From IMG/VR virus record IMGVR_UViG_3300024353_000005, positions 17,675-81,674 of that record: 64,000 nucleotides of DNA; one strand, given 5' to 3'. A program made the translations under genes and the position numbers. Of this stretch, positions 1 to 64,000 are shown piece by piece. The notes beneath the pieces were generated by a model, which made no database searches, had not been told where the DNA came from, and was given only the letters and a program-made list of their open reading frames with translations. How positions within the stretch are numbered: position 1 is the stretch's first letter; every line of letters starts with the position of its first letter. Source of the stretch: a virus.

Positions 1-1025
1 TAATTACCCATATCTGTGTAAGTCCAAGCCATTTCCTTTAATCCGTGGCTATGTCGGGGCGATTCCATATTCAGGGAGTAGTGAGCCAATTGCGTATCAA
101 ACTCTATCGTGCTTTCTATACCGAGATGATATTTGAACCATTGAATATCGTGCTTGCCATTTTGGTATATTTTTTTAAGGTCTTCCCTATCAAAGTATTT
201 GCGAAGTTCATTTAGAATCCAATTATATTGCTGATTGTTCCAAATCCGCTTAAGGTTTCTGTCCAATATGGGCAAGACTATCCCAGTATTCTCCTTCCAG
301 CTAAAAGATATACAAAGCAATTTGCCATTATAAGGTCGCAGGGCGGTAGATTCTGTGTCAATGGAGTTTTCCTTAATCTGCCTTAATCTGTAAAATAACA
401 GTTTAACCTTTTTCATATCATTGCAAACAACATATTTCACAGGGGATGTTTTCCTTTTAATCCGCCCCTTGGTTTTGCTCGCCTCTTTTACAAATTCCAG
501 AGCCTTGATAAACTTATCCCTTATCTCATTATTCTGCGAATTTCTAATAATATAGCTCGGATGAATTAGCGGTATGCAAGTAACCTGAAACTCGTCGCTC
601 CAAAATGGCTGCCCCTGAAATTTGAGGGAGCCAGTTTTGTTCAGCACCTGTTTCATAGCGACATTTCCAAGCAAGCCGATTACATTGGGCTTGATAGTGT
701 TGATTTCGTTGACCAGAAATTCCCTGCAAGCCTTCATCTCTTTAGCCATTGGAGTTCTATTCTGGGGCGGTCGGCAACGGCAACTATTGCTCAAGAATAT
801 ATCTGCTCTGTTTATACCAGCTTCTTTCAAACATTTATCAAGTTCCTTGCCTGCTTTGCCCACAAATGGCTCTTTCTTAAGTAGCTCGTCGTTTCCAGGA
901 GCCTCACCAATGAGCATAATTTTGGCAGATTTAGAACCACAACCAGAAAGGCAGATTACCTTGTGCCTACCATCGTTGGTCGTGCTTGTCAAATGTAAAG
1001 GGCATTTTGTGCAGTATACTGACAT
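1..1025 (-). CDS. Family A DNA polymerase with N-terminal family-4 uracil-DNA glycosylase domain (SPO1-like); runs off the window edge
   Basis: Manual translation from ATG 1025: MSVYCTKCPLH..IMLIGEAPG..PFVGKAG..NSCRCRPPQNRTP..HPSY (UDG family 4), then SIDTEST / QNGKHDI / FDTQLAHY (3'-5' exonuclease motifs). Not in the ORF track because it is truncated. Confidence 0.88.
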   Translation of the reverse strand, partial: MSVYCTKCPLHLTSTTNDGRHKVICLSGCGSKSAKIMLIGEAPGNDELLKKEPFVGKAGKELDKCLKEAGINRADIFLSNSCRCRPPQNRTPMAKEMKACREFLVNEINTIKPNVIGLLGNVAMKQVLNKTGSLKFQGQPFWSDEFQVTCIPLIHPSYIIRNSQNNEIRDKFIKALEFVKEASKTKGRIKRKTSPVKYVVCNDMKKVKLLFYRLRQIKENSIDTESTALRPYNGKLLCISFSWKENTGIVLPILDRNLKRIWNNQQYNWILNELRKYFDREDLKKIYQNGKHDIQWFKYHLGIESTIEFDTQLAHYSLNMESPRHSHGLKEMAWTYTDMGN

Positions 1026-2462
1026 TTAATTTCCCTTTATTCTATGTTTCGCTATTTCAGAATATTCTTTGCTCATCTCAATACCAATAAACTTGCGATT
1101 AAGTAATTTAGCCGATATACCAGTTGTACCTGAACCCACGAAAGGGTCTAAAATAATATCTCCCTCCCTTGAACCCAAAATAATGAGATAGCTCATAAGT
1201 TTAATGGGTTTTACTGTGGGATGATTATTCTTATACTTATAGCCATTTTTCTTTGAAGTAACTTTTTTTTCTGCTGGACAGTGGCATCTCGGCTCTCCAC
1301 CAATAAATTTTAATCCACAATTTCCACATTTATCTGCCCAAACTCGATTTTTGGCATCTTGATCTTGCGTTTTATCTGTTAAATTTTCACACCCTTTATT
1401 CTTCTCACTTTTACTAGCTTTAGGCACTATTAAATAAGGAAATACTTTCTGGACTTCTGGTGGTAATTTTTTAATTCGTTCAGCCCACCACGAATCTAAA
1501 TCGAAATAACGGGAATATGAACCAGAATCATTATGAGTGATTTGTCTTTGTCCTTTTCCTCCTAATTTATGTTCGACAAATCTTCCTTCTTGTCTCCGAA
1601 TACAATTCTGTCCAGATTTGCTAATTTTCCCATTATTTAATACATCATTACTTACTATTAAATTAGCAGGGAAACGACCTTTTTGATTAATATGTGCATC
1701 ACCAGCTTGTTGCTTTGTTTTACTAGGTAGAAGACTTGTGCCACCATATTTTTGAATACCTTCTTTATGTCCAACTTTGCTTTTTTCTTTATCTTTCTCA
1801 CTTTTATAAGGTATTCTACAATTATCTAACCAAGTAATTCCTTTACCATTCTTTAATGCTTGGTCTACGTAGGTTTTTTCAGATAAAGATTTCATCGCTA
1901 TTACTATTATTTCAACTGCGGGCTTCATTTGACATCCACCATAGGAACCTTCTAATGCAGATGTTCCTTCAGTTTCAAATATTTCTCTTCTTTTCAGTTT
2001 ACCATTATGGGCTTGATTTATCGGCATACCTTTTTCTGTTGAGACATAAGAACCTTTACTTTTAATAACTTTTCTTTTTCTTCCTAGTCTCTTATCTATC
2101 TTCTTCCCAATGTTACTTGCCTTCGGAAATCCACTAGCATATGCCCAATAAATACTGCTAAACCCAGTTTCAAATCCAGCTTCTTGTAAATTATAAATCA
2201 TCCTACTTAATACATCTTGTCTTGGTGCAGACATTATAAATGCAAATGCTCCAGGTTTTAATACTCGCAAACATTCTTTCCAATGGGAAACAGGAATAAC
2301 TACTTTATCCCAATTTTTGCCCATAAAAGAATATCCATAAGGTGGGTCAGTTACTATTAAATCCATATAATCATCTGGCAGTTTCCGCATAACATCCAGA
2401 CAGTTACCATTATATAGCCTAATCCCATTTTCCGAATAATATAGATAGTCTTTAAGTTTCAT
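1026..2462 (-). CDS. N4-C/N6-A DNA methyltransferase (beta class)
   Basis: VTDPPY near N-terminus, HPTVKP and ILDPFVGSGTT near C-terminus. Confidence 0.92.
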   Translation of the reverse strand: MKLKDYLYYSENGIRLYNGNCLDVMRKLPDDYMDLIVTDPPYGYSFMGKNWDKVVIPVSHWKECLRVLKPGAFAFIMSAPRQDVLSRMIYNLQEAGFETGFSSIYWAYASGFPKASNIGKKIDKRLGRKRKVIKSKGSYVSTEKGMPINQAHNGKLKRREIFETEGTSALEGSYGGCQMKPAVEIIVIAMKSLSEKTYVDQALKNGKGITWLDNCRIPYKSEKDKEKSKVGHKEGIQKYGGTSLLPSKTKQQAGDAHINQKGRFPANLIVSNDVLNNGKISKSGQNCIRRQEGRFVEHKLGGKGQRQITHNDSGSYSRYFDLDSWWAERIKKLPPEVQKVFPYLIVPKASKSEKNKGCENLTDKTQDQDAKNRVWADKCGNCGLKFIGGEPRCHCPAEKKVTSKKNGYKYKNNHPTVKPIKLMSYLIILGSREGDIILDPFVGSGTTGISAKLLNRKFIGIEMSKEYSEIAKHRIKGN

Positions 2463-2931
2463 TTTTTCTCTTGGTTTGCTTTTTAAATGTGATAACTAAT
2501 ATTCCATTTTTCTCTTCGGTCTCAATAGTATTCAAATCAATCATTCGAGGTAATAATATTTCATCTTTTTCGCCTATTGAAAGAATATCGTCTTTAAGAG
2601 CATATTGATTAGTCCCGCTTACTATTATTTTAAATTTATCTTTCTCATTAAATTTATCAATCATAACATTATTCTTTTCAACTTTTACCCTATGGCTTTT
2701 AATCTTTCTACGGACTGTTCCTGCTTTAGTCCGATACCTTTTTACACTTCTTATTCCAAAATTAAATGCTTCTGGATTACCTAAATTAAATGAGTTCCCT
2801 AAAACACGCCCCCTTATCCCAGTAAGTATTTTTGCTTTTTTAGTTTCTGGTAAAATTTCGGAAAATCTTTTTACTATGTTCACAGGACTTCTCCCTGTGC
2901 TGGTTCTAGGTGGTATACTTCTAAGAGCCAT
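2452..2931 (-). CDS. Hypothetical protein, C-terminus resembles Hsp20/alpha-crystallin
   Basis: C-terminal EEKNGILVITFKK resembles the sHSP NGIL-x-I motif; weak. Confidence 0.4.
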   Translation of the reverse strand: MALRSIPPRTSTGRSPVNIVKRFSEILPETKKAKILTGIRGRVLGNSFNLGNPEAFNFGIRSVKRYRTKAGTVRRKIKSHRVKVEKNNVMIDKFNEKDKFKIIVSGTNQYALKDDILSIGEKDEILLPRMIDLNTIETEEKNGILVITFKKQTKRKNET

Positions 2932-3468
2932 TTTTCAAATCCTTCATTATCTGGTTAAATTTTATATCAATCTCATCAGATTTACAATAATCTGGCAATT
3001 TTTCTTTTAAGAAATGAGCAAGCCCCTGATTGGCTCTCGCTAAATTTAATATAAGTTCAGACAGTTCATTTCGTCTTTTTCTATTAGTTTCTTCCTTCAT
3101 AAGCACAGATAAATTTTCTGTGGCTTTAAGGACTATTTTGACACATTCTTTGAGATTGTCAAATCGTTGCAGGCTTTGATTCATCACAATTTTTTCTCTA
3201 TTCTGCTTAAGTAAGACTTGATTTTGATTAGTTCTTTCAATATTTCCTTTAAGACAGCCTTAAATTCCTTAACCTCTGATATAAACAATCCTAAATTAAA
3301 CATTATTCTCTCCAAAACTTTCCAATAAACTATTGATTTTCTCTAAATGATTTTTGGCTTCTTCAACTGCTTTTTTCTGCTTTTCGGTATGTGGAAAATT
3401 TGCTATAATAGTCTCCAGCATCTTTTTCTGCTCTTTTAATTTTTCAACTACATCCTTAAGATTGTTCA

Positions 3469-3759
3469 TTATTTCCTACCTGTGGTCTCATTCTTGGACT
3501 TTTTCTGCTTCTTATCCTTTTCAATTCTTTCCTTCGCCAGCTTATGTTGTTCTAAAAGGTCTACTTTACCTAATGTTGTTCCTTCCTCTTCTTCTTTCTT
3601 TTTAATTTTAAACCTTGGAGGATTAAACTTAGGTAAACCATATGCACCCATCTCTTTTAGCCAATTCCGTTCCCTGATGGCCTTTGACAATCTTTCATGT
3701 CTTTTTAATACTGAACGAGCCTTCTGTCTTCTTCGTTTTAAGGATTTATGCAAACTCAT
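3469..3759 (-). CDS. PVC-superphylum small basic (signature) protein homologue
   Basis: MSLHKSL..RSVLKRHERL..W..GAYGLPK..RFKIKK matches the recalled MSxHxSL..R(N/S)VLKRxER..W..GLPK pattern of the Chlamydiae/Verrucomicrobia/Planctomycetes small basic protein. Confidence 0.78.
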   Translation of the reverse strand: MSLHKSLKRRRQKARSVLKRHERLSKAIRERNWLKEMGAYGLPKFNPPRFKIKKKEEEEGTTLGKVDLLEQHKLAKERIEKDKKQKKSKNETTGRK

Positions 3760-3780
3760 TTGATATTCTCCATTTAATTT

Positions 3781-4712
3781 TCATCCCCAATATCCGCCAT
3801 ATCTCATGTCAATTGAGAACCATACTATTTCAAGTGCAACCCAAACAAATTCTAATAAAAGAATAAATGCAGTAGTTATCTTAATGTATCTATCAGTAAC
3901 TTTTCCATCTAATAAGAAGTAAAGAAATCTTCCTATAAGACCCTTTTTCTGAAGTTTATATTTATTTCTTCTTCGTTTTTTTATTTTTCTTCTTGTTTTT
4001 CTTGGCATTGATAATTCCTCGTTTTTTCAAATAACGCATAACATCATCTACAATATACCAACGAATATCTCGCAAGCAATCATCTACAATTTCTGTAAGG
4101 TCTTGTTTAGTTTTACGGATATTTGTTAATCTTACTTTTTTTCTTGTCCGTAATTTGGGATGTTTCATTTATTTACCTTTCGCAGTATCATTCTTTTTCC
4201 TTCTTTCCAATTCCTTAAGATTTAATATTTTCAAGCCTTCTTCACGAAGATTACCCGCTACTAAATCCACATCTTTATCGGAAGTCCCTAGATGTTTGAT
4301 TTCGCCTTTCCTCTTTTCTAAAATTTCCTTAAACTCCTCAGTCATCGAATCTCCAGCCTTCTTACCATGCTTCATAGCCAATTCGTATATTTCCATATAG
4401 ATTTCGGGAGTCATAAGCCATACATCATTTGCCATTATACTCTCCCTTATTCCATTTGTCATAAATCTTCTTCAATTTGGCTTGCAGATAGGTATTGCCT
4501 ATGTTCTGCATACAGAACTCATCAATTTTATAGAATAGTTTTTGGGCATCTACCAATTGCTTTTTATAGGCTTCTGCTATATCTTTCCAGTAGTCTGGGA
4601 CTTTACTATTATCAACCATATAAATTGGTCTATGGCAATTTGGACATTTTATTTTATATTCCTGCAAAACTGGCTTTGATAAATCTAAAGATTCGCCCTC
4701 AAAAATACTCAT
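3781..4712 (-). other. Run of four small hypothetical genes (3781-4008, 3962-4168, 4169-4462, 4425-4712)
   Basis: Tightly packed or overlapping minus-strand ORFs; 4425-4712 has a CPNC motif. Confidence 0.6.
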
Positions 4713-4883
4713 CTAATCCTCCTCATAAAATACAATATCGCCAGTTTCTGGGTCATTATATCTTATCGCCTTTGGGTTGTTTATAACATTTTTACCTATG
4801 AGCATCCCTATCAAAGATTTGAAAGGCGAGGTTACTATATCTAATTCACTTATTCTTGCTAATATTTTCATTTCGTCCTCTTT

Positions 4884-5258
4884 TTAACTAAATTCGTAAC
4901 TAGCAAATTCAAAACCATCTATATCCATTATCGTATCCTTTAAATACTCAAGGTTATAGGGAAAATTCTTTTTCATATAATTATTGTGGCTTCTATTCTT
5001 CTTATCTCTTTGGAGTTTTTGAACTAATCTTATAAAACTATTTAAATTAATTTCTTCTCCATACTCATCAAATATTTTTCCGCCCCCTTCAATTTTTTCT
5101 TTTAACCATTTTTTCATTTGCTCCCAAGTTGTGTAAAATTTGCCATTATTATATTGCAAGTGAAATACCCAACCAAAACTATGTTTACCTAAATGCAAGG
5201 TATCATATCTTCTACATTCTTTACATATAGCAGTTCTCAAATAATAATTCGTTCCCAT
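4884..5258 (-). CDS. Phage hypothetical protein
   Basis: MGTNYY..CxxC..HLGKHSFGWVF, a pattern typical of phage hypotheticals; RBS AGGAG upstream. Confidence 0.6.
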   Translation of the reverse strand: MGTNYYLRTAICKECRRYDTLHLGKHSFGWVFHLQYNNGKFYTTWEQMKKWLKEKIEGGGKIFDEYGEEINLNSFIRLVQKLQRDKKNRSHNNYMKKNFPYNLEYLKDTIMDIDGFEFASYEFS

Positions 5259-5388
5259 TACATTTCTCCTTTTACCTTATAAGCAAAATATTTTACTAAA
5301 TTTTTGAAGTCTTTTCTAACTCTCCAACATCTTCTCAATCCTAATGCTCTATATCTATACCAAAATTGAAAAAATCTAATAGCCTCCA

Positions 5389-5991
5389 TTATATCTCCCG
5401 CTTCATTCTATAATTAAAAAACTTGATAAGAATCCTATATGCCAGTTGTTCTGCCAGTTTCGGGTTTCCAGCGAATACAACTTTTATGTTGTGCTTTATC
5501 ATGAGGCTAATTAAAGTGGCTACTATTAGTTTAACACTTACCTCGCCTGGGACTTTTCTCATCTGGGCTAAATCCCTAAACGAGCCTTCTATCAGAAGAA
5601 ACTTATATGGAATTTTTTCCATGCGTTCTATTTCTCGCATAAATCGTTCCCTGTCCCCAGCGAAGTTTCCGAAGAGTTCGTTTATCCTTTTTCGCTCAAT
5701 AATAATCTCGTTTTCAAAACCCTCTAAACTATAATCACCTGTTACCAGTTTTTTCATAACTATTTTTGCTTCTGCCTCTTTACCCTTAAATAAGTAGCCA
5801 CAATTTTCTCTGGTATCAGTAATTATCACAGGGATATGAATCCCTTTCTTGCGTCGCTTTATCCGCTTAAGCCAGTCCTCGCATTTGTAGCTGGTAACTT
5901 TGGTATAAGGGCAGTGCCTCACTCTGTCAAGACCACAGATTTTGCCCTGATTCCAGTATTCGCATAATAGTTTTTCGGTTTTCTTTTTCAT
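5389..5991 (-). CDS. ERCC4 (XPF/Mus81)-domain nuclease
   Basis: IITDTRE, KLVTGDYSL and IIIERKRINEL motifs; likely start ATG 5991. Confidence 0.85.
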   Translation of the reverse strand: MKKKTEKLLCEYWNQGKICGLDRVRHCPYTKVTSYKCEDWLKRIKRRKKGIHIPVIITDTRENCGYLFKGKEAEAKIVMKKLVTGDYSLEGFENEIIIERKRINELFGNFAGDRERFMREIERMEKIPYKFLLIEGSFRDLAQMRKVPGEVSVKLIVATLISLMIKHNIKVVFAGNPKLAEQLAYRILIKFFNYRMKREI

Positions 5992-7983
5992 TAGAATGGT
6001 GAGGTTATCTGTATTTCCTGTAGTTGCTTCCATCGATAGACTCTTCCACATTGGCACTGTAAAAGTTCTCCTGCTACAATAGGAAAGAGTAATAACTCCC
6101 TTTTATTAGGTTTGTATCTAATATCCAATAATTTCATTTTTCTTGAATGAGTATGACAAATTGGACATCTATAATTAGATATTGAGACCCATTGAGTTTT
6201 CATTTTTATCCCAACCTATTCTGGTCGTTTATCCAAAGGCAAAGATCGTTTCATCTGTTCGACATATTCATCCAGATAGCCCTTCACATAGGTAATCATA
6301 TCAAAGCCAAGTTGAAAGGTGGCGATTTCTTGATAGTCGTCTTTGACCTTTTCCTCCACTATATACCGCCCATTCTCCTGTGTAATCCTGATGACTTTGC
6401 CTATTGTGATGATGTTTTTTTCAGCCATTTTCACACCTCTTTATATCCCTATACATTTTATTAATTTGTAAAATCGTCGATAAGCAAAAACCGCTTTTTC
6501 TACTTTCTTTATTAAATATTCTCTTTCACGTTTACTTTTACAATTTTTGACACAAAAACTATTTCCTCGACCATTTAATCTTAAAATTTGAATATTACTC
6601 ATTTATTCCTCCTTTCTATGGTTTCAAAATAGTTTTCAATAACTCCATAGCCTCTTTTTTCTTGAAGCCTGCTTCTTGATATGCTTTATACATCTCATAA
6701 AGACCTTTAGCCATCTCATCTTTTACTTTAAGTAAATTAGCTACAGCTTCCTGCATTTGTCGAAATTGAACATCTGTCATTTTATTATCCTTTCCAAAAT
6801 TATAGAATTTCCCCATATTCATTTAGCCGAGTTGTATCCTTTGGCTCTTCCACAGGAGCTGATGTTGGGATCGTTTCCAAGCCATCTATTTTGCCCTGCA
6901 AAATAACCAGTTCCTGCCTGATTTCCTCATACTTGGCATTGGTCGTTCCGACATCGCCTGCCACCTGCTCAACTTGCTTCTGAACAGAATCATTCAGCCT
7001 TCTCAAGAGCTGATGGACTGGGGTGTTACGCATTTCTTCACGATTTTGGGCTGTGTCGTGTTCGGGACACAGTTTCGCTATCGCCTTGTCTTCCACTGCT
7101 TCAACTAATGTGCCACAAACAAAACATGGTATCTGTTTAGCCATTCTACACCTCCTTATCCTCACTTAAATAAATTGTTGAAATGGACCGTGTTCCACAA
7201 ATTTCTTTCTCTTTAAATACTCGAATAACCTCACTACCTGTTCCATTATCGTAAGCTAAATATACAGGTAAGGCACCATCATATTTTTGTAATTCATATA
7301 TAAGTTCAAGAACTGTCATTCATCCCCCTATCTATAAATAAATTTTTATCTGGTTTTCCCATAGTAGAATAATTATGATAATTGCCACACCTGTTACACC
7401 ATATTTCTAATAAGTATTGTTGCTCATAACCATATCCTAAATCACAACCATCATTATGACAATTTAATCTTTTAGTCAGAAACCATTTTAGTAGATGAAA
7501 CATTCGCTAACCTATTCCTCTTTGTCTTCCAAGAAATTATTACATTTCCTGATATGGCTTGTAATCTTTATGATATATTGATTAGGATCTATATTTTCTA
7601 TCATATCCAAAAGCTTCTTATACTTTGTATAGATTCCACAAGTATTGGCATGCTGGCACTTTTGGCATATACATCTATGAGAATCGATTACCACAGACTT
7701 TTTCAGCGACATGGCTACTACCCTATCCTTCTTTATTGACTTTATACTTTCTTCCAGAATCTATCTTGCCTAAACCATGGCATACAGGACAAAGTTTCGT
7801 GCCATACATCTTTCTTCCAGCACCCGAAATGGTAACTGTTATCACTCGGCCTTCTTTACATCTTGAGCATTTTATATATACCCTCATGTCGTCATCTGTT
7901 ATATTAACTTCTTGCTGCTTTTTCGTGCTGTGTATCTGTTCAGCAGGATTTCGTTTCCAGAATTTTCTAAACTTGATGATCAT
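5991..7983 (-). other. Cluster of small hypothetical, often Cys-rich ORFs (5991-6203, 6216-6434, 6616-6822, 6800-7165, 7306-7503, 7512-7712, 7723-7983)
   Basis: Contiguous minus-strand ORFs, several with CxxC pairs. Confidence 0.6.
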
Positions 7984-8490
7984 TTACTTTCCTTTACTAA
8001 CTCCACGAACATTAAATCCCTTGGTAAATTTAGCCCGTAGCAAAACCAAGCTGTTTGGAACCATGCTCCACTTCCCTTTCCAGAAGGGAGTTTCAAAATT
8101 GATCCTCTTGTTTGGTATTAGCAGTTGTATTCCATATTTTTTGTATAATTTACCTCTTTTTTTGCCCTCTAAAGCAGTTAGTGGCATAAGCAAAGCAAAA
8201 GGTTTTTCCAACTCATAACACCTAGCTAAAAATTTATCTTTAATTGAGTATGGTGGATTTGTAACTATACAATCACACTCTTTATAACTGTTTAAAAAAT
8301 CAAAATCCTTATCACTCCCTATTACATCAAACCCTTCACTTTTTAAAAAATTAAATAGATTTCCTTTCCCCCACGCACACTCCCATATAATCCACTCCCT
8401 TTTCAAATAAGGTAATAAGAAATCTAATGCTATTTTAGGTGTTTGGAAATTATCGGGTCTTCCATTACTCTGAATTTTTAATTTTTTCAT
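7980..8490 (-). pseudogene. Small phage DNA N6-adenine methyltransferase with an apparent +1 frameshift near 8087
   Basis: WECAWGKG and IVTNPPY motifs. Removing one C from ACTCCCTTC gives ..RINFETPSGKGSGAWFQTAWFCYGLNLP.., ending in an ATGA overlap with the next gene. Confidence 0.75.
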
Positions 8491-8815
8491 CTTTATCCTT
8501 ATAAAATTTTAGTAATAGGTAACACCAGACAGCAATTTTAATTATATCCCTTTCTCTCCTATCATTCTTGAATCTAATTAATCTTTTTAGTATATCACAA
8601 ATAATAAAGCTCACATACCCATCTTCTCCCACAACCTGTGGCATAATGTCTATTGTTTCTGCCTTATCTTTTTCTGCTCCAGTATATTTATCTGTCCCTT
8701 GAAGTATAATACTTTTCATATGTCCTATGAACTCATCGAAATAAGATAACTTTCTCGGAATATCCTTCTCTTTAGCTTGAATTTTTCTGCTTTTGTCCCT
8801 GTCATTTTTTAACAT
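8465..8815 (-). CDS. Hypothetical protein
   Basis: ORF track; DIIKIAVWCYLL C-terminal helix. Confidence 0.6.
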   Translation of the reverse strand: MLKNDRDKSRKIQAKEKDIPRKLSYFDEFIGHMKSIILQGTDKYTGAEKDKAETIDIMPQVVGEDGYVSFIICDILKRLIRFKNDRRERDIIKIAVWCYLLLKFYKDKDEKIKNSE

Positions 8816-9066
8816 TCTTCAATCTCCTTTTCCAAAGGTTTCACAATATTATCAAACCTGTCCTTATCAACCTCTTTCGGAATCGCCTTTAATAAGTCTA
8901 TCGAAAATTCTGTGTTTAATCTTTGCTGTCTTACTACATAGTCCATAATCATCTTCTTAAAATCATCTGGCTTATCGTTTTTTATGGTCTCTTATAATTT
9001 GCTCGTGAGGGCTGTGTAAGCCTTCTGGAATTTCTGTATCTGCTGGATTTTCTTAAGCCGTTTCAT
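8809..9066 (-). pseudogene. 86-codon hypothetical gene interrupted by an in-frame TAA at 8992-8994
   Basis: MKRLKKIQQIQKFQKAYTALTSKL*ETIKNDKPDDFKKM..EIEEC fills the gap between its neighbours exactly. Confidence 0.6.
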
Positions 9067-9603
9067 TTACAATTCCTTATCAGCCAACCCATATTTTATG
9101 GCTTCTTTGGCAGTCAACCATTTTTCTTTAGCTTTGGCTTCTTCCAATATCTTTTTAGGCAAATCACTCCTATCCAAAACATAATCATCGTATAATTTCT
9201 CATATTGTTCAGCATTTAATATCCTTGATTTGACAAAACTTACATAGTCATTTGTACCGATAGAAACAGGATGTATCATAACAAAAGCCCGCTTAGAGAT
9301 ATATCGCCTTCCTTGAGTACCAGCCAATAGAATAGGAAGGGCCATCGAACAGATTTCTCCGACACCGATAGTCTTAATAGAACATCTACATTTTTCCATA
9401 ACATCGACAAGTGCCCAGCCATCGCCTGTAAATCCACCTGGACTATTAATATAAATAGTAATGGGTCTTCGCTTCCTATCCCTATCGAGTTCAAGAAGCC
9501 TCATAATAATCTTTTCAACACTCTCGCTGTTGATTTCCTTGAAAAGATGGAGAACACGGGATTTATCTCTTCGCTGTTTCTTATTTTTCCTCTTCTTGGT
9601 CAT
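9067..9603 (-). CDS. clpP: ClpP-family protease
   Basis: IYINSPGG, CSMALPILLAG (catalytic Ser), MIHP (His), WLTAKEAIKYGLAD. Confidence 0.92.
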   Translation of the reverse strand: MTKKRKNKKQRRDKSRVLHLFKEINSESVEKIIMRLLELDRDRKRRPITIYINSPGGFTGDGWALVDVMEKCRCSIKTIGVGEICSMALPILLAGTQGRRYISKRAFVMIHPVSIGTNDYVSFVKSRILNAEQYEKLYDDYVLDRSDLPKKILEEAKAKEKWLTAKEAIKYGLADKEL

Positions 9604-9619
9604 TTTCTCTGCTTTCTTT

Positions 9620-10054
9620 TCATTTCTTATCTTTTTGTTTAATTATTTTAATTTGAACATATTTTAATTTTAAAGTTAAATAAATTGCTCCTGCACAAAT
9701 TGTAGCCAATAAATATTCACCCATTCCACATAAAATTCCGATACCTACAATCGCCCAAAGTGTACTTGCTGTAGTAATACCCTCAATTTTCTTTTTATTA
9801 GTTATCATTACCCCACCACCGAGAAAGCCAACGCCTGCAATAGTATAAGCAATTATTCTTCCTAAATCATACTTAATCCCCTCAGAAGTAGGAACATCTC
9901 TCAAAATAAGTGAAATAATGGTGAACATAGTAGCACCAAGACAAATTAACATAGCATCTCTTAAACCCGCTGGTTTCTTTTGAGACTCTCGTTCCCACCC
10001 AATTAAGGCACTTAAAAGTAGACTTAAACCTATACCTATTAGATGATTAATCAT
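9620..10054 (-). CDS. MgtC/SapB family membrane protein
   Basis: IGWERE..KPAGLR, GVGFLGGGVM, GITTASTLW. Confidence 0.92.
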   Translation of the reverse strand: MINHLIGIGLSLLLSALIGWERESQKKPAGLRDAMLICLGATMFTIISLILRDVPTSEGIKYDLGRIIAYTIAGVGFLGGGVMITNKKKIEGITTASTLWAIVGIGILCGMGEYLLATICAGAIYLTLKLKYVQIKIIKQKDKK

Positions 10055-10701
10055 TTTTCACCTTTACCTTCTTTAACAGGCTTGTCTGGTTTTTGCTCGG
10101 ATTTGAACTCTTCTAATGCTTTTTCAGCTTCTTTTTTGAGTGCTTTAAAATCCTTATAATCCTCTTTAATCGCTTCTAATGCTTGAGTAAAATTGGGATA
10201 GATTTTTCTTTGGTCAATAGGTTTGGTTTTGCCTCTACCCATTCTAACTATCCAAGAATTTTTGTCGAAAATAGATTCTTGCACAACTGTATAAATTGGA
10301 ATACGATGCCTATAAGCATATGAGAGTTCGCTAATTGTCCCACCCATTTGGACTTTTTTGCCCTTACTATCGTGGAACTTTAAAAATACTATGATAAAAT
10401 CACTTTTTTCAACACAATCCAAATCCATATCTATTATTCTTTCCATCGCTGGGTCAAATTTATCCCAATGTCCCCCCTGTCTCCATCCCTGTAATACTTC
10501 TTTAACCTTTTCTAATGGAATATTTGGGTCAACATATCCTTTCAACTTCTCATTCTCCATTCGACAGGGATCTTGAATTACAATTTTAGAACCAAAATAT
10601 TCAATCAGTTCTGGAGTAATCTTATCCCTCCACTGGACACCCCCATCTGGAATGTCCTCCATCGCCCCACACAAATAGGTAACCAATTTTTCGTCTATCA
10701 T
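10051..10701 (-). CDS. Nucleoside 2-deoxyribosyltransferase/nucleotide N-hydrolase-like protein
   Basis: TYLCGAM..WR, DLDCVEKSDFIIV, GTISELSYAY. Confidence 0.75.
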   Translation of the reverse strand: MIDEKLVTYLCGAMEDIPDGGVQWRDKITPELIEYFGSKIVIQDPCRMENEKLKGYVDPNIPLEKVKEVLQGWRQGGHWDKFDPAMERIIDMDLDCVEKSDFIIVFLKFHDSKGKKVQMGGTISELSYAYRHRIPIYTVVQESIFDKNSWIVRMGRGKTKPIDQRKIYPNFTQALEAIKEDYKDFKALKKEAEKALEEFKSEQKPDKPVKEGKGEK

Positions 10702-11501
10702 TTTATATCCTTATTTCTAACTCGCAGATTTAACCGCCAAATTTCTTCCAATAAATATGGGCAATAACCTGCTTCCCTTGACCTGTAAATTAGTGCATTT
10801 AGGTCTTTTGGAAAGCAAACTCCACCAAATCCTAATTTACCATCTAAACCTGGCATTTTAATATTCGTTCCTATTCTTTTATCGTAACTTAAAACTTGCT
10901 CAATTATTTTATATTCTATTCCTAATCGCCTACAAATTTGATATAACTCGTTGGCGAGTGCTATCTGCCCAGCCAGCATTATATTAGAGGCATATTTAAC
11001 TATTTCAGCCTCGGCGAAAGTGACTCTGATAATTGGGATGTCTTTGAATACTTCACGATACATTTTTTCGAGTGTCTGAAAGATTTCATTTTTATCTGTG
11101 CCAATTACTATTCGTTTGGAATTGAGCATATCTTCATAGGCATATTTAGCCCTTAAAAACTCTGGGTTGTGTGCAAAATTAAATTGTGGAAATCTGCTAG
11201 CAAATCGTGTGGTCGTGCCTGGGACTACTGTACTCTTGATAACGATTATCTTATTGGATTTGGTTAATCTTTGTATTTGTATTAGGGAGTCTTTTATATC
11301 TCTTAGGCCAATTCTACCGCTTCTCAACATAGGCGTAGGAACTGCGATGAAAATAATCTGACAGTTATCCACCAATTCTTTGTCGGTAGATACTATTTCA
11401 TCCTTCTTATACTTGTCATAGTAATAGACCCTGTGTGCCTGTTCAAGCACTTTGCCTGTTGCCGAGCCTACTATGCCAGTTCCCCAGATACCTATGTTCA
11501 T
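10698..11501 (-). CDS. UDP-glucose/GDP-mannose dehydrogenase family
   Basis: GIWGTGIVG, AVPTP, KSTVVPGT, NPEFL, GFGGVCFPKD; likely start ATG 11501. Confidence 0.93.
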   Translation of the reverse strand: MNIGIWGTGIVGSATGKVLEQAHRVYYYDKYKKDEIVSTDKELVDNCQIIFIAVPTPMLRSGRIGLRDIKDSLIQIQRLTKSNKIIVIKSTVVPGTTTRFASRFPQFNFAHNPEFLRAKYAYEDMLNSKRIVIGTDKNEIFQTLEKMYREVFKDIPIIRVTFAEAEIVKYASNIMLAGQIALANELYQICRRLGIEYKIIEQVLSYDKRIGTNIKMPGLDGKLGFGGVCFPKDLNALIYRSREAGYCPYLLEEIWRLNLRVRNKDIK

Positions 11502-11779
11502 TTTACCACCCTTAAAGAATTTTGTGTAAAACAAATTGGACATATAGTATTACCACTTTCGTTATCTAAAAACCATTCAGTAAAATACTGCACTTTGCAG
11601 GCTAAACATTTAAAGAGTTTTCTATATCCTTTGCCAATTTGGAAAACTTTAATCATTTTATTCTCTTTAATGTTAGTTCGTGAATATCCTTAATAAATTT
11701 CTTGATTTGATATACCACATACTTTCGTTCATCCCATAATCTAAGTAAAAACCATTTTAAATAATAAATAAATTTCATT

Positions 11780-14700
11780 TTATCCTCCTAATCTAACCAA
11801 CCAACTTGTGTCCTTAAAAGTTTCTATTCTTTGTTTCCCAAATATCTCATCAACTGCTTTCGTAACATCTGGTAAATACCCGTAATCGTGTCCACCAATC
11901 ATTCCATTCGGCTTTATCTTTGGTAGCCAAGTTTCAATATCTTCTTTCACATTTTCATACTGGTGATTACCATCTATATAAACAAAATTAAAAGCCTTGT
12001 CCCCAGATTTTTTACTCTCTTTTGCACTCTCGCCTTTTATTTTTATTACATTATTAAATTTCTTCATTCTAATATCAAAAGCCTGTTCTATTAATTCCAT
12101 AGGATATTGTTGATAAAACGATTTATCATCCCCATCATAGTAATTCTTCCAAGGGTCAATAGCATAAACTCTTTTACATTTCTTGGCGAATAGTTCGGTA
12201 GACTCCCCTATGTAACTTCCAACCTCTACCATAACACATTCCTTCGGCAATCCGCTAATCAGTTCTTGTAATCCTTCTTTTCCTCCTACAAAGTTCCTCA
12301 CATACATCCCTTTTGGAATATCGCTTTCTTTTATTATTTTACTTTTTTCCACAGTCTTATCAGTAACCTCATAAAAATAAGTCAAATTATATGGGTTAAA
12401 TTGCGCTGTAGATTTATAACCAAAAGATGCTAAATAATTATCTATTCTTTGTTTCAAAATAGCCGATTTCGCTTCTATAAATAAGTATGGATGACATTTC
12501 TGCAAAGTCTTTTTAGCACCCTGTAATACATTATACTCATAATCTTCAACATCTATTTTGATAAGTGATATTTCCTCATCTTTCAATACTTCATCAAGGG
12601 TAATCATTTTTATAGAGTTTCCCTCTTTTATATAAGTCCTTCCATCATATTCTATTCCTGATCCACTTGGGGATTTTTCTAAATCACAAAAACCTGCTTT
12701 CGCTCCCACAGCATAAGGAAAAACTTTAATGTCCCTCAACTTATTCATTTTTATATGATTTTCTAATACTTTTCTAACCTTATCATATGGCTCAAAAGCA
12801 AAAATTTTAGAGTGTGGACAAAATAAACTAAAAAATATAGTATGATTTCCTATATTAGCCCCCACATCTACTATAACTTTATTTTTATCAAGCTTTAATT
12901 TTCTTGAGAACTCCAATAACTCCTCTTCATAGAAATTCCCATTCCACAAAAACCTCTGATTACTAACATCATTATTCGTAATAGATGTATCTATCCAAAT
13001 TACCTTGTTGTAATTCTTTAATAGAACTTCTCTTTTTTCAGCTAAGATTGCTTTCCATTTTCCATATTGCTCATTTTTAGTCAATATATTCGGCTTTGTT
13101 ATATGTCCACCATTTTCGTGTGCCTCTAAAATCTCTCGCATAAATTTATCTTTATCATCTGTCAATAAATCGCTGTTTACGGCCTCTCTCAAAGCACCAT
13201 AGCCTTTCGTGCAAAGTATATGAGTTCGGCAACCCAATATTTCCGCCAAATAAGGGGATACCCCAAATGTTTCTGGGAAATCGTTGACATAAAACATTCC
13301 TACCGAACTTGCTATCTCCCTTATTACATCTTCTAATGTAGAGAGACTCCCTAAAAATACTATCCCAGCTTCCTTTAATTTTTGCTCGTTCACCTTATCA
13401 TACCCAGGTGTGCAAACATATAACTTTGCACCTATAAATCGACCATCCTTTTTTAGTTCCGACCATAGTTTAATCGTGCTATCTAATCCTTTCACATTAG
13501 CACTTGCATAGATATATTTATTCTTATCTTTCTCTGCTTTGTAATTATAAATCCAATCTGGAAGCCACAATTTTATCGTTTCAATATTCTTAACATATTT
13601 TTCGAAGAGAGATTTCTGCCAATCTGATACTGTAATAAGAGTAGCGTTATCCTTATTTAAAGCCTCGAATAAATGCTTATGAGCAAGCGGTGGTGCATCG
13701 TGTGCCCATACAATAAGTCTTTTATATTTAATTGGAGGCAAACTGCTATATCTAAAAACTATCAGGGTATCGCACTCGTAATTATAACAGTTATTATAGT
13801 TTTTCCACAATATTCTATCATGCACCTTTGGTTTATCAGTTCTAGAGAAAGCCAGCACTTTCTTTTCTTTAGCAAGCTCGGTTAGTAAAAGTGATGCTTC
13901 TAATATTGAAGCCCCGACCCCTCTCTCTTTCCAAGTTCTTGAGGTAAATGGTGTCGTAACATCATCGTAAAAGATAATATCATATTTTATAGGTTTCTTC
14001 TCTTTATAGTTAATCACAGCAAACTTTTTATTTGTAGTATTGTATTCAACATATTTCTTTCTTAATTTCTTTGATACATTTTCGAGTAATTGCTTTTCCA
14101 TTCCACGATTTGTATCATCGATTAGTATAGGAACTTTGGTATTAAATAATTTGAGATTTTCATAAAAACCCTTTCTTCCTATATACCCAGGTGGGCCATC
14201 TACTAATATTATGTCATACTTGGTCGGAAGTTCCTTTTTTAATATATCCACATCATACCAGCCATTTTTTATAGATGCATAAATATATTTAGCCCTATTT
14301 GTAAGATTAAGCCACTCTTTATCATGCTCCACAGAATATACTTTGTAGTCCTTCGCCAAATCTATTGTGCTTTTCCCACTTCCAAGTTCTAGTATGGTGC
14401 TTCCTCTTGGGATATTCCTTCTTATCCAATTATACATTTCCTTATCCATAGACCACTCTGAAATTTTGTTCAGTGAAAATTCTCGATTCTTTATATTCTG
14501 CTCTTTAATAGATTTAGGAATTCCTGTCATAGAATCTATCCTATTACATACCCTAATCGACTCCGCATATTTTCCTACATAATAAAGAGCAATTGAATAC
14601 TCAAACAACATCAAATAACTGTAGATATTCTGCTCAACGAATAACACATCTAATTTGGGATATTTTATTCCGATTCCTATTCTGGAGAACTCGTATGCCA

Positions 14701-15541
14701 GTTGCCTCTGTCCAAGATTGCGATATAAAAGTGTCAGTTTAAAAATGGCTTCTGCTCTCGTTGGTCTGTAGTTATATGCCTTTAGATAACTGGTAATAGC
14801 TTTATTGTTATCTTTGAGTAATAAATAACAGTTGCCTATCTGATATAAACTGCGATAAACTTCCTCTTGCCAACCTCCGAAATTTACTCGTTTCCGATAA
14901 TATCTGATAGCCTGCTGGTATCTACCATCTTCCCGCAAAGATTGAGCCAAATAAAATGTATATCTCACCTTATTTTCTGGGTCTGTCTTTATAGCATTTT
15001 TCAAAATCTCAATATCCCTCTTTATCTTTGTGGAATAATTCATAGCTCGCTTCCCGTCGTGCAAATCCATAAATCTGATATTATTTAATTGTCCAACAGT
15101 TGCTTTATTAGTGGATAAGAAGTTGTGTATAATTCCCTTATACTTACATCCACAATCAGGCTTAAAAATCTTGGGGAAATGGTGCTGCAATGTTGGATAT
15201 TTTACGATACAGTTATAAATGTCTTTATCCAGTTTATCCTTATCAAAATCCTTATCAACTTCTAAAACTTGGTCGGCATCCATTACCAAGATATAATCTG
15301 CTTTGCCCTTTGCTTCCTCGATATAATAGTTTCTGGTTTCGCCAAATCCAGCCCAATCCTTTATGATTATTTCCCCTGGAATATCCTTGAGAACATCACG
15401 AATAATCTCCACAGTATTATCAGTAGATTTGGTATCCTCTATTATCACATAGGAGTCAATGATGCCCTTGACGGAATCGAGGCAACGTTTTATCACCCTC
15501 GATTCGTTTTTGACTATCATTGCTAATGCTAAAGTTTTCAT
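11780..15541 (-). CDS. Multidomain GT2-TPR-methyltransferase-GT-B-FkbM-methyltransferase protein
   Basis: MIVKNE..MDAD (GT2), TPR-like helices, ILELGSG..LVDGPPG (MTase), PETFG (GT4-like), VDVGANIG..KIDVE (FkbM), VEVGSYIG..YIDGNH..GGHDY (MTase). Confidence 0.85.
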   Translation of the reverse strand: MKTLALAMIVKNESRVIKRCLDSVKGIIDSYVIIEDTKSTDNTVEIIRDVLKDIPGEIIIKDWAGFGETRNYYIEEAKGKADYILVMDADQVLEVDKDFDKDKLDKDIYNCIVKYPTLQHHFPKIFKPDCGCKYKGIIHNFLSTNKATVGQLNNIRFMDLHDGKRAMNYSTKIKRDIEILKNAIKTDPENKVRYTFYLAQSLREDGRYQQAIRYYRKRVNFGGWQEEVYRSLYQIGNCYLLLKDNNKAITSYLKAYNYRPTRAEAIFKLTLLYRNLGQRQLAYEFSRIGIGIKYPKLDVLFVEQNIYSYLMLFEYSIALYYVGKYAESIRVCNRIDSMTGIPKSIKEQNIKNREFSLNKISEWSMDKEMYNWIRRNIPRGSTILELGSGKSTIDLAKDYKVYSVEHDKEWLNLTNRAKYIYASIKNGWYDVDILKKELPTKYDIILVDGPPGYIGRKGFYENLKLFNTKVPILIDDTNRGMEKQLLENVSKKLRKKYVEYNTTNKKFAVINYKEKKPIKYDIIFYDDVTTPFTSRTWKERGVGASILEASLLLTELAKEKKVLAFSRTDKPKVHDRILWKNYNNCYNYECDTLIVFRYSSLPPIKYKRLIVWAHDAPPLAHKHLFEALNKDNATLITVSDWQKSLFEKYVKNIETIKLWLPDWIYNYKAEKDKNKYIYASANVKGLDSTIKLWSELKKDGRFIGAKLYVCTPGYDKVNEQKLKEAGIVFLGSLSTLEDVIREIASSVGMFYVNDFPETFGVSPYLAEILGCRTHILCTKGYGALREAVNSDLLTDDKDKFMREILEAHENGGHITKPNILTKNEQYGKWKAILAEKREVLLKNYNKVIWIDTSITNNDVSNQRFLWNGNFYEEELLEFSRKLKLDKNKVIVDVGANIGNHTIFFSLFCPHSKIFAFEPYDKVRKVLENHIKMNKLRDIKVFPYAVGAKAGFCDLEKSPSGSGIEYDGRTYIKEGNSIKMITLDEVLKDEEISLIKIDVEDYEYNVLQGAKKTLQKCHPYLFIEAKSAILKQRIDNYLASFGYKSTAQFNPYNLTYFYEVTDKTVEKSKIIKESDIPKGMYVRNFVGGKEGLQELISGLPKECVMVEVGSYIGESTELFAKKCKRVYAIDPWKNYYDGDDKSFYQQYPMELIEQAFDIRMKKFNNVIKIKGESAKESKKSGDKAFNFVYIDGNHQYENVKEDIETWLPKIKPNGMIGGHDYGYLPDVTKAVDEIFGKQRIETFKDTSWLVRLGG

Positions 15542-15709
15542 TATCTTTCTTTCCTAAATATTATTTCTTCTTGCCTTCTACAAATCTGCCAGTACTGGCC
15601 GAGTAAGCACTAATTGTGATTCTCTGTTTCCATTTAGGCCATCTTTGGACTATATCATAATCGTCAGAAACAGTTTTCCAAAAGGAACTATTATCCTTAT
15701 CTCGTCTTT

Positions 15710-16196
15710 TCATTTCACATCTCCCGATTCTTTTATTTTTTGGTCTTCATATCCCGCTAAAATTCTTCTTTCAATTTCTGTGGCACATTGTCTTAGTTCC
15801 CCACAATAATTTTTGTAATTATTATAGGAAGGTTTAACATACCTCTTACAAAAAGCATAAAGGATATAATTCAAATCTCCGTTGGCACAGACTCCCATTT
15901 CTCTCATTTTATTTATTACATTGTCCATCCGTTTTCTATTTTCTTGATGTATATAAGGCATCTTAATCCTCCAATTTATTTCTATGTATTAATTTCATAG
16001 TTCTTTCTGCATTTCCTATTCCTGCAAATTCTCCATCACAAAAATAAAACTCGATACCCTTTATCCCAGTTTCATGTTCCATCATTTTTTCTAATTCAGC
16101 TAATCTCCTATGATATTCTCCTTCAATTCTGCTATGTAATTTAGTGTATACTTTGAGTATTCGTAGTAATTTTCTGGTTATTTTAATTTTTTGCAT
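15710..16196 (-). other. Two hypothetical genes (15710-15961, 15963-16196)
   Basis: MPYI..GDLNY..YEDQKI..GDV is a typical phage hypothetical pattern. Confidence 0.6.
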
Positions 16197-16206
16197 CTAT
16201 TCCTCC

Positions 16207-17424
16207 TTAAATATCGGCTAAATCAACTGCATAACTAAAGGTTAAAATCCTCTCCTTTGAAACGCCCCAGACTAACTGAACTGGGTCTGCCCTCTTAGCC
16301 AGCGATTCGGCAAACTCGTCTGCACCGATAGGCGAACCGCCCCTGAACACTCTCGTTCCATTTGCATCGAAAATGCCAAAGTGGTGAAAGTGGCCATAGA
16401 CGATTGCATCGGCCTCGTGCATGCTCGCCCACCCACCAAATTTTGCTCTGCTAGCAGATGTATCAGATTGCTCTGGTGCAATGTGCCTGATATGGTATTT
16501 CCAACCCTGTATCTCAAAGTTAAGATAGTCAAGCGTGGAAAAATGAATCTCTACCTTTTTATTATTGGCATATGCTTGATATTTAAGGACAAGGTATATC
16601 ATTATATCCCAGTTGGAATTTGGGTCTTTATCCTTGCCAAGACGACCATGATTTCCCTTTACTCCGTAAAACTTGACATTTAGCTTCCTATCAAGAAGAG
16701 CCTGAATCAGCTTGGTAAATACTTCCACAACCAGCATTACTTGATAAGGTGGAGCGAGTTCCTGTTCATATGCCTGTGTTGCATATATATCTTCGCCATT
16801 AGCATTATCGCCAGTTGAGATAAGAACCACATCATTGATTTTAGTCCCTTTCTTAATATGGTTATCCAACAGCTTTAATATCTGGGCACAGAATTTGTCC
16901 ATTCTCCGCTTAAACACAGCCTCATTATAGACTATATTGCCCTGCTGGTCTTTAACTACCTTGCCAGCGTGCCAGTCAGATAAGTGGATTACTAATGTTT
17001 CCCCAGTAATATGAGAGTGAGTTTTGGCAGCCTGATATGGTTTAATATCCTTTGTAAGTTCCTGCAAGGACTCTACCAAAAGTTTAGAACGAGTTGTTGA
17101 GTCAATTATATTGTATTGCTTACATAAGCTCCTCACTTTATCCTCACTTATACCGAGTTTCTTAGCGACTACCGATTTAGTTTCATAAAGAGCAAGTAAT
17201 TTCAACAATTCTTTCTGTGTTACAGAAGAGTCTTCCTTAATGACCTCTGATTTGGTGATATATTTTTTATAGTTAAGCTCACCTTTTGCTCTTTGTTTGG
17301 CTGCAATCCTCTCAACAGTCCTTTCGCTGATACCGTATTTAATGGACAGTTGGGTAGTAGTCAGCCCTTTATTGTAATCCTTATTAAACTGAACTAAATT
17401 AGTTTTATTTTTCATTTTAATCAT
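16207..17424 (-). CDS. Calcineurin-like metallophosphoesterase with N-terminal HTH domains
   Basis: SDWHAG, STGD, KGNHG, GHFHH; YGISERTVER HTH. Confidence 0.85.
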   Translation of the reverse strand: MIKMKNKTNLVQFNKDYNKGLTTTQLSIKYGISERTVERIAAKQRAKGELNYKKYITKSEVIKEDSSVTQKELLKLLALYETKSVVAKKLGISEDKVRSLCKQYNIIDSTTRSKLLVESLQELTKDIKPYQAAKTHSHITGETLVIHLSDWHAGKVVKDQQGNIVYNEAVFKRRMDKFCAQILKLLDNHIKKGTKINDVVLISTGDNANGEDIYATQAYEQELAPPYQVMLVVEVFTKLIQALLDRKLNVKFYGVKGNHGRLGKDKDPNSNWDIMIYLVLKYQAYANNKKVEIHFSTLDYLNFEIQGWKYHIRHIAPEQSDTSASRAKFGGWASMHEADAIVYGHFHHFGIFDANGTRVFRGGSPIGADEFAESLAKRADPVQLVWGVSKERILTFSYAVDLADI

Positions 17425-17443
17425 CTCCTATTTTTAATAGTTT

Positions 17444-18340
17444 CTATTTCTCTATTTCAAAAATATACACTGGAACTTTGCTGCAAATACCAATAATTTC
17501 TCCTCGATTATTAAAAACCGCTCCTCCAGAATTACCAAAGGTAGTAAGAGCATCGATTCCAAAATAAGTAGAATCAATATCTGTGTTACTGACTATGCCT
17601 TTTGAGAGATTATATTTTCTTCCCAATGGATGCCCCAGAACATAAACTTCATCTCCCACTTTAGGATAAGTTTCAGCCAATTCTAATATCTCAAGTTCCA
17701 CTCCTTCATTTTTGTATATTCTCAATAATGCAAGATCTAAATCAGGATTGACAAATAAAAATTCGCCAGCCACCATAATAGAATTCTTTATTTGCACAGT
17801 TGTATTTACAACATCTTTTTGAGGAGCAAGCAGTTGTAGTGCTTCTTCCTCCAAAAATTGCTGCATCATTTCCAATTTAACAGCCAACCCCATATTCGAT
17901 TCAGGAACTAGACCTATGTGCTTTGAGGTTTTGTTCTTTTTATCACCAAGTAGATGTTGGACTGTCAAGATATAATAAAAATCCTCATCCTCTTTTATAC
18001 ATACTCCAGCAGCTACATATTTTTCATTATAAATGGTAACCGTTCCATTCATCATTCTTTCAAAATCTGGTTTTACCCACTTTTCAGAAAGAATACTAGC
18101 TCTTTTATATAAATCGGTAATAGCTCTGGCTTGGACATCCAAAATATCGGCAATCATTCGAATGGAAAGGTGCAATACAGTTTCATTTCTCTCTACTCTA
18201 TCTTCTGTTATCACAGATTTCTTAACTTCCACTATATGGATAAAAGCATTAGACAAAACAGCGATTACCAAGATTGTGTATAATATTCGTCTTAATGTCT
18301 TTCTCATTTTAATCAATCTCCCCTTTTGGAACAAATCCAT
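17444..18340 (-). CDS. Membrane-anchored trypsin-like serine protease
   Basis: N-terminal hydrophobic segment; triad LTVQHL, DLALL, GNSGG. Confidence 0.88.
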   Translation of the reverse strand: MDLFQKGRLIKMRKTLRRILYTILVIAVLSNAFIHIVEVKKSVITEDRVERNETVLHLSIRMIADILDVQARAITDLYKRASILSEKWVKPDFERMMNGTVTIYNEKYVAAGVCIKEDEDFYYILTVQHLLGDKKNKTSKHIGLVPESNMGLAVKLEMMQQFLEEEALQLLAPQKDVVNTTVQIKNSIMVAGEFLFVNPDLDLALLRIYKNEGVELEILELAETYPKVGDEVYVLGHPLGRKYNLSKGIVSNTDIDSTYFGIDALTTFGNSGGAVFNNRGEIIGICSKVPVYIFEIEK

Positions 18341-18851
18341 GATTGGAATTTGTATGCTTTTTGTATTTCATACTGCAAACTTTGCATTTCTCGTTCCTGC
18401 CTATCTTTCTTTCTGGTCTTTGATAAGGTTGTGCTTTTTCATCCAACATCAATCGCCCTTCCAAATGTCCGATTTCGTGCTGTGCCACTATCGCTTCCAT
18501 CCCACATAAAACATATTTCGCCCTGTCAAACCCATTCTCAATGGTTATCTGCTCGTATCTCTGGGTCGTTATCTCTTTTTTCTGGTCAGGCAAACTTAAA
18601 CATCCCTCTTTGTAGAATACTATTTCTCCATTATGCTCAACAATTTTGGGATTTACTAGGTCAAGCTTTTCCTTATTAGGAATACGAATGATAGCAACTT
18701 TAGCATCAATGCCGATTTGATTTGCTGATAAACCTATTCCATTTTTGTGCTGGGTTAATTCGGCTTCAAGTTTTGAAATGATTTCCTTTACCTGTTCCTG
18801 ACTAACATCTTTGCAAGGAACTCGTAATTGTTTAACATTAGTGACTATCAT
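18309..18851 (-). CDS. def: Peptide deformylase with SEC-C-like tail
   Basis: GIGLSANQIG, EGCLS, QHEIGH; C-terminal KIGRNEKC..KYKKH. Confidence 0.92.
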   Translation of the reverse strand: MIVTNVKQLRVPCKDVSQEQVKEIISKLEAELTQHKNGIGLSANQIGIDAKVAIIRIPNKEKLDLVNPKIVEHNGEIVFYKEGCLSLPDQKKEITTQRYEQITIENGFDRAKYVLCGMEAIVAQHEIGHLEGRLMLDEKAQPYQRPERKIGRNEKCKVCSMKYKKHTNSNHGFVPKGEID

Positions 18852-19420
18852 TTATTTTCCTTATAAGCTAATGATACGATTTTGAAAGGCTCAGAAACCC
18901 CACCACTAAAATAAGAAGCACATTTTAATGCCCTTTGAACTTTAACTTTAGCACAAATTTTCCAACCTTGTAACGCATATATGACTCCGAGAGCGTAGTC
19001 CTCTCCACAACCTGTTGCAATATAATCTGTTTCATCACATGCTACCTGAAAATCATTCTCAACAGTATATAAATTATCTTTATAGCCAATTATAAATGTT
19101 CCCCCTGTTTCCTGATTATTTTCAACTTTGGTATAGCCATTTTTCTTTAGGCACTTTTTAACAGCATCGATAAAATCTGTTACTAAATATTCGTAATCGC
19201 TTTTAGATGATTTTTGCTTCGGAATCTTTAACTTATATCTTAATAGTTGCCCCATTCTAAAAGAGGAAGTGAAACCAAATATCATATTCCCATTCTGAAA
19301 TACTTTTTCATCTTTCCTAATTCTGACATCTAAACCAGATACTCCAGCCGAGTCTCCACCGATGTAAAGTATTCCAGCCTCTCTATCATTATATCCGACT
19401 ATACAAGTGGTAGTTTTCAT
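18848..19420 (-). CDS. HslV/proteasome-beta-like Ntn hydrolase
   Basis: TTCIVG..GGDS, ATGCGEDYALG. Confidence 0.75.
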   Translation of the reverse strand: MKTTTCIVGYNDREAGILYIGGDSAGVSGLDVRIRKDEKVFQNGNMIFGFTSSFRMGQLLRYKLKIPKQKSSKSDYEYLVTDFIDAVKKCLKKNGYTKVENNQETGGTFIIGYKDNLYTVENDFQVACDETDYIATGCGEDYALGVIYALQGWKICAKVKVQRALKCASYFSGGVSEPFKIVSLAYKENK

Positions 19421-19746
19421 TTTATTCTTTTCCTAATGTTCTTATAAGGAGTTGGTTTATGACCAAGTATCCCACCAGTTTCTGTGTCTATCTTAATCCA
19501 ATATTTGGCTCTCGGATTAAAAACTTGAACTCTATTTTTAATATTCCTATTTCTCATTTTTATCATCCTTAATCTCTTTCGCCTCGAATAGAACCAAGTG
19601 CGCAATCTTATCTAATTTTTCAACTGCTTCAAGTATAATCTGTTTAAAGTGCTTATGAGATTCGTGCCTTAGTTCTATCTCCAAAAGCTCGACTTCCAGT
19701 TCTTTGAGTTCGAGATAGATTTTTCCGAGTCTGCGACAATCCGAGT

Positions 19747-20127
19747 TCATTTTATTTTCTCCCAATCTTTTCCATTCCAAATTTTATTATACTTCTCCTT
19801 CATCACAAACGCTAGCCAGAGTTGTTCAAATGATTTGAATTGTAACCAAGGTTTATCTTTTTCATTAAACAATGCTCCTACTCTATTATAAAAATGTAAC
19901 AGTAAATGCTGAACATCTTCTTTTGGTGCTACCATCTCCTGCAACTGGTCTTGGCGAGGGAGCCAGATTTCTTTATACTTATCATTCAAAAAGTATACAC
20001 AACTCTCGTCAAAATAAGTTACAGAAGTTTGAGAATAAGCAGTCATTGTTCTACATCTAAAAGGACATAAATTCTGTATCTCCTCCGCCTTCTCGCACAT
20101 CTTTATGTATTCTTTGGAAGTGTCCAT
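19747..20127 (-). CDS. Phage hypothetical protein
   Basis: MDTSKEYIKMCEKAEEIQ..WLPRQDQLQEM..EQLWLAFVMKEKY. Confidence 0.65.
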   Translation of the reverse strand: MDTSKEYIKMCEKAEEIQNLCPFRCRTMTAYSQTSVTYFDESCVYFLNDKYKEIWLPRQDQLQEMVAPKEDVQHLLLHFYNRVGALFNEKDKPWLQFKSFEQLWLAFVMKEKYNKIWNGKDWEKIK

Positions 20128-20128
20128 T

Positions 20129-22423
20129 TTACCTCCCGATAAAATCCTGAAAGTAAGTTTCCATTTCCTCTCTCGAAGCCTCTACTATCTTAGAAAAATT
20201 CTTATAAAACTTGTAATATAATTTTCCCTTAAAACCGCCTGTTTTATTCTTGATAACGCTTATCTCGATAACAGGCTGTGATTTCCCATTCTCATCCACA
20301 AAATATAAAGTGCTGTCATCCCGCAAATCAAAATCATTATAGAGCAGTGCCGTAAAATCGGAATCGAACTGCAAGTCAACGCACTCCTTTATATCGTCGC
20401 CCAGTGGCCTTCGTAGCGAGTTTATTTTCTTGAGTTCGGCTGTAGCCACGACTGGAATGTCATAATCGGTTTTCCACCTTTTCAACGTATCCGATACATA
20501 CATATATGTTTCCCTTACCGAGCCGAATCTTAATTCGCTTTTTATCCTGTGCAGATTATCAACGATTACAATCAACTGTTTCTTGCCTGCAATTTCCTTA
20601 TAAATCCTGATGTATTTTTCCATTTCCTCTATGCTACGAATATCGTTTTCCTCTTTTACAGCAAACGAACTCGACAAGGATTTCAAGTTGGTCATCGCTT
20701 TTTCACGGACTTTGAGCAATTCTTCGGCTCTTTCGGGTTCGAGTTCCTTATTATATTTAATCTTGAATTTTGGATTTGACACAGTATTTATTTCCAAGTT
20801 GGTATCGGCAGCAATTATTCTAGGAAGTATCTGCCTGATATTATCGTCAATAGAAAAGAACAATACAAAAACATCATTATATTTCGTAAGATTTAGGGCT
20901 AAATTTAATAAGACTGCCGACTTTCCTATGTTTGTTTGTCCAGCAAGCAAATAGAAAGCATTTTGTAATCCATCTAATTTTTTTGTGAGTATTGGATAAC
21001 CAGTTTTCAGACCCAAAAGTCCACTGCCCCTTGACCAAGCCCAAGACTCGAATTGGTTTACCTCAGTTTCAAGAGACGATTTTTCTTTCAGTATATCCCG
21101 TGAGGTTAATAAATACCTTCCCTGTCCCAACTTCTTATTCCGTTCTACTTCCTTTTTAAGTGCCTCAAAAGTAACATCCAAAACCTCGGCTAAATCCCTT
21201 ATCATCTGCTCAGTAGTTACATAATCTTCCTCGCTGACTACTAATTGTATCAGGTCATTTTTAAGAAATTCGTTCCCCTTATTATTTTTTAAGTCCTTGA
21301 GTTTCCACTCAAAAATGGTAAACTCTGGCAGATTAAGAAAATCCTCTGTGCTATGGCTTTGCAAATATTCATCTGGGTCTTTGTTCCCATTTGGCTCCTT
21401 GATAAAAACCTCTATATCCCTTTTCGCTTTTAATTTCTCCTCGATAATTCGGGTGGTCGCCTCTTTTCCCGCCTCATCATTGTCAAGGCAGAGTGTTAAT
21501 TGTTTAATTCGGTTATATACCAAGAGGTCATATTGTTTGTCGCTAAATCCCAAGCCACCCAAAGCGATAACATTATCTACTCCTCGCAAAGCCAAAGACC
21601 ACACATCAGCATAGCCTTCAACAAGATAGACTTTGGGATGATTTTTCGCCTCTTTTAAATTATATAATATCTCGGCTTTCTTATACAAATTAGTCGCCCT
21701 AAAGTTAATATATTTCTGTTCCCCATTTTTATCGCTTAATCTCCTGCTGGCGAACCCAGTTATCCTGCCATAGCCATCTCTGATAGGAAATACTAATCTG
21801 TTATTTAAAACGCCTTTGGCACTATTCTGGTTTTTCTCATTTGCTTTATCTGTTAAACCAGCCATTTCAAGTTGCTCTCTGGTATATCCCCGCTTTAAAA
21901 GATTAGCGATTAACTTGTCATAAAGACAGTAGCCAAACTCAAACTTGTCTATGATTTTATCCCATCGCCTTTTTCTGATATAATCCTTGACTTTTTTCAA
22001 CGATGAGTGTTCTTGTTTTATTACTGCTTTCATCATCTTGTTAGCCACTTCCAAAATTTCCCTTAACTGGCTTGCTTGCTTTTCTCTATCGCTTATATCC
22101 TCTACCTCATAAGAGATACCAAATTTTTTTGCCAAGTATAAAACATTGTCGGTAATAAACTCGTTTCCTGTAAGTGGCTTGCCTTCCAAAAAATAAGCAC
22201 AAGCAAATATATCAGCATTGGATACATCATCGCACACGAAACATTTGATATGCTCATCATCAGGAAAAAATGTTGCTGATGGAGAGTTATCATCATTTCT
22301 GTGATTAGAACGACAGGGACAAGTCAGGTGATTTCCCTCAAAATTTGTATCATGTTCTTCTAAATAATCCCGCAGATATGGTCTTATTTTATTTTTAAGT
22401 TCTTCTAAATTTTTTATTCGCAT
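20129..22423 (-). CDS. Primase-helicase (zinc finger, DnaG TOPRIM, DnaB-like SF4 helicase)
   Basis: CP..H..CFVC, LVFPI..GFASR, LVEGYAD, LDNDEAG, KDPDE, Walker A GQTNIGKS, IVDNL. Confidence 0.93.
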   Translation of the reverse strand: MRIKNLEELKNKIRPYLRDYLEEHDTNFEGNHLTCPCRSNHRNDDNSPSATFFPDDEHIKCFVCDDVSNADIFACAYFLEGKPLTGNEFITDNVLYLAKKFGISYEVEDISDREKQASQLREILEVANKMMKAVIKQEHSSLKKVKDYIRKRRWDKIIDKFEFGYCLYDKLIANLLKRGYTREQLEMAGLTDKANEKNQNSAKGVLNNRLVFPIRDGYGRITGFASRRLSDKNGEQKYINFRATNLYKKAEILYNLKEAKNHPKVYLVEGYADVWSLALRGVDNVIALGGLGFSDKQYDLLVYNRIKQLTLCLDNDEAGKEATTRIIEEKLKAKRDIEVFIKEPNGNKDPDEYLQSHSTEDFLNLPEFTIFEWKLKDLKNNKGNEFLKNDLIQLVVSEEDYVTTEQMIRDLAEVLDVTFEALKKEVERNKKLGQGRYLLTSRDILKEKSSLETEVNQFESWAWSRGSGLLGLKTGYPILTKKLDGLQNAFYLLAGQTNIGKSAVLLNLALNLTKYNDVFVLFFSIDDNIRQILPRIIAADTNLEINTVSNPKFKIKYNKELEPERAEELLKVREKAMTNLKSLSSSFAVKEENDIRSIEEMEKYIRIYKEIAGKKQLIVIVDNLHRIKSELRFGSVRETYMYVSDTLKRWKTDYDIPVVATAELKKINSLRRPLGDDIKECVDLQFDSDFTALLYNDFDLRDDSTLYFVDENGKSQPVIEISVIKNKTGGFKGKLYYKFYKNFSKIVEASREEMETYFQDFIGR

Positions 22424-22918
22424 AGATTATAATTATCCTCTCCAAAATATCTGCCACAAACCTTTAATAACTGTAGCAACTAAAAATCCCACCAGTCCAA
22501 TAAGACAGAGCATAAGAAATCCTGCTATTATTTGATAAAGTATTGTCATTTATTTTCTTTCTGGGTAGTTAAATACCCTTCTGTTCCATATAATTCCATA
22601 CTTATTGTCTTTAAATCATTTAGTTTTGCATAAATAGCAGGAAATGTGGAATGTTCTGATTTATCTGCCGACCAAAAATATAAATCTTTAAATATATTTG
22701 ACTTTAACCAAGTATTGTGTTTTGCCTTATAACAATGAGGCATCATATTTCTTAGTTCTTCTTTAGACAATACTTTCATTTCTCCACCTTTATATGCAAT
22801 CGTTCCAAGATAGTGTCCACGACAAAATACTCCCTCGCAACATCGTATTCCTCTCCCGAAGAAAGTATTTTCTCCACAAGGTTAATCAGTTTCCTGTATT
22901 TTCGCTTGCTAATATATC

Positions 22919-23146
22919 TCATACTTTTTTTAAAGTTCTCTTCTTTATTGTCCACTCACTTACCCAAACAAGTGCTCTATCATTTTTAAGTCGGATTTGA
23001 TATCTAGTCACAGAATTATGTGAACCCATTGGTACTCTCATTCTATCCATAAGTATTCCTGTTTGACCACTATAAAATCCTGCAATAATTTCAACCCTAT
23101 CTTTATAATGAAACTTTACGATTTTCTTTTTCTTTCGCCCAAACAT
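22919..23146 (-). CDS. Small KOW-motif protein
   Basis: DRVEIIAGFYSGQTG. Confidence 0.6.
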   Translation of the reverse strand: MFGRKKKKIVKFHYKDRVEIIAGFYSGQTGILMDRMRVPMGSHNSVTRYQIRLKNDRALVWVSEWTIKKRTLKKV

Positions 23147-23148
23147 TC

Positions 23149-24027
23149 TTATCTGCTCCTTTCATTATTTTTAATAAATTTATCACCATCTATCGTTTCC
23201 CGAAACTTGCGATTTCGCTTTATCCGATGAATATCCTTTATCACATACTCGTTTGCAAAAGTCCGCAATAATCCTGTGTGCATAGATAGCCGTCTTTCCT
23301 CAGCTTTCTTGAAAGACCAGTCCAGAAAATCTGGGACATCGTTTGCGGTCATATTGTTTTTCTCGAACTGCCTGATGAGGTTATTCATCTTAATACTGTC
23401 CATCGCCCAGTTCGGTGTGTATTTCTTCCCATAGGCATTGTTAAATTTGGACAGGAACACTCTCACCAGATAAGGTGCGTTTATCCTTCCCTCTTTGTCG
23501 GTAACTTTCTTCCTTGTATTCTTGGAATTTTTTTCAAGTGTGGTTGACAGATTTTTCAGAAACTCGTTTGCTGGAAATCTTCCACCCAAAATTTTAAGTG
23601 CTTTTCTCAACTTATACCAGCTCGGATATTTCCAACTGTCCAAAACTGGATTAAAGACATAAATCTTCGTTCCCTCTTTGATAAAAAATCCCACCCTATC
23701 AATGGCCTGCTTGACCAGATTTTTCTTTCCCTTCAAGGTCTGCAAGAAATCCTGCTGAAAATGCTGTGCGATTTCCTTCTTGACTATAAACTCTTTCAAG
23801 ACAACAGAACCCACAATATTATAATCTATCAGGCTATCCAGAGTAAGCGAGCCAACTGTGCTGTCTAATCCGATTTGGAGGCTAAGGTCTTTTAGGCTGA
23901 CTTTTTCGAAATTTCCCTTATCTGAATAAAAATAATATGTAAATAGCAGAAGCAAAACATTAATCTGCCTCTTGTTCAGTGGTAACAGATTTAGTGCGAT
24001 GAGTAAATCTTGGAAATCGGTTTTCAT
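23149..24027 (-). CDS. Hypothetical protein, possibly replication-initiator-like (wHTH)
   Basis: N-terminal wHTH-like segment; lies just upstream of the primase-helicase. Confidence 0.4.
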   Translation of the reverse strand: MKTDFQDLLIALNLLPLNKRQINVLLLLFTYYFYSDKGNFEKVSLKDLSLQIGLDSTVGSLTLDSLIDYNIVGSVVLKEFIVKKEIAQHFQQDFLQTLKGKKNLVKQAIDRVGFFIKEGTKIYVFNPVLDSWKYPSWYKLRKALKILGGRFPANEFLKNLSTTLEKNSKNTRKKVTDKEGRINAPYLVRVFLSKFNNAYGKKYTPNWAMDSIKMNNLIRQFEKNNMTANDVPDFLDWSFKKAEERRLSMHTGLLRTFANEYVIKDIHRIKRNRKFRETIDGDKFIKNNERSR

Positions 24028-24683
24028 TTACTCTCCTCTATGTTATTTAGGGTTTTTTTTACACCAAATTATAAAATGAATAGCTATAGCTATAAAAATT
24101 ATAACCAGAGCCCAAAAACAGTTCCTTGCTATTCCCTTACATATTGTATAAATTATCTCATAGCCTTCTATCTGTGTCATTTAATCTCCACATCTTTTAT
24201 TTGGTTGCACCCTGTATAATTAACAAAATCAATATACTTCATAAGTTCATATTCTTGTCTATATTTTATTACCTTCCAAATTTCTATAAACAAACCATAA
24301 TCTGTTTCCTGTACCAAATTGATTTTATTTGGATTAATCAGAGTTCCATTAGTATCGTTCTCAGCTAAACATTCATGATATATTTGCCTATTTTTTTCTG
24401 TGTAAATTCTAACCCTAAAATGTAGAGAAAATAGCCCAATGATAAATACTAAACTAAAAAGTAATAGTATTCCTCTATATAAAAATATTTTTTTCATTTT
24501 TTCCTCCTATCTGCCTAAAATTTTAGCCCCGTAAAAAATAAAGAAATTGATAGCCCCAAGCAAATAGTTAATAATACCTGTAGTCAACTGTATCGGTCTG
24601 ATTAACAAGCAGCAAGTTCCTGATATTATAAAGGCGATTACTGTTATAGGTTGGGCTATTCTTAAAATTATCTCTAACATTTT

Positions 24684-25397
24684 TTATTCTCCCCGATTAA
24701 ATTTTAGAATTTTTTGTTTCGCTTTATGTAAATCTTTTAGTTCATGTTCCCAAAAGATTAAAGTCTGATAACCGTAGGCTCCATAAACTATTGATCTTCG
24801 CTTATCTCTTTTTTTAGTATCTTTTCTATTGTGCCAATAATCGCCATAGAGTTCTATTATTTTCTTCTGACCATTATAATTTATGAAATCTGGATTTAAT
24901 CCTCCCAATATAACTTTTCCATTTCCGACATATTTATATTCATTTGGCAAGATTTTCTGAAGAAATTTATCTAATAGTTTCTCTGGTTTATTAGGCTTTA
25001 TCCTTAAAGATTTCATCCATTTTTTAATTACTCTATTTTTATACTCTTTATTCTGCCATCTCTTTAACATATTTCTTTTAAATTTTCTTTTCGTTTCTAA
25101 ACTATGTTTATAACCTTCCAACGATTTACTAATTCGATCTTTAATATTTTTGGAGATAATATGACCTTTTAGGGCTTCGCTTTTAGTTCTTATTTTTATA
25201 CTGTATTTTTTCAAATATTGTCTAATGGTTACATCGCTACAATTAAATATTTTAGCAATTTTCATTGATGATTTTCTATTCTCGATATATTCTTTAATCA
25301 AATATTGTTTAGTTATGGGGTATTTTTTGGGCCTTTTTAAAGCCGCTAATCTCATTTTCTGTTTAGTCTCTTTTGTATGTTTTGAGTTCAGCTTCAT
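24684..25397 (-). mobile_element. Free-standing homing endonuclease (NUMOD3 + Vsr/DUF559-like)
   Basis: HTKETKQKM and HSLETKRK repeats; PDFI..IIELYGDYWH..FWEHEL. Confidence 0.8.
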
Positions 25398-25561
25398 TTC
25401 AAAGTGTCCGCAGAATAGGCATAGCCATCTACGATAAAGAAATAAGTCTTGTCCTTATAAATGCCAGTTCCACCACAAGCCCTACAGTTCTTATCCTTGC
25501 CTTTGCAGATATAGCACTTTGCCTTGTTTATTCTGGTTATGACCTCTAATTTCTTTTTCAT
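25394..25561 (-). CDS. 55-aa zinc-finger protein (DnaJ-like CxxCxGxG)
   Basis: Manual translation: ..CYICKGKDKNCRACGGTG..; overlaps both neighbours by ATGA. Confidence 0.6.
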   Translation of the reverse strand: MKKKLEVITRINKAKCYICKGKDKNCRACGGTGIYKDKTYFFIVDGYAYSADTLK

Positions 25562-25920
25562 TTTATCTCCTCTATAACTTTATGTATTTTTATCATTTCA
25601 TTTGCAAAATTTTCTGCTTCGGTTTTTTCATCTAAATTAATTGTTAAACATTGATTAGGTTCTTCTGTAGGAATATAAGTTACTGTTTTAGTAATTTTAG
25701 TTTCAGAATTAGTAGCATAAATCTTAAAAGTATATTTCTTATTTGGTTCAAGTATCATTATAAAGGAATTTTCACCAGATAATCGCATATCATTAGAGAA
25801 TACTGCATCTATATTATAAGTAAGGCTTGGTTCTATATTTATCTTTACATACACTACATCCAAAGAAGAACAACCCATAACAAATAAACTAATTAAAAAT
25901 AAGCAAATTAATTTCTTCAT
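25558..25920 (-). CDS. Predicted lipoprotein
   Basis: MKKLICLFLISLFVMG-C lipobox. Confidence 0.7.
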   Translation of the reverse strand: MKKLICLFLISLFVMGCSSLDVVYVKINIEPSLTYNIDAVFSNDMRLSGENSFIMILEPNKKYTFKIYATNSETKITKTVTYIPTEEPNQCLTINLDEKTEAENFANEMIKIHKVIEEIK

Positions 25921-25921
25921 T

Positions 25922-26188
25922 TCATATCTCCTTTCTATCCAGTTTCTCCCTAATCGCTAAAGCCCTATCTATAAGCCTATCCCAGTTCTTTCGCAAATTT
26001 CTGGCTGTATCAAAACGAAAGCCCTCTTCCTTCAATTGGTCAAGGGCCATTTTGAATATACTTGGTGGGTTCTGGCGTTCAAAAGCATTGTAGATAAATT
26101 CTTCAACCTCTCTGTCTGTAACAGGATAGGTCATTTTTCTATCTTTTCTCAACTTTTTACCCCTCACTATATAGTGTTTTTCAGACAT
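25922..26188 (-). CDS. Hypothetical protein
   Basis: ORF abutting both neighbours. Confidence 0.6.
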   Translation of the reverse strand: MSEKHYIVRGKKLRKDRKMTYPVTDREVEEFIYNAFERQNPPSIFKMALDQLKEEGFRFDTARNLRKNWDRLIDRALAIREKLDRKEI

Positions 26189-26189
26189 T

Positions 26190-26531
26190 TTACAAGTACC
26201 CCTTAAGAGATTTTTTCAAATTATTTTTAGCACAATTGAGATACTCACTAACAGCTTGTTGACTAATTCCCAAAATTTTCCCTATTTCCTTCTGCTTCTT
26301 ATTCTTTATGAAGTATAATTTAATACATTGTCTTTGTTTTGGTGTCAAACTTTTTAGGGCCTTTCTAACTACTTTAGCAAGGTGCTCATGCTTCTTCTGA
26401 GTAACATCAAACTCGTTTTCCTCCTCCTCAATGAGAATTTCCAAAGGAGTCTTGGGTTCTTGTTCCTCTCTTAACAGTTCCAAAGTTCGAGCAGTCTTAC
26501 CTCGAAATATTTCCTTGTATTGTTTGGGCAT
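26190..26531 (-). CDS. Stand-alone sigma70 region-4 HTH protein
   Basis: ALKSLTPKQRQCIKLYF..QKEIGKILGISQQAVSEYL. Confidence 0.85.
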   Translation of the reverse strand: MPKQYKEIFRGKTARTLELLREEQEPKTPLEILIEEEENEFDVTQKKHEHLAKVVRKALKSLTPKQRQCIKLYFIKNKKQKEIGKILGISQQAVSEYLNCAKNNLKKSLKGYL

Positions 26532-26540
26532 AATTTTCTC

Positions 26541-27101
26541 CTATCTCACAGTTACATTAACATCAGTCTCTACATCTGTTTCATTAGTATTCTCATTGGT
26601 GTTAGTATTATTATTTGTTGTTGTAGCAGTTCCAGACCCACCTGTTGCAGAATTAGTTATAGTTCCTGTATAAGCTGTAGAAGTTATATTGCCCACAGAA
26701 GAACTACTTTGAGAAGCAATAGTACCCATATTTACACTTTGATTAAATCTTATTCTTTTAATAGCGTCTGTTACTTCTCGTAATGGCATACCTTGAGCAA
26801 TTAAGTACTCTCTCATTGCTTGAGCTTTAATAATTTCTATCTTAATTTCGTGTTCTCTTTGTATCTCAGTCTCGACTTGTCTTGTCCTCTCAATCATCCG
26901 TTGTTTATAATGCTCCTGCTCGGATAATCTTTCTTTCTCAGTTAAATTTCCCTGCAAATAGATACACCCATCTTTTTCGTAGTACTCACCTTTTAAATCT
27001 AATTCATTAGCTTTTGCTCCCCTTCCAAAAATTAGCAGAAAACCTACTATCACCAAAATTGTCACCACCATCCTAATTAAGCCTACTACTTCTTTTCTCA
27101 T
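26541..27101 (-). CDS. Exported/membrane-anchored protein with Thr/Asn-rich tail; first clear gene behind the riboswitches
   Basis: Signal-like N-terminus ending AKA; tail GTATTTNNNTNTNENTNET; GAGG RBS. Confidence 0.7.
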   Translation of the reverse strand: MRKEVVGLIRMVVTILVIVGFLLIFGRGAKANELDLKGEYYEKDGCIYLQGNLTEKERLSEQEHYKQRMIERTRQVETEIQREHEIKIEIIKAQAMREYLIAQGMPLREVTDAIKRIRFNQSVNMGTIASQSSSSVGNITSTAYTGTITNSATGGSGTATTTNNNTNTNENTNETDVETDVNVTVR

Positions 27102-27290
27102 TCTATCCTCTTTCTGCTTGTATTATAGCCAAATTTTTCTCTGGCCTCTATGAGCTATTTCTGAAGTTGCTACTTTACTATTCCATTTACAGTTTTTATT
27201 TTGACAATCTTTACAACCATTAAGCCTATCGAGTTCCTTTTTATAAAATTTATCCTTCTTTTCTCCCCTTTTCCAAGCCTCCTTTTCCAG

Positions 27291-27333
27291 AAAATAAAAA
27301 AGCCGAACCACCACAATATTCGGTAGCTCGGCT
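27291..27333 (-). terminator. Intrinsic terminator of riboswitch B
   Basis: AGCCGAGCUACCG/UGGUGGUUCGGCU stem followed by a U-tract; overlaps the aptamer 3' end. Confidence 0.85.
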
Positions 27334-27392
27334 ATCATTTCTGACCCGTAGCTTTGCGCTTCGCTATTTCAGCGAATTGCCTTTATCGTAAT
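27310..27392 (-). ncRNA. c-di-GMP-I (GEMM) riboswitch B (promoter-distal)
   Basis: AUUACGAUA-AAGGCAA-UUCGCU GAAAU AGCGAA-GCGCAAAGCUACGGGUC..GAUAGCCGAGCUACCGAA-UAUUGUGGU; 9-bp P1. Confidence 0.88.
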
Positions 27393-27445
27393 CTAAATTG
27401 TATATTAAAGTTACACTACTTTAGAGATCCTCCAATTTCTCTCCT

Positions 27446-27486
27446 AAAATAAAAAGCCGAATTGCCTATCCTTCGGCAACTCGGCT
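27446..27486 (-). terminator. Intrinsic terminator of riboswitch A
   Basis: AGCCGAGUUGCC/GGCAAUUCGGCU stem followed by UUUUAUUUU. Confidence 0.87.
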
Positions 27487-27549
27487 TCGCTTAAAGCGAC
27501 CTTGAGTTTTGCGCCCCACTAATTCAGTGGGTAGCCCTTTCGGAGATAG
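27466..27549 (-). ncRNA. c-di-GMP-I (GEMM) riboswitch A (promoter-proximal)
   Basis: CUAUCU-CCGAAAGGGCUA-CCCACU GAAUU AGUGGG-GCGCAAAACUCAAGGUCGC..GCGAAGCCGAGUUGCCGAA-GGAUAG. Confidence 0.82.
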
Positions 27550-27574
27550 TATTAAATTTCAACCTGTAATATTA

Positions 27575-27603
27575 AGTATACACTATAAAATCTAATTTGT
27601 CAA
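27575..27603 (-). promoter_or_regulatory. sigma70 promoter driving the tandem riboswitch leader
   Basis: TTGACA-17-TATACT. Confidence 0.85.
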
Positions 27604-27607
27604 GTCC

Positions 27608-29113
27608 CTAATTTTTATTTTTTTCAAATCTACTTTTTTCTCGTAATACCTGCAAAAATATATCTACTAATTCTGGATCAAATTGTTTTCCCTTCTCTCG
27701 TTCCAATTCTTCTATTGCTTGTTCCTTAGTTTTAGGATTTCCATTATAGGGTCTTTTGTGTATCATTGTATCATAACTATCTAAAATAGCAGTAATACGA
27801 GAAAGTAAAGGGATATTCTGACCTCTCAATCCATCAGGATAACCAGTTCCATCCCATCTTTCGTGGTGGCGTAATATGTAATCCGCTATATGAGAAAATT
27901 GCCTTACCCCTTTTAAAATGTTATAGCCTAAAATTGGATGAGTTTTCAGCTTTTTCCATTCTTTTTCAGTTAAAGGTTCTTTTTTATGAAGTATTCTGTC
28001 TGGAATGCCTATCTTACCTATATCGTGAAATTTAATAGTATAATGTAAATCTCTTATTTCTTGAAGTGATAAATGAAGTCTTTTAGCGAATTTAGCTCCC
28101 AATTTTATTAATCTATTATGATGTATTTGAGTTCCCATATCTTTTTGTTTCATAACTTCAATTAAACTATTAATAAATTCTTTCTGAGCAGTGCCTTCTT
28201 TATCCATTTTATCTTTATACATTTCTTCATCTGCTTTAGATATATATCTATTTAAATCTTCTTTTTTAAATTCAGTTATTGTAATAGATCCAATAGCATA
28301 GTTAATATTAATTTTTTTAACTTCTAAAGAATAAGATTTACATTTTCTATTTAATTTCTTAATAATTTCTTCTGCACGACTTCGGTCTGTTTGTTTAAGA
28401 AGGATTGAAAATTCGTCCCCCCCAATTCGTGCTACTACATCGTCTTGTCTTACGCAATTTCTCATAGACTTTCCAAAATATCGAAGTATCTTATCCCCTG
28501 CTGGATGTCCCCAAGTATCATTAATAATTTTTAAATGATTTACATCTATTGAGATTATAGAAATGGGATAGTTTCTTTTAGTATTTATTCTTCTCAATTC
28601 TTCTTCAAAATAAGTTCTGTTATATAACTCTGTCAACGAGTCGTGATAGGCATTATATTTTATCTGCTCTTGTAATTTTCTGTGCTCAATTCTACTTTTT
28701 TGTAATTGCAATTTTATTTGTCGCTTTGTTTGTCTTGCCATATACTCTTGAAAACTTGTTTTTATAACCTCCAGAAAAGTTAATGTGTCATAGGGTTTTA
28801 TCAAAAGCTTTTTAATTCCTATTTCTAACAATTGTTGTGTTTGTTTTAATGTTAAAATTAAACCAGTTATTACTATAATACAAGTGTCAGGATAATTTAA
28901 TTTTATATAATAAGCTAAATCTACCCCATTTCCATCAGGTAATTCAATATCAATTATTACTACTCCAATATTATTTTCTTTGAAGATTTTCAACCCTTCC
29001 TGAAAAGAATTAGCAATTAAAGTTTTATAACCCTGAGCTTGAAGATTTATAGAAATAGCTTTTGCTAATTCTTTGTCATCTTCTATAATAGCTATTTTAG
29101 GAATATTATTCAT
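27608..29113 (-). CDS. REC-GGDEF-HD-GYP protein (diguanylate cyclase / c-di-GMP phosphodiesterase)
   Basis: REC: IIEDD, IIDIELPDGNG, ITG, IKPY. GGDEF: DSLTELYNR, NDTWGHPAGD, RQDD I-site, RIGGDEF. HD-GYP: HDIGK, HHERWDGTGYP. Likely start 29113. Confidence 0.95.
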   Translation of the reverse strand: MNNIPKIAIIEDDKELAKAISINLQAQGYKTLIANSFQEGLKIFKENNIGVVIIDIELPDGNGVDLAYYIKLNYPDTCIIVITGLILTLKQTQQLLEIGIKKLLIKPYDTLTFLEVIKTSFQEYMARQTKRQIKLQLQKSRIEHRKLQEQIKYNAYHDSLTELYNRTYFEEELRRINTKRNYPISIISIDVNHLKIINDTWGHPAGDKILRYFGKSMRNCVRQDDVVARIGGDEFSILLKQTDRSRAEEIIKKLNRKCKSYSLEVKKININYAIGSITITEFKKEDLNRYISKADEEMYKDKMDKEGTAQKEFINSLIEVMKQKDMGTQIHHNRLIKLGAKFAKRLHLSLQEIRDLHYTIKFHDIGKIGIPDRILHKKEPLTEKEWKKLKTHPILGYNILKGVRQFSHIADYILRHHERWDGTGYPDGLRGQNIPLLSRITAILDSYDTMIHKRPYNGNPKTKEQAIEELEREKGKQFDPELVDIFLQVLREKSRFEKNKN

Positions 29114-32100
29114 TTTTTCTCTCTCAAATAAACCATTCGTCTTACACATCCCGCAGGAATTAGTATAGGCTCATCTTCAGGATGACCATTTATTCTCTTC
29201 AGAACAACTTTCTCTTTATCCTTATGCCATAAATAACCAACGATTTTTATTTCAGGCAATACTAAATCTTCTATTTTCCATACTCCTTTACCATAAGAAA
29301 TCATATCTACGAGGGTAATCTCTACTCGCTTGTATTCTCTTTTCCTTTTACCCATCTTTATTCTCCTTTATATTTCCATAATTTTGATAATCAGCCAACA
29401 AATTAAAAGAATTAATAATACTGCTAATAACAGCATCTCATTTCCCCTTCTTTCGATACTCATTAAATAATCTATTTCTTTCCAGCGGACAATCCTTACA
29501 ACTCTTTCTCTTACAAATCCAACAAAGAGGCTCTGTGTTCTTTAAGATATAATCAACATTTTCCTCTAAATGTTTAATTGCCATTGCTTTTTGTAAAAAT
29601 ACTCTTGGATTAATTTTCATTTATGTCCCTTTTTTATACTAAAAATCTTCTTACAACTCATACAAAGACTTACTCGTTGTTCCTGACTATTTGAAAATTT
29701 AATGACTACCTTCTGTGTATTCTCACTTTTACAATATGGACAACAATTATTTTTCATTATATCTCCTTTATCTATCTGGTTTATATTCCTCTTTTTCCCG
29801 ATAAATTAAGTAAGAAACTAGAAACAAGAAAACGATTAATCCTATTCCTATCTTAAGTAAAAACATTTTATAGTCCCCCTTGCTATTTTATATTAAAGAT
29901 GAAAGAAGACAAGATAAAATCTCTGTTAAGATATAGCCAATCCGTAAAATCAACAAGCCAAAAACTATTGCAAGACTAACAACTGCTACAGTAAATATGT
30001 TTTTATAAGTCATTTTATCCTCCTTATTTATAGTTCTACTATTTTGTAATCTTGGGCACAATTCACTCTCGCCCATTGTTCGGCACTATGCCCACTTCCA
30101 AAAAAGATAACATCCCCCTCTTCATTTCTATCTATACTACAATTGTCATAAGTATCTTTAACATACTCGATTACGATGTACATTATTTTATTCTCCTATT
30201 AAAATTCTTTTTTTACTCCGAGATACTTTGCTATCTTCTCTGCAATTTCTGCTTTCTTCTTAAGGTCAGTCAAATCAATATGAAAATAGTTAGCATACTC
30301 TCTTAATTGTTTTGTGGTTAATTCACATCTTAGCATTTGCCAATCGGTTTTTCTCATTCCTTTATGCCTCCATTCCAATATGTTTACAACAAGTTTTACA
30401 CATTAAAACTACTGCTTCTTCATTATTTTTTTCCAGAACCAAATTAGCTTTTTCATATTTTATCATTAAATCTATTCCGATATCTTTAATAGTAAAAGCA
30501 AAGGGTGATTGTTCATTGCCACAAGTCTTACAATTAGGATATAATACATTTTCATCTCTACTATATACTTTTGTGCCTAAGATTAATTTACTCATTTTTT
30601 CTTTCCCTTTATTATCTCTACTAATTTAGAACATTCATCCAATATTTGACTTTCGTTTACTTATCCTAGCCCTTCTAAATACAAAGTCTGTATTAACATA
30701 ATAATAATCATAATATAAATCTGAAGATATAACTAAATTATTATGTCTTCCCTTATCTTTTCCAAGAACTTCTAATAATTTTTGGGTTTCTTCAGGAGAT
30801 AACCAATCTACCAATGTAAAAGCCTTATCATTCATAGTCCACTTAGCATCCATTATCTTTCTCCAACTTTTGTTAATCTCTATTTTTCTTTACTCCCTTT
30901 AATTGCTTTCGACCCGCCATTGATTTAACCTATATCAGGCTGTCCCGTTCTTTCGGTAGCCTACCACTTTTAATCTATATGGTTTCTTGACAGGCAAACA
31001 AGACAGCCTATTTTATTCCTTTTCAATATCTAATTCTAATAGTATATCATCTAAAATATCCGAAGCGGAAGGCAACTGTATTTCCTCATTTTCAACATAG
31101 ATGCCGCTTAAATATTTGTCAATGAGTTTTTCTACTGTTGCATAATCCTGTCTATCAATTTTAATTTTAGGCATTACCTTCCTCCTTTGGTTCTATTGGA
31201 GAATTACTACTCCCTCCCTGTGATTGACTATAACAATATATTGTTTGTTTTAATTTATTTGCTATTGGTTGAGCTAATTTTTCGCCCCTGTCAAATTCTC
31301 CAATCGTTGGTTTTTCATCTTGATATAATACTTCTATTATTTTGTCAACCCAACCCTGTCTTGTTCTATAAGTTTTTCTTCCCTTGCCTACCACCACAAA
31401 AGTTAAATGCTTATCTCTTAAATCAACTCCTGTATTACTATATAAATCATCAGAATTAGTGTGCCAGGGTGCTTTTAATTCTTCTATTGTTCCATCTTCC
31501 AAAGTAAAAGATAGTGTTCTTCCACCAAAACCATCGGAATTTTTGCCACCAGATACATAGATATTATCAGCAGGATTATCCTGAATAGCGTATAACCAAA
31601 TTCTGCCTGACTTTCCAATTACCTTTTTGTATCGTCTTTCCTCTGCTTCAGAATGACCGCATAGCATCGGTTGTCTATCAATTATATAATCCATTTTTCC
31701 ATCTCCCTTATTCTTGAAAATCAACTTTAGTCCCATTCTCATAATAAGCCTCGTCTGGATGATTTTGGCAGTATCCAAACTCTATCCCAAAGTCATTGTA
31801 AGCCCAGAAAGACTTGAGGCACTTCGGGCACCTGCCCCTTGATACCCAGAATTTTGTCCCTAAGTGTTTAATCAAAGCATAACAAATATCTAAAAACCAA
31901 ATTATTACAAATATAATATATATTAACAAAAATTTATTCATTTTTATTCTCCTAATCCTCATCGTAAATAAATCCGCACTCGCTACAAACAACCTCATAA
32001 CTGCCCCTACTGCTTCGCATAACTATATCCCCACCGCAGACTATACAAGGTCTTTTCCTGTTGGTATATTCCAGCCTTTCTTCAGAAGATAAATTTCTAA

Positions 32101-32520
32101 ATCTCGCCTCACCATCCAAAAACTGTAACCCTCTGAGGGCATTTTTTATGTTGGCAAGCTCAGTTTCTAAAGTCCGCAATTCTTGGTCTGTTAGGTAGTA
32201 ATACATTTTATTTCTCTTGCCCCTTTAACTTCTTACTAAAACATTCTTCCGAACAGATAGTATGACAACAGTTCTCTATAAACCATTTTTTGCGATAAGG
32301 ATTATCAAAATCTTCTTCTTTGCCACATATATCACAAATAATAATTCTTTTTATCCCCATTTTATTTCTCCCAATTTTCTCTCGGTCTCAATTCCTCGAC
32401 CTTATACTGCCTGCAAGCTGGGCAATAGCAGTCATCATTCAAATCGCATTCACAGTCGATACATCTGCCCGTCTTTATCATTTCCTCTGCTCTCTGTTCC
32501 TGATTTATAAAGTAAAGTAA
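29110..32520 (-). other. Cluster of small hypothetical early/middle genes (29110-29355, 29438-29620, 30362-30595, 30635-30853, 31167-31778, 31708-31998, 31952-32206 and others)
   Basis: Dense minus-strand ORFs with GGAG RBSs, several with zinc ribbons. Confidence 0.6.
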
Positions 32521-32539
32521 ATCGCCTAATTCTCCCATC

Positions 32540-32917
32540 TTACTCTCCTTTTAATAATTCTGGGCTTTCATATATGTTGCCTATAATCTCTATCATTTTA
32601 GTTTGTTTTAATATATTGCTATAACCGCTTTCCTCGAACTTCACAATAAAACTTCTATCTATTATTATATCTTTGCCCTCTTCTGTTTTGACTTTAGGAA
32701 CAAAAAGTCTAACTATATTTTTTTCATATATTTCTTTACCATTCTTATCCTTAAGGCCAGTATATTGTTGAATATCTATCGCTGTAATAAATCTTAATTC
32801 GCATTTAGTAAAAAATCTACTTAAAGTCAGGAACTTATCAGAATAGATAAATCTATTTGCTCTTTTATCCCAAGCCCTAAACTTTATCTCTCTCATCTCA
32901 ATACTCCTTCCCAGCAA
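32540..32917 (-). CDS. YopX family protein
   Basis: MREIKFRAWDK..QYTGLKDKNGKEIYE..IIGNIYE. Confidence 0.92.
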   Translation of the reverse strand: MLGRSIEMREIKFRAWDKRANRFIYSDKFLTLSRFFTKCELRFITAIDIQQYTGLKDKNGKEIYEKNIVRLFVPKVKTEEGKDIIIDRSFIVKFEESGYSNILKQTKMIEIIGNIYESPELLKGE

Positions 32918-33155
32918 CCTTAACTCGTTCTATGGTTTGCAAATTGACAGTTCGGAAAGCATTTTTATTCATATCAAAAACAGTAAGCAATCCCTTGAGA
33001 ATAGGATAGTATCTCATACCCTTACCAGTAACCCCTTTCTTCACTCCGAGCCGACAATTCATACTTCGCCGAGTCCCGTCCTTCTTGGTAAAGACGATGT
33101 TCATTATCCTGCCATTGGAGTCTTGGATTTTCTTCAGCATTTCGGATTGGGTCAT
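32898..33155 (-). CDS. SH3/WYL_2-like beta-barrel protein
   Basis: FTKKDGTRRSM..VFDMNKNAFRTVN. Confidence 0.75.
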   Translation of the reverse strand: MTQSEMLKKIQDSNGRIMNIVFTKKDGTRRSMNCRLGVKKGVTGKGMRYYPILKGLLTVFDMNKNAFRTVNLQTIERVKVAGKEY

Positions 33156-33354
33156 TTTAGTTTCCTTTCTTTAGCATACTTATCTATTTTTATATAACTT
33201 CCTTTTGCCACCATTCTTTTTGTATAACATTGAGGACATAATTTCATAGCCACTACTTCTGGAGTATATGCTTTTACTCTAAATTTCTTTTTACAATCTT
33301 GGCAAGTAAATATTTTATCTTTCATTTAAAATCTCCTTTCCAAGTCTCACTATA

Positions 33355-33383
33355 AGTATACCATATTTTAGGGTGTTTGTCAA
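33355..33383 (-). promoter_or_regulatory. Early sigma70 promoter
   Basis: TTGACA-17-TATACT with extended TG. Confidence 0.82.
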
Positions 33384-33838
33384 GTTTTATTTTTATATTC
33401 TTTTAGCAGAATGCTCGCTATTCTGGATGCGTTTCTTTCTAACTTCTGCCTAACATGGCTATTTATATCCACGACATTCGTTCTCCATTCCTCAAAATAT
33501 TTTCCAAACCATCTGGGGTATCTATATTTCTGCAAGTAATGAGCGGTTTCGTGTGCTACTATAAAATATAGTCTATCAAAAAACTTCATTGGTGGGACTG
33601 CTTCTGCGTATCTATTTATATCCTTAAATTCCTTTAAAAACTTTAATCCATACAATAAAAAATTTTCGTTTTGTTTATAAGTACAATTTGGATATAAAAA
33701 GTTAAATTCTATTTCAATAAGAGGCAGTTCAAGCCTCTTCATAATTTCCCAACTCCACTGCCTAATCACATTTTTTAATTGCTCATTCTCATCCATTTTA
33801 ACATCCTCGATTTTGGGGTTTACTTTTCTAAGTTGCAT
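33380..33838 (-). CDS. HExxH zincin-like metallopeptidase
   Basis: VAHETAHYLQ..LERNA. Confidence 0.65.
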   Translation of the reverse strand: MQLRKVNPKIEDVKMDENEQLKNVIRQWSWEIMKRLELPLIEIEFNFLYPNCTYKQNENFLLYGLKFLKEFKDINRYAEAVPPMKFFDRLYFIVAHETAHYLQKYRYPRWFGKYFEEWRTNVVDINSHVRQKLERNASRIASILLKEYKNKT

Positions 33839-34677
33839 TTCCCTACTTTTTCACTTTTCGCAATATCAGTTAAGCAACTCATTATTTTTGCTATCATAAC
33901 CTCGTTCGCATTAAGAAGTTATATCCATTTACTACACAATGTAGTATTACTATAAGATATAGATTTATTATAATCTGAAGCAAGTCTAGTTCTCAAAATC
34001 GCCAATTTTTCGCCTATATCCTCCTATCATAAAAAGAGTTATGCCAATCTTCAACAAAATATAGTAGAAATCGTACTATTGTTATATATTATATATGCTC
34101 TATATAGTAACTGATAATATAGGATCGGTTTAGGGATTTAGTTTATCATTTACTTGAAATTTCTTATATGCCTTTTCTGCCCGTTCAGCATAAGCAAACC
34201 AGTAATCCTTTTTCTTGGTATTGCCAGCTTTTTCAAACTGTTCGGCTTTCTTAAGTGCCTCGTTTACCAGAGTCATATTGTAAGACATTTTAGTTCTCCT
34301 TTTTTATATTTCTCATAAACGCAATTAAATCTACAATTCTTTTCTGTAGCTATTAAATTAGTCCATTGTCTCCATTTTTTAACAAATCTATATATTTTAC
34401 AATAGAAAAACCTAAGACTAAACCACCTAAAGGCTCTCCAATTAATAATGCGATTAATCCTATAACAGAGAAAACAGTAAACCCTACAGTATGAAATATT
34501 TTTTTTCGCAATGTAAGTTTAATCATTTTATTCTTCCTTTCAATTATATATACTCGTTATGATAACTTAATTCTCTAACACAATTTTCATAAGTTCCAGT
34601 ATAAACACAATGGCTAAAGATATAAGCTGAATAAGTCCCATCATTATTTTTAATAATTCTAACTGCTCGCACTTTAT

Positions 34678-35872
34678 TTACTCCTTATATTCTGCATTTG
34701 TAGATTTTCTTATAGTAACATTATTTACATTTAATTCTGCATCAATAGCTACTGCTAATCTTTCAGCGTATTTAAAAGCACATTCATATGGTTGTCCTAG
34801 TCCTAATTCTAATTTCATTGTTACAGTATAAATTTCTACAACTTCTAAGTCATATCCTCCAGCGTCTCCTAATTTCCATACATTAATTTTTAAACCATTA
34901 TACATTTTAGCCATTATTTTTTCTCTTTCTCTTTAGTTTCTTTTTCCGTCTTGTTCTTTTCTTAGGCTGTTTCTCAAAGTATTCCCTCTCCTTTTGTTTA
35001 TGTATCTCAAGCCACCTTAAGTATTTTTGAGCTTGGTTAAGAGCCTTCCTCTGCCTCTCATTCCCTCTTTCTTCAAACTGTCGGCTCAATTCTAAATCTT
35101 CGGCTATTACGAGCCAGAAAGTCAAATTTTTTGGCATCTTAGGCTTTTTCATTTTATCTCCTTTAAATATTTTTTAAGACATCTATTACAAGGAACATAT
35201 CCAAAATGCCTCATATAAAATCTATCTAAAGAAAACTTTTCTTTCCGAGTTTTCCACGAAAGTAAACCATTATACCTTTCCCAGACAAACTGTAAGACAC
35301 AACATAGAGGGTATCTATATCTAAACACTCCCCCCACAAAATCAGCTAATAAACCTTTGAAAGTTGTTTTTTTATAGCAACAAGCATAATCAATATCTTT
35401 CATTTTATTTACCCCATATAAAATACAATATTTTAAGCATTTTTTCCATCAATTTCGGCACAGTATTGTAAGTTTCCTTAATTATATCTTCTGTTCGTTC
35501 AAGTCCATTTTTCTTTATAGACTCCCTCACACAGTCATATATTCTAGCCCTGGCCAAAATTTTAATCGCTTCTTCTGGAGTATATCCCTCTTTATTTTTA
35601 TCAATAAAAGGATAATTCTCTCCCATCTCATCATATTGTCTATCGCTATCGAATATCATTTAATCCTCCTCTAATAGTTCTTCTACCTCACAAAAATTAT
35701 CTCCAAATTCTTCTTTGAGAAGTTTTACATCTTCTTCGTCATTCAAATCCATACCAGCACTTTGTAAAATATCTTCAGCAATAGTATCTTGCCCATACAT
35801 TAATACTGTTCTTACTGCTATAAGTATTCCTCTTGTTAAATACTCTTTTTGTATCTTTGTTAAATTACTCAT
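34678..35872 (-). other. Five small hypothetical early genes
   Basis: Contiguous ORFs 34678-34914, 34907-35152, 35149-35403, 35405-35659, 35660-35872. Confidence 0.6.
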
Positions 35873-36147
35873 TTTATTCTCCTTTTATAATTAGATTTTC
35901 TAACAATAATACTTGCTATCAAAAGAGGGATTAGCAAAACCAATAAAGTGCCGAGTAATATGTTTACAAATTCATTCATTTTATCCTCCTGTATATTTAT
36001 CCTTTATGCTTTGCTCGTCTCCGATACTTCTTGTTTCTATAGTTCTATTGCAAGTTTTACAAAGGCCAGCATAAACTCTTTTAGTTTCATCATATTGCAA
36101 TTCTATAATCTCTCTACATTTTGAGCATTTAAAGACTTTGTAGATAA

Positions 36148-36609
36148 TCATTTTAAATCCTTTCCCTCGATTTGGTATTGTAGTGCTTCTGCTATATGCT
36201 GGCCTTTGAGTTCTTTGGAGTCGTCTAATTCTGCGATAGTCTTTCCTACCCTAATAGTAGAAGATAACTCTTTACAATTAAGGTTAAGTTCTTTCATAGC
36301 AGTTTTCAAAAGTTCTTTTGCTTCCCCATCTATCTTTTCTTCAAAAGTGATATCTTCAAATCTAATATCTGGAGCTTTAACTGTAATATCTGTATAAGGT
36401 AAAGCCTTTTGATATTCTTCTATTTCTTTTAGTTCGCAAGAACATTCCCTATTTTTACTCAAATAATTTCCACAGGGGCAAGGTTTGAAGGCAGGAAGAG
36501 TAGCCCCCTCGTAAATTTCAGGATTGTTCGTAATAATTTTATAGGTGTGTTTACCTGCTTTTGCTACCTCAATAGCTCTTTCAACTAAAGGGCTAATTTT
36601 TACTTTCAT
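36148..36609 (-). CDS. Miniaturised ComM/YifB (Mg-chelatase-like) protein without ATPase motifs
   Basis: RAIEVAKAGKH, PCPCG..CSC, IRVGKTIAEL..HIAEALQY. Confidence 0.8.
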   Translation of the reverse strand: MKVKISPLVERAIEVAKAGKHTYKIITNNPEIYEGATLPAFKPCPCGNYLSKNRECSCELKEIEEYQKALPYTDITVKAPDIRFEDITFEEKIDGEAKELLKTAMKELNLNCKELSSTIRVGKTIAELDDSKELKGQHIAEALQYQIEGKDLK

Positions 36610-36937
36610 TTGATTTTCCTTTCTTTTAAAGTAAGTAGCGGTTTAACCCTATATCCACCGCAAAGGTTTCGGGAAGCAGGAGGCGACCTGCAATATCCTT
36701 ATTTTATCCTTCAAGTTTTCCAAGTATTAACAAACTTAATATGATTATTGATGTTGTCAAAACAATCCTTAATGTGCTTCTATATATTTTTATTCTCTTA
36801 TTATCTCTTTCATTTTTTCCTCCCATATATTCTATTATTTCAGCGGTCTTTCCAAATAAATCATACATAAAAGGATGATTTAACAATTTCATTTTACACC
36901 CCATTCTTAAAAAGTCAATAAGTATAATCCTATCTTA

Positions 36938-36966
36938 AGTATACCACATAAAATCCATTTTGTCAA
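36938..36966 (-). promoter_or_regulatory. Early sigma70 promoter (a second TTGACT-16-TAAAAT lies at 36891-36918)
   Basis: TTGACA-17-TATACT with extended TG. Confidence 0.82.
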
Positions 36967-38500
36967 GTGTCTATTTTAAAATTCTTTTTTAACCCTCAAG
37001 TATTTCAAGTTTAATTGTTAAGTAAAAAAGTCCCCATATTTCGCTTTTAAGCGATTATTTTATTTTGGCATAGCAAACCACTAAAAAAGTTAGTTCGTTA
37101 AAAATTCAAGGGCAAATCTGTCCAGAATAAGAAGACAAAGCAAGTATGGCAACCTTAACCCAGTCATTTCTTTTGGCTCTCTTGTAAGTTCTTTTTCAAG
37201 TAATGATTAGCAAATACTCTGGCTGTTTCATTTAACATCATAAAATTGTCAACCTTTTGCCAAAGTTCTAAAGTTTCCTTAATCAAGCCTACCGCATAAA
37301 AGTATTTAAAATCTCTGCAATCCTCATTTATAACTTCTGCTAATTCTCTGACTGTCATCATTTTATATCTCCACCTTTTGTTTTTATAGTTCTTCTTTAT
37401 ATAAACAATCAAAATTTTTACAATCATTAGCTTTCTTACATCTAGAACACTTTAATTGCCTTATTTGTTTTTCTTGTCTTTGTATTTGCTTTTTCAAACT
37501 TTCATTTTCTTCCTTATACATTTCAAAAATAGTCTTTGGCATTCTATATCACCACCCTTTTTATTCTGGTAAGTTCTTTATAAGCTCTGTCTTTTTAGGA
37601 TCATCCCTAAGTATAGCCAAAATAGTAATAATATCTCTTAAGTGTTGTCCTTCGTGTAAAGAGTAACCTAAGTCCTTTTGGCCTGTCAAGGCTTTTAATC
37701 TCGCCTCAAAGCCTTTTATTGCTCTGCTTCTTAACTGCTGATTAAGTGCCATTTTACTGCCTCCTTCTTTGTTTTTTATTTAGGCTCAAAATAATATGGA
37801 GTCCCACCTCTATAAGGATATATTGTAAATGTCCCATCTCCCCATACTCTTAAACAATGTTTACAACGATTGTCTTTCTTTACTTTTAAAACTAAATCGT
37901 CTATCCCCTTAAAAAACGGCTCTCTAATACATTTTAAGTAAAGAGACTTTTTAGTATCGGTTGTTATTTTCCAATCCCCTCCATCGTATTCTGTACCACC
38001 TCCAGAAACATATACACACTTCAAAAAATCGTTTTTCATTTTATCTTACCAGTTCCTTTACAGTTAGGGCATTTTTTAACTATATTTTTATTGCCTTTTA
38101 TTCCCAAAAATAAATATCCCCAACCTTTACAGCCTTTACAATATCCTTTAGGATAATTTTTATATTTAGCAATTAACTCTTTATCTGTTAGTCTTTCTGT
38201 TTTCATTTTTTAATCCTCCTCTATCTTATAAGTAAAAATAGTGTACATCTTTTGTAATATCATACAATATCAATAAGTTTTTATTCTGGCTATATTCTGC
38301 CCGCTTTATTTGTCGATGTAAAGGTATAACATCGGATATATTATAAAAGTCTTTCTTTGATACTCTGCTCGCATTTTCTACAGCTTGAGCCATTTCTGTA
38401 GCATCGTTAAAAATCTCTGTGTAATTTATACAATTACAGGTATATTGAGCTTTCATTGTAAAGTCTCCTCCAAAAAAGTTAAGTAAATCTAATCTCTATA

Positions 38501-38529
38501 AGTATACCATAAAAATCCCGAAAAGTCAA
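38501..38529 (-). promoter_or_regulatory. Early sigma70 promoter
   Basis: TTGACT-17-TATACT with extended TG. Confidence 0.8.
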
Positions 38530-40585
38530 GAGCAAATCTTAAAATAAGCAATCGAGCTACGAGAAGCCAAAGTTAGAAATAATCAAAAAAAGCCACTCAA
38601 ACAATCTAAACCAATCAAAAAAATTAACAAAGCCAACCTATGCCCCAAATTCCCATAAGTGCCAAACGAGCCTAAAGTATCCAAAACAAACTTTCCGCAA
38701 CCTTTAACAGTTAATAAAGTTAAGTAAGATACACAAGCCCAAAGTGTAGTAAGTGTATATAAGTGACAAGAGGGCCTGCCCAGCGACTCCACTCATACAC
38801 TATCATAAAGAGCCATCGTCGGAGAAAGTGCAATCCCACTTTTTTATTTTCTAGCTCATTATAAATTTAGTCTCCATATCCTACGCCCGAATTGTACCCA
38901 TCTCCAAAGCCATCGTCGTAAATTTTATTTAGTATATCCCGCTTTTCCTCATTAGTCTTGGCCTTGTTTATAGCCTTTAAGTATTTTGTAATGTATTTGT
39001 CCATCTTTTCTCACCTCCCCTAAGTTTAAATCCTCGTCGAGCAAATAAGTATTCTCCTTTTATCCTAAGTTAATCATCACAAGAATAAAGCAGATCAAAG
39101 CAAGTACAGCATACCCCAGCAATATAATTAGTAGTGGTCTCATTTTTTTATATCCCCAAAGTGTAACAGTTATTTTTAAGTGTTAAGATTATCTACGCCT
39201 TTTTTAAGTTTACTCTGCCGATCCATAAGTGTCAAATTCCCCAGTCTCAAGATATCTTTTAAGCTGGGCCTGCGTTTCCTTTTTCGTCTTGTATAGTGCT
39301 GATATAAGGTTAGGATACTTTCGCTTGTCCCAGTAAACAGCGAAGTTCCAGCCTTTTTTATCGCCCAGAGTTCCCCTGGCTACTTCTGTTTTGGTAATCA
39401 TTTTAACACCTCCTCAAAATTTTTTGTAAGTGTAAAGAGTATTTAAGTTCTTTTTGCTGGGATTATAAGTGAATATAAATTATTTCCTAAGTGTAGCTGA
39501 AAGTTATGCCAGCCTATTAAGCGATAATAAGCAAAGACTGTTTTATCTCGTCTATTGCTGTAATACCTTTTAGTAAGTTTAGGCCATCTCATTTTTAGTA
39601 CCTCCATCGAGTTTTATAAAGTGTAAAGTCTATTTAAGCGTTCCCAAGTTCTCTATCTAAGTTTTTAACAAGTTTTCCCTCGCCCTCGAATGTAAAGCCC
39701 AGGCGTGCATATTTTTTGCAAAAGGCTTTATCGCTTGCTCTTATAAAGTTCCTAAGCTGTTTTAGCAAGTCCGAATTGTCGAAGGGTAAGCCATACCAGC
39801 CATTTAAACCGCCATTGTGTAAGATCGTTTCTCCTTCTTCTGTAAGTATATCGGGGCAGTCTGAGTTTACCCATTCCGCAGAAGCTCTTTTTAAGGTTAT
39901 GGTATTTTTGCCTCGCCAGTCCTCAAAGTAGTATCTCATTATTTATCACCTCCTCGCCTTTAAAGTTTACCTCAATTTATAGAGTTACTATATTTTATAG
40001 CAAGTTTATCAAGTTAAGTTAAAAGTCCGCACTCTGTCAAGTTTTCGCCTTAGCAAGCCTCAATAAGTCCTCGTCTTTAACCCTCTGCACTTGCCCCGTC
40101 TTTTTGCAAGTGATAAGTGGCAAGCCATCCCTAAAGCCTGTCAAGGTCCAGTTTCGCTTGTTAAGTTTAAATTTTAGACCGATTTTTATAGTCATTTTTT
40201 AAGTCCTCAAGTTTACTTCCTATCTTTTAAAAGAGTCTTTACCGCCTCAAGTCTTTTGTTATCTTCTGGCGTGTTAAGTAGCTGTAATATAGAAAGTGCC
40301 TTCCTCATGTTTTTAAGTTCCCAAGTCGCTCGATCTCCGAGGATATTTTTTGCCTCTTGTAAAGTCATCTCAAGTCACCTCCTCAAGTTTTAAGCTCCTG
40401 GCAAGTCCTGCAAATTCCCTTCTCCGCCTCCTTGTCATCCAAAGCATAACCGCACTGCTTGCAAGTCCCGAAGCCCTTATAAACCCGAATCTTGCTCGCC
40501 AGCTTAGTCTTTCGCCCTGTAAGGTATATTCTGCCCTTCATTTTAGCGTCACCGCCTTTGTGATAGGTTATTTTAGCTAATTATA

Positions 40586-40912
40586 TCAATCTGTCTTTTC
40601 TTCTTCTTTGTCTTGCAAATACCTTGCTACCTCTTCAAGTGCGAACCAAGCTAGAGCATTTTTAAAGGTCTCATCATCAACAATACTATCTACACAACCA
40701 AAAGAAGATATAACCTCAGTGGGTCTCTGCCCTAATTGCTCTGATACTTCGTTTAGCTGCTCCCATATTTCTGGAGCATATTCATCGTAAAACTCGACAG
40801 TATCTTTGTAATAAGTAAATCCCGCATAGCCATCGTTTGCATTTCTAACACCAAGTAAATCCTCTTCTGTCATTCCAGAGTGATTTTTTACTGCTTTGAT
40901 AAGTTCTGTCAT
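40586..40912 (-). CDS. Acidic early protein (possible DNA mimic)
   Basis: D/E-rich; GFTYYKDTVEFYDEY..KNALAWFALEEVA. Confidence 0.55.
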   Translation of the reverse strand: MTELIKAVKNHSGMTEEDLLGVRNANDGYAGFTYYKDTVEFYDEYAPEIWEQLNEVSEQLGQRPTEVISSFGCVDSIVDDETFKNALAWFALEEVARYLQDKEEEKTD

Positions 40913-41983
40913 TTTAAAGCACCTCCTATCGCTTTTAGATTTTTAAAGTCCTTTAGTCCTTAACAATAACAAGCTCGCTTTTTATTTTAGCAAGTGCCAA
41001 GTTATCACTTTTGCAGTCTGGGCAAGTCAAAACCTTGTCAAGTGGGAGCATAAATAAATCGCCTCTTGTCCCTCCACTCTCCCAGTCGCAATCTTGACAA
41101 ACTATAAACTCGCCTTGTCTTTTCTTATAGTCTTTGTCTGCAATGTCTACTAAGTCCTTACGCCTTAACATTTTTAGCGCCTCCTTTATCATTTAATTTT
41201 GTTAAGCAATCTAATCTTTAATCGCTCCGCTATCGCATAAGATAAAATATGCCAGCCCCGTTCCCCGTCTATCTTTTCAAGTATGCGATATAAGCAAATG
41301 TAAAGTAAAATCATTTTAAATATCTCCTAGAGTAGCTTTTTTAGTAACCTATAGCCTATATTCCCATATTGCTTTTTAACAAAACTGTAAGTCGAGACTC
41401 CAGATGGGGTCTCTATTAGCTTATCGAATCTTACGGGGTCTATAGTCTTTGTCCCCAGCATCAGCCCGACTCGACAGACTGGGATATCAAAACCGAAGAT
41501 CTTTTTAAATAGTGGCCTGACCTTGTCAAAAAATATAGTCTGTCTTTGTCTTTTTAGACAGTTATTATATGCTTGAGTAATTTCCTTAGCAGTTTTTGTA
41601 CTCAAAAACTCTTGAGCCTCCTGGTATACTCCTTTGTATGTTCTAGCCGTTGCTCGGAATAGTGTTATATTTTCCAGTCCCTCAACATAGACTTTTTTAC
41701 TATTCGCAATATAGAATGTAATCCCAGCTTTTTTAAATTCTCTTTTCATTTTAAAAACCTCCTTTAGTATGTAACATGAGGATATATCTTCCTAAGCTGT
41801 AAGGTTACAATATAGAGTCGTCCCTCTTTTCTTATGGTATGCTTAAAATTTTTCTGCAATAATCTGGCCTGGTATCTATCCGAAGTAATAACGCAAGGGT
41901 ATCCCTGGCTGTAAGCACTAAAATATCTGGGCCTGACTGTCTTAGCATATTCTCTATTATAGTGTAACATTTTAAATCGCCTC

Positions 41984-42409
41984 CTATTCGTTCCAGTCTG
42001 CTCGCCTTGAACGCTTTAGTTTACTCAAAGCATAACTGTCAGCCTGATATTCTCTTCTCCTCTCAGGCCATCTATTATAGTCCTTATTATTAGAGCGGTC
42101 TATGCTATGCTTTAGCTCATGATATATTAAGAAGCGGATCTCATTGTGCAAGTTATGCAAGGTATATTTAGCTAATAATTCTTTACGTCCTTGATAGTAA
42201 CAGTCTGTATATCCTTCTTTTATGCGAATTTTAGCCCCAGCTATGGAGAGAGTTATTTTATAGCTCCCATCAAAGTAGGAGTAGCAATGGGAGAAGGAAG
42301 TGCGGTTATCTATACTTACAGATAGTCCTTGTCTGTCTATCTTTTCATTCTTGACTATATTCCAGAATAACTGCTTGACTAATTTCTTTTCTACTTCCTG
42401 TCTCTTCAT
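41984..42409 (-). CDS. HExxH metallopeptidase-like protein
   Basis: IYHELKH..REYQADSYA; start ATG 42409 after GGAGG. Confidence 0.65.
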   Translation of the reverse strand: MKRQEVEKKLVKQLFWNIVKNEKIDRQGLSVSIDNRTSFSHCYSYFDGSYKITLSIAGAKIRIKEGYTDCYYQGRKELLAKYTLHNLHNEIRFLIYHELKHSIDRSNNKDYNRWPERRREYQADSYALSKLKRSRRADWNE

Positions 42410-42567
42410 TTTAACCGCCTCCCTTAAAATATACAGAGTACCACTATCACCATCAAACCTAAATAAACTAAACCTACTAAACCTAACAGATTGACTTCGC
42501 CTTTGCTTCTCCTTGCCCTTGTATCTTGTTTTATCGTTCTCATCGTCTTTTCCTCCTTCCACTCTAT

Positions 42568-42595
42568 AGCTTACCACAAAATCCCGAAATGTCAA
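42568..42595 (-). promoter_or_regulatory. First leftward early promoter
   Basis: TTGACA-16-TAAGCT with extended TG; spacer shares TTTCGGGATTTT with the 38.5 kb promoter. Confidence 0.7.
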
Positions 42596-42599
42596 GGGT

Positions 42600-43619
42600 C
42601 TTTTTTAAAATAAATTTTTTGCCTTAACTAATAATATACTATTGTAATATATGTATAGAGAAAAACTGGGATACTCCAGCCCGTAGCATACAATTATAAT
42701 ACAATAGTGAGCGAATAAAATACTGGTATAAATACAAAATAATATAATGAGCAGTAACAGGGAGATAGAGGGAGAGAACCGCTCCGACGCTGGCCGACGA
42801 CGATGGGCGACAAACGTGCTTGAGCTGGCGGAGGCGATAAAATGTCATAACTGTAATGGCTAACGAAACTTATGAGCGATTTCCGAAAATTAGAGTGAAA
42901 ATGGTGGTGGGTGGGTATCTATATATGCACATTCATATACTTTTTATGGTGATTGTATTTAACTCTTTTTATTCATTAGAGTTAGGACATTTATTACCTT
43001 AGCTCGCTTTGCAGTATTATTCAAAGGTTTGATTTAGCCCAGATTTACTATATCCTGTAGTAAGATTTATGCTTGGTAGAGTCTTACTATATTCTATAGC
43101 AACTTTTATCTCTTGTTCTACTGCATAGAACAGTTGTTCTATCTTATAGAACATTTTGATGGTACTGTTCACTTTTCTATATTGTTCACTTAATATTGAA
43201 CATTAGATATATCTTATAGTAACTCGTTACCTAACAGTATAGCCTCAATGTAATATTTCGTTTGGCAATCATTTTTAGTGACTTAAAGAAATAAGATTAT
43301 CTAGTTTTATACAGCTCCCTATAGGTTTTCATACAACTTATAAGTAGTAATTGATAGTTCCAGATTTCTGTAGTGCCTGGGATCACATCTTAACTTTCTG
43401 CGGAAAAATCAGAAAAGTTCCAAAATTCACAGGTAGAGGTTATAGTATCTCGGCTTTTTGCGAGAGATTCAAAGAAAGCAGCCTCCATAACTGGTTCAAA
43501 ATACTTGAATTAAATTATTTTAAAATTTTACTTATAATTTTCCGACTTTTTACGTATAATAGTAGTGAGGGGTATTGAACCCCAATATCTTTTTTTGGTC
43601 TTAATTTGACAATTTAGGA
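42600..43619. other. ~1 kb non-coding divergence region with palindromic repeats
   Basis: Coding strand switches here; no credible ORF. Confidence 0.7.
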
Positions 43620-44978
43620 GTGAATTTGACCTTTCCTTTCTTTAATAGGCATAAGCGAGAAAAAGACAAGCTTATTGCCGAGATACAAGATTTACAGAAA
43701 AAAGCAGTTCAAGAACCCAAAATAGACCCAGCATCCTATATTCACGATTATAGTGAAAGTGATGAAACTAAGGGTAGGGATACTCGTGTTAGCTACTCGA
43801 TGCTGGAGCAGATATACAAGAAAGAATCTTGGGTGAGAGCATGCGTAGATGTTATAGTTAGAACCGCCACCTCAAATGGGTGGCGTTTACTTTCTATAGA
43901 GAGTAAAATTGACTTAAAAGGAGCTGAGTTAAGCAAAGCTTTATCCTCAAATTTAAAAATAATGGCTTTAAAGGACTTGCTAGAAGAACCCAATGCGGAT
44001 GACACATTTTCAGATATAGTCGCTGAAATTATCACAGATTTGCATATTTATGGCGATGCTTATGTTGAGGTTGTAAGAGATAAGGCTACTGATTTGCCAG
44101 TAGCCCTTTATAATGTATATTGTCCATCAATGAGAATCAAAGTTGACGAGCATGGTCGGGTGTTGGGTTATGTTCAGGTTTTTGATTGGCAGATAGTTGC
44201 CGAGTTTAAACTTAACCAGATTATCCATTTTAGACTAATTAATCCTGGTTCAGAAGTTTATGGCTTATCACCTCTGGAAAGTTTAATCATACCCATTGAA
44301 ACCGATCTTTATGCTCAAGCATATAACAAAAACTTTTTCAAAAATGATGCGACACCAAGATTGCATGTTGATTTAGGTAATTGTACGCTACCTCAGTTAA
44401 AGAGAATGAGGGAATATTGGCGAACTGTTTATAAGGGTAGTGGTAAATCCCATAAAACAATTATAACTGAGGGTGGGGCAAAAATAACTCCCATCGGAAC
44501 TCCTCCAAAGGATATGGAGTTCTTGAATCAGAGGAAATTTAACCGAGATGAGATTTTGGCTGTTCTCGGTGTGCCTCCGATTATGGTTGGAATAGTTGAA
44601 AGTTCAAACAGGGCAAACTCAAAAGAACAAGCAAATGCTTTTAAAACAGAGAAAATTATTCCACTTCAAAAAATGGTAGCAGCCAAATTAAATAAGCTAT
44701 TGATTTCTGAGTTCACAAATAAATACACTTTCAAATTCGCTGAATTAGATTTGCGAGATGCTTTGGATGCAGCAAGGATAGACCAGATGGATTTGAAAGC
44801 TGGAATTCGTGATATTGAGGAAGTTCGCAGAGACAGGGGATTACCTCCCAAGAAGAAACATTCGATTGAGCAAGAAGAAATTGAAGAGCCACAGGAAAAG
44901 CCAAAAAAGAAGACCAAAAGAGATAAGAAGTCGAAGAAGATTATCAGATTTTTGAAAGAAGACAAGGAAAGGGAATAG
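43620..44978 (+). CDS. HK97-family portal protein
   Basis: WVRACVDVI, PNADDT, YGDAY, IIHFR, YGLSPL, FFKN, DMEFL, GVPP. Confidence 0.95.
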   Translation: MNLTFPFFNRHKREKDKLIAEIQDLQKKAVQEPKIDPASYIHDYSESDETKGRDTRVSYSMLEQIYKKESWVRACVDVIVRTATSNGWRLLSIESKIDLKGAELSKALSSNLKIMALKDLLEEPNADDTFSDIVAEIITDLHIYGDAYVEVVRDKATDLPVALYNVYCPSMRIKVDEHGRVLGYVQVFDWQIVAEFKLNQIIHFRLINPGSEVYGLSPLESLIIPIETDLYAQAYNKNFFKNDATPRLHVDLGNCTLPQLKRMREYWRTVYKGSGKSHKTIITEGGAKITPIGTPPKDMEFLNQRKFNRDEILAVLGVPPIMVGIVESSNRANSKEQANAFKTEKIIPLQKMVAAKLNKLLISEFTNKYTFKFAELDLRDALDAARIDQMDLKAGIRDIEEVRRDRGLPPKKKHSIEQEEIEEPQEKPKKKTKRDKKSKKIIRFLKEDKERE

Positions 44979-45074
44979 GCGGGTAAATTGAGTTTACTCA
45001 GCGAAAAAAAAGATAACTCAATTTAGGGCTGGCACGAAATAAGGTTTGCCCGCCCTCCTAATATTTTAAAAAAT

Positions 45075-48000
45075 ATGAAAGAAAATACCAAAAAAGATTT
45101 AATAGTTCATCCCAGAAAGATAACTCCTGATATGAAAGCAGTTAAATTATCGGAGGTTGTTTCAGTTGTAGATTCATTTGTAATAAAAAATCCATTTCTA
45201 TTTTTGACAGGTGGGATAGTTAATCGGAATAAAACGAAGGGCGACTTTGATATTTTGTATCGGGCTGAGTATTTACCAGATAGGATGCTCCAAGAAATTA
45301 AAGAAAGACTAATGAATAGACTCAATGACGATTTGAGAAGTCGGAGTCACCTGATGACAGATGCCTACCATGGCCCTTTTACCTCAAATATCCCATTGGG
45401 AAAGTTACAAGTAACTAAAGTAGAAGAAAAGGCAGAGAAAAAATCTTATATCCCAGTCGGTTCTTCTGGTGTTGAAATGGGAGAAGATATTCACTTAAAT
45501 GATATTCTGAAAGGTCTTTCCTCTTTTGTATTTGAAGAAAAGTTTCTATGGTTAGTTGGCGAACTACCAGCAAATGGCGAAACCAAAAAATATATTGATT
45601 TTGTTTTTTGCTATCCAAAACTTCCATTATCTATTTCGGTTGCCCTTAAGTTTAGAATATGGAGAGCACTCCCCAAAGAATACTGGCATCGAATTAGGTA
45701 TCGGTTCGACACGAACTTCGAGCCATCCGATACAGATATTTGTCTTGGGAAATTAGAATTTATTTTAAATCCAGAATTTAATATAGTTGAGATGAGCTTG
45801 AAAAATTTAACTGCTAAACAAAGAGCTGCATCACCAGAAATAAGAGCTCAAGCAAAAGCCTCGTCGGAAGAAGACAAAGTTAAACTGTTTAGATTTTATT
45901 TACCGCTTAAACCAATTAGAGGATATTTCCCAAGGGAAAGACAGACTATCGGTTTATTTGTATCAATTGTAACAGATGAAAGTAAAGGGCCTTGGTATTC
46001 GACAAAGAAGTATGATGGATTAAATCTGGAGTTTCATTACGATAAAGGCAAAGCAACAATTATTAGCGAAGATGGAGAAGACAATACTGGTAGGTTTCCA
46101 AAGTTAATTGAAGAATTGAAGGAACTCGGTGCAGATAATTTTTCTTTTATAGCAGAAATAGAGTTATGGAAAACGGTGGATGGAGAATTGAAACATCAAC
46201 CGAGAGAAGCTGTTATAGGGAGAGTTCACAGGAAAGGCGAACCAGACGAAACTGGTTTGGTCGCAAATGTTTACGATATAACCTATCTGAATGGTAAAGA
46301 TATTCATAATGAGCCATTTGAAAAACGATTGCAAGCTTTGAAGTCTTTAAAATTTTTACAGGCAACTTGGAGAAAACCAAATTTAAAATATAAACTAAAT
46401 AGAGCACCAGCAGTCTTGAGCAAGTCAGCAGAAGATATTAGAAAGCATACACAATTTTTAAGAAAACTTGATGGTTCAGAAGGAAATGTAATTAAACTCT
46501 CATCTGCCAAATATAGATTGGATGGGAAAAGAAGTAATCAATGGAAATTCCATAACTCTGGAACTGCTAATGTAATTGTTATAGAAGCCATAGAAACAAA
46601 AGTGAAAAACATATGGAATTATCTTTTTGGACTTGACCCGCAGGATAAGAAAGTCCCAGAAAAACTTTTGGTTGAAATTGGTGGAAAGAAATATCTCAAG
46701 GTGGGAAAAACATTTTCTTCTGCTCGACCAATGAAAAAGGGCGATGTATTTTTGCTAGAATATGAAACTCTTAATTTGGAACGAAATGAAAAAACCGATG
46801 AAATAAAGGTAACGGCTTGGGCACCGAGGGAATTGGGAAAAGTTGAAGAAAAAGTTGATACAATAGATAATGCTGTGAGGAAAGCGAAAGCTGGATTAGT
46901 ATTTCAAGAAAAAATAATTCCAGTGGAAGGAGAAATTATTTACAAGATTGGATTAACTCCAGATTTGGAAAAACAAGTCTTGCTTTATAAGGAAGTTCCA
47001 GCCGAGGATAAAGGCCCTTATAAATATATCTGTCATCATCATTGGAGAGGCAAGAGCTGTCATACTGATTTACGTATTGTAGCAAAGCGTGGCGAATATG
47101 CAATTGGTTGGACGATAGATGATTTGATAAAGGGTGCTATTAAAGAGCCAGTAGTAACTATGAAGGAAGCGAAAAGAATTGAGAAAGAAGGCAAAGCATT
47201 TAAGATAGATTGGAAAACTGGAAAATTCGCTATGCGGAGAACTGCTGCTGGACAAGTAAAACCGACTGAATTACGAGCACACGAAAAAGCCAGAATACCA
47301 ATTGAATGGATGGAAGTTCAAGGAGTCGCTCCTGCTGGAACAGTTGGGGCAACAAAGGAGTATCCAGCTGTATTTTTAATTATAGATAAGGGTAAGGCAC
47401 AATACTTGACACAAAAGCCAGCTTTTCACGAATATTGGATGGATGGCACGCTAAAAGGCAGATTGGTTTTTCGCAGATTAGAGCAGAAAGCTTTTAAAAG
47501 TTTAGTGGAGAGGGGAATTTTACCAGAGTATATCTTGAATAGTTTTAATGCTTCATTGGCTTATGTAAATAAGGAACTCAATCCAACTGAAATTAATTGG
47601 GTTCCATTGACTAAGAATGGTTGTATAGTATTTAGGAAATCTGATTTAAGAAAAATTATTTTGCCACCGTCGGAAATTCCAGAAGGGAAACCTCGTGTAG
47701 GAGTTTTCTGGGTTGCGATTCAACCTATTGTGCAAGTTCCTTATGTTATTTCAAGACGAGCAGTAAATAAGAAGTGGGTTCCACCAAAAGGCTTTTCAGC
47801 ATTACCGTTAAATTTGAAAAAGAAAGTTCCAGAAGAGTTTAAATACTGGACAAAAACAAAAATAGGCGAAAGACGAAAAATTAGGGATGCTTATTTTGAA
47901 TATTTGAAAAAGCAACCGAAAAAGAAAAAAGTAGTAGAGAAGAAAGTGGGAACATTTCCATTTGCATTACATTGGCATTGGTTTCGTGGTCCAGTAGTTG

Positions 48001-48569
48001 TTAGGCGAGGACCATCTTCGCAACATTGGGATGTTAGAATAGATAATGGCGAAATGCCTTTCCCACATTTTCAATGCACCGAAAATCCAGCAGTAATTGA
48101 TAAAACAACCTGTGTGTATAAGCCTTGCAAAGTTAGAGAGGCACTTGAATGGAACGGTTCAATAGCCCCTGCTGGAGTTACTAAAGAACTGATTGAGGTA
48201 ACTGTAGTAGAAAAAGTCGATGAAACTGCTGAAGGAGAAATTTACACTGTTAAAGATAAAAAAGGCGAAATACATACTTCCAAGCCAGTTCGGTTTCCAC
48301 GATTGAAAAAGGATGACAAGGTTTGGATGGATCATTTGGAAAGATTATGGACTATTATTAATACCGACGCTAATCCGACAAAGAATACTCCAGCTTATTC
48401 AGTTTTGATAGATGATGGGAAAGCGGAAGTATTGGAAGATTCAGATTTATTTAAGAAAGTTAGATTTAGAGGGAAAAGTCTTAAAGGATTATATACATTT
48501 ACAAGAGAAGATCCGAAAACAGATATATGGGTAATGGAAAAAAGTGGTTTACCAGGAGAGGAAAGATAA
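45075..48569 (+). CDS. Multidomain protein: two Pol-beta-like NTase domains, ATP-dependent DNA ligase + OB fold, two LigD 3'-phosphoesterase-like domains
   Basis: LTGGIV..GDFDIL; KKYDG, AEIE, VYDI, EGNVIK; HHWRGKSCHTDLR..IDKG..LKGRL; HW..HWDVRID..IDDG..FRGKSLKGLY. Confidence 0.82.
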   Translation: MKENTKKDLIVHPRKITPDMKAVKLSEVVSVVDSFVIKNPFLFLTGGIVNRNKTKGDFDILYRAEYLPDRMLQEIKERLMNRLNDDLRSRSHLMTDAYHGPFTSNIPLGKLQVTKVEEKAEKKSYIPVGSSGVEMGEDIHLNDILKGLSSFVFEEKFLWLVGELPANGETKKYIDFVFCYPKLPLSISVALKFRIWRALPKEYWHRIRYRFDTNFEPSDTDICLGKLEFILNPEFNIVEMSLKNLTAKQRAASPEIRAQAKASSEEDKVKLFRFYLPLKPIRGYFPRERQTIGLFVSIVTDESKGPWYSTKKYDGLNLEFHYDKGKATIISEDGEDNTGRFPKLIEELKELGADNFSFIAEIELWKTVDGELKHQPREAVIGRVHRKGEPDETGLVANVYDITYLNGKDIHNEPFEKRLQALKSLKFLQATWRKPNLKYKLNRAPAVLSKSAEDIRKHTQFLRKLDGSEGNVIKLSSAKYRLDGKRSNQWKFHNSGTANVIVIEAIETKVKNIWNYLFGLDPQDKKVPEKLLVEIGGKKYLKVGKTFSSARPMKKGDVFLLEYETLNLERNEKTDEIKVTAWAPRELGKVEEKVDTIDNAVRKAKAGLVFQEKIIPVEGEIIYKIGLTPDLEKQVLLYKEVPAEDKGPYKYICHHHWRGKSCHTDLRIVAKRGEYAIGWTIDDLIKGAIKEPVVTMKEAKRIEKEGKAFKIDWKTGKFAMRRTAAGQVKPTELRAHEKARIPIEWMEVQGVAPAGTVGATKEYPAVFLIIDKGKAQYLTQKPAFHEYWMDGTLKGRLVFRRLEQKAFKSLVERGILPEYILNSFNASLAYVNKELNPTEINWVPLTKNGCIVFRKSDLRKIILPPSEIPEGKPRVGVFWVAIQPIVQVPYVISRRAVNKKWVPPKGFSALPLNLKKKVPEEFKYWTKTKIGERRKIRDAYFEYLKKQPKKKKVVEKKVGTFPFALHWHWFRGPVVVRRGPSSQHWDVRIDNGEMPFPHFQCTENPAVIDKTTCVYKPCKVREALEWNGSIAPAGVTKELIEVTVVEKVDETAEGEIYTVKDKKGEIHTSKPVRFPRLKKDDKVWMDHLERLWTIINTDANPTKNTPAYSVLIDDGKAEVLEDSDLFKKVRFRGKSLKGLYTFTREDPKTDIWVMEKSGLPGEER

Positions 48570-50047
48570 TGAATAAAATGTTTGATGAACCAACAAAAGA
48601 CGAAGCTATTGATTTAACGGAATTTGAGCCATCCAAAGCTGGTATCATAGATAAATTTTTAGGAACAAAACCACATAAGAGACGAACATTACATAAGAGT
48701 TTTCCAGGGTTTAAGGCAGCATTATTTTTTAAGGCGGTTACAGAAATTTTAAATGGGTATAAGATTTATGCTACTATTAGTATTTCTCGTGGTGAATTAG
48801 CTGCTCCAGAATATTCTTATTTGGCGGTTGGCAGAGATAAAAGAGAAGAACTTCTTATTGATGGTTACAGATTAGTTGAGAAAGATGGTAATAGAGTAGT
48901 TATTCTTGTAGAGCCAGGGATGAGAAGTATGTATTTAGATATTTATTATCCTGAAGAGAAGTCCGATTTAGCTTTGAATTTTTTAAAATCTGTTGAAAAA
49001 TATATGTCAGAAAATAATTTTTATAAAGGAGAAAAGATAACTCCTGCTGGTGAGTTTTTGCCTATTCCAAATTTAACATTTGATGATGTGAAATTACCAA
49101 TGGATAAAAAAGAGGCAATTAGAGTAGGAGCATTGGAGTTTTTTAAGAAAAAAGAAATATATGATAAGAATAATATTCCTTACAAAAGAGGTTTAATTCT
49201 TACTGGTCTTCCAGGAACTGGTAAAACTCTAACAGGTAAAATTTTACTGGCTCAAAGTGATTGCACATTTATATGGGTTACACAGGATATGGTTTGTTAT
49301 AGTGAAGATATCAAATATATGTATGATATGGCAAAGGAATTGGCTCCTTGTATTCTTTTTATGGAAGATTTAGACGACTATTTAGAAAAAAGTTCTGCTG
49401 TTGGTGTAGTAAAAACCCAAATGGATGGACTCACTTCTGTAGATGGTATTTGCACAATTCTTTGCACAAATTATCCTGATAGATTGCCAAAAGCTCTTCT
49501 TGATAGGCCGAGTCGTTTTGACGAAGTTGTTATATTCAGTTTGCCAGATGAACAACTTAGATATGAAATTTTAAATAAACTTGCACAACCTATGAACATC
49601 ACTAATAAAGATAAATGCTTAAGAGATATTGCATCGAAGTCCGATGGTCTAACTGGAGCCCATCTAAAGGAAGTTTTAGTTTATGCACTATTACTTTCTG
49701 CCGATGATGGTAGAGATATTGTGGAACTTAATGATTTAGAAAAATCACTTAAGAAGGTTTTAAAAACCAGAGAGTTAGTTAATGGTAAAATTGGTTTGAA
49801 GTCAATGGAAGAAATTGTTGATATGATTAAGAAAGAACTTGCAAAAGAAGACACAGAGGAAGCTCGGAAAGTTAAAGTTATTATAGTAAATGTTCCAAAG
49901 GAAATTTGGGAGTGTCCTTATTGTCACAAAGAAATTGGTGAGAAGGGAATATATTATGATGATGAAGTAGGAAAGCATTATCATAGACCATGCAAAAATC
50001 GTGGGAGCATAATTTTACCAGGTGAAGAAGGAGAGGAAACAAAATGA
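48569..50047 (+). CDS. AAA+ ATPase (classical clade)
   Basis: GLPGTGKT, LFMED, TNYPDRLPKALLDRPSRFD; TAATG coupling to the upstream gene. Confidence 0.92.
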   Translation: MNKMFDEPTKDEAIDLTEFEPSKAGIIDKFLGTKPHKRRTLHKSFPGFKAALFFKAVTEILNGYKIYATISISRGELAAPEYSYLAVGRDKREELLIDGYRLVEKDGNRVVILVEPGMRSMYLDIYYPEEKSDLALNFLKSVEKYMSENNFYKGEKITPAGEFLPIPNLTFDDVKLPMDKKEAIRVGALEFFKKKEIYDKNNIPYKRGLILTGLPGTGKTLTGKILLAQSDCTFIWVTQDMVCYSEDIKYMYDMAKELAPCILFMEDLDDYLEKSSAVGVVKTQMDGLTSVDGICTILCTNYPDRLPKALLDRPSRFDEVVIFSLPDEQLRYEILNKLAQPMNITNKDKCLRDIASKSDGLTGAHLKEVLVYALLLSADDGRDIVELNDLEKSLKKVLKTRELVNGKIGLKSMEEIVDMIKKELAKEDTEEARKVKVIIVNVPKEIWECPYCHKEIGEKGIYYDDEVGKHYHRPCKNRGSIILPGEEGEETK

Positions 50048-51660
50048 ACAATTTATTTGATAATTTGCAGTTTAAAGTCTATACAGATATTCTGAAGAAA
50101 TCTAAAAAGGATGGTAAGCGTCTTATCAGTGGATATGCTTCTACTGCTGCCCTCGATAGGCAGAACGAAGTTATTACTATAGAAGCATTGCGACAGGCTG
50201 CGAATCATCTGCTTGAAAACCATACTGTTTTCTACGAACATGAGCATCAAAAATTTCCCGTCGGAAAAGTTGTTGAAACAGGAATTGATGATAAAGGTTT
50301 GAGAGTTATTGTGGAGATTTCACAAACAGCCGACCAACTGTGGACATTAATAGAGGAAGATATTCTTGATAGTTTTAGTATCGGTGGCAGAGTAACATCA
50401 TCAGAGGAAAAAGTGGGAAAAGATGGTAAATCTTATAATGAGGTTACAGGCATAGAATTATTTGAGGTAAGTGTTGTTGGATTACCAGCTAATCCTGAAG
50501 CGAAATTTGCATTAGTAAATAAATCTTTTAACACAGCGATTACAGACGAAATCAAAAAGAGAAAGGAGGGGAAAGAAATGGCAGAAGAAAAGAAAATCGA
50601 AACTACTGATTCTGATACTACTAACATTACTGTTTCTGATGGAACTTCTGATGTTGTTGAGACTACAGAACCCAAAGCCGAAGAAAAGAAGGTTGAGGAG
50701 ATTGTGAAGGAAACAGCAGAGAAAAAAGAAACTACAAAAGTAGAAAAGAAAGAGGATAGTAAAATAGTAGAGAAGGAAGATACTCAGAAAGAGGATTTGG
50801 AGAAATATGAAAAAGAGGATAAAGAAGCCTCTGAAAAAATAGAGAAAGAAAAAGTTGAGGGTACAAAGACTGAATCTGCTTCTATAGCCTTAGACGATAC
50901 TTCTACTATTCAAATTAATCTCTTACCAGATAAAACTGATGATACAGTTTCAGAAGAAAAAGAGGAAAAATCTGAACCAGTGGAAGAAAAGAAGGAAGAA
51001 CCGAAAGTAGAGGAAAAAAAGGAAGAAGAGGTAGAAGACGATAGTGAAGCAACTTGGGAACTTTTAGTTGATGAAGTTGAAAATGCTAAACAATATCCCT
51101 ATCCTTATTATCCATATCCTTATGCAAAACTAGGTGAAGAGGTAAAGGAGATTATTTTCTTATTGGATAAACTTATCGCAAAAGAAACCAATGAGGATGT
51201 AAAAGCTATATTGCAGGAGATAAAGGCGAAGGTCTCAAAATTGGTTGGTCAGGCATATCCTTATCCTGAGAAATATCCTTATCCGAAAAAGGAAGAAGAA
51301 GCTGGGAAGCAATATCCAGCTCCTGAAGCTCCTCTAAAAGAAGTTTTGGCGAGTCTTAAGGATTTAGGTAAGAAGATTGATGAGGTTCTTGCAAGACTTC
51401 CTGAAAAAGATGTTGAAGTAAAAGAGCCAGAGAAGAAAAAGGAAGAACCTAAAGTTGAGGAAAAAATTTTAGAGGCTGAAAAGAAAGAAGAGCCAAAAGT
51501 TGAAAAGAAAGTTGAGAAAGCGGAAGAAGAAAAACCACAAAGAAAAAGTTTTATAGCAGATGCTCCTTATGCCGATAAGAAAAAGGATGAGGAGAAGAAA
51601 GATGTTAAAAAGACAACTGATAAAGGTTGGAACCGAATAGTATTTGGAGAACAAAAATAA
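50044..51660 (+). CDS. HK97-type prohead protease fused to an acidic scaffold domain
   Basis: ISGYAST..DRQNE, YEH, SFSIGG, LFEVSVVGLPANPEA; E/K-rich C-terminal part. Confidence 0.93.
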   Translation: MNNLFDNLQFKVYTDILKKSKKDGKRLISGYASTAALDRQNEVITIEALRQAANHLLENHTVFYEHEHQKFPVGKVVETGIDDKGLRVIVEISQTADQLWTLIEEDILDSFSIGGRVTSSEEKVGKDGKSYNEVTGIELFEVSVVGLPANPEAKFALVNKSFNTAITDEIKKRKEGKEMAEEKKIETTDSDTTNITVSDGTSDVVETTEPKAEEKKVEEIVKETAEKKETTKVEKKEDSKIVEKEDTQKEDLEKYEKEDKEASEKIEKEKVEGTKTESASIALDDTSTIQINLLPDKTDDTVSEEKEEKSEPVEEKKEEPKVEEKKEEEVEDDSEATWELLVDEVENAKQYPYPYYPYPYAKLGEEVKEIIFLLDKLIAKETNEDVKAILQEIKAKVSKLVGQAYPYPEKYPYPKKEEEAGKQYPAPEAPLKEVLASLKDLGKKIDEVLARLPEKDVEVKEPEKKKEEPKVEEKILEAEKKEEPKVEKKVEKAEEEKPQRKSFIADAPYADKKKDEEKKDVKKTTDKGWNRIVFGEQK

Positions 51661-51716
51661 TATCCTAGAAAAATTGTGCTAGGTTGAATCTGTAAAGACA
51701 GGAGGTGTTTTAAAAT

Positions 51717-52718
51717 ATGTTAGACGATGCAATTAAAAAAGCTGTTGGAATAGGATTACAGAAAGCTGATGCTGAGGACTTGTTATCATCTGAAATCGGA
51801 AACTTCTTACCTACCGAGTATGCTACAGAGTTTGTAGCCTTGGTGAGGGAGAAGAATTATGCCCGTGAACTTTTCAGAACGATAACTATGCCTACAGCTA
51901 CTTTTGAGATTCCTAGAATCGATGCAGATGCTACGGTGTACTATGTCTCTGGTGAGGCTACTGCCCCTACTGCAAAATCAAGTCTTGATACTGCTTTTGC
52001 TGGTAAGGTTACTTTAGTGGCTAAGAAATTGATGGCGTATACTGATATTTCTACCGAAGTGGAAGAGGATTCTAAAGTTGCAATGCTTCCTCTTATAAAG
52101 GATGCTTTTGCAGAAGGAGTCGCTACTGCTGAAGAGAAAGCTATGATTCAGGGCGATCCAGCACTTAGTTGGAGCAATGCTCAAGATGTTAGAGAAGCTC
52201 TTGAAGGAGTTCTTAAATTGGGTGCTGCTAAAGTTGTGGCTTATGCTACTTCTTTGTTAGCTACTATTGAAGTTGCTAGAGTTGCGATGGGCAAGTATGG
52301 TCGTGGTGTTGATAAGCTGATACTTTTAGTTAGTCCTTACACTGCTTCTAAATTACGCCAAGAACAATCTGTTCTGACTGTTGAAAAATATGGTCCGAAC
52401 GCAACGATTCTTAAAGGTGAATTAGGGCAATATATGGGTATTAAACTCATAGAATCTCCCTATATCCCTGAAGAATTGACAGTTAGCGTAATGGAAGGCG
52501 GAGCACTTACAGGAGCTGATTTAGGTGTTGCTATTCTAATGAGAAAGGATGCGGTTATTATCGGTGACAGACGGAAAGTAAAGTTTGAATCTGATAAGAT
52601 TATCGAAGCAGATGCTCTTAGAGTGGTAATCTCTGAAAGAATTGATTTTAAACAGACCCTTGGAGTTGGGTCAATCGTGAGAATCAGTGGTTTGGAGAAT
52701 AGCTATGTGGCACCATAA
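51717..52718 (+). CDS. Major capsid protein (HK97 fold)
   Basis: FLPTEYA, AKKLMAYTDISTEVEEDS, EEKAMIQGD; follows the protease. Confidence 0.93.
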   Translation: MLDDAIKKAVGIGLQKADAEDLLSSEIGNFLPTEYATEFVALVREKNYARELFRTITMPTATFEIPRIDADATVYYVSGEATAPTAKSSLDTAFAGKVTLVAKKLMAYTDISTEVEEDSKVAMLPLIKDAFAEGVATAEEKAMIQGDPALSWSNAQDVREALEGVLKLGAAKVVAYATSLLATIEVARVAMGKYGRGVDKLILLVSPYTASKLRQEQSVLTVEKYGPNATILKGELGQYMGIKLIESPYIPEELTVSVMEGGALTGADLGVAILMRKDAVIIGDRRKVKFESDKIIEADALRVVISERIDFKQTLGVGSIVRISGLENSYVAP

Positions 52719-52732
52719 TAGGTGATAATTAA

Positions 52733-52775
52733 TCTGGTGGGTTTGGGGCTTATGTAGCCCCAGACCTACTGGTTC
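52733..52775 (+). terminator. Hairpin after the capsid gene
   Basis: GGTGGGTTTGGGGCT..AGCCCCAGACCTACT. Confidence 0.65.
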
Positions 52776-52797
52776 TGAAAATTCTGGAGACAAAATA

Positions 52798-53100
52798 ATG
52801 AGATATGAAGCCACAATCAAAAGCATAAAGAATATAAATACCTTTGATGCTGAAATCTCATTAGGATTTGGAGTTAGAGTTAGGTCAACCCTTAGACTGA
52901 AAGATATCTCATCTCTTAAGGATAAGAATAGCAAGTTTTATGGAGCGATTGAATACCTTAACGCTACTTTAGTAAATAAAAAGGTTTTGATTGATATTAA
53001 GTTAGCAAAAGAATATTCACTTGCAATAGTTTATTTTGACAGCAGAAACATAAATCAAGAACTCATAGATAAAGGGTTGGCGAAAGTTTTTAAGAAATAA
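52798..53100 (+). CDS. Thermonuclease (SNase)-like protein, probably degenerate
   Basis: DAEISLGF..LRLKDI..INQELIDKGLA; canonical DGDT replaced by NINT. Confidence 0.6.
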   Translation: MRYEATIKSIKNINTFDAEISLGFGVRVRSTLRLKDISSLKDKNSKFYGAIEYLNATLVNKKVLIDIKLAKEYSLAIVYFDSRNINQELIDKGLAKVFKK

Positions 53101-53108
53101 GGAATAAA

Positions 53109-53297
53109 ATGGCAAAACAGAATCATACAAATATATTGGTTGAACTAAGTAACAAAGTAGGACAGCTTGAGCAGGGGATGAAGGAGTTAAGAATTCATTT
53201 TACAAATCACCTTAGCGACCATAAACTTGATAGAATATTTATGTTAGTACAGACATTAATAGTGGTGGGGCTTTTCTGCTTTCTGAAGTGGCATTAA
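53109..53297 (+). CDS. Small coiled-coil protein with C-terminal TM helix (holin/XhlA-like)
   Basis: HFTNHL followed by a hydrophobic C-terminus. Confidence 0.45.
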   Translation: MAKQNHTNILVELSNKVGQLEQGMKELRIHFTNHLSDHKLDRIFMLVQTLIVVGLFCFLKWH

Positions 53298-53393
53298 AAT
53301 TTTTAGTTCAAAGTAGCAAGAACTTTTTTCCGACGAGAAAAATAAAAAATAAAATTGCTGAGTAACAAAAATTAAAAACAAAGGAGTAAAACG

Positions 53394-53843
53394 ATGGCTC
53401 GATTATACGCTTCGGTCAAGGATGGAAATCAAGTAAAATTTATCCCTCTTGCAGCAACAATAGATGCCGATGGACTTGGTGTTTTAAAAGTTGATACTGA
53501 ATTATCTGTAGATTCTTTATCTCTTAATATAGATAATTTAAAAATTGCTTCTACCGATGGAACTGTGGGCAATGCTAAATATCTTAAGGTAGATGCAGAT
53601 GGAACAATTTATGCAAATGTAACTTTTCCAGATATTTTAGATGTTGATGAAAATCCGTTGAAAAAAGCCAATATTACAGCCGAATACACTTATGTAGTTG
53701 CTGGAAACGGAGTTGGCAAGGTTGAGACTATTAAGGAATATGCAACAGGAGCAGGTGCTGGAGATCCAGCGAAATTATCTGTGTACTCCTACAATGCCCA
53801 AGATAAAGTATCATTGATTGTCGTCAGTGACACAACTGTTTAA
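53394..53843 (+). CDS. Putative virion protein
   Basis: Strong RBS, beta-rich, late module. Confidence 0.55.
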   Translation: MARLYASVKDGNQVKFIPLAATIDADGLGVLKVDTELSVDSLSLNIDNLKIASTDGTVGNAKYLKVDADGTIYANVTFPDILDVDENPLKKANITAEYTYVVAGNGVGKVETIKEYATGAGAGDPAKLSVYSYNAQDKVSLIVVSDTTV

Positions 53844-53851
53844 GGAAATAA

Positions 53852-54601
53852 ATGAGTGCAAAAAAAAGATACTATTGTATAGATTGTGGTAAAGAAATCA
53901 GTATTTTTTCTGGGTTTTATGGTCAAGGAAGATGTGGTTCTTGTGCTATGAAAAGAAGATTTAAGAATCCAGAGAATCATCCGAGGTTTGGGAAGCACAA
54001 CACAGCAGAATCTAAAAAGAAAGTAAGTTGCTTGTTAAAAGGAATAAAACGGTCTAGGGAAACAAAGGCAAAGATAAGTAAAGCAAATAGTGGCAAAAAG
54101 CCAAGTTTAGAAGCTCGAAAGAAAATGAGCAAAGCCCATAAAGGTCAAAAATCTTGGAACGAAGGGAAGTTGGGTGTTTATTCTGCTAAAACTTTAAAAT
54201 TAATGTCAAAGAGACAATTGGAAAATCCTATCAGATATTGGCTTGGTAAGAAGCGACCTTCCATAACAGGCAAGAAGAATTATCATTTTGGAAAACCTCT
54301 CAGACCTCATTGGGGTATGTATAAAGGAATAAATATGAGAAGTAACTGGGAAATATGGTTTGCCCAATTTTTAGATCTGAGTGGGTGTAAATGGAGATAT
54401 GAATCTAAAACTTTTGATTTGGGTAAAACTACATACACACCCGATTTTTATATTCCAGAGTGGAATCAGTTTATTGAAATAAAGGGATATTTTTCTCAAA
54501 AAGCTATAGATAAAATAGATTTATTTAAAGAACAATACCCTAAAGAGAATTTAAGAATTTTTAAGAGAGAAGATTTGAAAAAAATTGGTGTAATCGTATA
54601 A
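53852..54601 (+). mobile_element. Free-standing NUMOD3 + PD-(D/E)xK homing endonuclease
   Basis: SRETKAKISKA and SLEARKKMSKAHKG; RSNWE..YTPDFYI..FIEIKG. Confidence 0.85.
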
Positions 54602-54668
54602 CTAATATAAGGGGAAGTCAGTTTAGCCTCTATCTCTTATTATAATAAAAAATTAGGAGGCAATAATA

Positions 54669-55358
54669 ATGGACAGATTTAAACCAACTAAATATGACAA
54701 AATTCAGGATGATGAAACAGCTAAAGCAGTAGAACAGACACATATCCAGAACACAGATATCAAATTAGATGAGGGCGGAGCTAGTGAAGTAGCAGTCGCA
54801 GACATTAAAGACGCTGTAGATAAGAAACACATTCAAAATACCGACCAAAAATTGGACGAAGGTGGAGCTAATGAAGTCGCTGTGGCAGATGTTAGCGATG
54901 CAGTTACTCATAAAGATTTAACCGATAATCCTCATACAGTTACTTCTGCTCAAGTAGGAGCATATACTCAAGCTGAAGTAAATACTTTAGTTAATGGTGC
55001 TAAATGTATAGAGATTACTTTGAGTGGTAACGCTAATAATTATTTACTCGCCAAAAATACTACTTATGCAGTTCTTACCAGATTTATTTTTAAAGGAACT
55101 ACTAAATTAGGTAGCCCTACTAATATCAAAGCAATAGTACATGTTAAAACCGCAGCAAAACCTGGAGATGTTAGAATATATGATTTAACTAATGCTAATG
55201 TTATTTGCGAAGTAACAGGAATAAGTAGTTTAGTACCTATTTTAGTAGATTTAGGAACACTATCAAACTTACCTTCTGGAGAAGCTATGTTTGAAGTTCA
55301 AGCAAAAGACCCTTTAGCAGATGAAGTATATGTTTCAGGGCTAATATTGGAATTTTAA
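54669..55358 (+). CDS. Virion/fibre protein with HIQNTD repeats
   Basis: Two HIQNTDxKLDEGGAxEVAVAD repeats; NPHTVT..QVGA. Confidence 0.65.
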   Translation: MDRFKPTKYDKIQDDETAKAVEQTHIQNTDIKLDEGGASEVAVADIKDAVDKKHIQNTDQKLDEGGANEVAVADVSDAVTHKDLTDNPHTVTSAQVGAYTQAEVNTLVNGAKCIEITLSGNANNYLLAKNTTYAVLTRFIFKGTTKLGSPTNIKAIVHVKTAAKPGDVRIYDLTNANVICEVTGISSLVPILVDLGTLSNLPSGEAMFEVQAKDPLADEVYVSGLILEF

Positions 55359-55372
55359 AAGGAGAATAAATC

Positions 55373-56482
55373 ATGTATAAAGTTAGATTTTATTGTATAG
55401 ATGGTGCTCATTATGAGTATTTAGAACAGGAAACTATTGATGAGAATGTAACTTGCTCTACTCATCCTGAGTCTGAGATCAAGGATTTTGTAATCATAGA
55501 GGATGTAAATGATTTAACAGATGCGATTGATAAAAAGCACATTCAAAATACTGATACAGCATTAAGAACTGATAAATTTATAGTAGACGCAGATGGAAGA
55601 GTGCATATAGATACCTCTTTACCAGAAGCACTTAGAATAGGAAATGGTGCGACTGGTGTAGATTATAAAATTAAATTTTCTGGCAATAATGGCGATGGAG
55701 AAATTATTTGGCAGGAAACCAAAGACAAGTTTAAATTTGATTGTGGGCTTGATGTAACAGGTTGTGGATTTATAGATTCAATAAATGAATACACACTTGA
55801 TGCAGGAGTAATAGTTGAAGGTGTAGTAATTAAAGATGGTGAAATAGATACAGACCTTATAGCTAAAAAACACGACCACGATAATAAAACCGAACTCGAT
55901 TTAGTAACAGATGGCGACCACGATACTCGTACTGACAATCCTCATGGAGTTACTGGCATAACTGGCAAGACAGGTCCTACTGGACCAACAGGAGTAGGAA
56001 TAACAGGTCCTACTGGTCCACAAGGAACTACTGGTCAGACTGGTTTACAAGGTAGTGTAGGGACTACTGGACCCACAGGTCCGCAAGGTATTCGAGGTGT
56101 TACTGGACCAACTGGGCCTATAGTAGCCACTACCTATGCAGAAGACGAAACAGTATCAGGTACTACAGATATCGCTTGGCAACAAAAATTTAGAATGAAT
56201 TTTACACCTCCCTCTACTGGAAATTATTTATTAGAGTGGTCACTAGAAATTACCAACAGTAAAGCTGGTTCAAGCACTTATGTTCAGATTGAATTAGATG
56301 ATATAACTAAAATCAATCATATAATTAAAGAACCTGCTATAGTGGGTATATATACAAATTGTTCTGGATTTAAAAAATTAAACTTTGTTGATACTAATTT
56401 ACACACAATAGATGTAGATTTTAAAGCTGAGGCGGATACTGCATCAATTCGTAGAGTTAGATTATTTATTAGAAAAATATAA
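55373..56482 (+). CDS. Fibre protein with short collagen-like segment
   Basis: DKKHIQNTD; Gly-X-Thr repeats. Confidence 0.7.
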
Positions 56483-56496
56483 TCGGAGGTAAATAA

Positions 56497-57180
56497 ATGT
56501 TATATGAATATGTAAGAGCGATATGTCCGCATATACCATACATACATGAGGAAGTATCTTCTTCTGTGATGACAGATAAAAGTATAGAATGGTGTAGGTG
56601 GGATGATTTGGATGATAGTTTGAAGGTAAATTTTACAAATATATTGTCGGGTGATGACAAAACTATTTTAGATGGTATAGTAGCAACTTGTCCAGAGTAT
56701 TCAGATGAAGTTTCTGAGACCTGTCTCTGTCTGAGAATTTCAGATTTTATCGAAAGTCTAGATGGGGTGAATAATAATATAGATGTTGATAAACTTATTA
56801 ATGTTGAAAATAGTAAAATTGGTAAAAAGGTAACTGGTAATGCAGATAATCAGGATTGTGATTTTGATGCTTTATTGCTACTTCCAAGTAACTTGACTGG
56901 TTTTGCTACAAATGCTATTGAACTTGATATCAGAGCCTCAGATATTACTGGAAATAATAATATGACTATGAGAGTTTATGGGACAAATAATGTTGAAGTT
57001 GGAAGTGGTTTTGATATGACACCAACATCTGCAAACACTTGGCAAACTAAAGTAATAACTGCTTCTCAACTATTAGCAGGAACTTTTACAGCAGGGCAAA
57101 TGTTTAGAATTAGAATTCATATCATAGTAGATAATGCTGATATGATTGATATAAGTGATGGAAAGGTGAAATTTAGTTAA
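56497..57180 (+). CDS. Putative virion protein
   Basis: ORF with GGAGG RBS in the late module. Confidence 0.6.
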   Translation: MLYEYVRAICPHIPYIHEEVSSSVMTDKSIEWCRWDDLDDSLKVNFTNILSGDDKTILDGIVATCPEYSDEVSETCLCLRISDFIESLDGVNNNIDVDKLINVENSKIGKKVTGNADNQDCDFDALLLLPSNLTGFATNAIELDIRASDITGNNNMTMRVYGTNNVEVGSGFDMTPTSANTWQTKVITASQLLAGTFTAGQMFRIRIHIIVDNADMIDISDGKVKFS

Positions 57181-57182
57181 TT

Positions 57183-58340
57183 ATGCCAGTTACTCTTGGA
57201 ACAAGCACAAATGTTAATGCAACAACATATCCGTTTCAGCGGAAATGCTTCTATACTCAGGGAAAGTTTTGGGTATTTTACTCTGATGGCACGAATTTAG
57301 TTTATTGCACTTCAGCAAATGGAACAACTTGGAACAGTCCTACAACTGTCAGAGCAGGTTTTTATGGGCATTTCTTTTCAATATGGTTTGATGGAACTTA
57401 TGTTCATTATGTTCACTCCCAGACCTCTGTTATTCATTACCGCAGAGGAACTCCAAATGCAGATGGAACAATAACTTGGAGTGCTTCTGAACAGACAGTT
57501 TCTACGGACTCGGATAGTGCCTATGTTCCGCATCTCTCTGTAGATACAAATGGATATGCTTGGATAGGGTACCTTGATTCTGGCTTAAAGGACCAACCTT
57601 GGGTTATTAAGTCTGGAAACAATGATGGAACTTGGGGAACAACACCAGCGGGATTTCCATATAAACTTAATAGTACAGATAATCCATCTTGGAAAGTGTC
57701 TATAGTACCTTTGACTGCTGGCAAGATGCTTGCTGTTTTTAGTTATGATGGAGAAACAGTTCATGCTGAGAGTTGGGATGGTGCAGCATGGAGAGCAGAA
57801 GTAGAAACAACTATAGAGAGTACATACGCTTTTCGCCACTCGGTGTGTGTTCAAGGAGATGATGTGCATGGTGTCTTTTTAGAACACATTTCACATAATA
57901 TATTTTATGCAAGATACGACTATTTGTCTAACGCATGGGTTGGGGAAACAAATGTCCAACCAGCAGCAACAGATGCGTCACCTGCTTTGTGTATTGAACA
58001 AGCCACAAATGATTTGTACTGTTTTTGGATTGACCCACCAGCAAACAATATCTATTATAAGAAGCGTGTTAGTGGAGCATGGGATGCTTCCCCAACAAAT
58101 TGGGTTACTGACCTGACTCTGACAGGCAGCGATAAAATTACTTGTTTCCGTAAAGATTATGGTGGTCATATTGGAGTAGTTTGGATGATTGGGACTGGGA
58201 GTCCTTATGATATAAGATTTGCTATGGATCCCTGGATATCACCCGAAGCAGCAATGGATTTAAGAATAACCATTAAAGATGGAATAGTAACTAAATTAGT
58301 GGATGATGGAGTTTTGACAAAATTGATGGAAGGAAGTTAA
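57183..58340 (+). CDS. Trp-rich beta-propeller (BNR/sialidase-like) virion protein
   Basis: TSANGTTW and similar repeats. Confidence 0.6.
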   Translation: MPVTLGTSTNVNATTYPFQRKCFYTQGKFWVFYSDGTNLVYCTSANGTTWNSPTTVRAGFYGHFFSIWFDGTYVHYVHSQTSVIHYRRGTPNADGTITWSASEQTVSTDSDSAYVPHLSVDTNGYAWIGYLDSGLKDQPWVIKSGNNDGTWGTTPAGFPYKLNSTDNPSWKVSIVPLTAGKMLAVFSYDGETVHAESWDGAAWRAEVETTIESTYAFRHSVCVQGDDVHGVFLEHISHNIFYARYDYLSNAWVGETNVQPAATDASPALCIEQATNDLYCFWIDPPANNIYYKKRVSGAWDASPTNWVTDLTLTGSDKITCFRKDYGGHIGVVWMIGTGSPYDIRFAMDPWISPEAAMDLRITIKDGIVTKLVDDGVLTKLMEGS

Positions 58341-58527
58341 AAATTTATAATTCATTTATGTATAACAAGCAGGTTTACAATATTTTTCTTATTGTAGTAA
58401 AAAGATATATAGCTATTGCTGTTAGATTTGTAAAAGGATTAATTGACACAATGTTTTATAAAAAGCACGATATTGATGTAAAATTTAGCAAGGCAGATAT
58501 AGAAGTTAAATTTGAAGGGACTAGATA

Positions 58528-58857
58528 ATGATAGAGCTTATCCAAAATGACACTAAACCTATTTTGCGTTTTACTTGCAGAGAAAATGGTTGTGGCGAAA
58601 TTGGAGATGTCATTAATTTAACAAGTTGCACTGTCAAATTTATTTTCAGAAAAGCCTTTGGTGTTGATACATATAAATTTAAACGATTATGTGATATTAC
58701 AGATGCAATAAATGGAGTCTGCGAATACAGCTGGGAAGCGACTGATTTGAATACTATTGGTAATTTTCTTGGGGAGATAGAGATTACTTTTCCTGATGGT
58801 AAAATCCAGAGCAATTATAATACAATAAATTTTAAAATAAAGAAAGAGTTAGGCTGA
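58528..58857 (+). CDS. BppU N-terminal-like domain protein
   Basis: QNDTKP..INLT..GVCEYSW..GEIEITFPDG. Confidence 0.75.
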   Translation: MIELIQNDTKPILRFTCRENGCGEIGDVINLTSCTVKFIFRKAFGVDTYKFKRLCDITDAINGVCEYSWEATDLNTIGNFLGEIEITFPDGKIQSNYNTINFKIKKELG

Positions 58858-59312
58858 TGGGCGAGGCTGTTCCTAAATATCCTGATAACATCGATAATAA
58901 TTCTTCTCTAATAGAAGCCAAAGATAATAAATTTACAACATTAATTACAAGTGTTGATGCAGTTGCTACTATTTTTGAAGTTGATAGCACTGATGGTTTT
59001 CCAGATACTGGTTATATTAGTATAAATGGGGAAATTGTTCGCTATCTGGAAAAGGATGCTGCACACTTTGGTACAGTTGCTAATCTATTAGAGAGAGGTA
59101 TGCAAGAAACTGCGGCATCACCTCACGAAGCTGGGGATAGAGTTTATCTTAATGTATTGGCTATCCATCATAATGTTTTAAAGGATGCAGTAATAAAAGT
59201 TGAAGAAGAACTTGGGACTAATCCAAAAGGTTCATTTACGAATGTAAAAGAGAGAATTGATAAATTGCTCAAATATGACCCAGATTACAGGGCGTTTAAT
59301 GTTGAGCAATAG
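58857..59312 (+). CDS. Virion structural protein
   Basis: GFPDTGYI..GEIVRY..RG..TAA..H..GD..V; DAVIKVEEELG. Confidence 0.65.
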   Translation: MGEAVPKYPDNIDNNSSLIEAKDNKFTTLITSVDAVATIFEVDSTDGFPDTGYISINGEIVRYLEKDAAHFGTVANLLERGMQETAASPHEAGDRVYLNVLAIHHNVLKDAVIKVEEELGTNPKGSFTNVKERIDKLLKYDPDYRAFNVEQ

Positions 59313-59320
59313 GAAATATA

Positions 59321-60205
59321 ATGCCAACTGGAATTTATAAAAGAAAATATGATTTTGTAACTAAAGAATTTTTAATTAGAGAGTATGTTAAAAATAGAAA
59401 ATCTAGATCGCAGATAGGAAGGGAATTGGGTTGCAGTAAGCATGTTATAAGAAACAAATTGGTGAAATTTAATATTTTAATGAGAACTTTAAGCGAAGCA
59501 TTGAAAGGCATAAAAAAGAAACCATTTACTAAGGCACACAGAGAAAATATAGCTAAAGCATTTAGGGGTAGAAAAAGAAAACCTTTTACAGAAGTAACCA
59601 GAAGAAAAATGAGTCAAAGAATGACAGAAATATTAAAAGAATTTCCTCGAACTGGTAAAAAAGCAGGCAATTATATTGATAATAGGACTAAAACTAAGCA
59701 TTATTGTATAGAAACTAATTGCAATAATAAGATAAGTCTTAGTAATTGGTACACTGGAAGTAAAAGATGCAACTCTTGTTCTCATCGTTTAGCTGGATTA
59801 AGGTGTTGGAAAGATCCAATTTATCGAGAAAAACAAATAAAAGCTAGCTTTAAAGGATTAGATGTAAAGCCAAATAAATCTGAAAAACAGTTGAATAGAT
59901 TGCTCCAAGAATCATTGCCCAAGGAATATAAATTTGTTGGTGATGGTCAAATATTTATTAATGGTTTCGTTCCAGATTTTATAAACATCAATGGGCAGAA
60001 AAAACTCATTGAATTTTTTGGGAGTTTTTGGCACTCAAAGAAATGGATAGGTAGAACTAAAAAGCAGGAAGAACAGAGAAGAATTAAACACTTTGCTAAA
60101 TACGGTTATCAAACTTTAATAGTATGGGAACATGAATTAAATGATTTAGATAAGATAAGAGAAAAAGTGCTTATCTTTAACAAAAGGGAGGTAAGCTGTG
60201 GATAA
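59321..60205 (+). mobile_element. Free-standing homing endonuclease, paralogue of 24684-25397
   Basis: KPNKSEK..EYKFVGDG..PDFININGQKKLIEFFGSFWH..WEHEL. Confidence 0.82.
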
Positions 60206-60410
60206 GACGAGAGCAAAGATAGAGAAAGTTGGTGTTTGTTGGAAAAGACTTTTTAAGAATAAAAAATCAGGACTTAAATTGTCAATTCGAAAAGAGATAC
60301 TTGTAGCTTTTGAAAATTCTCGTAAGAAGAAAGATACGGATCCCGATTATGTGATTTGCAAATTTATCGATGAACCAGACGAGAAAAAGGTAGAAGCGAA
60401 AAAGGAATAA
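60198..60410 (+). CDS. Hypothetical small protein
   Basis: VGVCW..FENSRKK..PDY; GGAGG RBS. Confidence 0.6.
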   Translation: MDKTRAKIEKVGVCWKRLFKNKKSGLKLSIRKEILVAFENSRKKKDTDPDYVICKFIDEPDEKKVEAKKE

Positions 60411-60470
60411 CTATGAAAAATTTTATTAATATAGTAACAAAAAATCAATTGAGCAGGAGGTGAAAATATT

Positions 60471-61325
60471 ATGGCAACTAATTATAGGGTAAATGTAAGA
60501 GATATATTCTCGTTTCAGGAAACTGTAAAAGATAAAGACCTAACCACATCTCCCATAGCAGTTAAGGGTGATCGTTATATTATCGCTGGCACTGGTGGGC
60601 AGTGGTCAGCTTTTGCGGTTAATGATATAGTTTATTGTTCTACTGCAGGCGATGCTGGAACAGCAGTTTGGCAGAAAATAACGCCAACAGAAGGCTATAT
60701 ATGTTGGGTAGATGATGAGAACGAGTATTACAAATTTGATGGAGCCAACTGGTCAGAATATTTAGGGCAAACTGGTCCGACAGGTCCACAGGGAACTCAA
60801 GGCCCTACAGGTTTACAGGGTGTACAGGGTGAAACTGGCCCACAAGGTCCTCAAGGTGTAACTGGTCCTCAAGGAGTGCAGGGTATAACTGGTTCGCAGG
60901 GAGTTCAAGGAACTACAGGTCCTACTGGTCTTCAAGGAACTCAGGGTAAGACGGGTCCGACTGGACTTCAAGGTGTCCAAGGTACAACTGGAGCTACAGG
61001 TGCAACAGGTTTACAGGGAGTTCAAGGTACCACTGGCCCTACTGGATTACAAGGTTCACAGGGTGAAACAGGACCAACTGGTTTACAAGGTAAAACTGGA
61101 CTCACAGGTCCTCAAGGAGTTCAAGGTATTACAGGACCCACTGGTCCGCAGGGAACTCAAGGTACTCAGGGAGAAACTGGAGCAACTGGACCTCAGGGAA
61201 AAACTGGACCAACAGGTCTCCAAGGTGTACAAGGTGAGACAGGTGTTACAGGTCCGCAAGGTCCCTCAGGCCCCGATGCTACTTATGATGCAGACTACAA
61301 ATGCCTCATAATTTCAGCTAGTTAA
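60471..61325 (+). CDS. DUF2793-like domain + collagen-like fibre
   Basis: [23 protein letters not shown]; long G-X-T/G-X-Q repeat. Confidence 0.8.
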
Positions 61326-61331
61326 TATATT

Positions 61332-61357
61332 GAGAGGGGAGAAAATGCTTCCCTCTC
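61332..61357 (+). terminator. Hairpin between fibre genes
   Basis: GAGAGGGGAG..CTTCCCTCTC. Confidence 0.5.
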
Positions 61358-61397
61358 TTCCAACCAGTAAAACTGGTAAAAATATAAGGGTATAGAA

Positions 61398-62996
<1,599 letters not shown>

Positions 62997-63005
62997 GGTA
63001 AAATA

Positions 63006-64000
63006 ATGTGTGCTAAAATTTTATATACAGATTTATTTGAATATGCAAATGATGCAGCAGCCCAAGCTGCTTGGGTTACAGATGCTGCTGGTTTGGAAAT
63101 AGATTATATGGAATATGCTACCGATGGAGCAGCTCAGGCTGCTTATGTAAGTAGTGATACAGATGTTGGTTATGGGCTTAATGTTCTCACTGGTGGGACA
63201 GCAAGTGCCGAAAGTTCACATGCCTCTTTTCCTCCCGCTAATGCTTTTGATGAAAATACTGCAACTGATTGGGTTACCGCAGATAGCGTGCTAACCTCGT
63301 GGCTTAAATACGACCTCGGTGTGGGTCAGTCCCATACACTTGCGAAATATGTAATTACATTTAGAAACCATCCCGACACTTCACAATCTCCGAGAGACTG
63401 GACATTTCAAGGTTCAAACAACGATTCTGATTGGGATACTTTAGATACGCAAGTTGACCAGACTTTTACACAAGCTGAAGAAAAATCTTATACTTTTGCT
63501 AATTCAACAGCTTATAGATATTATCGGTTAGACATAACAGAAAATAATGGAAGCGTCAGCTATTTAGGTCTTGCTGAATTAGAAGGAATGGAAATAGGCA
63601 CAGTGCAAAACCTCCAATGTTATTCCGAAGACACCATAAAAGAGCAAGGTGATTATTCTCTAAAAGCAATAGCAGTACAAACAGATTCTTTGAATGATAC
63701 TTTAACAAAATCAGGATTATCAATAGACTTAACCGATATAGACGAATTAAAACTAGATGTGTATGCCTCTCGAACAGGGACTAATTTACAATTACAAATA
63801 CATGACTCTGGTGGAACTACTTCCACTAAAGACATAGTAATATCTCAAGTTGATACTTGGACTGAAATTACTTGGGATATAAGTGGAATAGCTAATGCAG
63901 ACAAAGACAATATAGACCAAATAATTATAAAAATAATAAATGCCGATAGTGCAAATACTTTTTATGTAGATAATTTTAGAGTGGAAGTGGATTTACAATG
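63006..64000 (+). CDS. Discoidin (F5/8 type C) domain virion protein; runs off the window edge
   Basis: Manual translation: MCAKILYTDLFEYANDAAAQAAW..NAFD..WLKYDLG..PRDWTFQGSN..W..AYRYYRL. Confidence 0.8.
   Translation, partial: MCAKILYTDLFEYANDAAAQAAWVTDAAGLEIDYMEYATDGAAQAAYVSSDTDVGYGLNVLTGGTASAESSHASFPPANAFDENTATDWVTADSVLTSWLKYDLGVGQSHTLAKYVITFRNHPDTSQSPRDWTFQGSNNDSDWDTLDTQVDQTFTQAEEKSYTFANSTAYRYYRLDITENNGSVSYLGLAELEGMEIGTVQNLQCYSEDTIKEQGDYSLKAIAVQTDSLNDTLTKSGLSIDLTDIDELKLDVYASRTGTNLQLQIHDSGGTTSTKDIVISQVDTWTEITWDISGIANADKDNIDQIIIKIINADSANTFYVDNFRVEVDLQ

Follow-up and report, generated by a model that had tools for sequence, protein, structure and literature searches.

A phage-encoded homologue of the PVC small basic protein with a phage-specific tail, and a likely Omnitrophota-like host

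Gene and genomic setting

Judged by its sequence, the gene at positions 3469..3759 (minus strand) of the phage DNA analysed here is an apparently unreported virus-borne form of a known cellular family, the PVC small basic protein. A search of 50,697 GenBank phage records returned no homologue of the encoded protein, and a literature search that covered some candidate papers only in part returned no report of a viral copy.

The window, i.e., the whole stretch of 64,000 nt that was analysed, comprises positions 17,675-81,674 of IMG/VR virus record IMGVR_UViG_3300024353_000005. The parent record is a linear sequence of 81,674 bp (about 82 kb) from an uncultivated phage, rated 77% complete by CheckV, with a G+C content of 34.6% and no tRNA genes found. 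A DNA sequencing run labelled as subsurface metagenome may be its source; no RNA run containing the sequence was listed. The window is tailed-phage DNA: it encodes a portal, an HK97-type capsid, a prohead protease, a DnaB-primase, a UDG-exonuclease-PolA and several methyltransferases, together with host-like genes for ClpP, MgtC, def and a receiver-GGDEF-HD-GYP protein. An earlier note made from the sequence alone had called the small basic protein gene a phage copy, and its place on a virus record among portal, capsid, prohead protease and DnaB-primase genes bears this out. Two proteins of the window are unusually large for a phage. One, of 1164 aa (45075-48569, plus strand), contains an ATP-dependent DNA ligase domain, and its gene is flanked by those for the portal and an AAA ATPase. 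The other, of 1253 aa (11780-15541, minus strand), joins a GT2 glycosyltransferase and TPR repeats to two methyltransferase domains.

The small basic protein gene is an ORF of 96 aa with an ATG start, its stop included in 3469..3759 on the minus strand, and a Shine-Dalgarno-like GGAG, read from the sequence, lies 8 nt before the ATG (3768..3771, minus strand). It belongs to a long array of closely packed genes on the same strand; 21 nt separate it from the preceding ORF, and it overlaps the following one by 1 nt. The minus-strand arm places the gene between an ERCC4 nuclease, DNA methyltransferases and UDG-PolA, and the same arm includes the non-DNA genes ClpP, MgtC, def and a protease. A promoter scan found 19 sites against 14.0 ± 3.2 expected and is uninformative.

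The protein begins MSLHKSLKRRRQKARSVLKRHERL and is rich in basic residues (32 K+R in 96 residues, pI 10.6). The peptide quoted in the earlier note, which named no strand, is the translation of this ORF, with every quoted motif present. Two parts can be distinguished. The conserved head (residues 1-55; 3595..3759, minus strand; pI 11.9) is homologous to the cellular PVC small basic protein and contains M1 S2 H4 S6 L7, R15-S-V-L-K-R-x-E-R23, W33 and G41-L-P-K44. The phage-specific tail (residues 56-96 plus the stop; 3469..3594, minus strand) is conserved across a 29-member family and consists of an acidic EEEE linker, then TTLGKVDLLEQHKLAKE, then the basic end KK..ETTGRK (KKETTGRK). Against four phage orthologues, pN/pS of the gene was 0.141/0.643, 0.151/0.732, 0.208/0.782 and 0.280/0.615, and it was low in the head as well as in the tail (tail 0.17-0.34 over 0.72-0.90). 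The ORF is a real gene under purifying selection. Conservation rules out a chance ORF (29 homologues at E ≤ 1e-3, TIGR04137 at E 5e-10, low pN/pS).

Relationship to the cellular family

TIGR04137, the NCBIfam model 'small basic protein', matches residues 1-46 of the window protein to profile positions 1-48 of 50 with an E value of 5e-10. The model is an equivalog model with a curated cut-off of 50 bits; the window protein reaches 39.1 bits, or 40.4 bits by six-frame search, both below that cut-off, and by the NCBI rule it is therefore not an equivalog. The TIGR04137 search that the earlier note had suggested thus delivered the match and missed the curated cut-off. Among the phage-type relatives, 10 of 29 reach 50 bits (range 32.5-60.3) and 28 of 29 match at E ≤ 0.01; by these scores the sub-clade of the window protein is the most divergent of the phage subfamily.

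In an alignment of 100 cellular and phage family members, the window protein keeps all seven invariant columns (M1, H4, S6, V17, E22, R23, K44) and ten of the 11 near-invariant ones. Its sole departure, K to N46, is common to all seven phage rows of that alignment. When 1.84 billion representatives were searched exhaustively with HMMER, 24 matched at E ≤ 1e-3, of which the distant ones share 41-51% identity over residues 1-60 and mostly (17 of 19) pass the TIGR04137 cut-off. Relative to Verrucomicrobiota, the window protein branches inside the TIGR04137 family tree. No Pfam family was matched by the window protein, and PHROGs gave only an HNH match at E 0.1. From the profile match and the kept core residues we conclude that homology to the PVC small basic protein is secure, and the window protein can be read from its sequence as a true homologue. 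The same reading in the earlier note is upheld by the TIGR04137 match, the conserved core and the position within the family tree. One property of the cellular family is absent: the window gene lies on a virus record and so is not a single-copy chromosomal gene of a PVC cell, whereas the cellular genomes with a match (278 of 301 in Omnitrophota, 157 of 201 in Verrucomicrobiota) have a single one.

The phage subfamily

A search of 5.8 billion proteins returned 29 relatives at E ≤ 1e-3, none of them named, which are 61-109 aa long and 55-100% identical. They are conserved over their full length, the C-terminal 40 residues included; in the tail, H72, K76 and K84 are invariant in the 29-member family and T61, D67, K89, E91 and G94 nearly so. 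The phage-type tail is absent from the 30 Omnitrophota and 23 Verrucomicrobiota proteins that were read: the former end in low-complexity Ala/Pro/Glu/Lys tails, and the latter are 50-52 aa long and without a tail.

Phage-type genes with readable context occur at six distinct loci, all of them phage DNA related to the window phage: four IMG/VR records (L002-L005), one metagenome contig (L085) and one contig from a genome collection (L006), with L086 not counted separately because it is the same contig as L004. Five of the six are syntenic with the window, with an ERCC4 nuclease, small ORFs, the small basic protein gene, a DNA methyltransferase and PolA; the related phage contigs span 17-106 kb. 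Wherever context is readable, the subfamily is found only on phages related to the window phage. Three of the phage orthologues have a TTG start instead of ATG (L002 10001-10294, L003 753-1040 and L005 10001-10294). Two further sequences carry half of the protein joined to unrelated sequence, P0031 (220 aa) with only the phage-type tail and P0036 (85 aa) with only the phage-type head; frameshifts or faulty gene calls on short contigs probably account for both.

L006 shares 10 ORFs with the window phage at 29-66% identity, and its small basic protein is of the phage type (58% identity). It was the only confirmed phage-type locus in a scan of 185,579 species, one genome each, with two search patterns, one of them the phage-type LPK[FY]N[PF] motif. 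The 80.9-kb contig (locus 1-11861) is filed in the MAG of an Asgard archaeon, Candidatus Hodarchaeota. We read it as a phage contig that was probably mis-binned, a binning error in the Asgard MAG, since the lineage carries bacterial def, ClpP, sigma-70 region 4, DnaB-DnaG and c-di-GMP parts. These bacterial-only parts on the phage likewise led us to reject an archaeal host as unlikely.

Phylogeny

A profile of the phage family (A1) matched 278 of 301 Omnitrophota genomes, with a best score of 67 bits and most of the matches listed at 45-60 bits; it also matched 157 of 201 Verrucomicrobiota genomes, with a best score of 42.9 bits and most of the matches listed at 22-36 bits. An IQ-TREE tree of 122 rows and 60 columns, built without named Planctomycetota and Chlamydiota, separates 44 Omnitrophota-labelled, 14 unlabelled and 32 phage rows from 26 Verrucomicrobiota rows and six others (including L009), with a support for the split of UFBoot 98 / SH-aLRT 94. 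Omitted beforehand were L008, whose locus contains no start, the truncated P0020 and P0029, and P0030-P0033, which are fragmentary or come from a fused call. The phage rows and P0036 form one clade (92/90). The phylogeny with PVC homologues that the earlier note had proposed therefore places the phage clade within the family and groups it with Omnitrophota at 98/94. Rooted on Verrucomicrobiota, the tree puts the phage clade beside the sampled Omnitrophota proteins as their sister group and not within them, so it does not single out a donor lineage; with only 60 alignment columns, the finer and deeper branching order is unsure. On the sequence comparison, the closest cellular relatives of the phage protein are Omnitrophota proteins.

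By title, a further 17 genome loci comprise seven Omnitrophota, nine 'uncultured Planctomycetia/Planctomycetales' and one Opitutales. At least three of the nine Planctomycetia/Planctomycetales loci fall in the same GTDB phylum as an Omnitrophota genome: G002 and G113 are in that phylum's sample, and the L014 protein is the same as the L026 protein. The NCBI titles of the 'uncultured Planctomycetia' MAGs (L010, L013, L014 and others; 1-2.2 Mb) thus disagree with their GTDB placement; the Omnitrophota genomes sampled were of 0.7-3.7 Mb. No protein above the TIGR04137 cut-off was found in the 14 control genomes.

The surroundings of the cellular gene were also read. Despite the model name 'Chlam_Ver_rRNA', rRNA lies beside the gene in none of 12 Omnitrophota-type loci and in one of 20 Verrucomicrobiota loci, and an Rfam search of 12 Omnitrophota-type loci gave no match. 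In 23 of 27 Omnitrophota loci (L025-L052) an HD-GYP (HD_5) gene of the same strand precedes the small basic protein gene, the two being separated by a long gap of roughly 450-580 bp, and an SH3_3 or peptidase M50 gene lies downstream.

Host

A second host marker, independent of and separate from the small basic protein gene, is a c-di-GMP-I riboswitch. Rfam model RF01051 detects an aptamer at 27319..27391 on the minus strand with 57.1 bits (gathering score 35), and a second, weaker aptamer at 27472-27546 on the same strand scores 33.5 bits, just below the gathering score. The tandem aptamers lie just after the receiver-GGDEF-HD-GYP gene (27608-29149), between it and an unannotated ORF of 186 aa (26541-27101). 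The phage could make or break c-di-GMP and also sense it. Riboswitches of this class were found in 77 of 101 Omnitrophota genomes, 74 of them above the gathering score, and in none of 101 Verrucomicrobiota or 14 control genomes. Some Omnitrophota copies stand in tandem, and the copy number reaches 11 in a 1.5-Mb genome.

The Omnitrophota grouping in the tree and the riboswitch together make an Omnitrophota-like bacterium our best guess, and a PVC (Omnitrophota-like) host is likely. The earlier note had placed the host among PVC bacteria; the tree at 98/94, the A1 scores and the riboswitch speak indirectly for that claim. The CRISPR-spacer check that went with it found no spacer, and no close prophage turned up in the Omnitrophota genomes searched. 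The note had also proposed that def, clpP and the GGDEF gene be compared for a shared taxonomy, and here def and clpP were uninformative and the Atlas neighbours of the GGDEF protein came from mixed phyla. Identity between the phage def and the def of Omnitrophota does not exceed 43% (matches in 123 of 151 genomes), and clpP matched none of 61 genomes at E ≤ 1e-30, a threshold too strict to say more. The nearest Atlas clusters of the GGDEF protein are Bacillota and Planctomycetota; Omnitrophota HD_5 proteins share 36-40% identity with its HD-GYP domain. Portal matches occurred in just nine of 401 Omnitrophota genomes, at 23-29% identity.

When positions 1-20000 of the window were compared with 401 Omnitrophota genomes, no CRISPR-like repeats were seen at 15 places with short DNA matches. 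The best DNA match, 78% over 218 nt, falls in a DUF3310-like gene (72% aa identity) on L139 (G592:C94), a 4.1-kb phage-like contig with Prim-Pol and a 5'-3' exonuclease in an Omnitrophota MAG; a second match falls on a contig of 23 kb that encodes a lambda-type portal and a terminase. A phage-like contig in the second of two Omnitrophota MAGs, L140 (G544:C21), encodes a homologue of the window ORF 19747-20127 with 40% aa identity. L139 and L140 each share a single gene with the window phage. As weak hints, these DNA matches may point to a common phage gene pool.

The phage might instead infect another low-GC bacterium outside PVC, the gene being a relic of an old transfer or acting on phage nucleic acid. 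Such a host would fit the lack of a direct link from the def, portal, clpP or CRISPR searches, the Bacillota among the nearest Atlas clusters of the GGDEF protein, and the nearest cultured relatives of the portal, which are Bacillus phage portals at 25.5% identity. Moreover, c-di-GMP-I riboswitches occur outside Omnitrophota too. We nevertheless consider a non-PVC host improbable, as the tree and the riboswitch are two independent markers on one phage that point to Omnitrophota, none of 14 control genomes has a TIGR04137 match above the cut-off, selection maintains the gene in a phage lineage with copies 55-90% identical, and the 78% DNA identity over 218 nt is to a phage-like contig in an Omnitrophota MAG.

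Structure prediction and the uL30 question

The AF2 model of the phage protein (pLDDT 74, pTM 0.27) has a predicted helix at residues 20-30 and a long one at 68-92, and that of a 51-aa verrucomicrobial core (pLDDT 79, pTM 0.50) has predicted helices at 5-8 and 22-32. Both models are extended, with one main helix plus coil and little tertiary structure, and as predictions they resemble proteins that fold on a partner. Foldseek returned no match at E ≤ 0.001. In a wide comparison with solved chains, the phage model reached Z 2.7 at best, and the cellular core had no match at Z ≥ 2. None of these fold searches produced an L30-like fold or an HU, IHF or H-NS-like fold. Sequence searches of the PDB with phage and cellular profiles gave nothing below E 0.07, and no solved structure contains the family.

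In-vitro work by Lagkouvardos from 2014 reportedly describes nucleic-acid binding in general terms. According to a later paper (PMC7203096, Cavalier-Smith and Chao 2020), Lagkouvardos et al. 2014 described, in a group lacking L30, a small protein that binds RNA, folds in an L30-like pattern and may replace the missing L30. In the genomes searched, uL30 (TIGR01308) was detected in none of 61 Omnitrophota, none of 41 Verrucomicrobiota and 10 of 14 control genomes. That uL30 went undetected in two PVC phyla allows the stand-in idea; it does not show it. Gupta 2012 (PMC3444138) describes the protein as present throughout PVC and of no known function, and PMC5541142 reports the CT421.2 mRNA as highly abundant in Chlamydia.

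Proposed function

We hold with moderate confidence that the gene encodes a virus-adapted PVC small basic protein, derived from an Omnitrophota-like host, in which the head would bind a host target (RNA or the ribosome) and the tail would add a phage property. An ancestor of the phage lineage would have captured the gene from an Omnitrophota-like host. In place of the low-complexity Ala/Pro/Glu/Lys tail of the cellular protein, the subfamily has a conserved charged tail, predicted as a helix and ending in KKETTGRK. During infection the head may bind whatever the host protein binds; the likeliest target is RNA or the ribosome, in which the host protein has been proposed as a uL30 stand-in. The suggestion of the earlier note that the phage copy replaces or competes with a housekeeping factor is plausible as a hypothesis. 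The new tail could then give the bound complex a property that serves the phage, by recruiting a phage factor or by changing which messages are read, a mode of working that we compare with that of phage-encoded bS21. Within this explanation the ribosome step appears to be the least certain part. It is conceivable, though doubtful, that the PVC signature protein has taken the place of uL30 as a ribosomal protein specific to its lineage and that the re-tailed phage copy enters Omnitrophota ribosomes and retunes them for phage messages; if so, this would be the first case of a clade-specific ribosomal protein encoded by a virus, and it would offer a handle on Omnitrophota phages.

A histone-like role, in which the basic head coats or bends the DNA of the phage, when it replicates or is packaged, or of the host nucleoid and the tail makes protein contacts, would suit a strongly basic protein (pI 10.6, head 11.9) whose gene lies between an ERCC4 nuclease, DNA methyltransferases and UDG-PolA, a position conserved in five related loci. 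The A/P/K-rich tails of the cellular proteins, which we take to be reminiscent of histone-H1-like tails, could be counted in the same direction, and the 2014 in-vitro work of Lagkouvardos is reported to describe nucleic-acid binding in general. However, the arm that carries the gene also carries ClpP, MgtC, def and a protease, non-DNA genes by which the position of the gene says little about its role. The fold searches gave no HU, IHF or H-NS-like fold, and the family is described as RNA-binding in PMC7203096. We therefore think DNA binding unlikely. A different use of the head is as a decoy that fills the site of the host protein, with the altered tail and N46/Pro-Pro inactivating the complex so that host translation or another host process is shut down; this corresponds to the competitor of the earlier note. 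The core is indeed kept while the stretch after LPK has undergone a change fixed in the subfamily (K to N46, then PP) and the tail has been swapped completely, but there is no evidence of toxicity, and purifying selection over the whole length fits a working part equally well. Phages with ribosomal-protein homologues are also thought, according to PMC6375957 and PMC9723584, to use these proteins and not to poison with them, and the decoy strikes us as quite improbable.

Implications

To our knowledge, few phages have been described for Omnitrophota. The small basic protein provides a sequence-based host clue for this uncultivated phage lineage and, together with the riboswitch, points to Omnitrophota. 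Lagkouvardos, in 2014, is said to have treated the same protein as a PVC-only marker, and Gupta 2012 (PMC3444138) uses it as a marker exclusive to PVC cells. The conserved viral subfamily means that this PVC marker travels on phages too, so a metagenome match alone does not prove a PVC cell. The phage protein can also be regarded, from its sequence, as a natural chimera of kept head and swapped tail, which would indicate a binding module and would make it a ready competitor for binding tests; the phage copy is a natural variant for working out the role of the cellular protein.

Comparison with known systems

With the cellular family of TIGR04137 ('Chlam_Ver_rRNA'; CT421.2 in Chlamydia trachomatis) the phage protein shares the same core of ~50 residues with all invariant residues. 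Both proteins are small and basic, and the phage length of 96 aa is inside the family range, given as about 53 to > 80 aa in Gupta et al. 2012 (PMC3444138); the cellular members read in this analysis were 50-128 aa. The phage copy differs in being virus-encoded and below the curated cut-off, in a loop before RSVLKR that is 2-3 residues shorter, in K to N46 followed by Pro-Pro after the LPK motif, and in a predicted helical tail where the Verrucomicrobiota proteins have none and the Omnitrophota proteins have a low-complexity one. With uL30 (rpmD, TIGR01308), for which the PVC protein may be a functional stand-in according to PMC7203096, the protein showed no sequence match in the family searches made here, and the AF2 models match no solved chain.

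In mode of working we draw a parallel with phage-encoded ribosomal proteins, above all bS21 (Mizuno et al. 2019, PMC6375957; Chen et al. 2022, PMC9723584), which is likewise a small, basic, host-type RNA-binding protein encoded on large phages and, presumably, becomes part of the host machinery in infected cells. In contrast to bS21, the cellular counterpart of the present protein is not a proven ribosomal protein, the phage form has gained a conserved tail, and the family is restricted to one bacterial superphylum.

Follow-up and report, generated by a model that had tools for sequence, protein, structure and literature searches.

A predicted c-di-GMP enzyme gene and two serial c-di-GMP-I riboswitches ahead of the replication genes of an uncultivated tailed phage

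Signalling by c-di-GMP is usually treated as a system of bacterial lifestyle, and in the literature its phage-borne elements were found only as isolated ones: a 2023 review names one GGDEF-only protein and one riboswitch (PMC10333796). Among the systems closest to the locus described here are the riboswitches Cdi1_4 and Cdi1_5, found in Clostridioides difficile in its PhiCD119-like prophages phiCD630-1/2, which likewise combine a phage-borne GEMM-I aptamer with a transcription terminator; each is single, belongs to a temperate phage, acts as an OFF switch (less downstream transcript at high c-di-GMP) and precedes an antitoxin RNA, and no adjoining phage enzyme of c-di-GMP metabolism is reported (PMC3649979, PMC7699646). 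For the short GGDEF-only protein of phage YuA no accompanying riboswitch is reported; the review names this protein and the riboswitch of PhiCD119 separately, each as an isolated element (PMC10333796). Among bacteria, the leader of the cspABCDE mRNA contains several complete c-di-GMP-I riboswitches in series, reported to be more stringent and digital, but it is chromosomal and not viral, and no link to an enzyme gene is reported; such stringent and digital action is described for tandem c-di-GMP riboswitches (PMC4759541). In Geobacter metallireducens, the riboswitch of pilM is reported to be an ON switch with a GEMM-I fold in which the ligand blocks terminator formation, but it is single and bacterial and senses 3'3'-cGAMP through an altered ligand-contact nucleotide (PMC10118264).

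The window (the whole 64,000-nucleotide stretch that was analysed) comes from IMG/VR record IMGVR_UViG_3300024353_000005 (G000), a linear virus record of 81,674 bp that is approximately 77% complete, which corresponds to an uncultivated phage with a genome of about 100 kb. The phage origin claimed in an earlier note on this DNA agrees with the IMG/VR source and with a single contig that encodes a portal, a prohead protease and a major capsid protein alongside replication genes (Pfam), as in tailed phages with Caudoviricetes-type genomes. The one sequencing run that was found is of DNA and probably represents the source sample. A relative (G001) is a complete genome of 106 kb with direct terminal repeats. 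Because a tyrosine integrase was found in none of four records, the complete one among them, a reading in terms of lysis and lysogeny is without support; the phage is probably virulent. The features of the locus, all on the minus strand, are as follows.

29110..29355, minus strand: 81-aa gene, left border of the cassette (ORF list)
27608..29113, minus strand: gene for a 501-aa REC-GGDEF-HD-GYP protein (Pfam, motifs, NCBIfam)
28763-29095, minus strand: REC domain (Pfam Response_reg, PF00072, residues 7-117, 61.1 bits)
28199-28651, minus strand: GGDEF domain (Pfam PF00990, residues 155-305, 134.6 bits)
27668-28147, minus strand: HD-GYP domain (Pfam HD_5, PF13487, residues 323-482, 120.5 bits)
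27575..27603, minus strand: sigma-70/sigma-A type promoter TTGACA-17-TATACT (11/12, best site in 24000-30000)
27471..27546, minus strand: c-di-GMP-I (GEMM-I) aptamer 1 (RF01051 match at 27472-27546, E 2.8e-6, 33.5 bits, narrowly below the curated gathering score of 35 bits)
27443..27488, minus strand: intrinsic terminator 1, a 14-bp stem (27488-27453, -24.4 kcal/mol) and U run
27319..27391, minus strand: c-di-GMP-I (GEMM-I) aptamer 2 (RF01051, E 1.6e-8, 57.1 bits, above the gathering score)
27291..27333, minus strand: intrinsic terminator 2, a 13-bp stem (27333-27301, -21.0 kcal/mol) and U run
27102..27290, minus strand: remainder of the leader (alignment, sequence, ORF list)
26541..27101, minus strand: gene for a 186-aa predicted exported protein (hydrophobic N-terminus, charged middle, S/T/N-rich tail), the first that the switches would gate
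26190..26531, minus strand: gene for a 113-aa protein whose sole sigma-70 part is region 4 (Pfam Sigma70_r4, 45.7 bits), the second that the switches would gate
3..26188, minus strand: tightly packed co-directional genes, possibly read from the gated promoter (Pfam)

The translation of the enzyme gene bears out the earlier description of a REC-GGDEF-HD-GYP protein with intact motifs that stops at 27608. Its receiver has the residues of response regulators (the acidic pocket EDD at 11-13, the phospho-acceptor D54 in VIIDIELP, and the conserved T83 and K106). The GGDEF domain, also matched by NCBIfam TIGR00254 (133 bits), has RQDD, which supplies the RxxD inhibitory site of diguanylate cyclases, then five residues and GGDEF, as well as NDTWGHPAGD with the N and D that bind guanine; D, not S, at the last position goes with GTP specificity of the domain. 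The HD-GYP domain has the HDIGK and HHERWDGTGYP of phosphodiesterases, both aligned with the nearest solved chain, 4mcw (E 2.6e-36), which we take to be a c-di-GMP phosphodiesterase (the structure match itself labels it only a metal-dependent phosphohydrolase); the second-best solved relative is 5z7c, a 3'3'-cGAMP-specific phosphodiesterase (E 1.1e-28). Four metagenomic relatives are 81-85% identical, and the catalytic and regulatory motifs are all invariant in the five enzyme variants. The best named cellular matches are proteins of metagenome-assembled genomes labelled Atribacteria/Atribacterota, Bacillota and Halanaerobium (40-45% identical). Cellular GGDEF-HD-GYP proteins and 4mcw have the same catalytic domains and motifs, but the listed cellular relatives are mostly 600-870 aa long with PAS or GAF sensors, whereas the phage enzyme has a receiver and is virus-encoded. 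The predicted role of the protein is to make and to degrade c-di-GMP as a cyclase and phosphodiesterase under the control of phosphorylation, and it could raise or lower c-di-GMP. A phage kinase for the receiver was sought as HATPase_c and not found in G000 or G001, nor was PilZ, EAL or c-di-GMP-II found in G000-G003. The ATG of the enzyme gene overlaps the stop of the upstream 81-aa gene as ATGA; the 81-aa gene has no Pfam, PHROG or NCBIfam match, but its homologs encode 84 aa in L083 (of G001) and 78 aa in L085, where the homolog directly adjoins the sigma region 4 gene.

The two GEMM aptamers of the earlier note were recovered with the RF01051 covariance model, aptamer 2 outright and aptamer 1 just short of the threshold. 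Aptamer 1 scores 31 bits against the sister model RF03167, with which its ortholog in the complete relative (L083 5919-5994) scores 57.2 bits, the RF01051 score there being hidden by clan competition; the ortholog of aptamer 2 (L083 6064-6136) scores 49.3 bits. Each aptamer alone folds as P1 (P1a/P1b) plus P2, and this two-helix fold is kept by covariation between the two lineages compared, with pairs assigned by hand: in aptamer 1, four of 20 pairs are changed on both sides, one on one side, and one is not standard, while aptamer 2 retains 18 of its 19 pairs and has a one-sided change in the other, the remaining differences being in loops. The four compensatory changes support the assignment of aptamer 1 to the family. 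Both aptamers have an unpaired G 5' of P1a, an A after the 3' strand of P1a (CGCAAA, not CGCGAA) and CC before GAA; these G, A and C nucleotides presumably are the ligand-contact positions 20, 47 and 92 (G20, A47). The G before P1a and the A after it match the c-di-GMP-I consensus and not the GGC variant. The nucleotide at position 20 decides between the c-di-GMP and cGAMP types, being A in cGAMP-sensing variants, according to the review (PMC10333796).

Each aptamer has a terminator of its own, as had been claimed, with stems of 14 and 13 pairs and a T run after each stem, so that the leader comprises two complete riboswitches in tandem. The 5' arm of terminator 1 is the 3' strand of P2 of aptamer 1 (18-nt overlap with the aptamer match), and the 5' arm of terminator 2 is the 3' strand of P2 of aptamer 2 (15-nt overlap). 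When the 3' extension is included in folding, a terminator of 12-14 bp displaces P2; the two folds are mutually exclusive. Because the 3' half of each aptamer doubles as the 5' arm of the terminator that belongs to it, the overlap is, to judge from base pairing, an ON-switch layout. The whole leader has a folding z-score of -4.76, all four terminators of the two phages hold -21 to -24 kcal/mol, and the 3' arms vary between the phages only by changes that keep the pairs. In the leader remainder, a Shine-Dalgarno-like AAGGAGG (27284-27278) is common to the window and the relative, and the approximately 175-nt segment that follows it is absent from the relative in the alignment; this segment contains a lone TATAAT (27127-27122, 20 nt upstream of the ATG of the exported-protein gene) and an open frame (ORF 27123-27338) with no canonical start after the terminator. 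No minus-strand promoter of at least 9/12 was found in 27102-27290.

The promoter noted earlier just past the enzyme gene was confirmed as an 11/12 site beginning 4 nt after the TAG stop, and it is conserved in L083 in the alignment. The early region holds all five promoters of this type, and this one lies furthest downstream: the pattern TTGAC-N18-TAnACT is matched five times, on the minus strand in each case, at 27603 and at the four sites listed here (0.12 expected; none of 100 shuffles reached five).

33383-33355, minus strand: early promoter, TTGAC-N18-TAnACT
36966-36938, minus strand: early promoter, TTGAC-N18-TAnACT
38529-38501, minus strand: early promoter, TTGAC-N18-TAnACT
39235-39207, minus strand: early promoter, TTGAC-N18-TAnACT

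Transcripts from these four upstream promoters must also pass both terminators. The supposed lack of a comparable promoter downstream holds on the minus strand of 8000-27575, where the best sites reach 10/12, but not beyond it, since one 11/12 site (ATGACA-17-TATAAT) lies at 4462-4434 on the same strand; the scan was for sites of the sigma-70 type, and phage-specific promoters may exist downstream.

The order of genes beyond the leader is as first proposed, an exported protein and a sigma region 4 protein followed by co-directional genes through replication. The 186-aa protein has no Pfam, PHROG or NCBIfam match and no useful Atlas match, but has homologs at L083 6180-6761 and L085 3530-4099. 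The 113-aa protein matches PHROG sigma-factor families and positions 74-165 only of the 165 positions of TIGR02937 (55.5 bits), and sigma region 2 (PF04542) was not found in G000; since it has region 4 only, the protein is not a full sigma factor but a region-4-type DNA-binding protein, and the label "sigma-like" needs this qualification. The block at 3..26188 includes a primase-helicase (20129-22423), peptide deformylase, ClpP, and a UDG and PolA 3'-5' exonuclease (3-1025). Only seven gaps of at least 40 nt occur in the 27 kb downstream of 27101, and no minus-strand terminator-like site lies between 27301 and 23334, the next being weak sites of 5-7 bp at 23334 and 17541.

Orthologous promoter, tandem aptamers and terminators are present in G001 and G002, which have the same scores and coordinates in the aptamer comparison, so that the cassette is effectively compared between two lineages. 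The upstream enzyme of G001 is a 172-aa SGDEF cyclase only, 34% identical to the 501-aa enzyme over residues 126-258, and the G001 genome has no HD-GYP, EAL or PilZ domain. An SGDEF cyclase can be active, according to a published report (PMC3974145). The linkage of cyclase and riboswitches is kept in G001 though the enzyme has been swapped. Another relative, G003, has none of the cassette yet retains the genes that lie downstream of it in the window: its exported-protein gene is located elsewhere, and its sigma region 4 and replication genes follow a 78-aa gene with no riboswitch. Among seven related records, GGDEF and aptamers are both present in three and both absent from four, and in none is there just one of them. 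Synteny of GGDEF and GEMM, which the earlier note had proposed to seek in viral records, was found in related phages; a c-di-GMP-I match is missing from all of the 80 other viral records that bear GGDEF. The conserved unit is the cyclase with its predicted tandem ON switches, because G001 keeps these without HD-GYP and G003 lacks the entire cassette; the gate would be an accessory layer, because G003 has the downstream genes without it and these can accordingly be expressed ungated. Of the idea that the phage writes, erases and reads c-di-GMP at one locus, the writing and reading parts are favored by the linkage in the complete relative, whereas the erasing HD-GYP domain is not conserved there.

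There is about an even chance that these features constitute a mobile regulatory cassette, made up of an enzyme gene for c-di-GMP, a promoter of host type and, in series, two complete c-di-GMP-I riboswitches, that gates the passage from early to replication transcription. In the unliganded leader both terminators would form, stopping transcripts from the cassette promoter as well as read-through from the four upstream early promoters. With c-di-GMP bound, the aptamers would hold the shared strands and RNA polymerase would continue into the exported-protein and sigma region 4 genes, and probably into the replication genes. The read-through probabilities of two switches in series would multiply, and hence leak would be low and the response steep. 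The early enzyme that the phage itself encodes would furnish the ligand or tune its level, so that the replication genes would follow the early genes after a feed-forward delay. In the source phage, the receiver and HD-GYP domains would allow a host kinase or a small phosphodonor, invoked because no phage kinase was found, to set whether c-di-GMP is made or destroyed. A bolder version is tentative and rather doubtful: that this is a second-messenger timer of a virulent phage, in which the early cyclase raises c-di-GMP until both serial RNA switches open the replication genes and the receiver and HD-GYP let a host kinase veto or license the step, making it the first viral write-erase-read circuit to schedule its own development.

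Unlikely on balance, though the strongest of the alternatives to the gating cassette, is that the riboswitches mainly read host c-di-GMP (sessile versus motile state, stress) and permit replication in suitable cells, the phage enzyme chiefly reprogramming host physiology (surface structures, motility, superinfection) rather than feeding the switches. Host input is suggested by a receiver for which no phage kinase was found, ON logic is just as compatible with this reading, and a gene for an exported protein comes first, a type of gene often under c-di-GMP riboswitch control in bacteria, as with exported and collagen-binding proteins (PMC3649979). However, the cyclase gene stays directly upstream of the switches despite the swap of enzymes, and in all seven related records the cyclase occurs if the switches do and is missing if they are, which is easier to explain if the two work together. 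Control may instead be local, the switches governing the exported protein and perhaps the sigma region 4 protein while the replication genes use unrecognized downstream promoters and no early-to-replication checkpoint exists. The arrangement in G003, the restriction of the promoter scan to sigma-70-type sites, and a further ORF of G001, 175 aa long with sigma region 2, which could direct phage-specific promoters, are all compatible with this; nevertheless it appears distinctly unlikely, given the terminator-free stretch from 27301 to 23334, the tightly packed or overlapping genes, and the lack of an 11/12 minus-strand promoter in 8000-27575.

Two further readings have very little probability. 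The resemblance of the HD-GYP domain to 5z7c would fit a counter-defence enzyme that degrades a cyclic dinucleotide of host immunity such as 3'3'-cGAMP, beside riboswitches that are an unrelated element; but the better match is to 4mcw, G001 keeps cyclase and switches without any HD-GYP, and both aptamers have the G of the c-di-GMP type rather than the A of cGAMP-sensing variants (role of position 20: PMC10333796). It is just as improbable that a captured bacterial cassette is now being lost as a decaying passenger, with switches or enzyme no longer working. The subthreshold score of aptamer 1, the extra segment with no clear gene after terminator 2 and the absence of the cassette from one relative would suit such decay, whereas the enzyme motifs invariant among five variants, the compensatory changes that preserve the helices of aptamer 1, the uniform stability of the four terminators and the conserved promoter all argue against it.

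If the proposed mobile gate is real, a maker, a breaker and two sensors at the border of early and replication genes would mean that a complete second-messenger circuit can belong to a virus, which would use it for timing or to read the state of the host. The cassette is also compact (about 2 kb, with a promoter of consensus type and two predicted ON switches of the terminator type), and could serve as a steep c-di-GMP-dependent expression switch. Compared with Cdi1_4 and Cdi1_5, it has two riboswitches in series with an ON layout, stands beside a phage cyclase gene and heads a replication block, and the stand-alone 172-aa SGDEF protein of G001 resembles the GGDEF-only protein of phage YuA. 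In the arbitrium system, phages time a decision by a small signal that they both produce and sense, a peptide secreted from cell to cell and recognized by a protein receptor. The logic proposed here is similar, but the signal would be a second messenger inside a single cell, where RNA would read it.

The cassette formed by a signalling enzyme gene, a promoter and two c-di-GMP-I (GEMM-I) aptamers has all of its features on the minus strand of the window, which covers bases 17675-81674 of G000, a linear virus record in IMG/VR with a length of 81,674 bp and an estimated completeness of 77%. The window is DNA of a tailed phage and not of a bacterial chromosome; its plus-strand and minus-strand gene blocks are divergent, splitting near 43,000.

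Genes of the window that frame the cassette, with the source of each assignment
26541-27101, minus strand: first putatively gated gene, 186 aa, hydrophobic N-terminus, predicted to be exported; no family (Pfam, PHROG, NCBIfam)
26190-26531, minus strand: second putatively gated gene, sigma-70 region 4 only (Pfam, TIGR02937)
20129-22423, minus strand: primase-helicase (Pfam)
minus strand: ClpP; peptide deformylase (Pfam)
minus strand, extending past the window start: UDG plus PolA 3'-5' exonuclease ORF (Pfam)
43620-44978, plus strand: portal (Pfam)
plus strand: prohead protease, major capsid protein and collagen-repeat fibre proteins (Pfam)

The phage carries an unusually high load of protein-turnover genes (ClpP, trypsin-like and HslV-like peptidases, peptide deformylase), which together with an MgtC-family membrane protein occupy 9067-10054 and 17444-19420 (minus strand). 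A 1253-aa protein (11780-15541, minus strand) consists of a family-2 glycosyltransferase, TPR repeats, an FkbM methyltransferase and a second methyltransferase domain, and its gene adjoins a UDP-glucose dehydrogenase-like gene (10698-11543), with which it may constitute a sugar-modification module acting on DNA or the cell surface. Within the structural module, between the portal and an AAA ATPase, a 1164-aa protein (45075-48569, plus strand) has an ATP-dependent DNA ligase domain at residues 299-490 and no PHROG match. The matches of a 153-aa ORF in the early region (36148-36609, minus strand) are limited to the C-terminal parts of Mg-chelatase/ChlI-type AAA proteins, which gives it the appearance of a fragment or of a minimal lid domain.

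The enzyme gene (27608-29113, minus strand), whose ATG overlaps the stop codon of an 81-aa upstream gene as ATGA, encodes 501 amino acids with the Pfam domains Response_reg (residues 7-117), GGDEF (155-305) and HD_5 (323-482). In translation, the receiver has an acidic pocket and D54, RQDD is followed five residues on by GGDEF, and NDTWGHPAGD, HDIGK and HHERWDGTGYP are present. The closest solved chain to the REC-GGDEF half is 6zxm. A single-protein query found no close relatives in viral contigs; a metagenome scan with a five-variant alignment of the enzyme found 80 loci, all distant (24-42% identity), and did not retrieve its four metagenomic relatives (P0002-P0005); and a scan of genome contigs with the enzyme alignment found six distant loci and no host lead. 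The labels of the named cellular relatives, which are MAG proteins at 40-45% identity, read Atribacteria, Bacillota and Halanaerobium and give a weak lead to the host. The peptide deformylase has metagenomic, mostly phage-like relatives, which gave no host lead; they include at least 13 variants at 63-86% identity, indicating a phage group larger than that represented in IMG/VR.

The promoter TTGACA-17-TATACT (27603-27575, minus strand; 11/12) begins four bases past the TAG stop of the enzyme gene. Given the high AT content of the DNA, generic promoter-like sites show no enrichment (35 observed versus 28.7 ± 5.5 in shuffles), but the pattern TTGAC-N18-TAnACT occurs five times, each time on the minus strand and within 27,575-39,235 (0.12 expected; none of 100 shuffles reached five), so that the cassette promoter is the last of an early promoter family. 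The 11-mer ACTGGTGGGAT has exactly two copies (19469-19479 and 22486-22496, minus strand), in intergenic-looking gaps 5' of the HslV-like and primase-helicase genes, and four matches with one mismatch allowed versus 0.66 expected; it was set aside as a phage promoter element, at least one copy (22486) being inside a plausible 26-codon hydrophobic mini-ORF.

The covariance search proposed in the earlier note bore out aptamer 2 (27319-27391; RF01051, 57.1 bits, E 1.6e-8), but aptamer 1 (27472-27546; 33.5 bits, E 2.8e-6) fell narrowly short of the gathering score of 35 bits. Both have the consensus G 5' of P1a, which we take to be position 20, and CGCAAA where the GGC variant model has CGCGAA. 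G at position 20 is reported to favour c-di-GMP over cAMP-GMP (PMC10333796). Terminator-like hairpins with a T run lie 3' of each aptamer (27488-27453, -24.4 kcal/mol; 27333-27301, -21.0 kcal/mol), overlapping the aptamer matches by 18 nt and 15 nt, respectively, and folding of the entire leader gives z = -4.76. In isolation, both aptamers fold as P1 plus P2, and with a 3' extension the terminator displaces P2 in both; aptamer and terminator are thus predicted to be mutually exclusive, so that ligand should block termination and both switches should be of ON design. A DNA sequencing run, probably of the source sample, yielded one identical contig with no variants in the leader; among the sequencing runs looked up for this sequence there was this one DNA run and no RNA run.

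The Shine-Dalgarno sequence that the window phage has in common with G001 and G002 is separated from the ATG of the exported-protein gene by about 175 nt (27102-27277) that are missing from the complete relative G001. This segment contains a lone TATAAT 20 nt 5' of the ATG and an open frame encoding a CxxC...C motif; no canonical start codon was found for the frame 27123-27338 past terminator 2. An Atlas structure search with the exported protein gave no lead (best feature score 0.79, TM at most 0.35). The next product, called sigma-like in the earlier note, does have sigma-70 region 4 and matches the C-terminal half of TIGR02937, but it lacks region 2 and therefore falls short of a complete sigma factor. 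A separate 175-aa ORF with sigma-70 region 2 is encoded elsewhere in the G001 genome (G001:C1:75103-75300, 33.8 bits) and may act with the region-4-only protein or in its place; the 77% of the genome that G000 represents showed no counterpart.

The primase-helicase retrieved three viral records: G001 (106,111 bp, direct terminal repeats, 100% complete), the fragment G002, and G003, whose primase is 84% identical to that of the window. G001 and G002 have two GEMM-I matches at the same place (5919-5994 and 6064-6136 of L083, the G001 stretch with the orthologous locus), and share with the window its promoter, terminators and Shine-Dalgarno sequence, and an exact 26-nt aptamer/terminator string was found in viral contigs of these two only. 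Comparison of the window with G001, which rests on two lineages, gave for aptamer 1 20 pairs (14 unchanged, four changed on both sides, one on one side, one not standard) and for aptamer 2 19 pairs (18 unchanged, none changed on both sides, one on one side, none not standard), with the remaining differences in aptamer 2 confined to loops. Because the alignment to R1, a covariance model built from these four aptamers, was one base out of register in G001 aptamer 1, pairs were assigned by hand and counted by script; a scan of the window, L083 and L085 (a G003 stretch) with R1 found no aptamers beyond its four founders. In G003, which has no GGDEF and no aptamer, the homolog of the 81-aa gene directly adjoins the sigma region 4 gene, with the exported-protein gene located 1.3 kb upstream. 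The latter is immediately preceded by an 11-C run (L085 3495-3506), which might reflect misassembly or a tract prone to slippage. The G003 primase-helicase (L085 10001-13570) has 1189 aa versus 764 aa in the window phage; its insert of 400-odd residues, right after the Walker-type GK motif and with HN at its end, resembles an intein that has a homing-endonuclease core. DUF559/HNH-like genes of homing-endonuclease type are found at differing places across these phages (window 24684-25397, minus strand, and 59321-60205, plus strand; L085 2373-3185 and 4115-4783), one G003 copy being exactly at the position of the c-di-GMP cassette.

As judged from sequence, there is about an even chance that the cyclase, promoter and two ON switches at the junction of early and replication genes let phage-made c-di-GMP license read-through. 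Transcripts from the cassette promoter and from upstream early promoters would stop at both terminators; upon a rise in c-di-GMP, supplied by the phage's own early enzyme, both aptamers would bind and transcripts would read through, with the serial switches giving the low leak and steep response reported for a tandem riboswitch of Bacillus thuringiensis (PMC4759541). The receiver and HD-GYP of the window variant would be an extra input that the host alone could supply; neither G000 nor G001 encodes a HATPase_c kinase. A possible but distinctly less probable alternative is that the switches respond to c-di-GMP of the host, the enzyme serving chiefly to reprogramme the host cell. Among seven related records, cyclase and aptamers occur together in three, neither occurs in four (among them three remoter records, 14-32% complete, whose primase shows 41% identity), and one alone occurs in none; G001 and G002 are apparently identical at the locus, so the carriers are effectively two. 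The upstream enzyme of G001 is a different, GGDEF-only protein of 172 aa (SGDEF, RETD site); it shares 34% identity with residues 126-258 of the window enzyme. No EAL, PilZ or c-di-GMP-II was found in G000-G003, nor any tyrosine integrase.

It is rather unlikely that control is limited to the exported protein and its neighbour. After the second terminator, no minus-strand terminator-like sites were found until weak ones at 23334 and 17541, and the gene array past 27101 has just seven gaps of 40 nt or more. The claim that no comparable promoter lies downstream holds for 8000-27575 (minus strand), where the best sites reach 10/12, but a single 11/12 site is located at 4462-4434 (minus strand). 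It is very improbable that the HD-GYP, which is present in G000 alone among G000-G003, is a counter-defence nuclease; 4mcw is the solved chain closest to that half (E 2.6e-36), and the catalytic motifs of the two align. Decay of the cassette seems just as improbable: the receiver, GGDEF and HD-GYP motifs are invariant in the four metagenomic variants (81-85% identical to the enzyme), and the terminator 3' arms of the window and G001 differ by pairing-preserving changes only.

GGDEF genes in phages or prophages are not new, given several GGDEF-containing PHROG families of unknown function and at least 477 IMG/VR stretches encoding GGDEF relatives. The best 80 of these stretches had no RF01051 match at E ≤ 0.001 in any of 80 records, in a search with the same tool that recovers both G000 aptamers; synteny of GGDEF and GEMM in viral databases, which the earlier note had proposed to look for, thus extends to G001 and G002 (GGDEF only, no HD-GYP) but to none of those 80. 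A loose GEMM pattern matched at least 116 stretches of viral contigs, with RF01051 in none of the 78 records examined, and these were discarded as chance matches, uninformative on frequency. In agreement with the earlier note, which knew of no such complete phage circuit, the literature outside subscription journals and bioRxiv supplements yielded no phage described with a c-di-GMP enzyme and riboswitch together, and a 2023 review names only isolated phage c-di-GMP elements (PMC10333796). The parts are known, and their viral arrangement and position are new: the c-di-GMP-I riboswitches reported in PhiCD119-like prophages are single, OFF-type and placed before an antitoxin RNA (PMC3649979, PMC7699646), whereas the tandem switches of the window would follow the same ON logic as that reported for the pilM switch of Geobacter (PMC10118264).

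What the first reader, a model, noticed from the sequence alone, without database searches (positions are those of the whole stretch)
27291..27549. Both riboswitches are predicted transcriptional ON switches in series
Seen: each terminator's 5' arm (AGCCGAGUUGCC; AGCCGAGCUACCG) is the aptamer's P3 3' strand plus junction, and the P1 3' strand lies within the terminator, so aptamer and terminator are mutually exclusive. Inference: ligand must bind twice for read-through, giving a sharper threshold and low leak, as suits a commitment decision.
Basis: partly seen in the sequence, partly recalled or inferred. Interest (0 to 1): 0.82.

Follow-up and report, generated by a model that had tools for sequence, protein, structure and literature searches.

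The report
Tandem c-di-GMP riboswitches in a phage
A phage carries two RNA sensors for the bacterial signal c-di-GMP in a row, each overlapping its own transcription stop signal, so its downstream genes are probably read only when the signal is high; this design is already known from bacteria.

Summary
On the minus strand, a consensus promoter (27603-27575) is followed by two complete c-di-GMP-I riboswitches. Each is an aptamer (A 27549-27466, B 27392-27318) overlapped by a 12-13-bp intrinsic terminator with a U tract (27486-27445, 27333-27290).

In both units the terminator's 5' arm is the P3 3' strand, the junction with the C92-equivalent, and the first P1 3' base. Aptamer and terminator therefore cannot coexist. 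Without ligand the terminator fold is 12-13 kcal/mol more stable. No antiterminator exists that could invert the logic. The best reading is two ON switches in series.

Both units, with pair-keeping changes, recur in one diverged relative phage (106 kb). There both aptamers pass Rfam's threshold.

The same mechanism and its lower leak and more digital response were shown experimentally for Bacillus thuringiensis Bc3-5. Hundreds of c-di-GMP-I doublets are catalogued. This is a new member of a known kind.

The unusual part is the phage setting, directly after a phage diguanylate-cyclase gene. This scan has already noted that layout on other DNA: the 106-kb relative (e1-6050945, e1-6050947).

Caveats: aptamer A scores 1.5 bits below Rfam's cut-off, both P2 loops are pentaloops, and there are no RNA or binding data.

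The parts
27608..29149 (-). Upstream phage gene: REC-GGDEF-HD-GYP (513 aa), a putative c-di-GMP synthase/phosphodiesterase. This is context, not part of the switch.
   Evidence: Pfam Response_reg 1.4e-16, GGDEF 3.8e-39, HD_5 8.5e-35. The relative phage has a 172-aa GGDEF-only gene in the same place.
27575..27603 (-). Sigma-70-type promoter, TTGACA-17 nt-TATACT. The transcription start is inferred near 27568.
   Evidence: 11 of 12 consensus matches. It is one of 3 such sites in the window, against 0.09 expected. Both hexamers are identical in the relative, with 3 changes in the spacer.
27466..27549 (-). Aptamer A (c-di-GMP-I). P1 5' strand 27549-27541; P2 27535-27511 with pentaloop GAAUU; P3 27508-27478; junction G27477 and C27476; P1 3' strand 27475-27466.
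   Evidence: RF01051 33.5 bits, E 2.8e-6. RF03167 31.0 bits. All modelled pairs are canonical. Key residues checked. The ortholog in the relative scores 50.9 bits.
27445..27486 (-). Terminator A. 5' arm 27486-27475, loop 27474-27467, 3' arm 27466-27455, U tract UUUUUAUUUU 27454-27445.
   Evidence: Terminator scan. 12 canonical pairs, -22.3 kcal/mol. The stem-loop differs from the relative at 1 position, G-C to G-U.
27393..27444 (-). Spacer between the two units.
   Evidence: No consensus minus-strand promoter. It is the least conserved part of the leader, with a 10-nt indel and several substitutions against the relative.
27318..27392 (-). Aptamer B (c-di-GMP-I). P1 5' strand 27392-27387; P2 27380-27356 with pentaloop GAAAU; P3 27353-27325; junction A27324 and C27323; P1 3' strand 27322-27318.
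   Evidence: RF01051 57.1 bits, above the cut-off of 35. Canonical pairs. Key residues checked. The ortholog scores 49.3 bits.
27290..27333 (-). Terminator B. 5' arm 27333-27321, loop, 3' arm ending at 27301, U tract UUUUUUAUUUU 27300-27290.
   Evidence: Terminator scan, 13 pairs. -21.0 kcal/mol. In the relative, two wobble pairs become Watson-Crick pairs and the loop differs.
27102..27289 (-). About 190-nt purine-rich spacer between terminator B and the first gene. The relative lacks it.
   Evidence: No consensus promoter on this strand. No Rfam match except one chance-level hit, which spans terminator B's 3' arm and U tract and the first 14 nt of the spacer (27276-27314; E 4).
26541..27101 (-). 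First gated gene: 186-aa protein with an N-terminal hydrophobic segment. Function unknown.
   Evidence: No Pfam or PHROG match. The Atlas gave nothing above 0.79. 42% identical homolog directly after the tandem in the relative. 6 further homologs in metagenome proteins.
26190..26531 (-). Second gated gene: 113-aa sigma-70 region-4-only protein.
   Evidence: Pfam Sigma70_r4 4.6e-12. PHROG sigma-factor families. 78% identical in the relative.

Best explanation
The leader holds two complete, independent c-di-GMP-I riboswitches in series in one phage 5' leader. Each is a kinetically controlled transcriptional ON switch.

Transcription starts at the consensus promoter, or reads in from the upstream cyclase gene. 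As each aptamer emerges it folds into P2 and P3.

If c-di-GMP binds and closes P1 before the next roughly 10-20 nt are made, the P3 3' strand, the junction C and the P1 3' strand stay locked. The terminator cannot nucleate, and RNA polymerase runs on.

Without ligand, the 3' arm captures those bases into a 12-13-bp hairpin followed by a U tract, and transcription ends.

A transcript must pass both checkpoints to reach the 186-aa gene, the sigma-region-4 gene and whatever follows. Basal leak therefore multiplies down, and the dose-response is somewhat steeper.

Shown here: the aptamers, the terminators, their overlap, the energetics and the conservation. Inferred: ligand binding, read-through, the kinetic regime and the biological purpose.
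For: - Family matches: B 57.1 bits; A 33.5 bits with E 2.8e-6.
- G20, A47 and C92 equivalents are present in both.
- Terminators at 27488-27453 and 27333-27301.
- 7 of 11 and 7 of 10 P3 pairs, plus 2 P1 pairs, share bases with the terminator stem.
- Terminator state -38.5 and -30.5 kcal/mol against aptamer state -26.2 and -17.0 kcal/mol.
- Prefixes that end before the 3' arm fold as P2+P3 (plus P1 in A). Prefixes that include it fold as the terminator.
- The whole-leader minimum-energy fold has both terminators.
- z-scores -4.45 and -4.12.
- No consensus minus-strand promoter between the units or in the spacer before the ORF.
- One independent relative phage keeps the promoter hexamers, both aptamers and both terminators. 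It is seen as two identical contig copies, 5240 of 5240 nt. Its aptamers score 50.9 and 49.3 bits.
- A's P2 shows two double compensatory changes, C-G to U-A and C-G to G-C (read from the cmscan alignments).
- All 3 changes in the 12-pair cores of the two terminator stems keep pairing. The optional 13th pair of terminator B (G-U) has no standard counterpart in the relative, whose stem is 12 pairs long.
- The spacer between the units has a 10-nt indel.
- At least 7 other c-di-GMP-I aptamers from metagenomes and genomes have the same terminator overlap, and some are tandem.
- Published precedent: Bc3-5 has the same overlap, is ON, and its tandem form gives lower background and a more digital response (PMC4759541). 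In the pilM ON switch, aptamer and terminator are mutually exclusive (PMC9262584). 347 doublets and 12 triplets of c-di-GMP-I are catalogued (PMC9481103).
Against: - Aptamer A is 1.5 bits under RF01051's cut-off.
- Both P2 loops are pentaloops (GAAUU, GAAAU), not the GNRA tetraloop of the consensus. The P2 loop is the most variable part between the two phages. Tertiary docking and affinity are therefore uncertain.
- In the relative, B's P1 3' strand is changed without a matching 5' change. Only a shifted register that I drew by hand would keep a P1.
- The nearest-neighbour gap of 12-13 kcal/mol in favour of the terminator exceeds any plausible binding energy. The switch can therefore only work kinetically, within a short window.
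- There is only one independent relative.
- The consensus scan cannot exclude a non-consensus or phage-specific promoter in the 190-nt spacer that would bypass the gate.
Confidence: 0.75

Rival explanations
1. Only aptamer B still senses c-di-GMP. Unit A is a decaying duplicate whose terminator acts as a constitutive attenuator, so the leader behaves as a single ON switch behind a fixed damper.
For: - A scores 33.5 bits, under the cut-off of 35.
- Its P2 loop is GAAUU.
- Its P3 aligns with one unpaired or mismatched position in the cmscan alignment.
Against: - A keeps G20, A47 and C92 equivalents and an 8-pair P1.
- Its ortholog passes the cut-off at 50.9 bits.
- From P3 through terminator A, 58 of 60 positions are identical to the relative, while the adjacent spacer has a 10-nt indel.
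- P2 changes are compensatory.
- A constitutive 12-bp terminator directly behind a consensus promoter would mostly silence the operon.
Confidence: 0.13
2. The aptamers respond to another cyclic dinucleotide (for example 3'3'-cGAMP, as in the GEMM-Ib variants) or to a variant ligand, as the RF03167 label might suggest.
For: In E-value mode, clan competition reports both as c-di-GMP-I-GGC (RF03167).
Against: - Both scores are below RF03167's cut-off: 50.4 and 31.0 against 59.
- Both have A, not G, at the A47 equivalent, and G, not A, at the G20 equivalent.
- The G-versus-A rule for c-di-GMP against c-AMP-GMP is stated in PMC9481103.
- Canonical aptamers elsewhere also get the RF03167 label, so the label is not diagnostic.
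- The neighbouring gene is a GGDEF cyclase.
Confidence: 0.05
3. The units are OFF switches, or act on translation rather than transcription.
For: In the relative, the Shine-Dalgarno sequence of the first gene lies within about 10 nt of terminator B's U tract.
Against: - An OFF switch needs a terminator that can coexist with the bound aptamer, plus an antiterminator. Here the only terminators share 9 pairs' worth of bases with the aptamer.
- In the window, the start codon lies about 190 nt after terminator B, too far for occlusion.
Confidence: 0.03
4. The main product is the short terminated leader RNA, of about 115 or 275 nt, acting in trans as an sRNA or a c-di-GMP sponge.
For: A consensus promoter drives two strong terminators, so short RNAs should be abundant when ligand is low.
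Against: - The terminated forms adopt the terminator fold, which destroys the binding pocket.
- The coding operon directly downstream is syntenic in the relative.
Confidence: 0.03

Closest known systems
Bc3-5 triple-tandem c-di-GMP-I riboswitch of Bacillus thuringiensis CT-43 (PMC4759541; abstract and sections 4 and 6 read)
   Same: - Complete aptamer-plus-terminator units in series in one 5' UTR.
- The terminator uses the binding-site C, the P1 3' strand and part of the P3 3' strand.
- ON logic.
- The tandem form lowers background and makes the response more digital.
   Different: - Two units rather than three.
- A phage genome rather than a bacterial one.
- Pentaloops in P2.
- The regulated genes are a small membrane protein and a sigma-region-4 protein, rather than cspABCDE.
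- Not tested experimentally.
Catalogued c-di-GMP-I doublets (347) and triplets (12) in bacterial genomes (PMC9481103; passages read)
   Same: The same class in tandem, each unit with its own expression platform. They are interpreted as pseudo-cooperative devices for binary lifestyle decisions.
   Different: The word 'phage' does not occur in that paper's main text. Here the doublet lies in a phage contig, directly after a phage GGDEF gene.
pilM 3'3'-cGAMP (GEMM-Ib) transcriptional ON switch of Geobacter metallireducens (PMC9262584; passages read)
   Same: A homologous aptamer fold. Aptamer and terminator are mutually exclusive, and control is kinetic with a short binding window.
   Different: It is a single unit. 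It has A rather than G at the G20 equivalent, so its ligand is different. It is a bacterial pilus gene.
c-di-GMP-I riboswitches Cdi1_4 and Cdi1_5 in C. difficile 630 prophage regions, in the phiCD119-like lysis module (PMC3649979; passages read)
   Same: c-di-GMP-I riboswitches carried on phage-derived DNA.
   Different: They are single units in prophages of a cultured host. The passages read mention no adjacent phage cyclase gene.
The 106-kb relative phage IMGVR_UViG_3300008516_000204 (loci L004, L006; earlier scan notes e1-6050945 and e1-6050947)
   Same: An orthologous promoter, tandem aptamers, terminators and downstream operon.
   Different: - The upstream enzyme is a 172-aa GGDEF-only protein rather than REC-GGDEF-HD-GYP.
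- A's P2 loop is a canonical GAAA.
- B's P1 3' strand differs.
- The first gene starts about 20 nt after terminator B rather than about 190 nt.

Membership tests
c-di-GMP-I riboswitch aptamer (Rfam RF01051) | Covariance-model score at or above the curated gathering score (35 bits) | tested here: met
   Aptamer B: 57.1 bits, E 1.6e-8 over the 64-kb window.
c-di-GMP-I riboswitch aptamer (Rfam RF01051) | The same score criterion, applied to aptamer A | tested here: inconclusive
   33.5 bits, 1.5 bits under the cut-off, E 2.8e-6 in the 81.7-kb record. Its ortholog in the relative scores 50.9 bits.
c-di-GMP-I riboswitch aptamer (Rfam RF01051) | Three-helix junction: P1, P2 and P3 can all form | tested here: met
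   Hand-built models follow the cmscan alignments and contain no non-canonical pair. A has 8+8+11 pairs and B has 5+8+10. Prefix folds give P2 and P3 spontaneously.
c-di-GMP-I riboswitch aptamer (Rfam RF01051) | Ligand-contacting nucleotides equivalent to Vc2 G20, A47 and C92 (numbering recalled; the role of the G20 equivalent is stated in PMC9481103 and PMC9262584, and a binding-site C in PMC4759541) | tested here: met
   G27536/A27510/C27476 in A and G27381/A27355/C27323 in B, placed by the cmscan alignments.
c-di-GMP-I riboswitch aptamer (Rfam RF01051) | GNRA tetraloop on P2 docking into a receptor in P3. This is the consensus form. From recall, a second type lacks the receptor, so this feature does not strictly define the family. 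| tested here: not met
   The P2 loops are GAAUU (A) and GAAAU (B). The relative has GAAA (A) and AGUAU (B).
c-di-GMP-I riboswitch aptamer (Rfam RF01051) | Selective binding of c-di-GMP | not testable with these tools
   Needs in-line probing or ITC.
Transcriptional ON riboswitch with direct aptamer/terminator competition | An intrinsic terminator (G+C-rich hairpin plus U tract) immediately 3' of each aptamer | tested here: met
   27488-27453 (14 pairs) and 27333-27301 (13 pairs), each followed by a U tract. 4 sites found against 1.1 +/- 1.0 in shuffles. -22.3 and -21.0 kcal/mol.
Transcriptional ON riboswitch with direct aptamer/terminator competition | The terminator stem shares bases with helices needed for ligand binding, so the two folds exclude each other | tested here: met
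   7 of 11 and 7 of 10 P3 pairs, and 2 of 8 and 2 of 5 P1 pairs, use terminator-stem bases. So do the C92 equivalents.
Transcriptional ON riboswitch with direct aptamer/terminator competition | Ligand lowers termination | not testable with these tools
   Needs a transcription termination assay or a reporter. No RNA run holds the stretch.
Tandem complete riboswitches for one ligand (pseudo-cooperative type) | Two aptamer-plus-platform units on one strand in one leader, with no promoter between them | tested here: met
   The spacer 27444-27393 has no consensus minus-strand promoter.
Tandem complete riboswitches for one ligand (pseudo-cooperative type) | Both units are kept under selection | tested here: met
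   Both are present in the one diverged relative (leader 78% identical by blastn; first-gene protein 42%). Changes keep pairing or are compensatory. The sample is a single relative.

The most novel reading that the evidence does not exclude
The doublet is the sensor half of a phage-autonomous second-messenger timer.

An early phage gene makes c-di-GMP. It is REC-GGDEF-HD-GYP here and GGDEF-only in the relative. In this phage it may also degrade c-di-GMP, under control of a host kinase acting through the REC domain.

Only when the pool crosses the double threshold does transcription proceed into a sigma-region-4 regulator and the replication genes. The phage would then time or gate its middle programme with a messenger it produces itself, rather than merely eavesdropping on the host.
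Probability: 0.35. Interest if true: 0.8.

Novelty: new member of a known kind. Interest (0 to 1): 0.45.

Why it matters
For riboswitch biology, this is one more tandem c-di-GMP-I ON doublet. It fits the published picture of low leak and a more digital response, and changes nothing in principle.

The added interest lies in the carrier. It is an uncultivated phage from a subsurface metagenome. The phage places the doublet between its own diguanylate-cyclase gene and an operon with a sigma-like regulator, and a diverged relative keeps that layout.

If the gate works as predicted, it would be a compact, self-contained example of a virus using a bacterial second messenger to schedule its own gene expression. 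It would be easy to test with a reporter and an inducible cyclase.

My four literature searches for phage, riboswitch and GGDEF or c-di-GMP combinations showed no description of such a layout. I judged this from the titles and abstract beginnings in the listings.

Tried and rejected
Searches for more relatives:
- The search for related loci with the upstream enzyme in viral contigs gave no relative.
- blastn of the leader plus two genes against GenBank phages gave no match.
- tblastn of the 88-aa protein against GenBank phages gave no match.
- The portal protein's best match was 25.5% identity to Bacillus SPO1-like phages, so no host can be inferred.
- The search for related loci with the 186-aa and 88-aa proteins returned only the same two identical contigs.
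- The search for homologous proteins found 6 homologs of the 186-aa protein (47-53% identity) in Logan and ENA assemblies. Their DNA context could not be fetched.

Wide DNA pattern:
- It proved mostly unspecific. Only 12 of 243 matches had a c-di-GMP-I core motif upstream by my regex.
- 10 of those 12 loci held a clan aptamer above threshold. L080 and L083 were false positives.
- None is a close relative of this phage.

Other checks:
- No RNA holder was listed for the stretch. The one DNA run is probably the source sample, a subsurface metagenome.
- The protein-atlas search on the 186-aa protein gave nothing above 0.79 and no structure match above TM 0.35.
- The sequence-only alignment of A against its ortholog reported 'broken' P2 pairs. 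I rejected these as artefacts of a loop-length difference and read P2 from the structure-aware cmscan alignments instead.
- I considered the 71-aa ORF that starts at the AUG inside aptamer B (27338-27123). It has no Pfam match, and I did not adopt it as a gene.
- I did not fold proteins or test complexes. Neither bears on the claim.

Papers:
- Supplementary files were not consulted. The Bc4 structures of PMC4759541 (its Fig. S3) were therefore not seen, only the text that describes them.

Full report
Where the window lies. The window is part of an IMG/VR virus record of 81,674 bases, classed as linear, with a CheckV completeness estimate of 77%. G+C is 34.7%. Genes run on the minus strand from about 43 kb down to 1 kb. 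These include a primase-helicase, methyltransferases and a peptide deformylase. A plus-strand block from about 43.6 kb onward starts with a portal protein. The finding lies in the minus-strand block.

The observation. On the minus strand, the stop codon of a 513-aa REC-GGDEF-HD-GYP gene (27608-29149; Pfam Response_reg 1.4e-16, GGDEF 3.8e-39, HD_5 8.5e-35) is followed within 5 nt by a promoter, TTGACA-17 nt-TATACT, with 11 of 12 consensus matches (27603-27575). It is one of three such sites in the window, against 0.09 expected. Two riboswitch units follow.

- Unit B's aptamer matches Rfam c-di-GMP-I (RF01051) at 27391-27319 with 57.1 bits (cut-off 35, E 1.6e-8).
- Unit A's aptamer, at 27545-27471, scores 33.5 bits on RF01051 (E 2.8e-6 in the record) and 31.0 bits on RF03167. 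That is 1.5 bits below the curated threshold but far from chance.
- Clan competition in E-value mode labels both as c-di-GMP-I-GGC. Both scores are below that family's cut-off of 59. Both RNAs carry A, not G, at the A47-equivalent. Canonical aptamers from other loci also receive that label. I therefore treat the label as uninformative.
- The G20, A47 and C92 equivalents are G27536/A27510/C27476 in A and G27381/A27355/C27323 in B. The Vc2 numbering is recalled. PMC9481103 and PMC9262584 state the role of the G20 position in discriminating c-di-GMP from c-AMP-GMP.

Terminators and overlap. The pattern scan lists minus-strand terminator-like sites at 27488-27453 (14 pairs) and 27333-27301 (13 pairs), each followed by a U tract. 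In all, 4 sites were found in 3 kb, against 1.1 +/- 1.0 in shuffles. I built helix models for both aptamers from the cmscan alignments, and every modelled pair is canonical.

- In A, the terminator 5' arm (27486-27475) consists of the two bulged bases and seven paired bases of the P3 3' strand, the junction GC (the C is the C92-equivalent), and the first base of the P1 3' strand.
- The rest of A's P1 3' strand lies in the terminator loop, and its last base is the first base of the 3' arm.
- B is built the same way.
- By count, 7 of 11 (A) and 7 of 10 (B) P3 pairs, and 2 of 8 and 2 of 5 P1 pairs, use terminator-stem bases.

Energetics and order of folding.
- The terminator state is -38.5 (A) and -30.5 (B) kcal/mol. 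The aptamer state is -26.2 and -17.0 kcal/mol.
- Prefixes that end before the 3' arm fold as P2+P3, plus P1 in A. Prefixes that include the 3' arm fold as the terminator.
- The minimum-energy fold of the whole 476-nt leader shows both terminators and both P2 hairpins. Both units take the same local fold as in isolation. The same fold also predicts weak long-range pairs between the 5' leader and the spacer, and around terminator B.
- Each unit folds much better than dinucleotide shuffles, with z -4.45 and -4.12 and 0 of 200 shuffles as good.
- The default state is therefore termination. The only way ligand can act is to hold the aptamer and block the hairpin, which is ON logic.
- The 12-13 kcal/mol gap is larger than any plausible binding energy. 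The switch must therefore be kinetic, deciding within the roughly 10-20 nt between completion of P1 and completion of the hairpin. This is an inference. The homologous pilM ON switch is described the same way, with mutually exclusive folds and a binding window of about a second (PMC9262584 passages).

Could the gate be bypassed or inverted? No consensus minus-strand promoter lies between the units or in the 190 nt between terminator B and the first start codon. No further strong minus-strand terminator lies in the next 18 kb, where terminator-like sites are at chance level (10 against 8.6 +/- 2.9) and none on the minus strand has more than 7 pairs. No alternative downstream hairpin exists that could make an OFF platform. 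A non-consensus or phage-specific promoter cannot be excluded.

Relatives.
- A pattern taken from the terminator found two viral contigs. Each has the same two aptamers.
- The two contigs are identical over 5240 of 5240 nt, so they count as one relative. It is a 106,111-bp phage with direct terminal repeats, rated 100% complete. Its aptamers score 50.9 and 49.3 bits on RF01051.
- Synteny is kept: an 84-aa gene, a 172-aa GGDEF-only gene, the promoter, the doublet, a 193-aa homolog of the first gated gene (42% identity), the sigma-region-4 gene (78%), an 88-aa gene (90%), and onwards.
- In the leader alignment, both promoter hexamers are identical. The stretch from P3 of A through terminator A differs at 2 of 60 positions. 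The inter-unit spacer has a 10-nt indel and several substitutions.
- A's P2 carries two double compensatory changes, C-G to U-A and C-G to G-C (read).
- In the 12-pair core stems of the two terminators there are three changes, and all keep pairing: one G-C to G-U, one G-U to G-C and one U-G to U-A. The optional 13th pair of terminator B (G-U) has no standard counterpart in the relative, whose stem is 12 pairs long.

Results against my reading.
- The P2 loops differ between the phages: GAAUU against GAAA, and GAAAU against AGUAU.
- The relative's B has a changed P1 3' strand without a matching 5' change. Only a shifted register that I drew by hand would restore a P1.
- There is only one independent relative. 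Further searches returned nothing new.

The same design elsewhere. Of 243 matches, 12 had a c-di-GMP-I core upstream, and 10 of those 12 loci hold a clan aptamer above threshold. In at least 7 of them (L031, L055, L085, L092, L096, L159, L203), the coordinates show the aptamer's 3' end overlapping the terminator match. L031, L159 and L085 hold tandem copies. The platform is thus a recurrent natural design.

Comparison with what is known.
- PMC9481103 reports 347 doublets and 12 triplets of c-di-GMP-I, more than for any other class. It interprets them as devices for binary decisions (passages).
- PMC12452182 finds c-di-GMP riboswitches significantly enriched as tandem complete units (passages).
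- PMC4759541 describes Bc3-5. The terminator uses the binding-site C, the P1 stem and part of P3. The units are ON. Double and triple forms gave lower background and higher fold change than single units, following the Welz-Breaker equations (sections 4 and 6).
- c-di-GMP-I riboswitches in prophage regions of C. difficile are on record (PMC3649979 passages).

The sharpening is modest. For two identical independent units, the ligand span for 10 to 90% read-through drops from 81-fold to 40-fold, while leak multiplies down, for example from 10% to 1%.

Novelty and verdict. The finding is real and its interpretation is sound, but it is a new member of a known kind. The unusual part is the carrier and the neighbour: a phage that places the doublet directly after its own cyclase gene and before a sigma-like regulator. 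My searches (listings only) showed no paper on such a layout. This scan has already noted the layout on the 106-kb relative (e1-6050945, e1-6050947), and a first-stage note on this same genome describes it too (e1-6125820). I give the two-ON-switches-in-series reading a confidence of 0.75. The main rival, at 0.13, is that only B still senses. Interest is 0.45.

Noticed in passing
window 27102-27289 (-): A purine-rich spacer of about 190 nt separates terminator B from the first start codon. The relative lacks it; there the gene's Shine-Dalgarno sequence follows terminator B within about 10 nt. An orphan AAAGGAGG (27284-27277) is retained in the window. A 71-aa ORF (27338-27123) starting at the AUG inside aptamer B crosses the spacer and has no Pfam match.
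   Followed up: partly
window 24684-25397 (-): A 237-aa ORF resembles a homing endonuclease (weak NUMOD3 and Vsr/DUF559 Pfam hits; PHROG HNH endonuclease). It sits between the 55-aa and 57-aa genes of the gated operon. In the relative those two genes are adjacent (L006 4429-4596 and 4607-4780). This looks like a mobile insertion.
   Followed up: partly
window 27603, 33383, 36966 (-): Three near-identical consensus promoters, TTGACA-17 nt-TATACT, lie on the minus strand (3 found, 0.09 expected). They suggest host sigma-70-type early transcription units.
   Followed up: partly
window 46226-46309 (+): A third, weak RF01051 match (15.9 bits, E 0.055) lies inside the 1164-aa ORF. It is most likely chance.
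   Followed up: no
L248 1692-1772 and 3598-3678 (-): Another viral contig fragment (IMGVR_UViG_3300036859_000996, 4.6 kb) carries two strong c-di-GMP-I aptamers (68.4 and 66.4 bits) 1.9 kb apart. They are not in tandem.
   Followed up: no
L085 (Ga0209515_10000418), 2523-9021: Seven c-di-GMP-I-clan aptamers above threshold lie within about 6.5 kb of one metagenome contig, on both strands. Two on the plus strand are about 100 nt apart.
   Followed up: no
window 27608-29149 (-) versus L006 2053-2571 (+): The enzyme upstream of the doublet differs between the two phages. It is REC-GGDEF-HD-GYP (513 aa, GGDEF motif) in the window and a 172-aa GGDEF-domain-only protein with an SGDEF motif in the relative.
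   Followed up: partly
Rfam clan CL00126 labels: With clan competition, aptamers that have the canonical A at the A47-equivalent are often reported as RF03167 (c-di-GMP-I-GGC). The probable reason is that this model includes P1. The label alone does not show a variant binding pocket.
   Followed up: partly

Follow-up and report, generated by a model that had tools for sequence, protein, structure and literature searches.

The gene that directly follows the portal gene in the window (by which we mean the whole 64,000-nucleotide stretch of viral DNA analysed here) encodes an 1164-aa protein in which a DNA ligase shares one chain with nucleotidyltransferase (NTase) repeats and with two modules resembling the phosphoesterase (PE) of LigD. 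We propose that this is a polyvalent, head-associated DNA end-healing and sealing protein, made together with the capsid proteins, a reading whose chances of being right or wrong we judge to be evenly balanced. Its packaging into the head and injection with the genome are what we infer from the gene context and from the domain fusions found in its relatives. The gene and its neighbours are as follows:

43620..44978, + strand: portal protein gene, 452 aa, directly upstream of the 1164-aa ORF (PF04860, E 2.9e-59; phrog_12, E 3.5e-77)
45075..48569, + strand: multidomain ORF (P0001), ATG start, 1164 aa
48527..50047, + strand: AAA+ ATPase gene, 506 aa, CDC48/FtsH/PAN-like, Cys/His cluster at the C-terminus (PF00004, E 3e-18)
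50044..51660, + strand: S78 prohead serine protease, whose long tail is rich in Glu and Lys (PF04586, E 2.3e-14)
51717..52718, + strand: HK97-type major capsid protein gene (PF05065, E 1.2e-16)

Within the large ORF we distinguish these parts:

45075..45449, + strand: N1, minimal Pol-beta-like NTase, aa 1-125 (G46-G47...D57-x-D59 intact)
45450..45824, + strand: N2, degenerate second NTase copy, aa 126-250 (self-match to N1)
45825..46559, + strand: linker and ATP-dependent DNA ligase adenylation domain, aa 251-495 (PF01068, motifs)
46560..46979, + strand: probable ligase OB domain, aa 496-635 (language-model lead only)
46980..47519, + strand: C1, LigD-PE-like module 1, aa 636-815 (profile matches to PE structures)
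47520..47954, + strand: C2, conserved spacer separating the two PE-like modules, aa 816-960 (family consensus)
47955..48566, + strand: C3, LigD-PE-like module 2, aa 961-1164 (fold and profile match to PE)
48159..48362, + strand: small OB-like beta-barrel inserted in C3, aa ~1029-1096 (model match)

Domains of the 1164-aa protein

Searched as a single sequence, the protein matches its ligase domain and nothing else in Pfam and NCBIfam, and nothing in PHROGs. It is certainly an ATP-dependent DNA ligase, and no motif of the set is missing. The KxDG ligase of the preliminary description is borne out by PF01068, which matches aa 299-490 (E 2.9e-17; 63.4 bits, the cut-off being 26.2), and by motif I (K312-Y-D314-G315, that is KYDG at 312-315); motifs III (E361/E363), IV (E469-G470...K474) and V (W490-K491, with His493 as the second basic residue) follow it. 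The residues of all four motifs form invariant columns in alignment A3. Human LIG1 chains match this part at E 5e-8, and the family profile matches archaeal ligases at E 2e-23. The probable OB domain behind it has no Pfam OB match; its nearest named ESM-Atlas clusters score 0.91, with 23-51% of their members carrying PF14743 or PF04679.

The ligase is preceded by two Pol-beta-like repeats, the first with an intact GG..DFD and the second degenerate, just as had been claimed: the motifs can be read directly, and the repeats match each other in a self-comparison (E 3.8e-5 and 1.7e-4). N1 carries T-G46-G47-x9-D57-F-D59-I-L and fits the Pol-beta-like minimal NTase signature hG[GS]-x9-13-Dh[DE]h, whereas N2 does not fit it, having G-E for G-G, Y-I-D (with Tyr for the first Asp) and EPSD for GPFT. 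The N1 motif is conserved in alignment A6, where G46 is kept in all 27 sequences, D57 in 24 and D59 in 26. N1 has no Pfam match. Its AF2 model (aa 1-125, pLDDT 83.9), compared with 48,161 chains, gave minimal (MNT-type) NTases as all of its top five matches at low Z (4.4-5.3), and Foldseek matches were weak (best E 0.24; MNT chains at ranks 2-5). N1 is apparently an active minimal Pol-beta-type NTase and N2 a degenerate one. Among the aligned loci, the window, L001 and L002 are the only ones in which the duplication was seen. We counted the weak fold match of the NTase (Z ~5; Foldseek E > 0.2) against our best explanation.

The C-terminal modules were modelled together (aa 630-1164). C3, whose motif reads H968...H984-W-D986-V-R988, superposes on the archaeal PE 3p43 with Z 14.4 (rmsd 1.9 Å, 120/124 residues), and on 3p4h and 3n9b with Z 13.7 and 12.7; its top seven Foldseek matches are all LigD PE, and a C3-only profile finds 3p4h (E 7.6e-8) and 3p43 (E 2e-7). 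For C3, then, the model does fold like LigD PE. The superposition yields one alignment per chain, which C3 takes, and the other of the two PE-like modules that had been described, C1, is assigned from sequence profiles: a C1-only profile has 3p4h (E 6.3e-4) and 3p43 (0.012) as its top two PDB matches, colinear in two segments, and hhalign aligns C1 with C3 at probability 96.3 (E 1.7e-9). C1 is mostly modelled at pLDDT above 88 and carries an insertion of ~45 aa compared with PE. Its motif, H656...H663-T-D665-L-R667, is kept at all four named positions in 39/39 sequences, and W745 and E786 are also invariant in the family. By fold for C3 and by profile for C1, the two are homologous barrels of the LigD-PE superfamily. 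Pfam's own LigD PE model (PF13298) finds nothing in the protein at E<=0.1, nor in the window's own record translated in six frames. It does match 7/45 relatives unaided at E<=0.01 (best 1e-6), and it scores the relative P0046 at 24.8 bits, under the cut-off of 31.1. The C-terminal model has no Foldseek match in BFVD at E<=0.001, the best informative one being an 827-aa protein at E 5e-3.

In the PE of PaeLigD, as reported in PMC8656161, a Mn-binding triad (His42-His48-Asp50) is joined by Arg52, and phosphate is bound by His84 and Tyr88, whose alanine mutants are inactive. In both C1 and C3 the His-His-Asp metal triad is kept, along with the Arg. At the positions of His84 and Tyr88, by HMM alignment to 3p4h (moderate confidence), C1 has I741 (Glu in 27/39) and W745 (39/39), and C3 has ~K1019 and ~A1023 in columns that are not conserved (HMM alignment, moderate confidence). 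Because C1 and C3 are without equivalents of these two residues, 3'-phosphoesterase activity is not assured, and we counted their absence against our best explanation.

The C3 H-x-D-x-R triad, present in the 1164-aa protein, is kept in only 7/36 relatives and degenerate in 29/36, and L001, which is 87% identical, has Tyr at position 984; this loss in most relatives was counted against the best explanation. The barrel inserted in C3 (model residues 400-467) matches the ModG and PAN N-domain barrels at Z ~6, and its site is filled in 5/36 sequences of alignment A5 (window, L001, L012, L015 and L017). C2, the spacer, is present in 159/182 collected homologues with the family motif PYVLS.RAV.K.W.PP.G.SALP. 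Its first ~60 residues are poorly predicted (low pLDDT at model residues 176-245), and it matches nothing above 0.83 in the ESM Atlas.

Gene neighbourhood and family

Placement of the gene in the head operon holds in the window, with the portal gene 5′ and the AAA+, protease and capsid genes 3′. The preliminary description had put it in the slot between portal and prohead protease; the portal is indeed upstream, but the immediate next gene is the AAA+ ATPase, whose start overlaps the 3′ end of the large ORF by 43 nt (it matches TIGR01243 at E 7.5e-29, under that model's cut-off). Of the surveyed loci, L003 alone shares with the window an AAA+ gene downstream of the big gene. We counted this intervening gene against the head-associated reading.

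The single 1164-aa protein as query found only 3 close loci, whereas the 10-sequence alignment A3 found 60, from which 55 non-redundant viral loci were counted. The big gene adjoins portal/MuF or protease/capsid genes in 46/55 of these: portal or MuF lies <=2 genes upstream in 34/47 loci having upstream genes, and protease or capsid <=2 genes downstream in 29/48. This linkage spans the portal families PF04860 and PF06074 and the capsid families PF05065, PF25209, gpT and SU10. The idea that the gene fills the slot of a MuF/SPP1 gp7 minor head protein has to be given up, as it is no MuF substitute: many relatives have a MuF gene just upstream (immediately so in at least 12 loci). No MuF domain was found by Pfam in the window's phage and no protease domain is fused to the 1164-aa protein, both of which we counted against the head-associated reading. 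Terminase PF03237 was not found in the window's own record, which is 77% complete.

Ku (PF02735) was found in 0/6 viral records searched (the window's own and those of 5 relatives, two of them 100% complete), so that the enzyme may still be called Ku-less, Ku from the host being possible. The same records, the window's and 5/5 relatives', hold no second ligase, ATP- or NAD-dependent. Being the only DNA ligase there, it could be the phage's replicative or repair ligase. The window's phage has replication genes of its own, for a PolA-type polymerase, of which the exonuclease domain was seen, and for a DnaG-DnaB primase-helicase, on the opposite strand and 20-45 kb from the large ORF.

The family is a large one of uncultured viruses, with 1350 representative homologues (clusters at 50% identity, E<=0.001); its members come from viruses of bacteria and of archaea whose capsid genes are unrelated. 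None of the cultured phages among 50,697 GenBank records has a homologue, the sole match being the uncultured ANMV-1, and two peptide patterns searched against 185,579 species genomes matched 5 short MAG contigs and nothing from a cultured host. PF01068 is found in 35/45 relatives, and weak matches to PF09414 (RNA_ligase) in 2/45 (best E 5.9e-5). Domains fused in relatives include D12 and C5 DNA methylases (Dam-/Dcm-type), an MBL-fold hydrolase and UDG; an XkdF/S78-type capsid protease stands at the extreme C-terminus of P0020, P0021, P0023, P0033 and P0041, and P0033 additionally bears a 2H/LigT phosphoesterase domain. We rejected the possibility that the gene is a fusion artefact, as most distant relatives show the same N-LIG-C1-C2-C3 order within one ORF. 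In L001 the gene is split by an insert of ~350 nt at the ligase/C1 hinge.

A proposed role at genome entry, and alternatives to it

We suggest that the 1164-aa protein would be loaded into the procapsid beside the portal and would exit with the DNA. Once inside a new host cell, the PE module might trim 3′ ends (of a 3′-phosphate or ribonucleotide), the NTase might then add one or a few nucleotides, and the ligase might seal the ends; the outcome would be that ends or breaks in the entering genome are joined or resealed without Ku. Such a working mode would be that of LigD with a different nucleotide-adding module, and would complement the methylases on the relatives' chains. More broadly, and as a tentative idea that we think somewhat more likely to fail than to hold, uncultured phages and archaeal viruses of a whole, widely distributed class may carry in the capsid a Ku-independent end-joining machine (NTase/PE/ligase) that would leave together with the genome and, within seconds after entry, close it into a circle or mend cuts made by restriction enzymes or CRISPR. 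Were there such an in-capsid machine, repair cargo would be a general counter-defence strategy beside packaged methylases. Should the protein travel in the head and work on the entering DNA, it would be the first DNA end-joining or sealing system borne by a virion, and phages could circularise, or undo restriction/CRISPR cleavage, independently of host NHEJ. The family is also a source of compact ligase and PE enzymes whose active site departs from the usual one (Glu/Ile for His84, Trp for Tyr88).

An unlikely, though by no means negligible, alternative is that this is a cytoplasmic, non-packaged late enzyme, in which the phage's sole ligase and its end-cleaning helpers seal Okazaki fragments and concatemer nicks before packaging, the place in the head operon reflecting expression timing only. 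Nicked DNA hampers packaging in T4, and the lack of any other ligase, NAD-dependent ones included, from the six records, together with the phage's own polymerase and primase-helicase, would suit such a role. It fits less well with a position between portal/MuF and protease/capsid genes that is kept across unrelated portal and capsid families, or with replication genes so far off on the other strand, and the C-terminal capsid-protease fusions of relatives are hard to reconcile with a soluble replication enzyme.

The weak RNA_ligase matches, the 2H/LigT domain of P0033 and the nearest NTase folds (MNT and CCA-head-like) would be consistent with RNA (tRNA) repair, in which the PE would remove the 3′-phosphate or 2′,3′-cyclic phosphate left by anticodon-nuclease or HEPN RNase cuts, the NTase would rebuild 3′ ends and the ligase would seal RNA. 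We think this highly improbable: DNA ligase families (PF01068, LIG1, archaeal DNA ligases) fit far better, no 5′-kinase domain was found, and the methylases and UDG fused in relatives act on DNA. The least probable reading in our estimation is a mainly structural or DNA-binding head protein, a gp7/MuF-like holder of DNA ends assembled from enzyme domains that have decayed and catalyse little or nothing. The degeneracy of N2, and of C3 in most relatives, points that way, as do the missing His84/Tyr88 equivalents in both PE-like modules, but in this protein neither the ligase motifs nor the N1 motif nor the C1 triad has decayed, and all are invariant or nearly so family-wide, which argues for selection on catalysis.

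Likeness to LigD, polyvalent proteins and other phage systems

The PE fold is common to the phage protein, LigD and the stand-alone archaeal PE (3n9b/3n9d, 3p43, 3p4h, 5dmp and 2lj6; Z 11-14). Like LigD, the phage protein puts an ATP-dependent ligase, PE-type barrels and a nucleotide-adding module on a single chain, with equivalents of the His-His-Asp metal triad and Arg52, and its add/trim/seal logic could equal LigD's. It differs from LigD in having, in place of an AEP primase-polymerase (for which the chain has no Pfam or NCBIfam match), a putative minimal Pol-beta-type NTase of ~110 aa; in having two PE-like modules with a conserved spacer rather than one; in the replacement of His84 and Tyr88; in the lack of Ku beside it in the records searched; and in lying in a head-assembly operon rather than a cellular repair locus. 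Matches to TIGR02776 and the other LigD models are confined to the ligase part and fall far under their cut-offs. The likeness had been called convergent, which suits the NTase, apparently from another superfamily than AEP, but not the ligase and PE, which are homologous to those of LigD.

The mycobacteriophages Corndog and Omega reportedly encode Ku and borrow the host's LigD for genome circularisation. They share with the proposed role of our family the joining of ends by a phage on its own incoming genome; those phages, however, bring Ku and use the host ligase, whereas the ligase-PE family brings ligase and end-processing and no Ku.

Polyvalent proteins of phages and conjugative elements were described by Iyer, Burroughs, Anand, de Souza and Aravind in 2017 (PMC5512222). 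The resemblance lies in the disparate domains on one chain (NTase, ligase and PE-like in the window's protein), in the linkage of the family's gene to portal/MuF and other head genes, and in relatives with N6-adenine methylases and a C-terminal peptidase of capsid-protease type, though the window's protein itself is without MuF, methylase or protease parts. The main text of that paper reports assemblin-like peptidases at the extreme C-terminus of polyvalent proteins, and the C-terminal protease fusions of our relatives match this position and so support the head-associated reading. The same main text uses 'ligase' for RNA ligases only and 'LigD' never, so that a DNA ligase and LigD-PE cargo is absent from it, and no account of a ligase-PE protein from a head module came up in the literature searched, that text and PMC7824862 included. 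DarB of phage P1, a virion-packaged methylase-helicase, protects incoming DNA from type I restriction (PMC5512222); like DarB, the putative cargo of our family would travel in the head and protect the phage's own DNA as it enters, but by sealing and end-healing rather than methylation, and packaging is shown for DarB where ours is inferred.

The sole homologue in a GenBank phage record, AJP62006.1 of the uncultured archaeal virus ANMV-1 (KP703175.1), has 866 aa, is annotated only as 'ATP-dependent DNA ligase' and is 28.7% identical to the 1164-aa protein over 68% of the query (E 2e-48). Its gene is preceded by one annotated 'MutT-like phage hydrolase'.

Domain organisation of the ligase protein

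The C3 fold match, the profile matches of C1 and C3, and the comparison of C1 with C3 together point to two homologous modules in the C-terminal half of the 1164-aa ligase protein that resemble the LigD 3'-phosphoesterase (PE), as the preliminary description had proposed; C3 is placed by fold and profile, and C1, at the level of sequence, by profile and by its match to C3. A model of aa 630-1164, built from a 45-sequence alignment (mean pLDDT 84.9), had LigD phosphoesterases at ranks 1-7 of a Foldseek search against the PDB (3p43, 3p4h, 3n9d, two chains of 3n9b, 2lj6 and 5dmp; E 9e-5 to 8e-3), followed by unrelated folds at E > 0.01. In VIA-align the PE match fell on model residues 331-531, equivalent to aa 960-1160 (C3): 3p43 aligned at Z 14.4 and rmsd 1.9 Å (120 of a target length of 124), 3p4h at Z 13.7 and 2.0 Å (115/118), and 3n9b at Z 12.7 and 2.2 Å (117/148). 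A small barrel inserted in C3 (model residues 400-467, aa ~1029-1096) has an OB-like likeness at just Z ~6. A profile of C3 only (36 sequences) matched 3p4h (E 7.6e-8) and 3p43 (2e-7), with 3n9b, 5dmp and 2lj6 at ~2e-3; one of C1 only (aa 636-815, 39 sequences) had as its top two PDB matches 3p4h (E 6.3e-4) and 3p43 (E 0.012), each colinear in two segments; and C1 matched C3, profile to profile, with a probability of 96.3% (E 1.7e-9, 111 columns). Pfam LigD_N was matched unaided by 7 of 45 relatives (best E 1e-6), and gave no match to the 1164-aa protein itself. C2 (aa 816-960), which separates the two modules, is kept in 159 of 182 collected homologues; neither the C-terminal model nor an Atlas search gave it a recognisable fold.

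For the Pseudomonas enzyme (PaeLigD), PMC8656161 describes Mn bound by His42, His48 and Asp50, phosphate held by Arg52, His84 and Tyr88, and inactive Ala mutants of these residues.

Equivalents of the PaeLigD PE active-site residues in C1 (39 sequences) and C3 (36 sequences)
His42: C1 H656, 39/39; C3 H968, His in 14/36
His48: C1 H663, 39/39; C3 H984, His in 12/36
Asp50: C1 D665, 39/39; C3 D986, Asp in 18/36
Arg52: C1 R667, 39/39; C3 R988, Arg in 20/36
His84: C1 I741 (Glu 27, Gln 7, Ile 3, Gly 2 of 39); C3 about K1019, not conserved
Tyr88: C1 W745, Trp in 39/39; C3 about A1023, not conserved

The complete H-x-D-x-R motif occurs in 7/36 C3 sequences, and residue 984 is Tyr in the 87-88%-identical relative L001. 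We read C1, rather than C3, as the constrained module, probably catalytic and with an altered phosphate pocket, and C3 as an often-decayed copy that is by chance intact in the 1164-aa protein; the predicted activity is assured neither for C3 nor for C1.

The ligase domain matched PF01068 over aa 299-490 (E 2.9e-17; score 63.4 bits, cut-off 26.2) and human LIG1 chains at E 5e-8, and archaeal DNA ligases were matched by the family profile at E 2e-23. Invariant in a 10-sequence alignment are K312-Y-D-G, E361/E363, E469-G470-K474 and W490-K491. The putative OB domain that follows (aa ~496-635) comes from a single ESM-Atlas lead, with a score of 0.91 to clusters with PF14743 or PF04679.

At the N-terminus, aa 1-125 (N1) and 126-250 (N2) are repeats of one another (mutual match E 3.8e-5), where most relatives have a single NTase copy. 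The family shares a consensus of Pol-beta type, LVGGL.N.G.T.GDIDIL, of which N1 retains G46-G47 and D57-x-D59; N2 has G-E and a Tyr in place of the first Asp. This motif is convincing in N1, judged by sequence. The match in fold is no more than suggestive: the N1 model (pLDDT 83.9) has as its top five of 48,161 chains the minimal nucleotidyltransferases 8xeh_E, 1no5_B, 1ylq_B, 1wot and 2rff, at a low Z of 4.4-5.3 and with Foldseek E > 0.2.

A family linked to phage head genes

The head and tail module of the window starts at 43.6 kb on the plus strand.

43620-44978, +, portal (PF04860, E 2.9e-59)
45075-48569, +, 1164-aa ORF, multidomain ligase protein
48527-50047, +, AAA+ ATPase, between the ligase protein and protease genes
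50044-51660, +, S78 prohead protease with Glu/Lys-rich tail
51717-52718, +, HK97-type capsid protein

The coordinates and length first described for the ORF agree exactly with ours. Of the gene order proposed with them, the upstream portal stands; the protease is not directly next, since the AAA+ gene intervenes. This gene, which overlaps the ligase protein gene by 43 nt, encodes a 506-aa ATPase of CDC48/FtsH/PAN type whose C-terminal part has a Cys/His cluster (CPYC...HRPC); in the locus survey it occurs at this place only in the window and L003, and is absent from L001. An unfoldase inside a head operon is unusual.

We surveyed 60 related IMG/VR loci, reduced to 55 by removal of five near-duplicates (L007, L036, L042, L044, L049), labelling neighbouring ORFs of ≥150 aa through phmmer searches with proteins of the window itself and, for 151 neighbours, by Pfam at E ≤ 1e-5. 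Of the 47 loci with genes upstream, 34 have portal or MuF among the nearest two; protease or capsid lies at most two genes downstream in 29/48, and one or both linkages are seen in 46/55. Because the portals (PF04860 or PF06074) and capsids (PF05065, PF25209, gpT or SU10) are of several families, the linkage to head genes is not mere shared descent of one head module. The slot between portal and protease was first described as the usual one of MuF-type minor head proteins; in relatives a separate MuF gene is often directly upstream, so the ligase protein gene accompanies MuF rather than replacing it.

The gene is often in two ORFs among relatives. In L001, which at 106 kb is the closest of the complete relatives, an insert of ~350 nt at the ligase/C1 hinge (L001:12004-12009 and about 11870-12240) divides it into ORFs of 668 and 612 aa; other relatives carry entire extra domains at this hinge. 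In two loci (L022:6353-6925, L032:8269-8958) a GTP cyclohydrolase I gene adjoins the ligase protein's parts or stands between them, with a possible link to 7-deazaguanine DNA modification. At L048:6957-8309 the upstream neighbour of the ligase protein gene encodes a domain of the zincin peptidases (Pfam ATLF, E 1e-8); ATLF-type zincin peptidases are proposed processors of polyvalent proteins.

At E ≤ 0.001 an exhaustive HMMER search gave 1350 representatives of 50% clusters, of which 915 reached E ≤ 1e-10 and 463 reached E ≤ 1e-30, and the order N-LIG-C1-C2-C3 recurs in proteins ~650-2300 aa long. Within this family the window protein has a duplicated NTase, one copy decayed, and its second PE-like module is intact and carries an OB-like insert. 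Extra domains in relatives include D12 and C5 DNA methylases, an MBL-fold hydrolase, UDG, a 2H phosphoesterase and an intein-like LAGLIDADG segment; an XkdF/S78-type capsid protease domain forms the extreme C-terminus of five homologues picked for scanning through precomputed labels (P0020, P0021, P0023, P0033, P0041). Many members end in a common tail, ...S-x-L-P-G-E-E/K (the final ~10 residues of C3, at about 48540-48566 of the window), directly past which the capsid-protease domain starts where present; this tail may serve as a signal for processing or targeting. Hodarchaeales MAGs are among the source names of homologues, the sole match in GenBank phage records was uncultured archaeal virus ANMV-1, and species genomes gave matches in five short MAG contigs. 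Full-text literature searches, survey papers included, found no description of a ligase-PE head-module family.

A proposed role in end healing and sealing, and its alternatives

Like LigD, the window protein brings together a nucleotide-adding module, a 3'-end-trimming module and a sealing ligase. This likeness had been described as convergent, which fits the nucleotide-adding part, from another superfamily, but not the ligase and PE parts, which are homologous to those of LigD. The proposed lack of Ku was borne out, with no PF02735 match in any of six records (the window's and five relatives'), two of which are 100% complete with terminal repeats. With polyvalent proteins injected with phage DNA, as treated in PMC5512222, the family shares head-module position and, in relatives, methylase partners and C-terminal capsid-protease fusions; in the main text of that paper 'ligase' denotes RNA ligases only, and 'LigD' is absent. 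The LigD-like enzyme set and these polyvalent-protein features lead us to favour, at about an even chance, a head-associated end-healing and sealing enzyme acting on the phage's own DNA at entry, in which the NTase would add nucleotides, the PE trim 3' ends and the ligase seal.

The main rival is a late ligase that is not packaged and serves also in replication or in nick repair before packaging. It gains strength from the ligase being the only one in its genome: in each of the same six records the head-module gene is the sole PF01068 match, and no NAD-dependent ligase was found. We hold this rival to be unlikely, at well below the standing of the entry enzyme that we favour. Ranked lower again, and improbable, is an RNA repair enzyme, with a mostly structural role judged slightly more improbable still.

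Other genes of the window

The source record is a linear IMG/VR virus of 81,674 bp (CheckV completeness 77%), and the window has a GC content of ~35%. Minus-strand genes, to ~43 kb, encode a UDG-PolA exonuclease protein, a DnaG-DnaB primase-helicase, ERCC4, ClpP, a peptide deformylase and a GGDEF-HD response regulator.

9067-9603, ClpP
11780-15541, -, 1253-aa protein: family-2 glycosyltransferase, TPR repeats and two methyltransferase domains (FkbM, Methyltransf_24)
16207-19420, -, host-like gene run: HTH-calcineurin-like phosphoesterase, trypsin-like peptidase, peptide deformylase
27608-29149, -, response-regulator GGDEF-HD protein
53852-54601 and 59321-60205, +, and 24684-25397, -, homing-endonuclease-like genes (NUMOD3 with endonuclease-I-like domain; two DUF559/Vsr-like)
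55373-56482, 60471-61325 and 61398-62996, +, three tail-fibre-like proteins with long collagen-like G-x-T-G-P-x-G repeats

Both the peptide deformylase and the GGDEF protein suggest that this phage infects bacteria. The homing-endonuclease-like genes are dispersed over the structural and replication modules.
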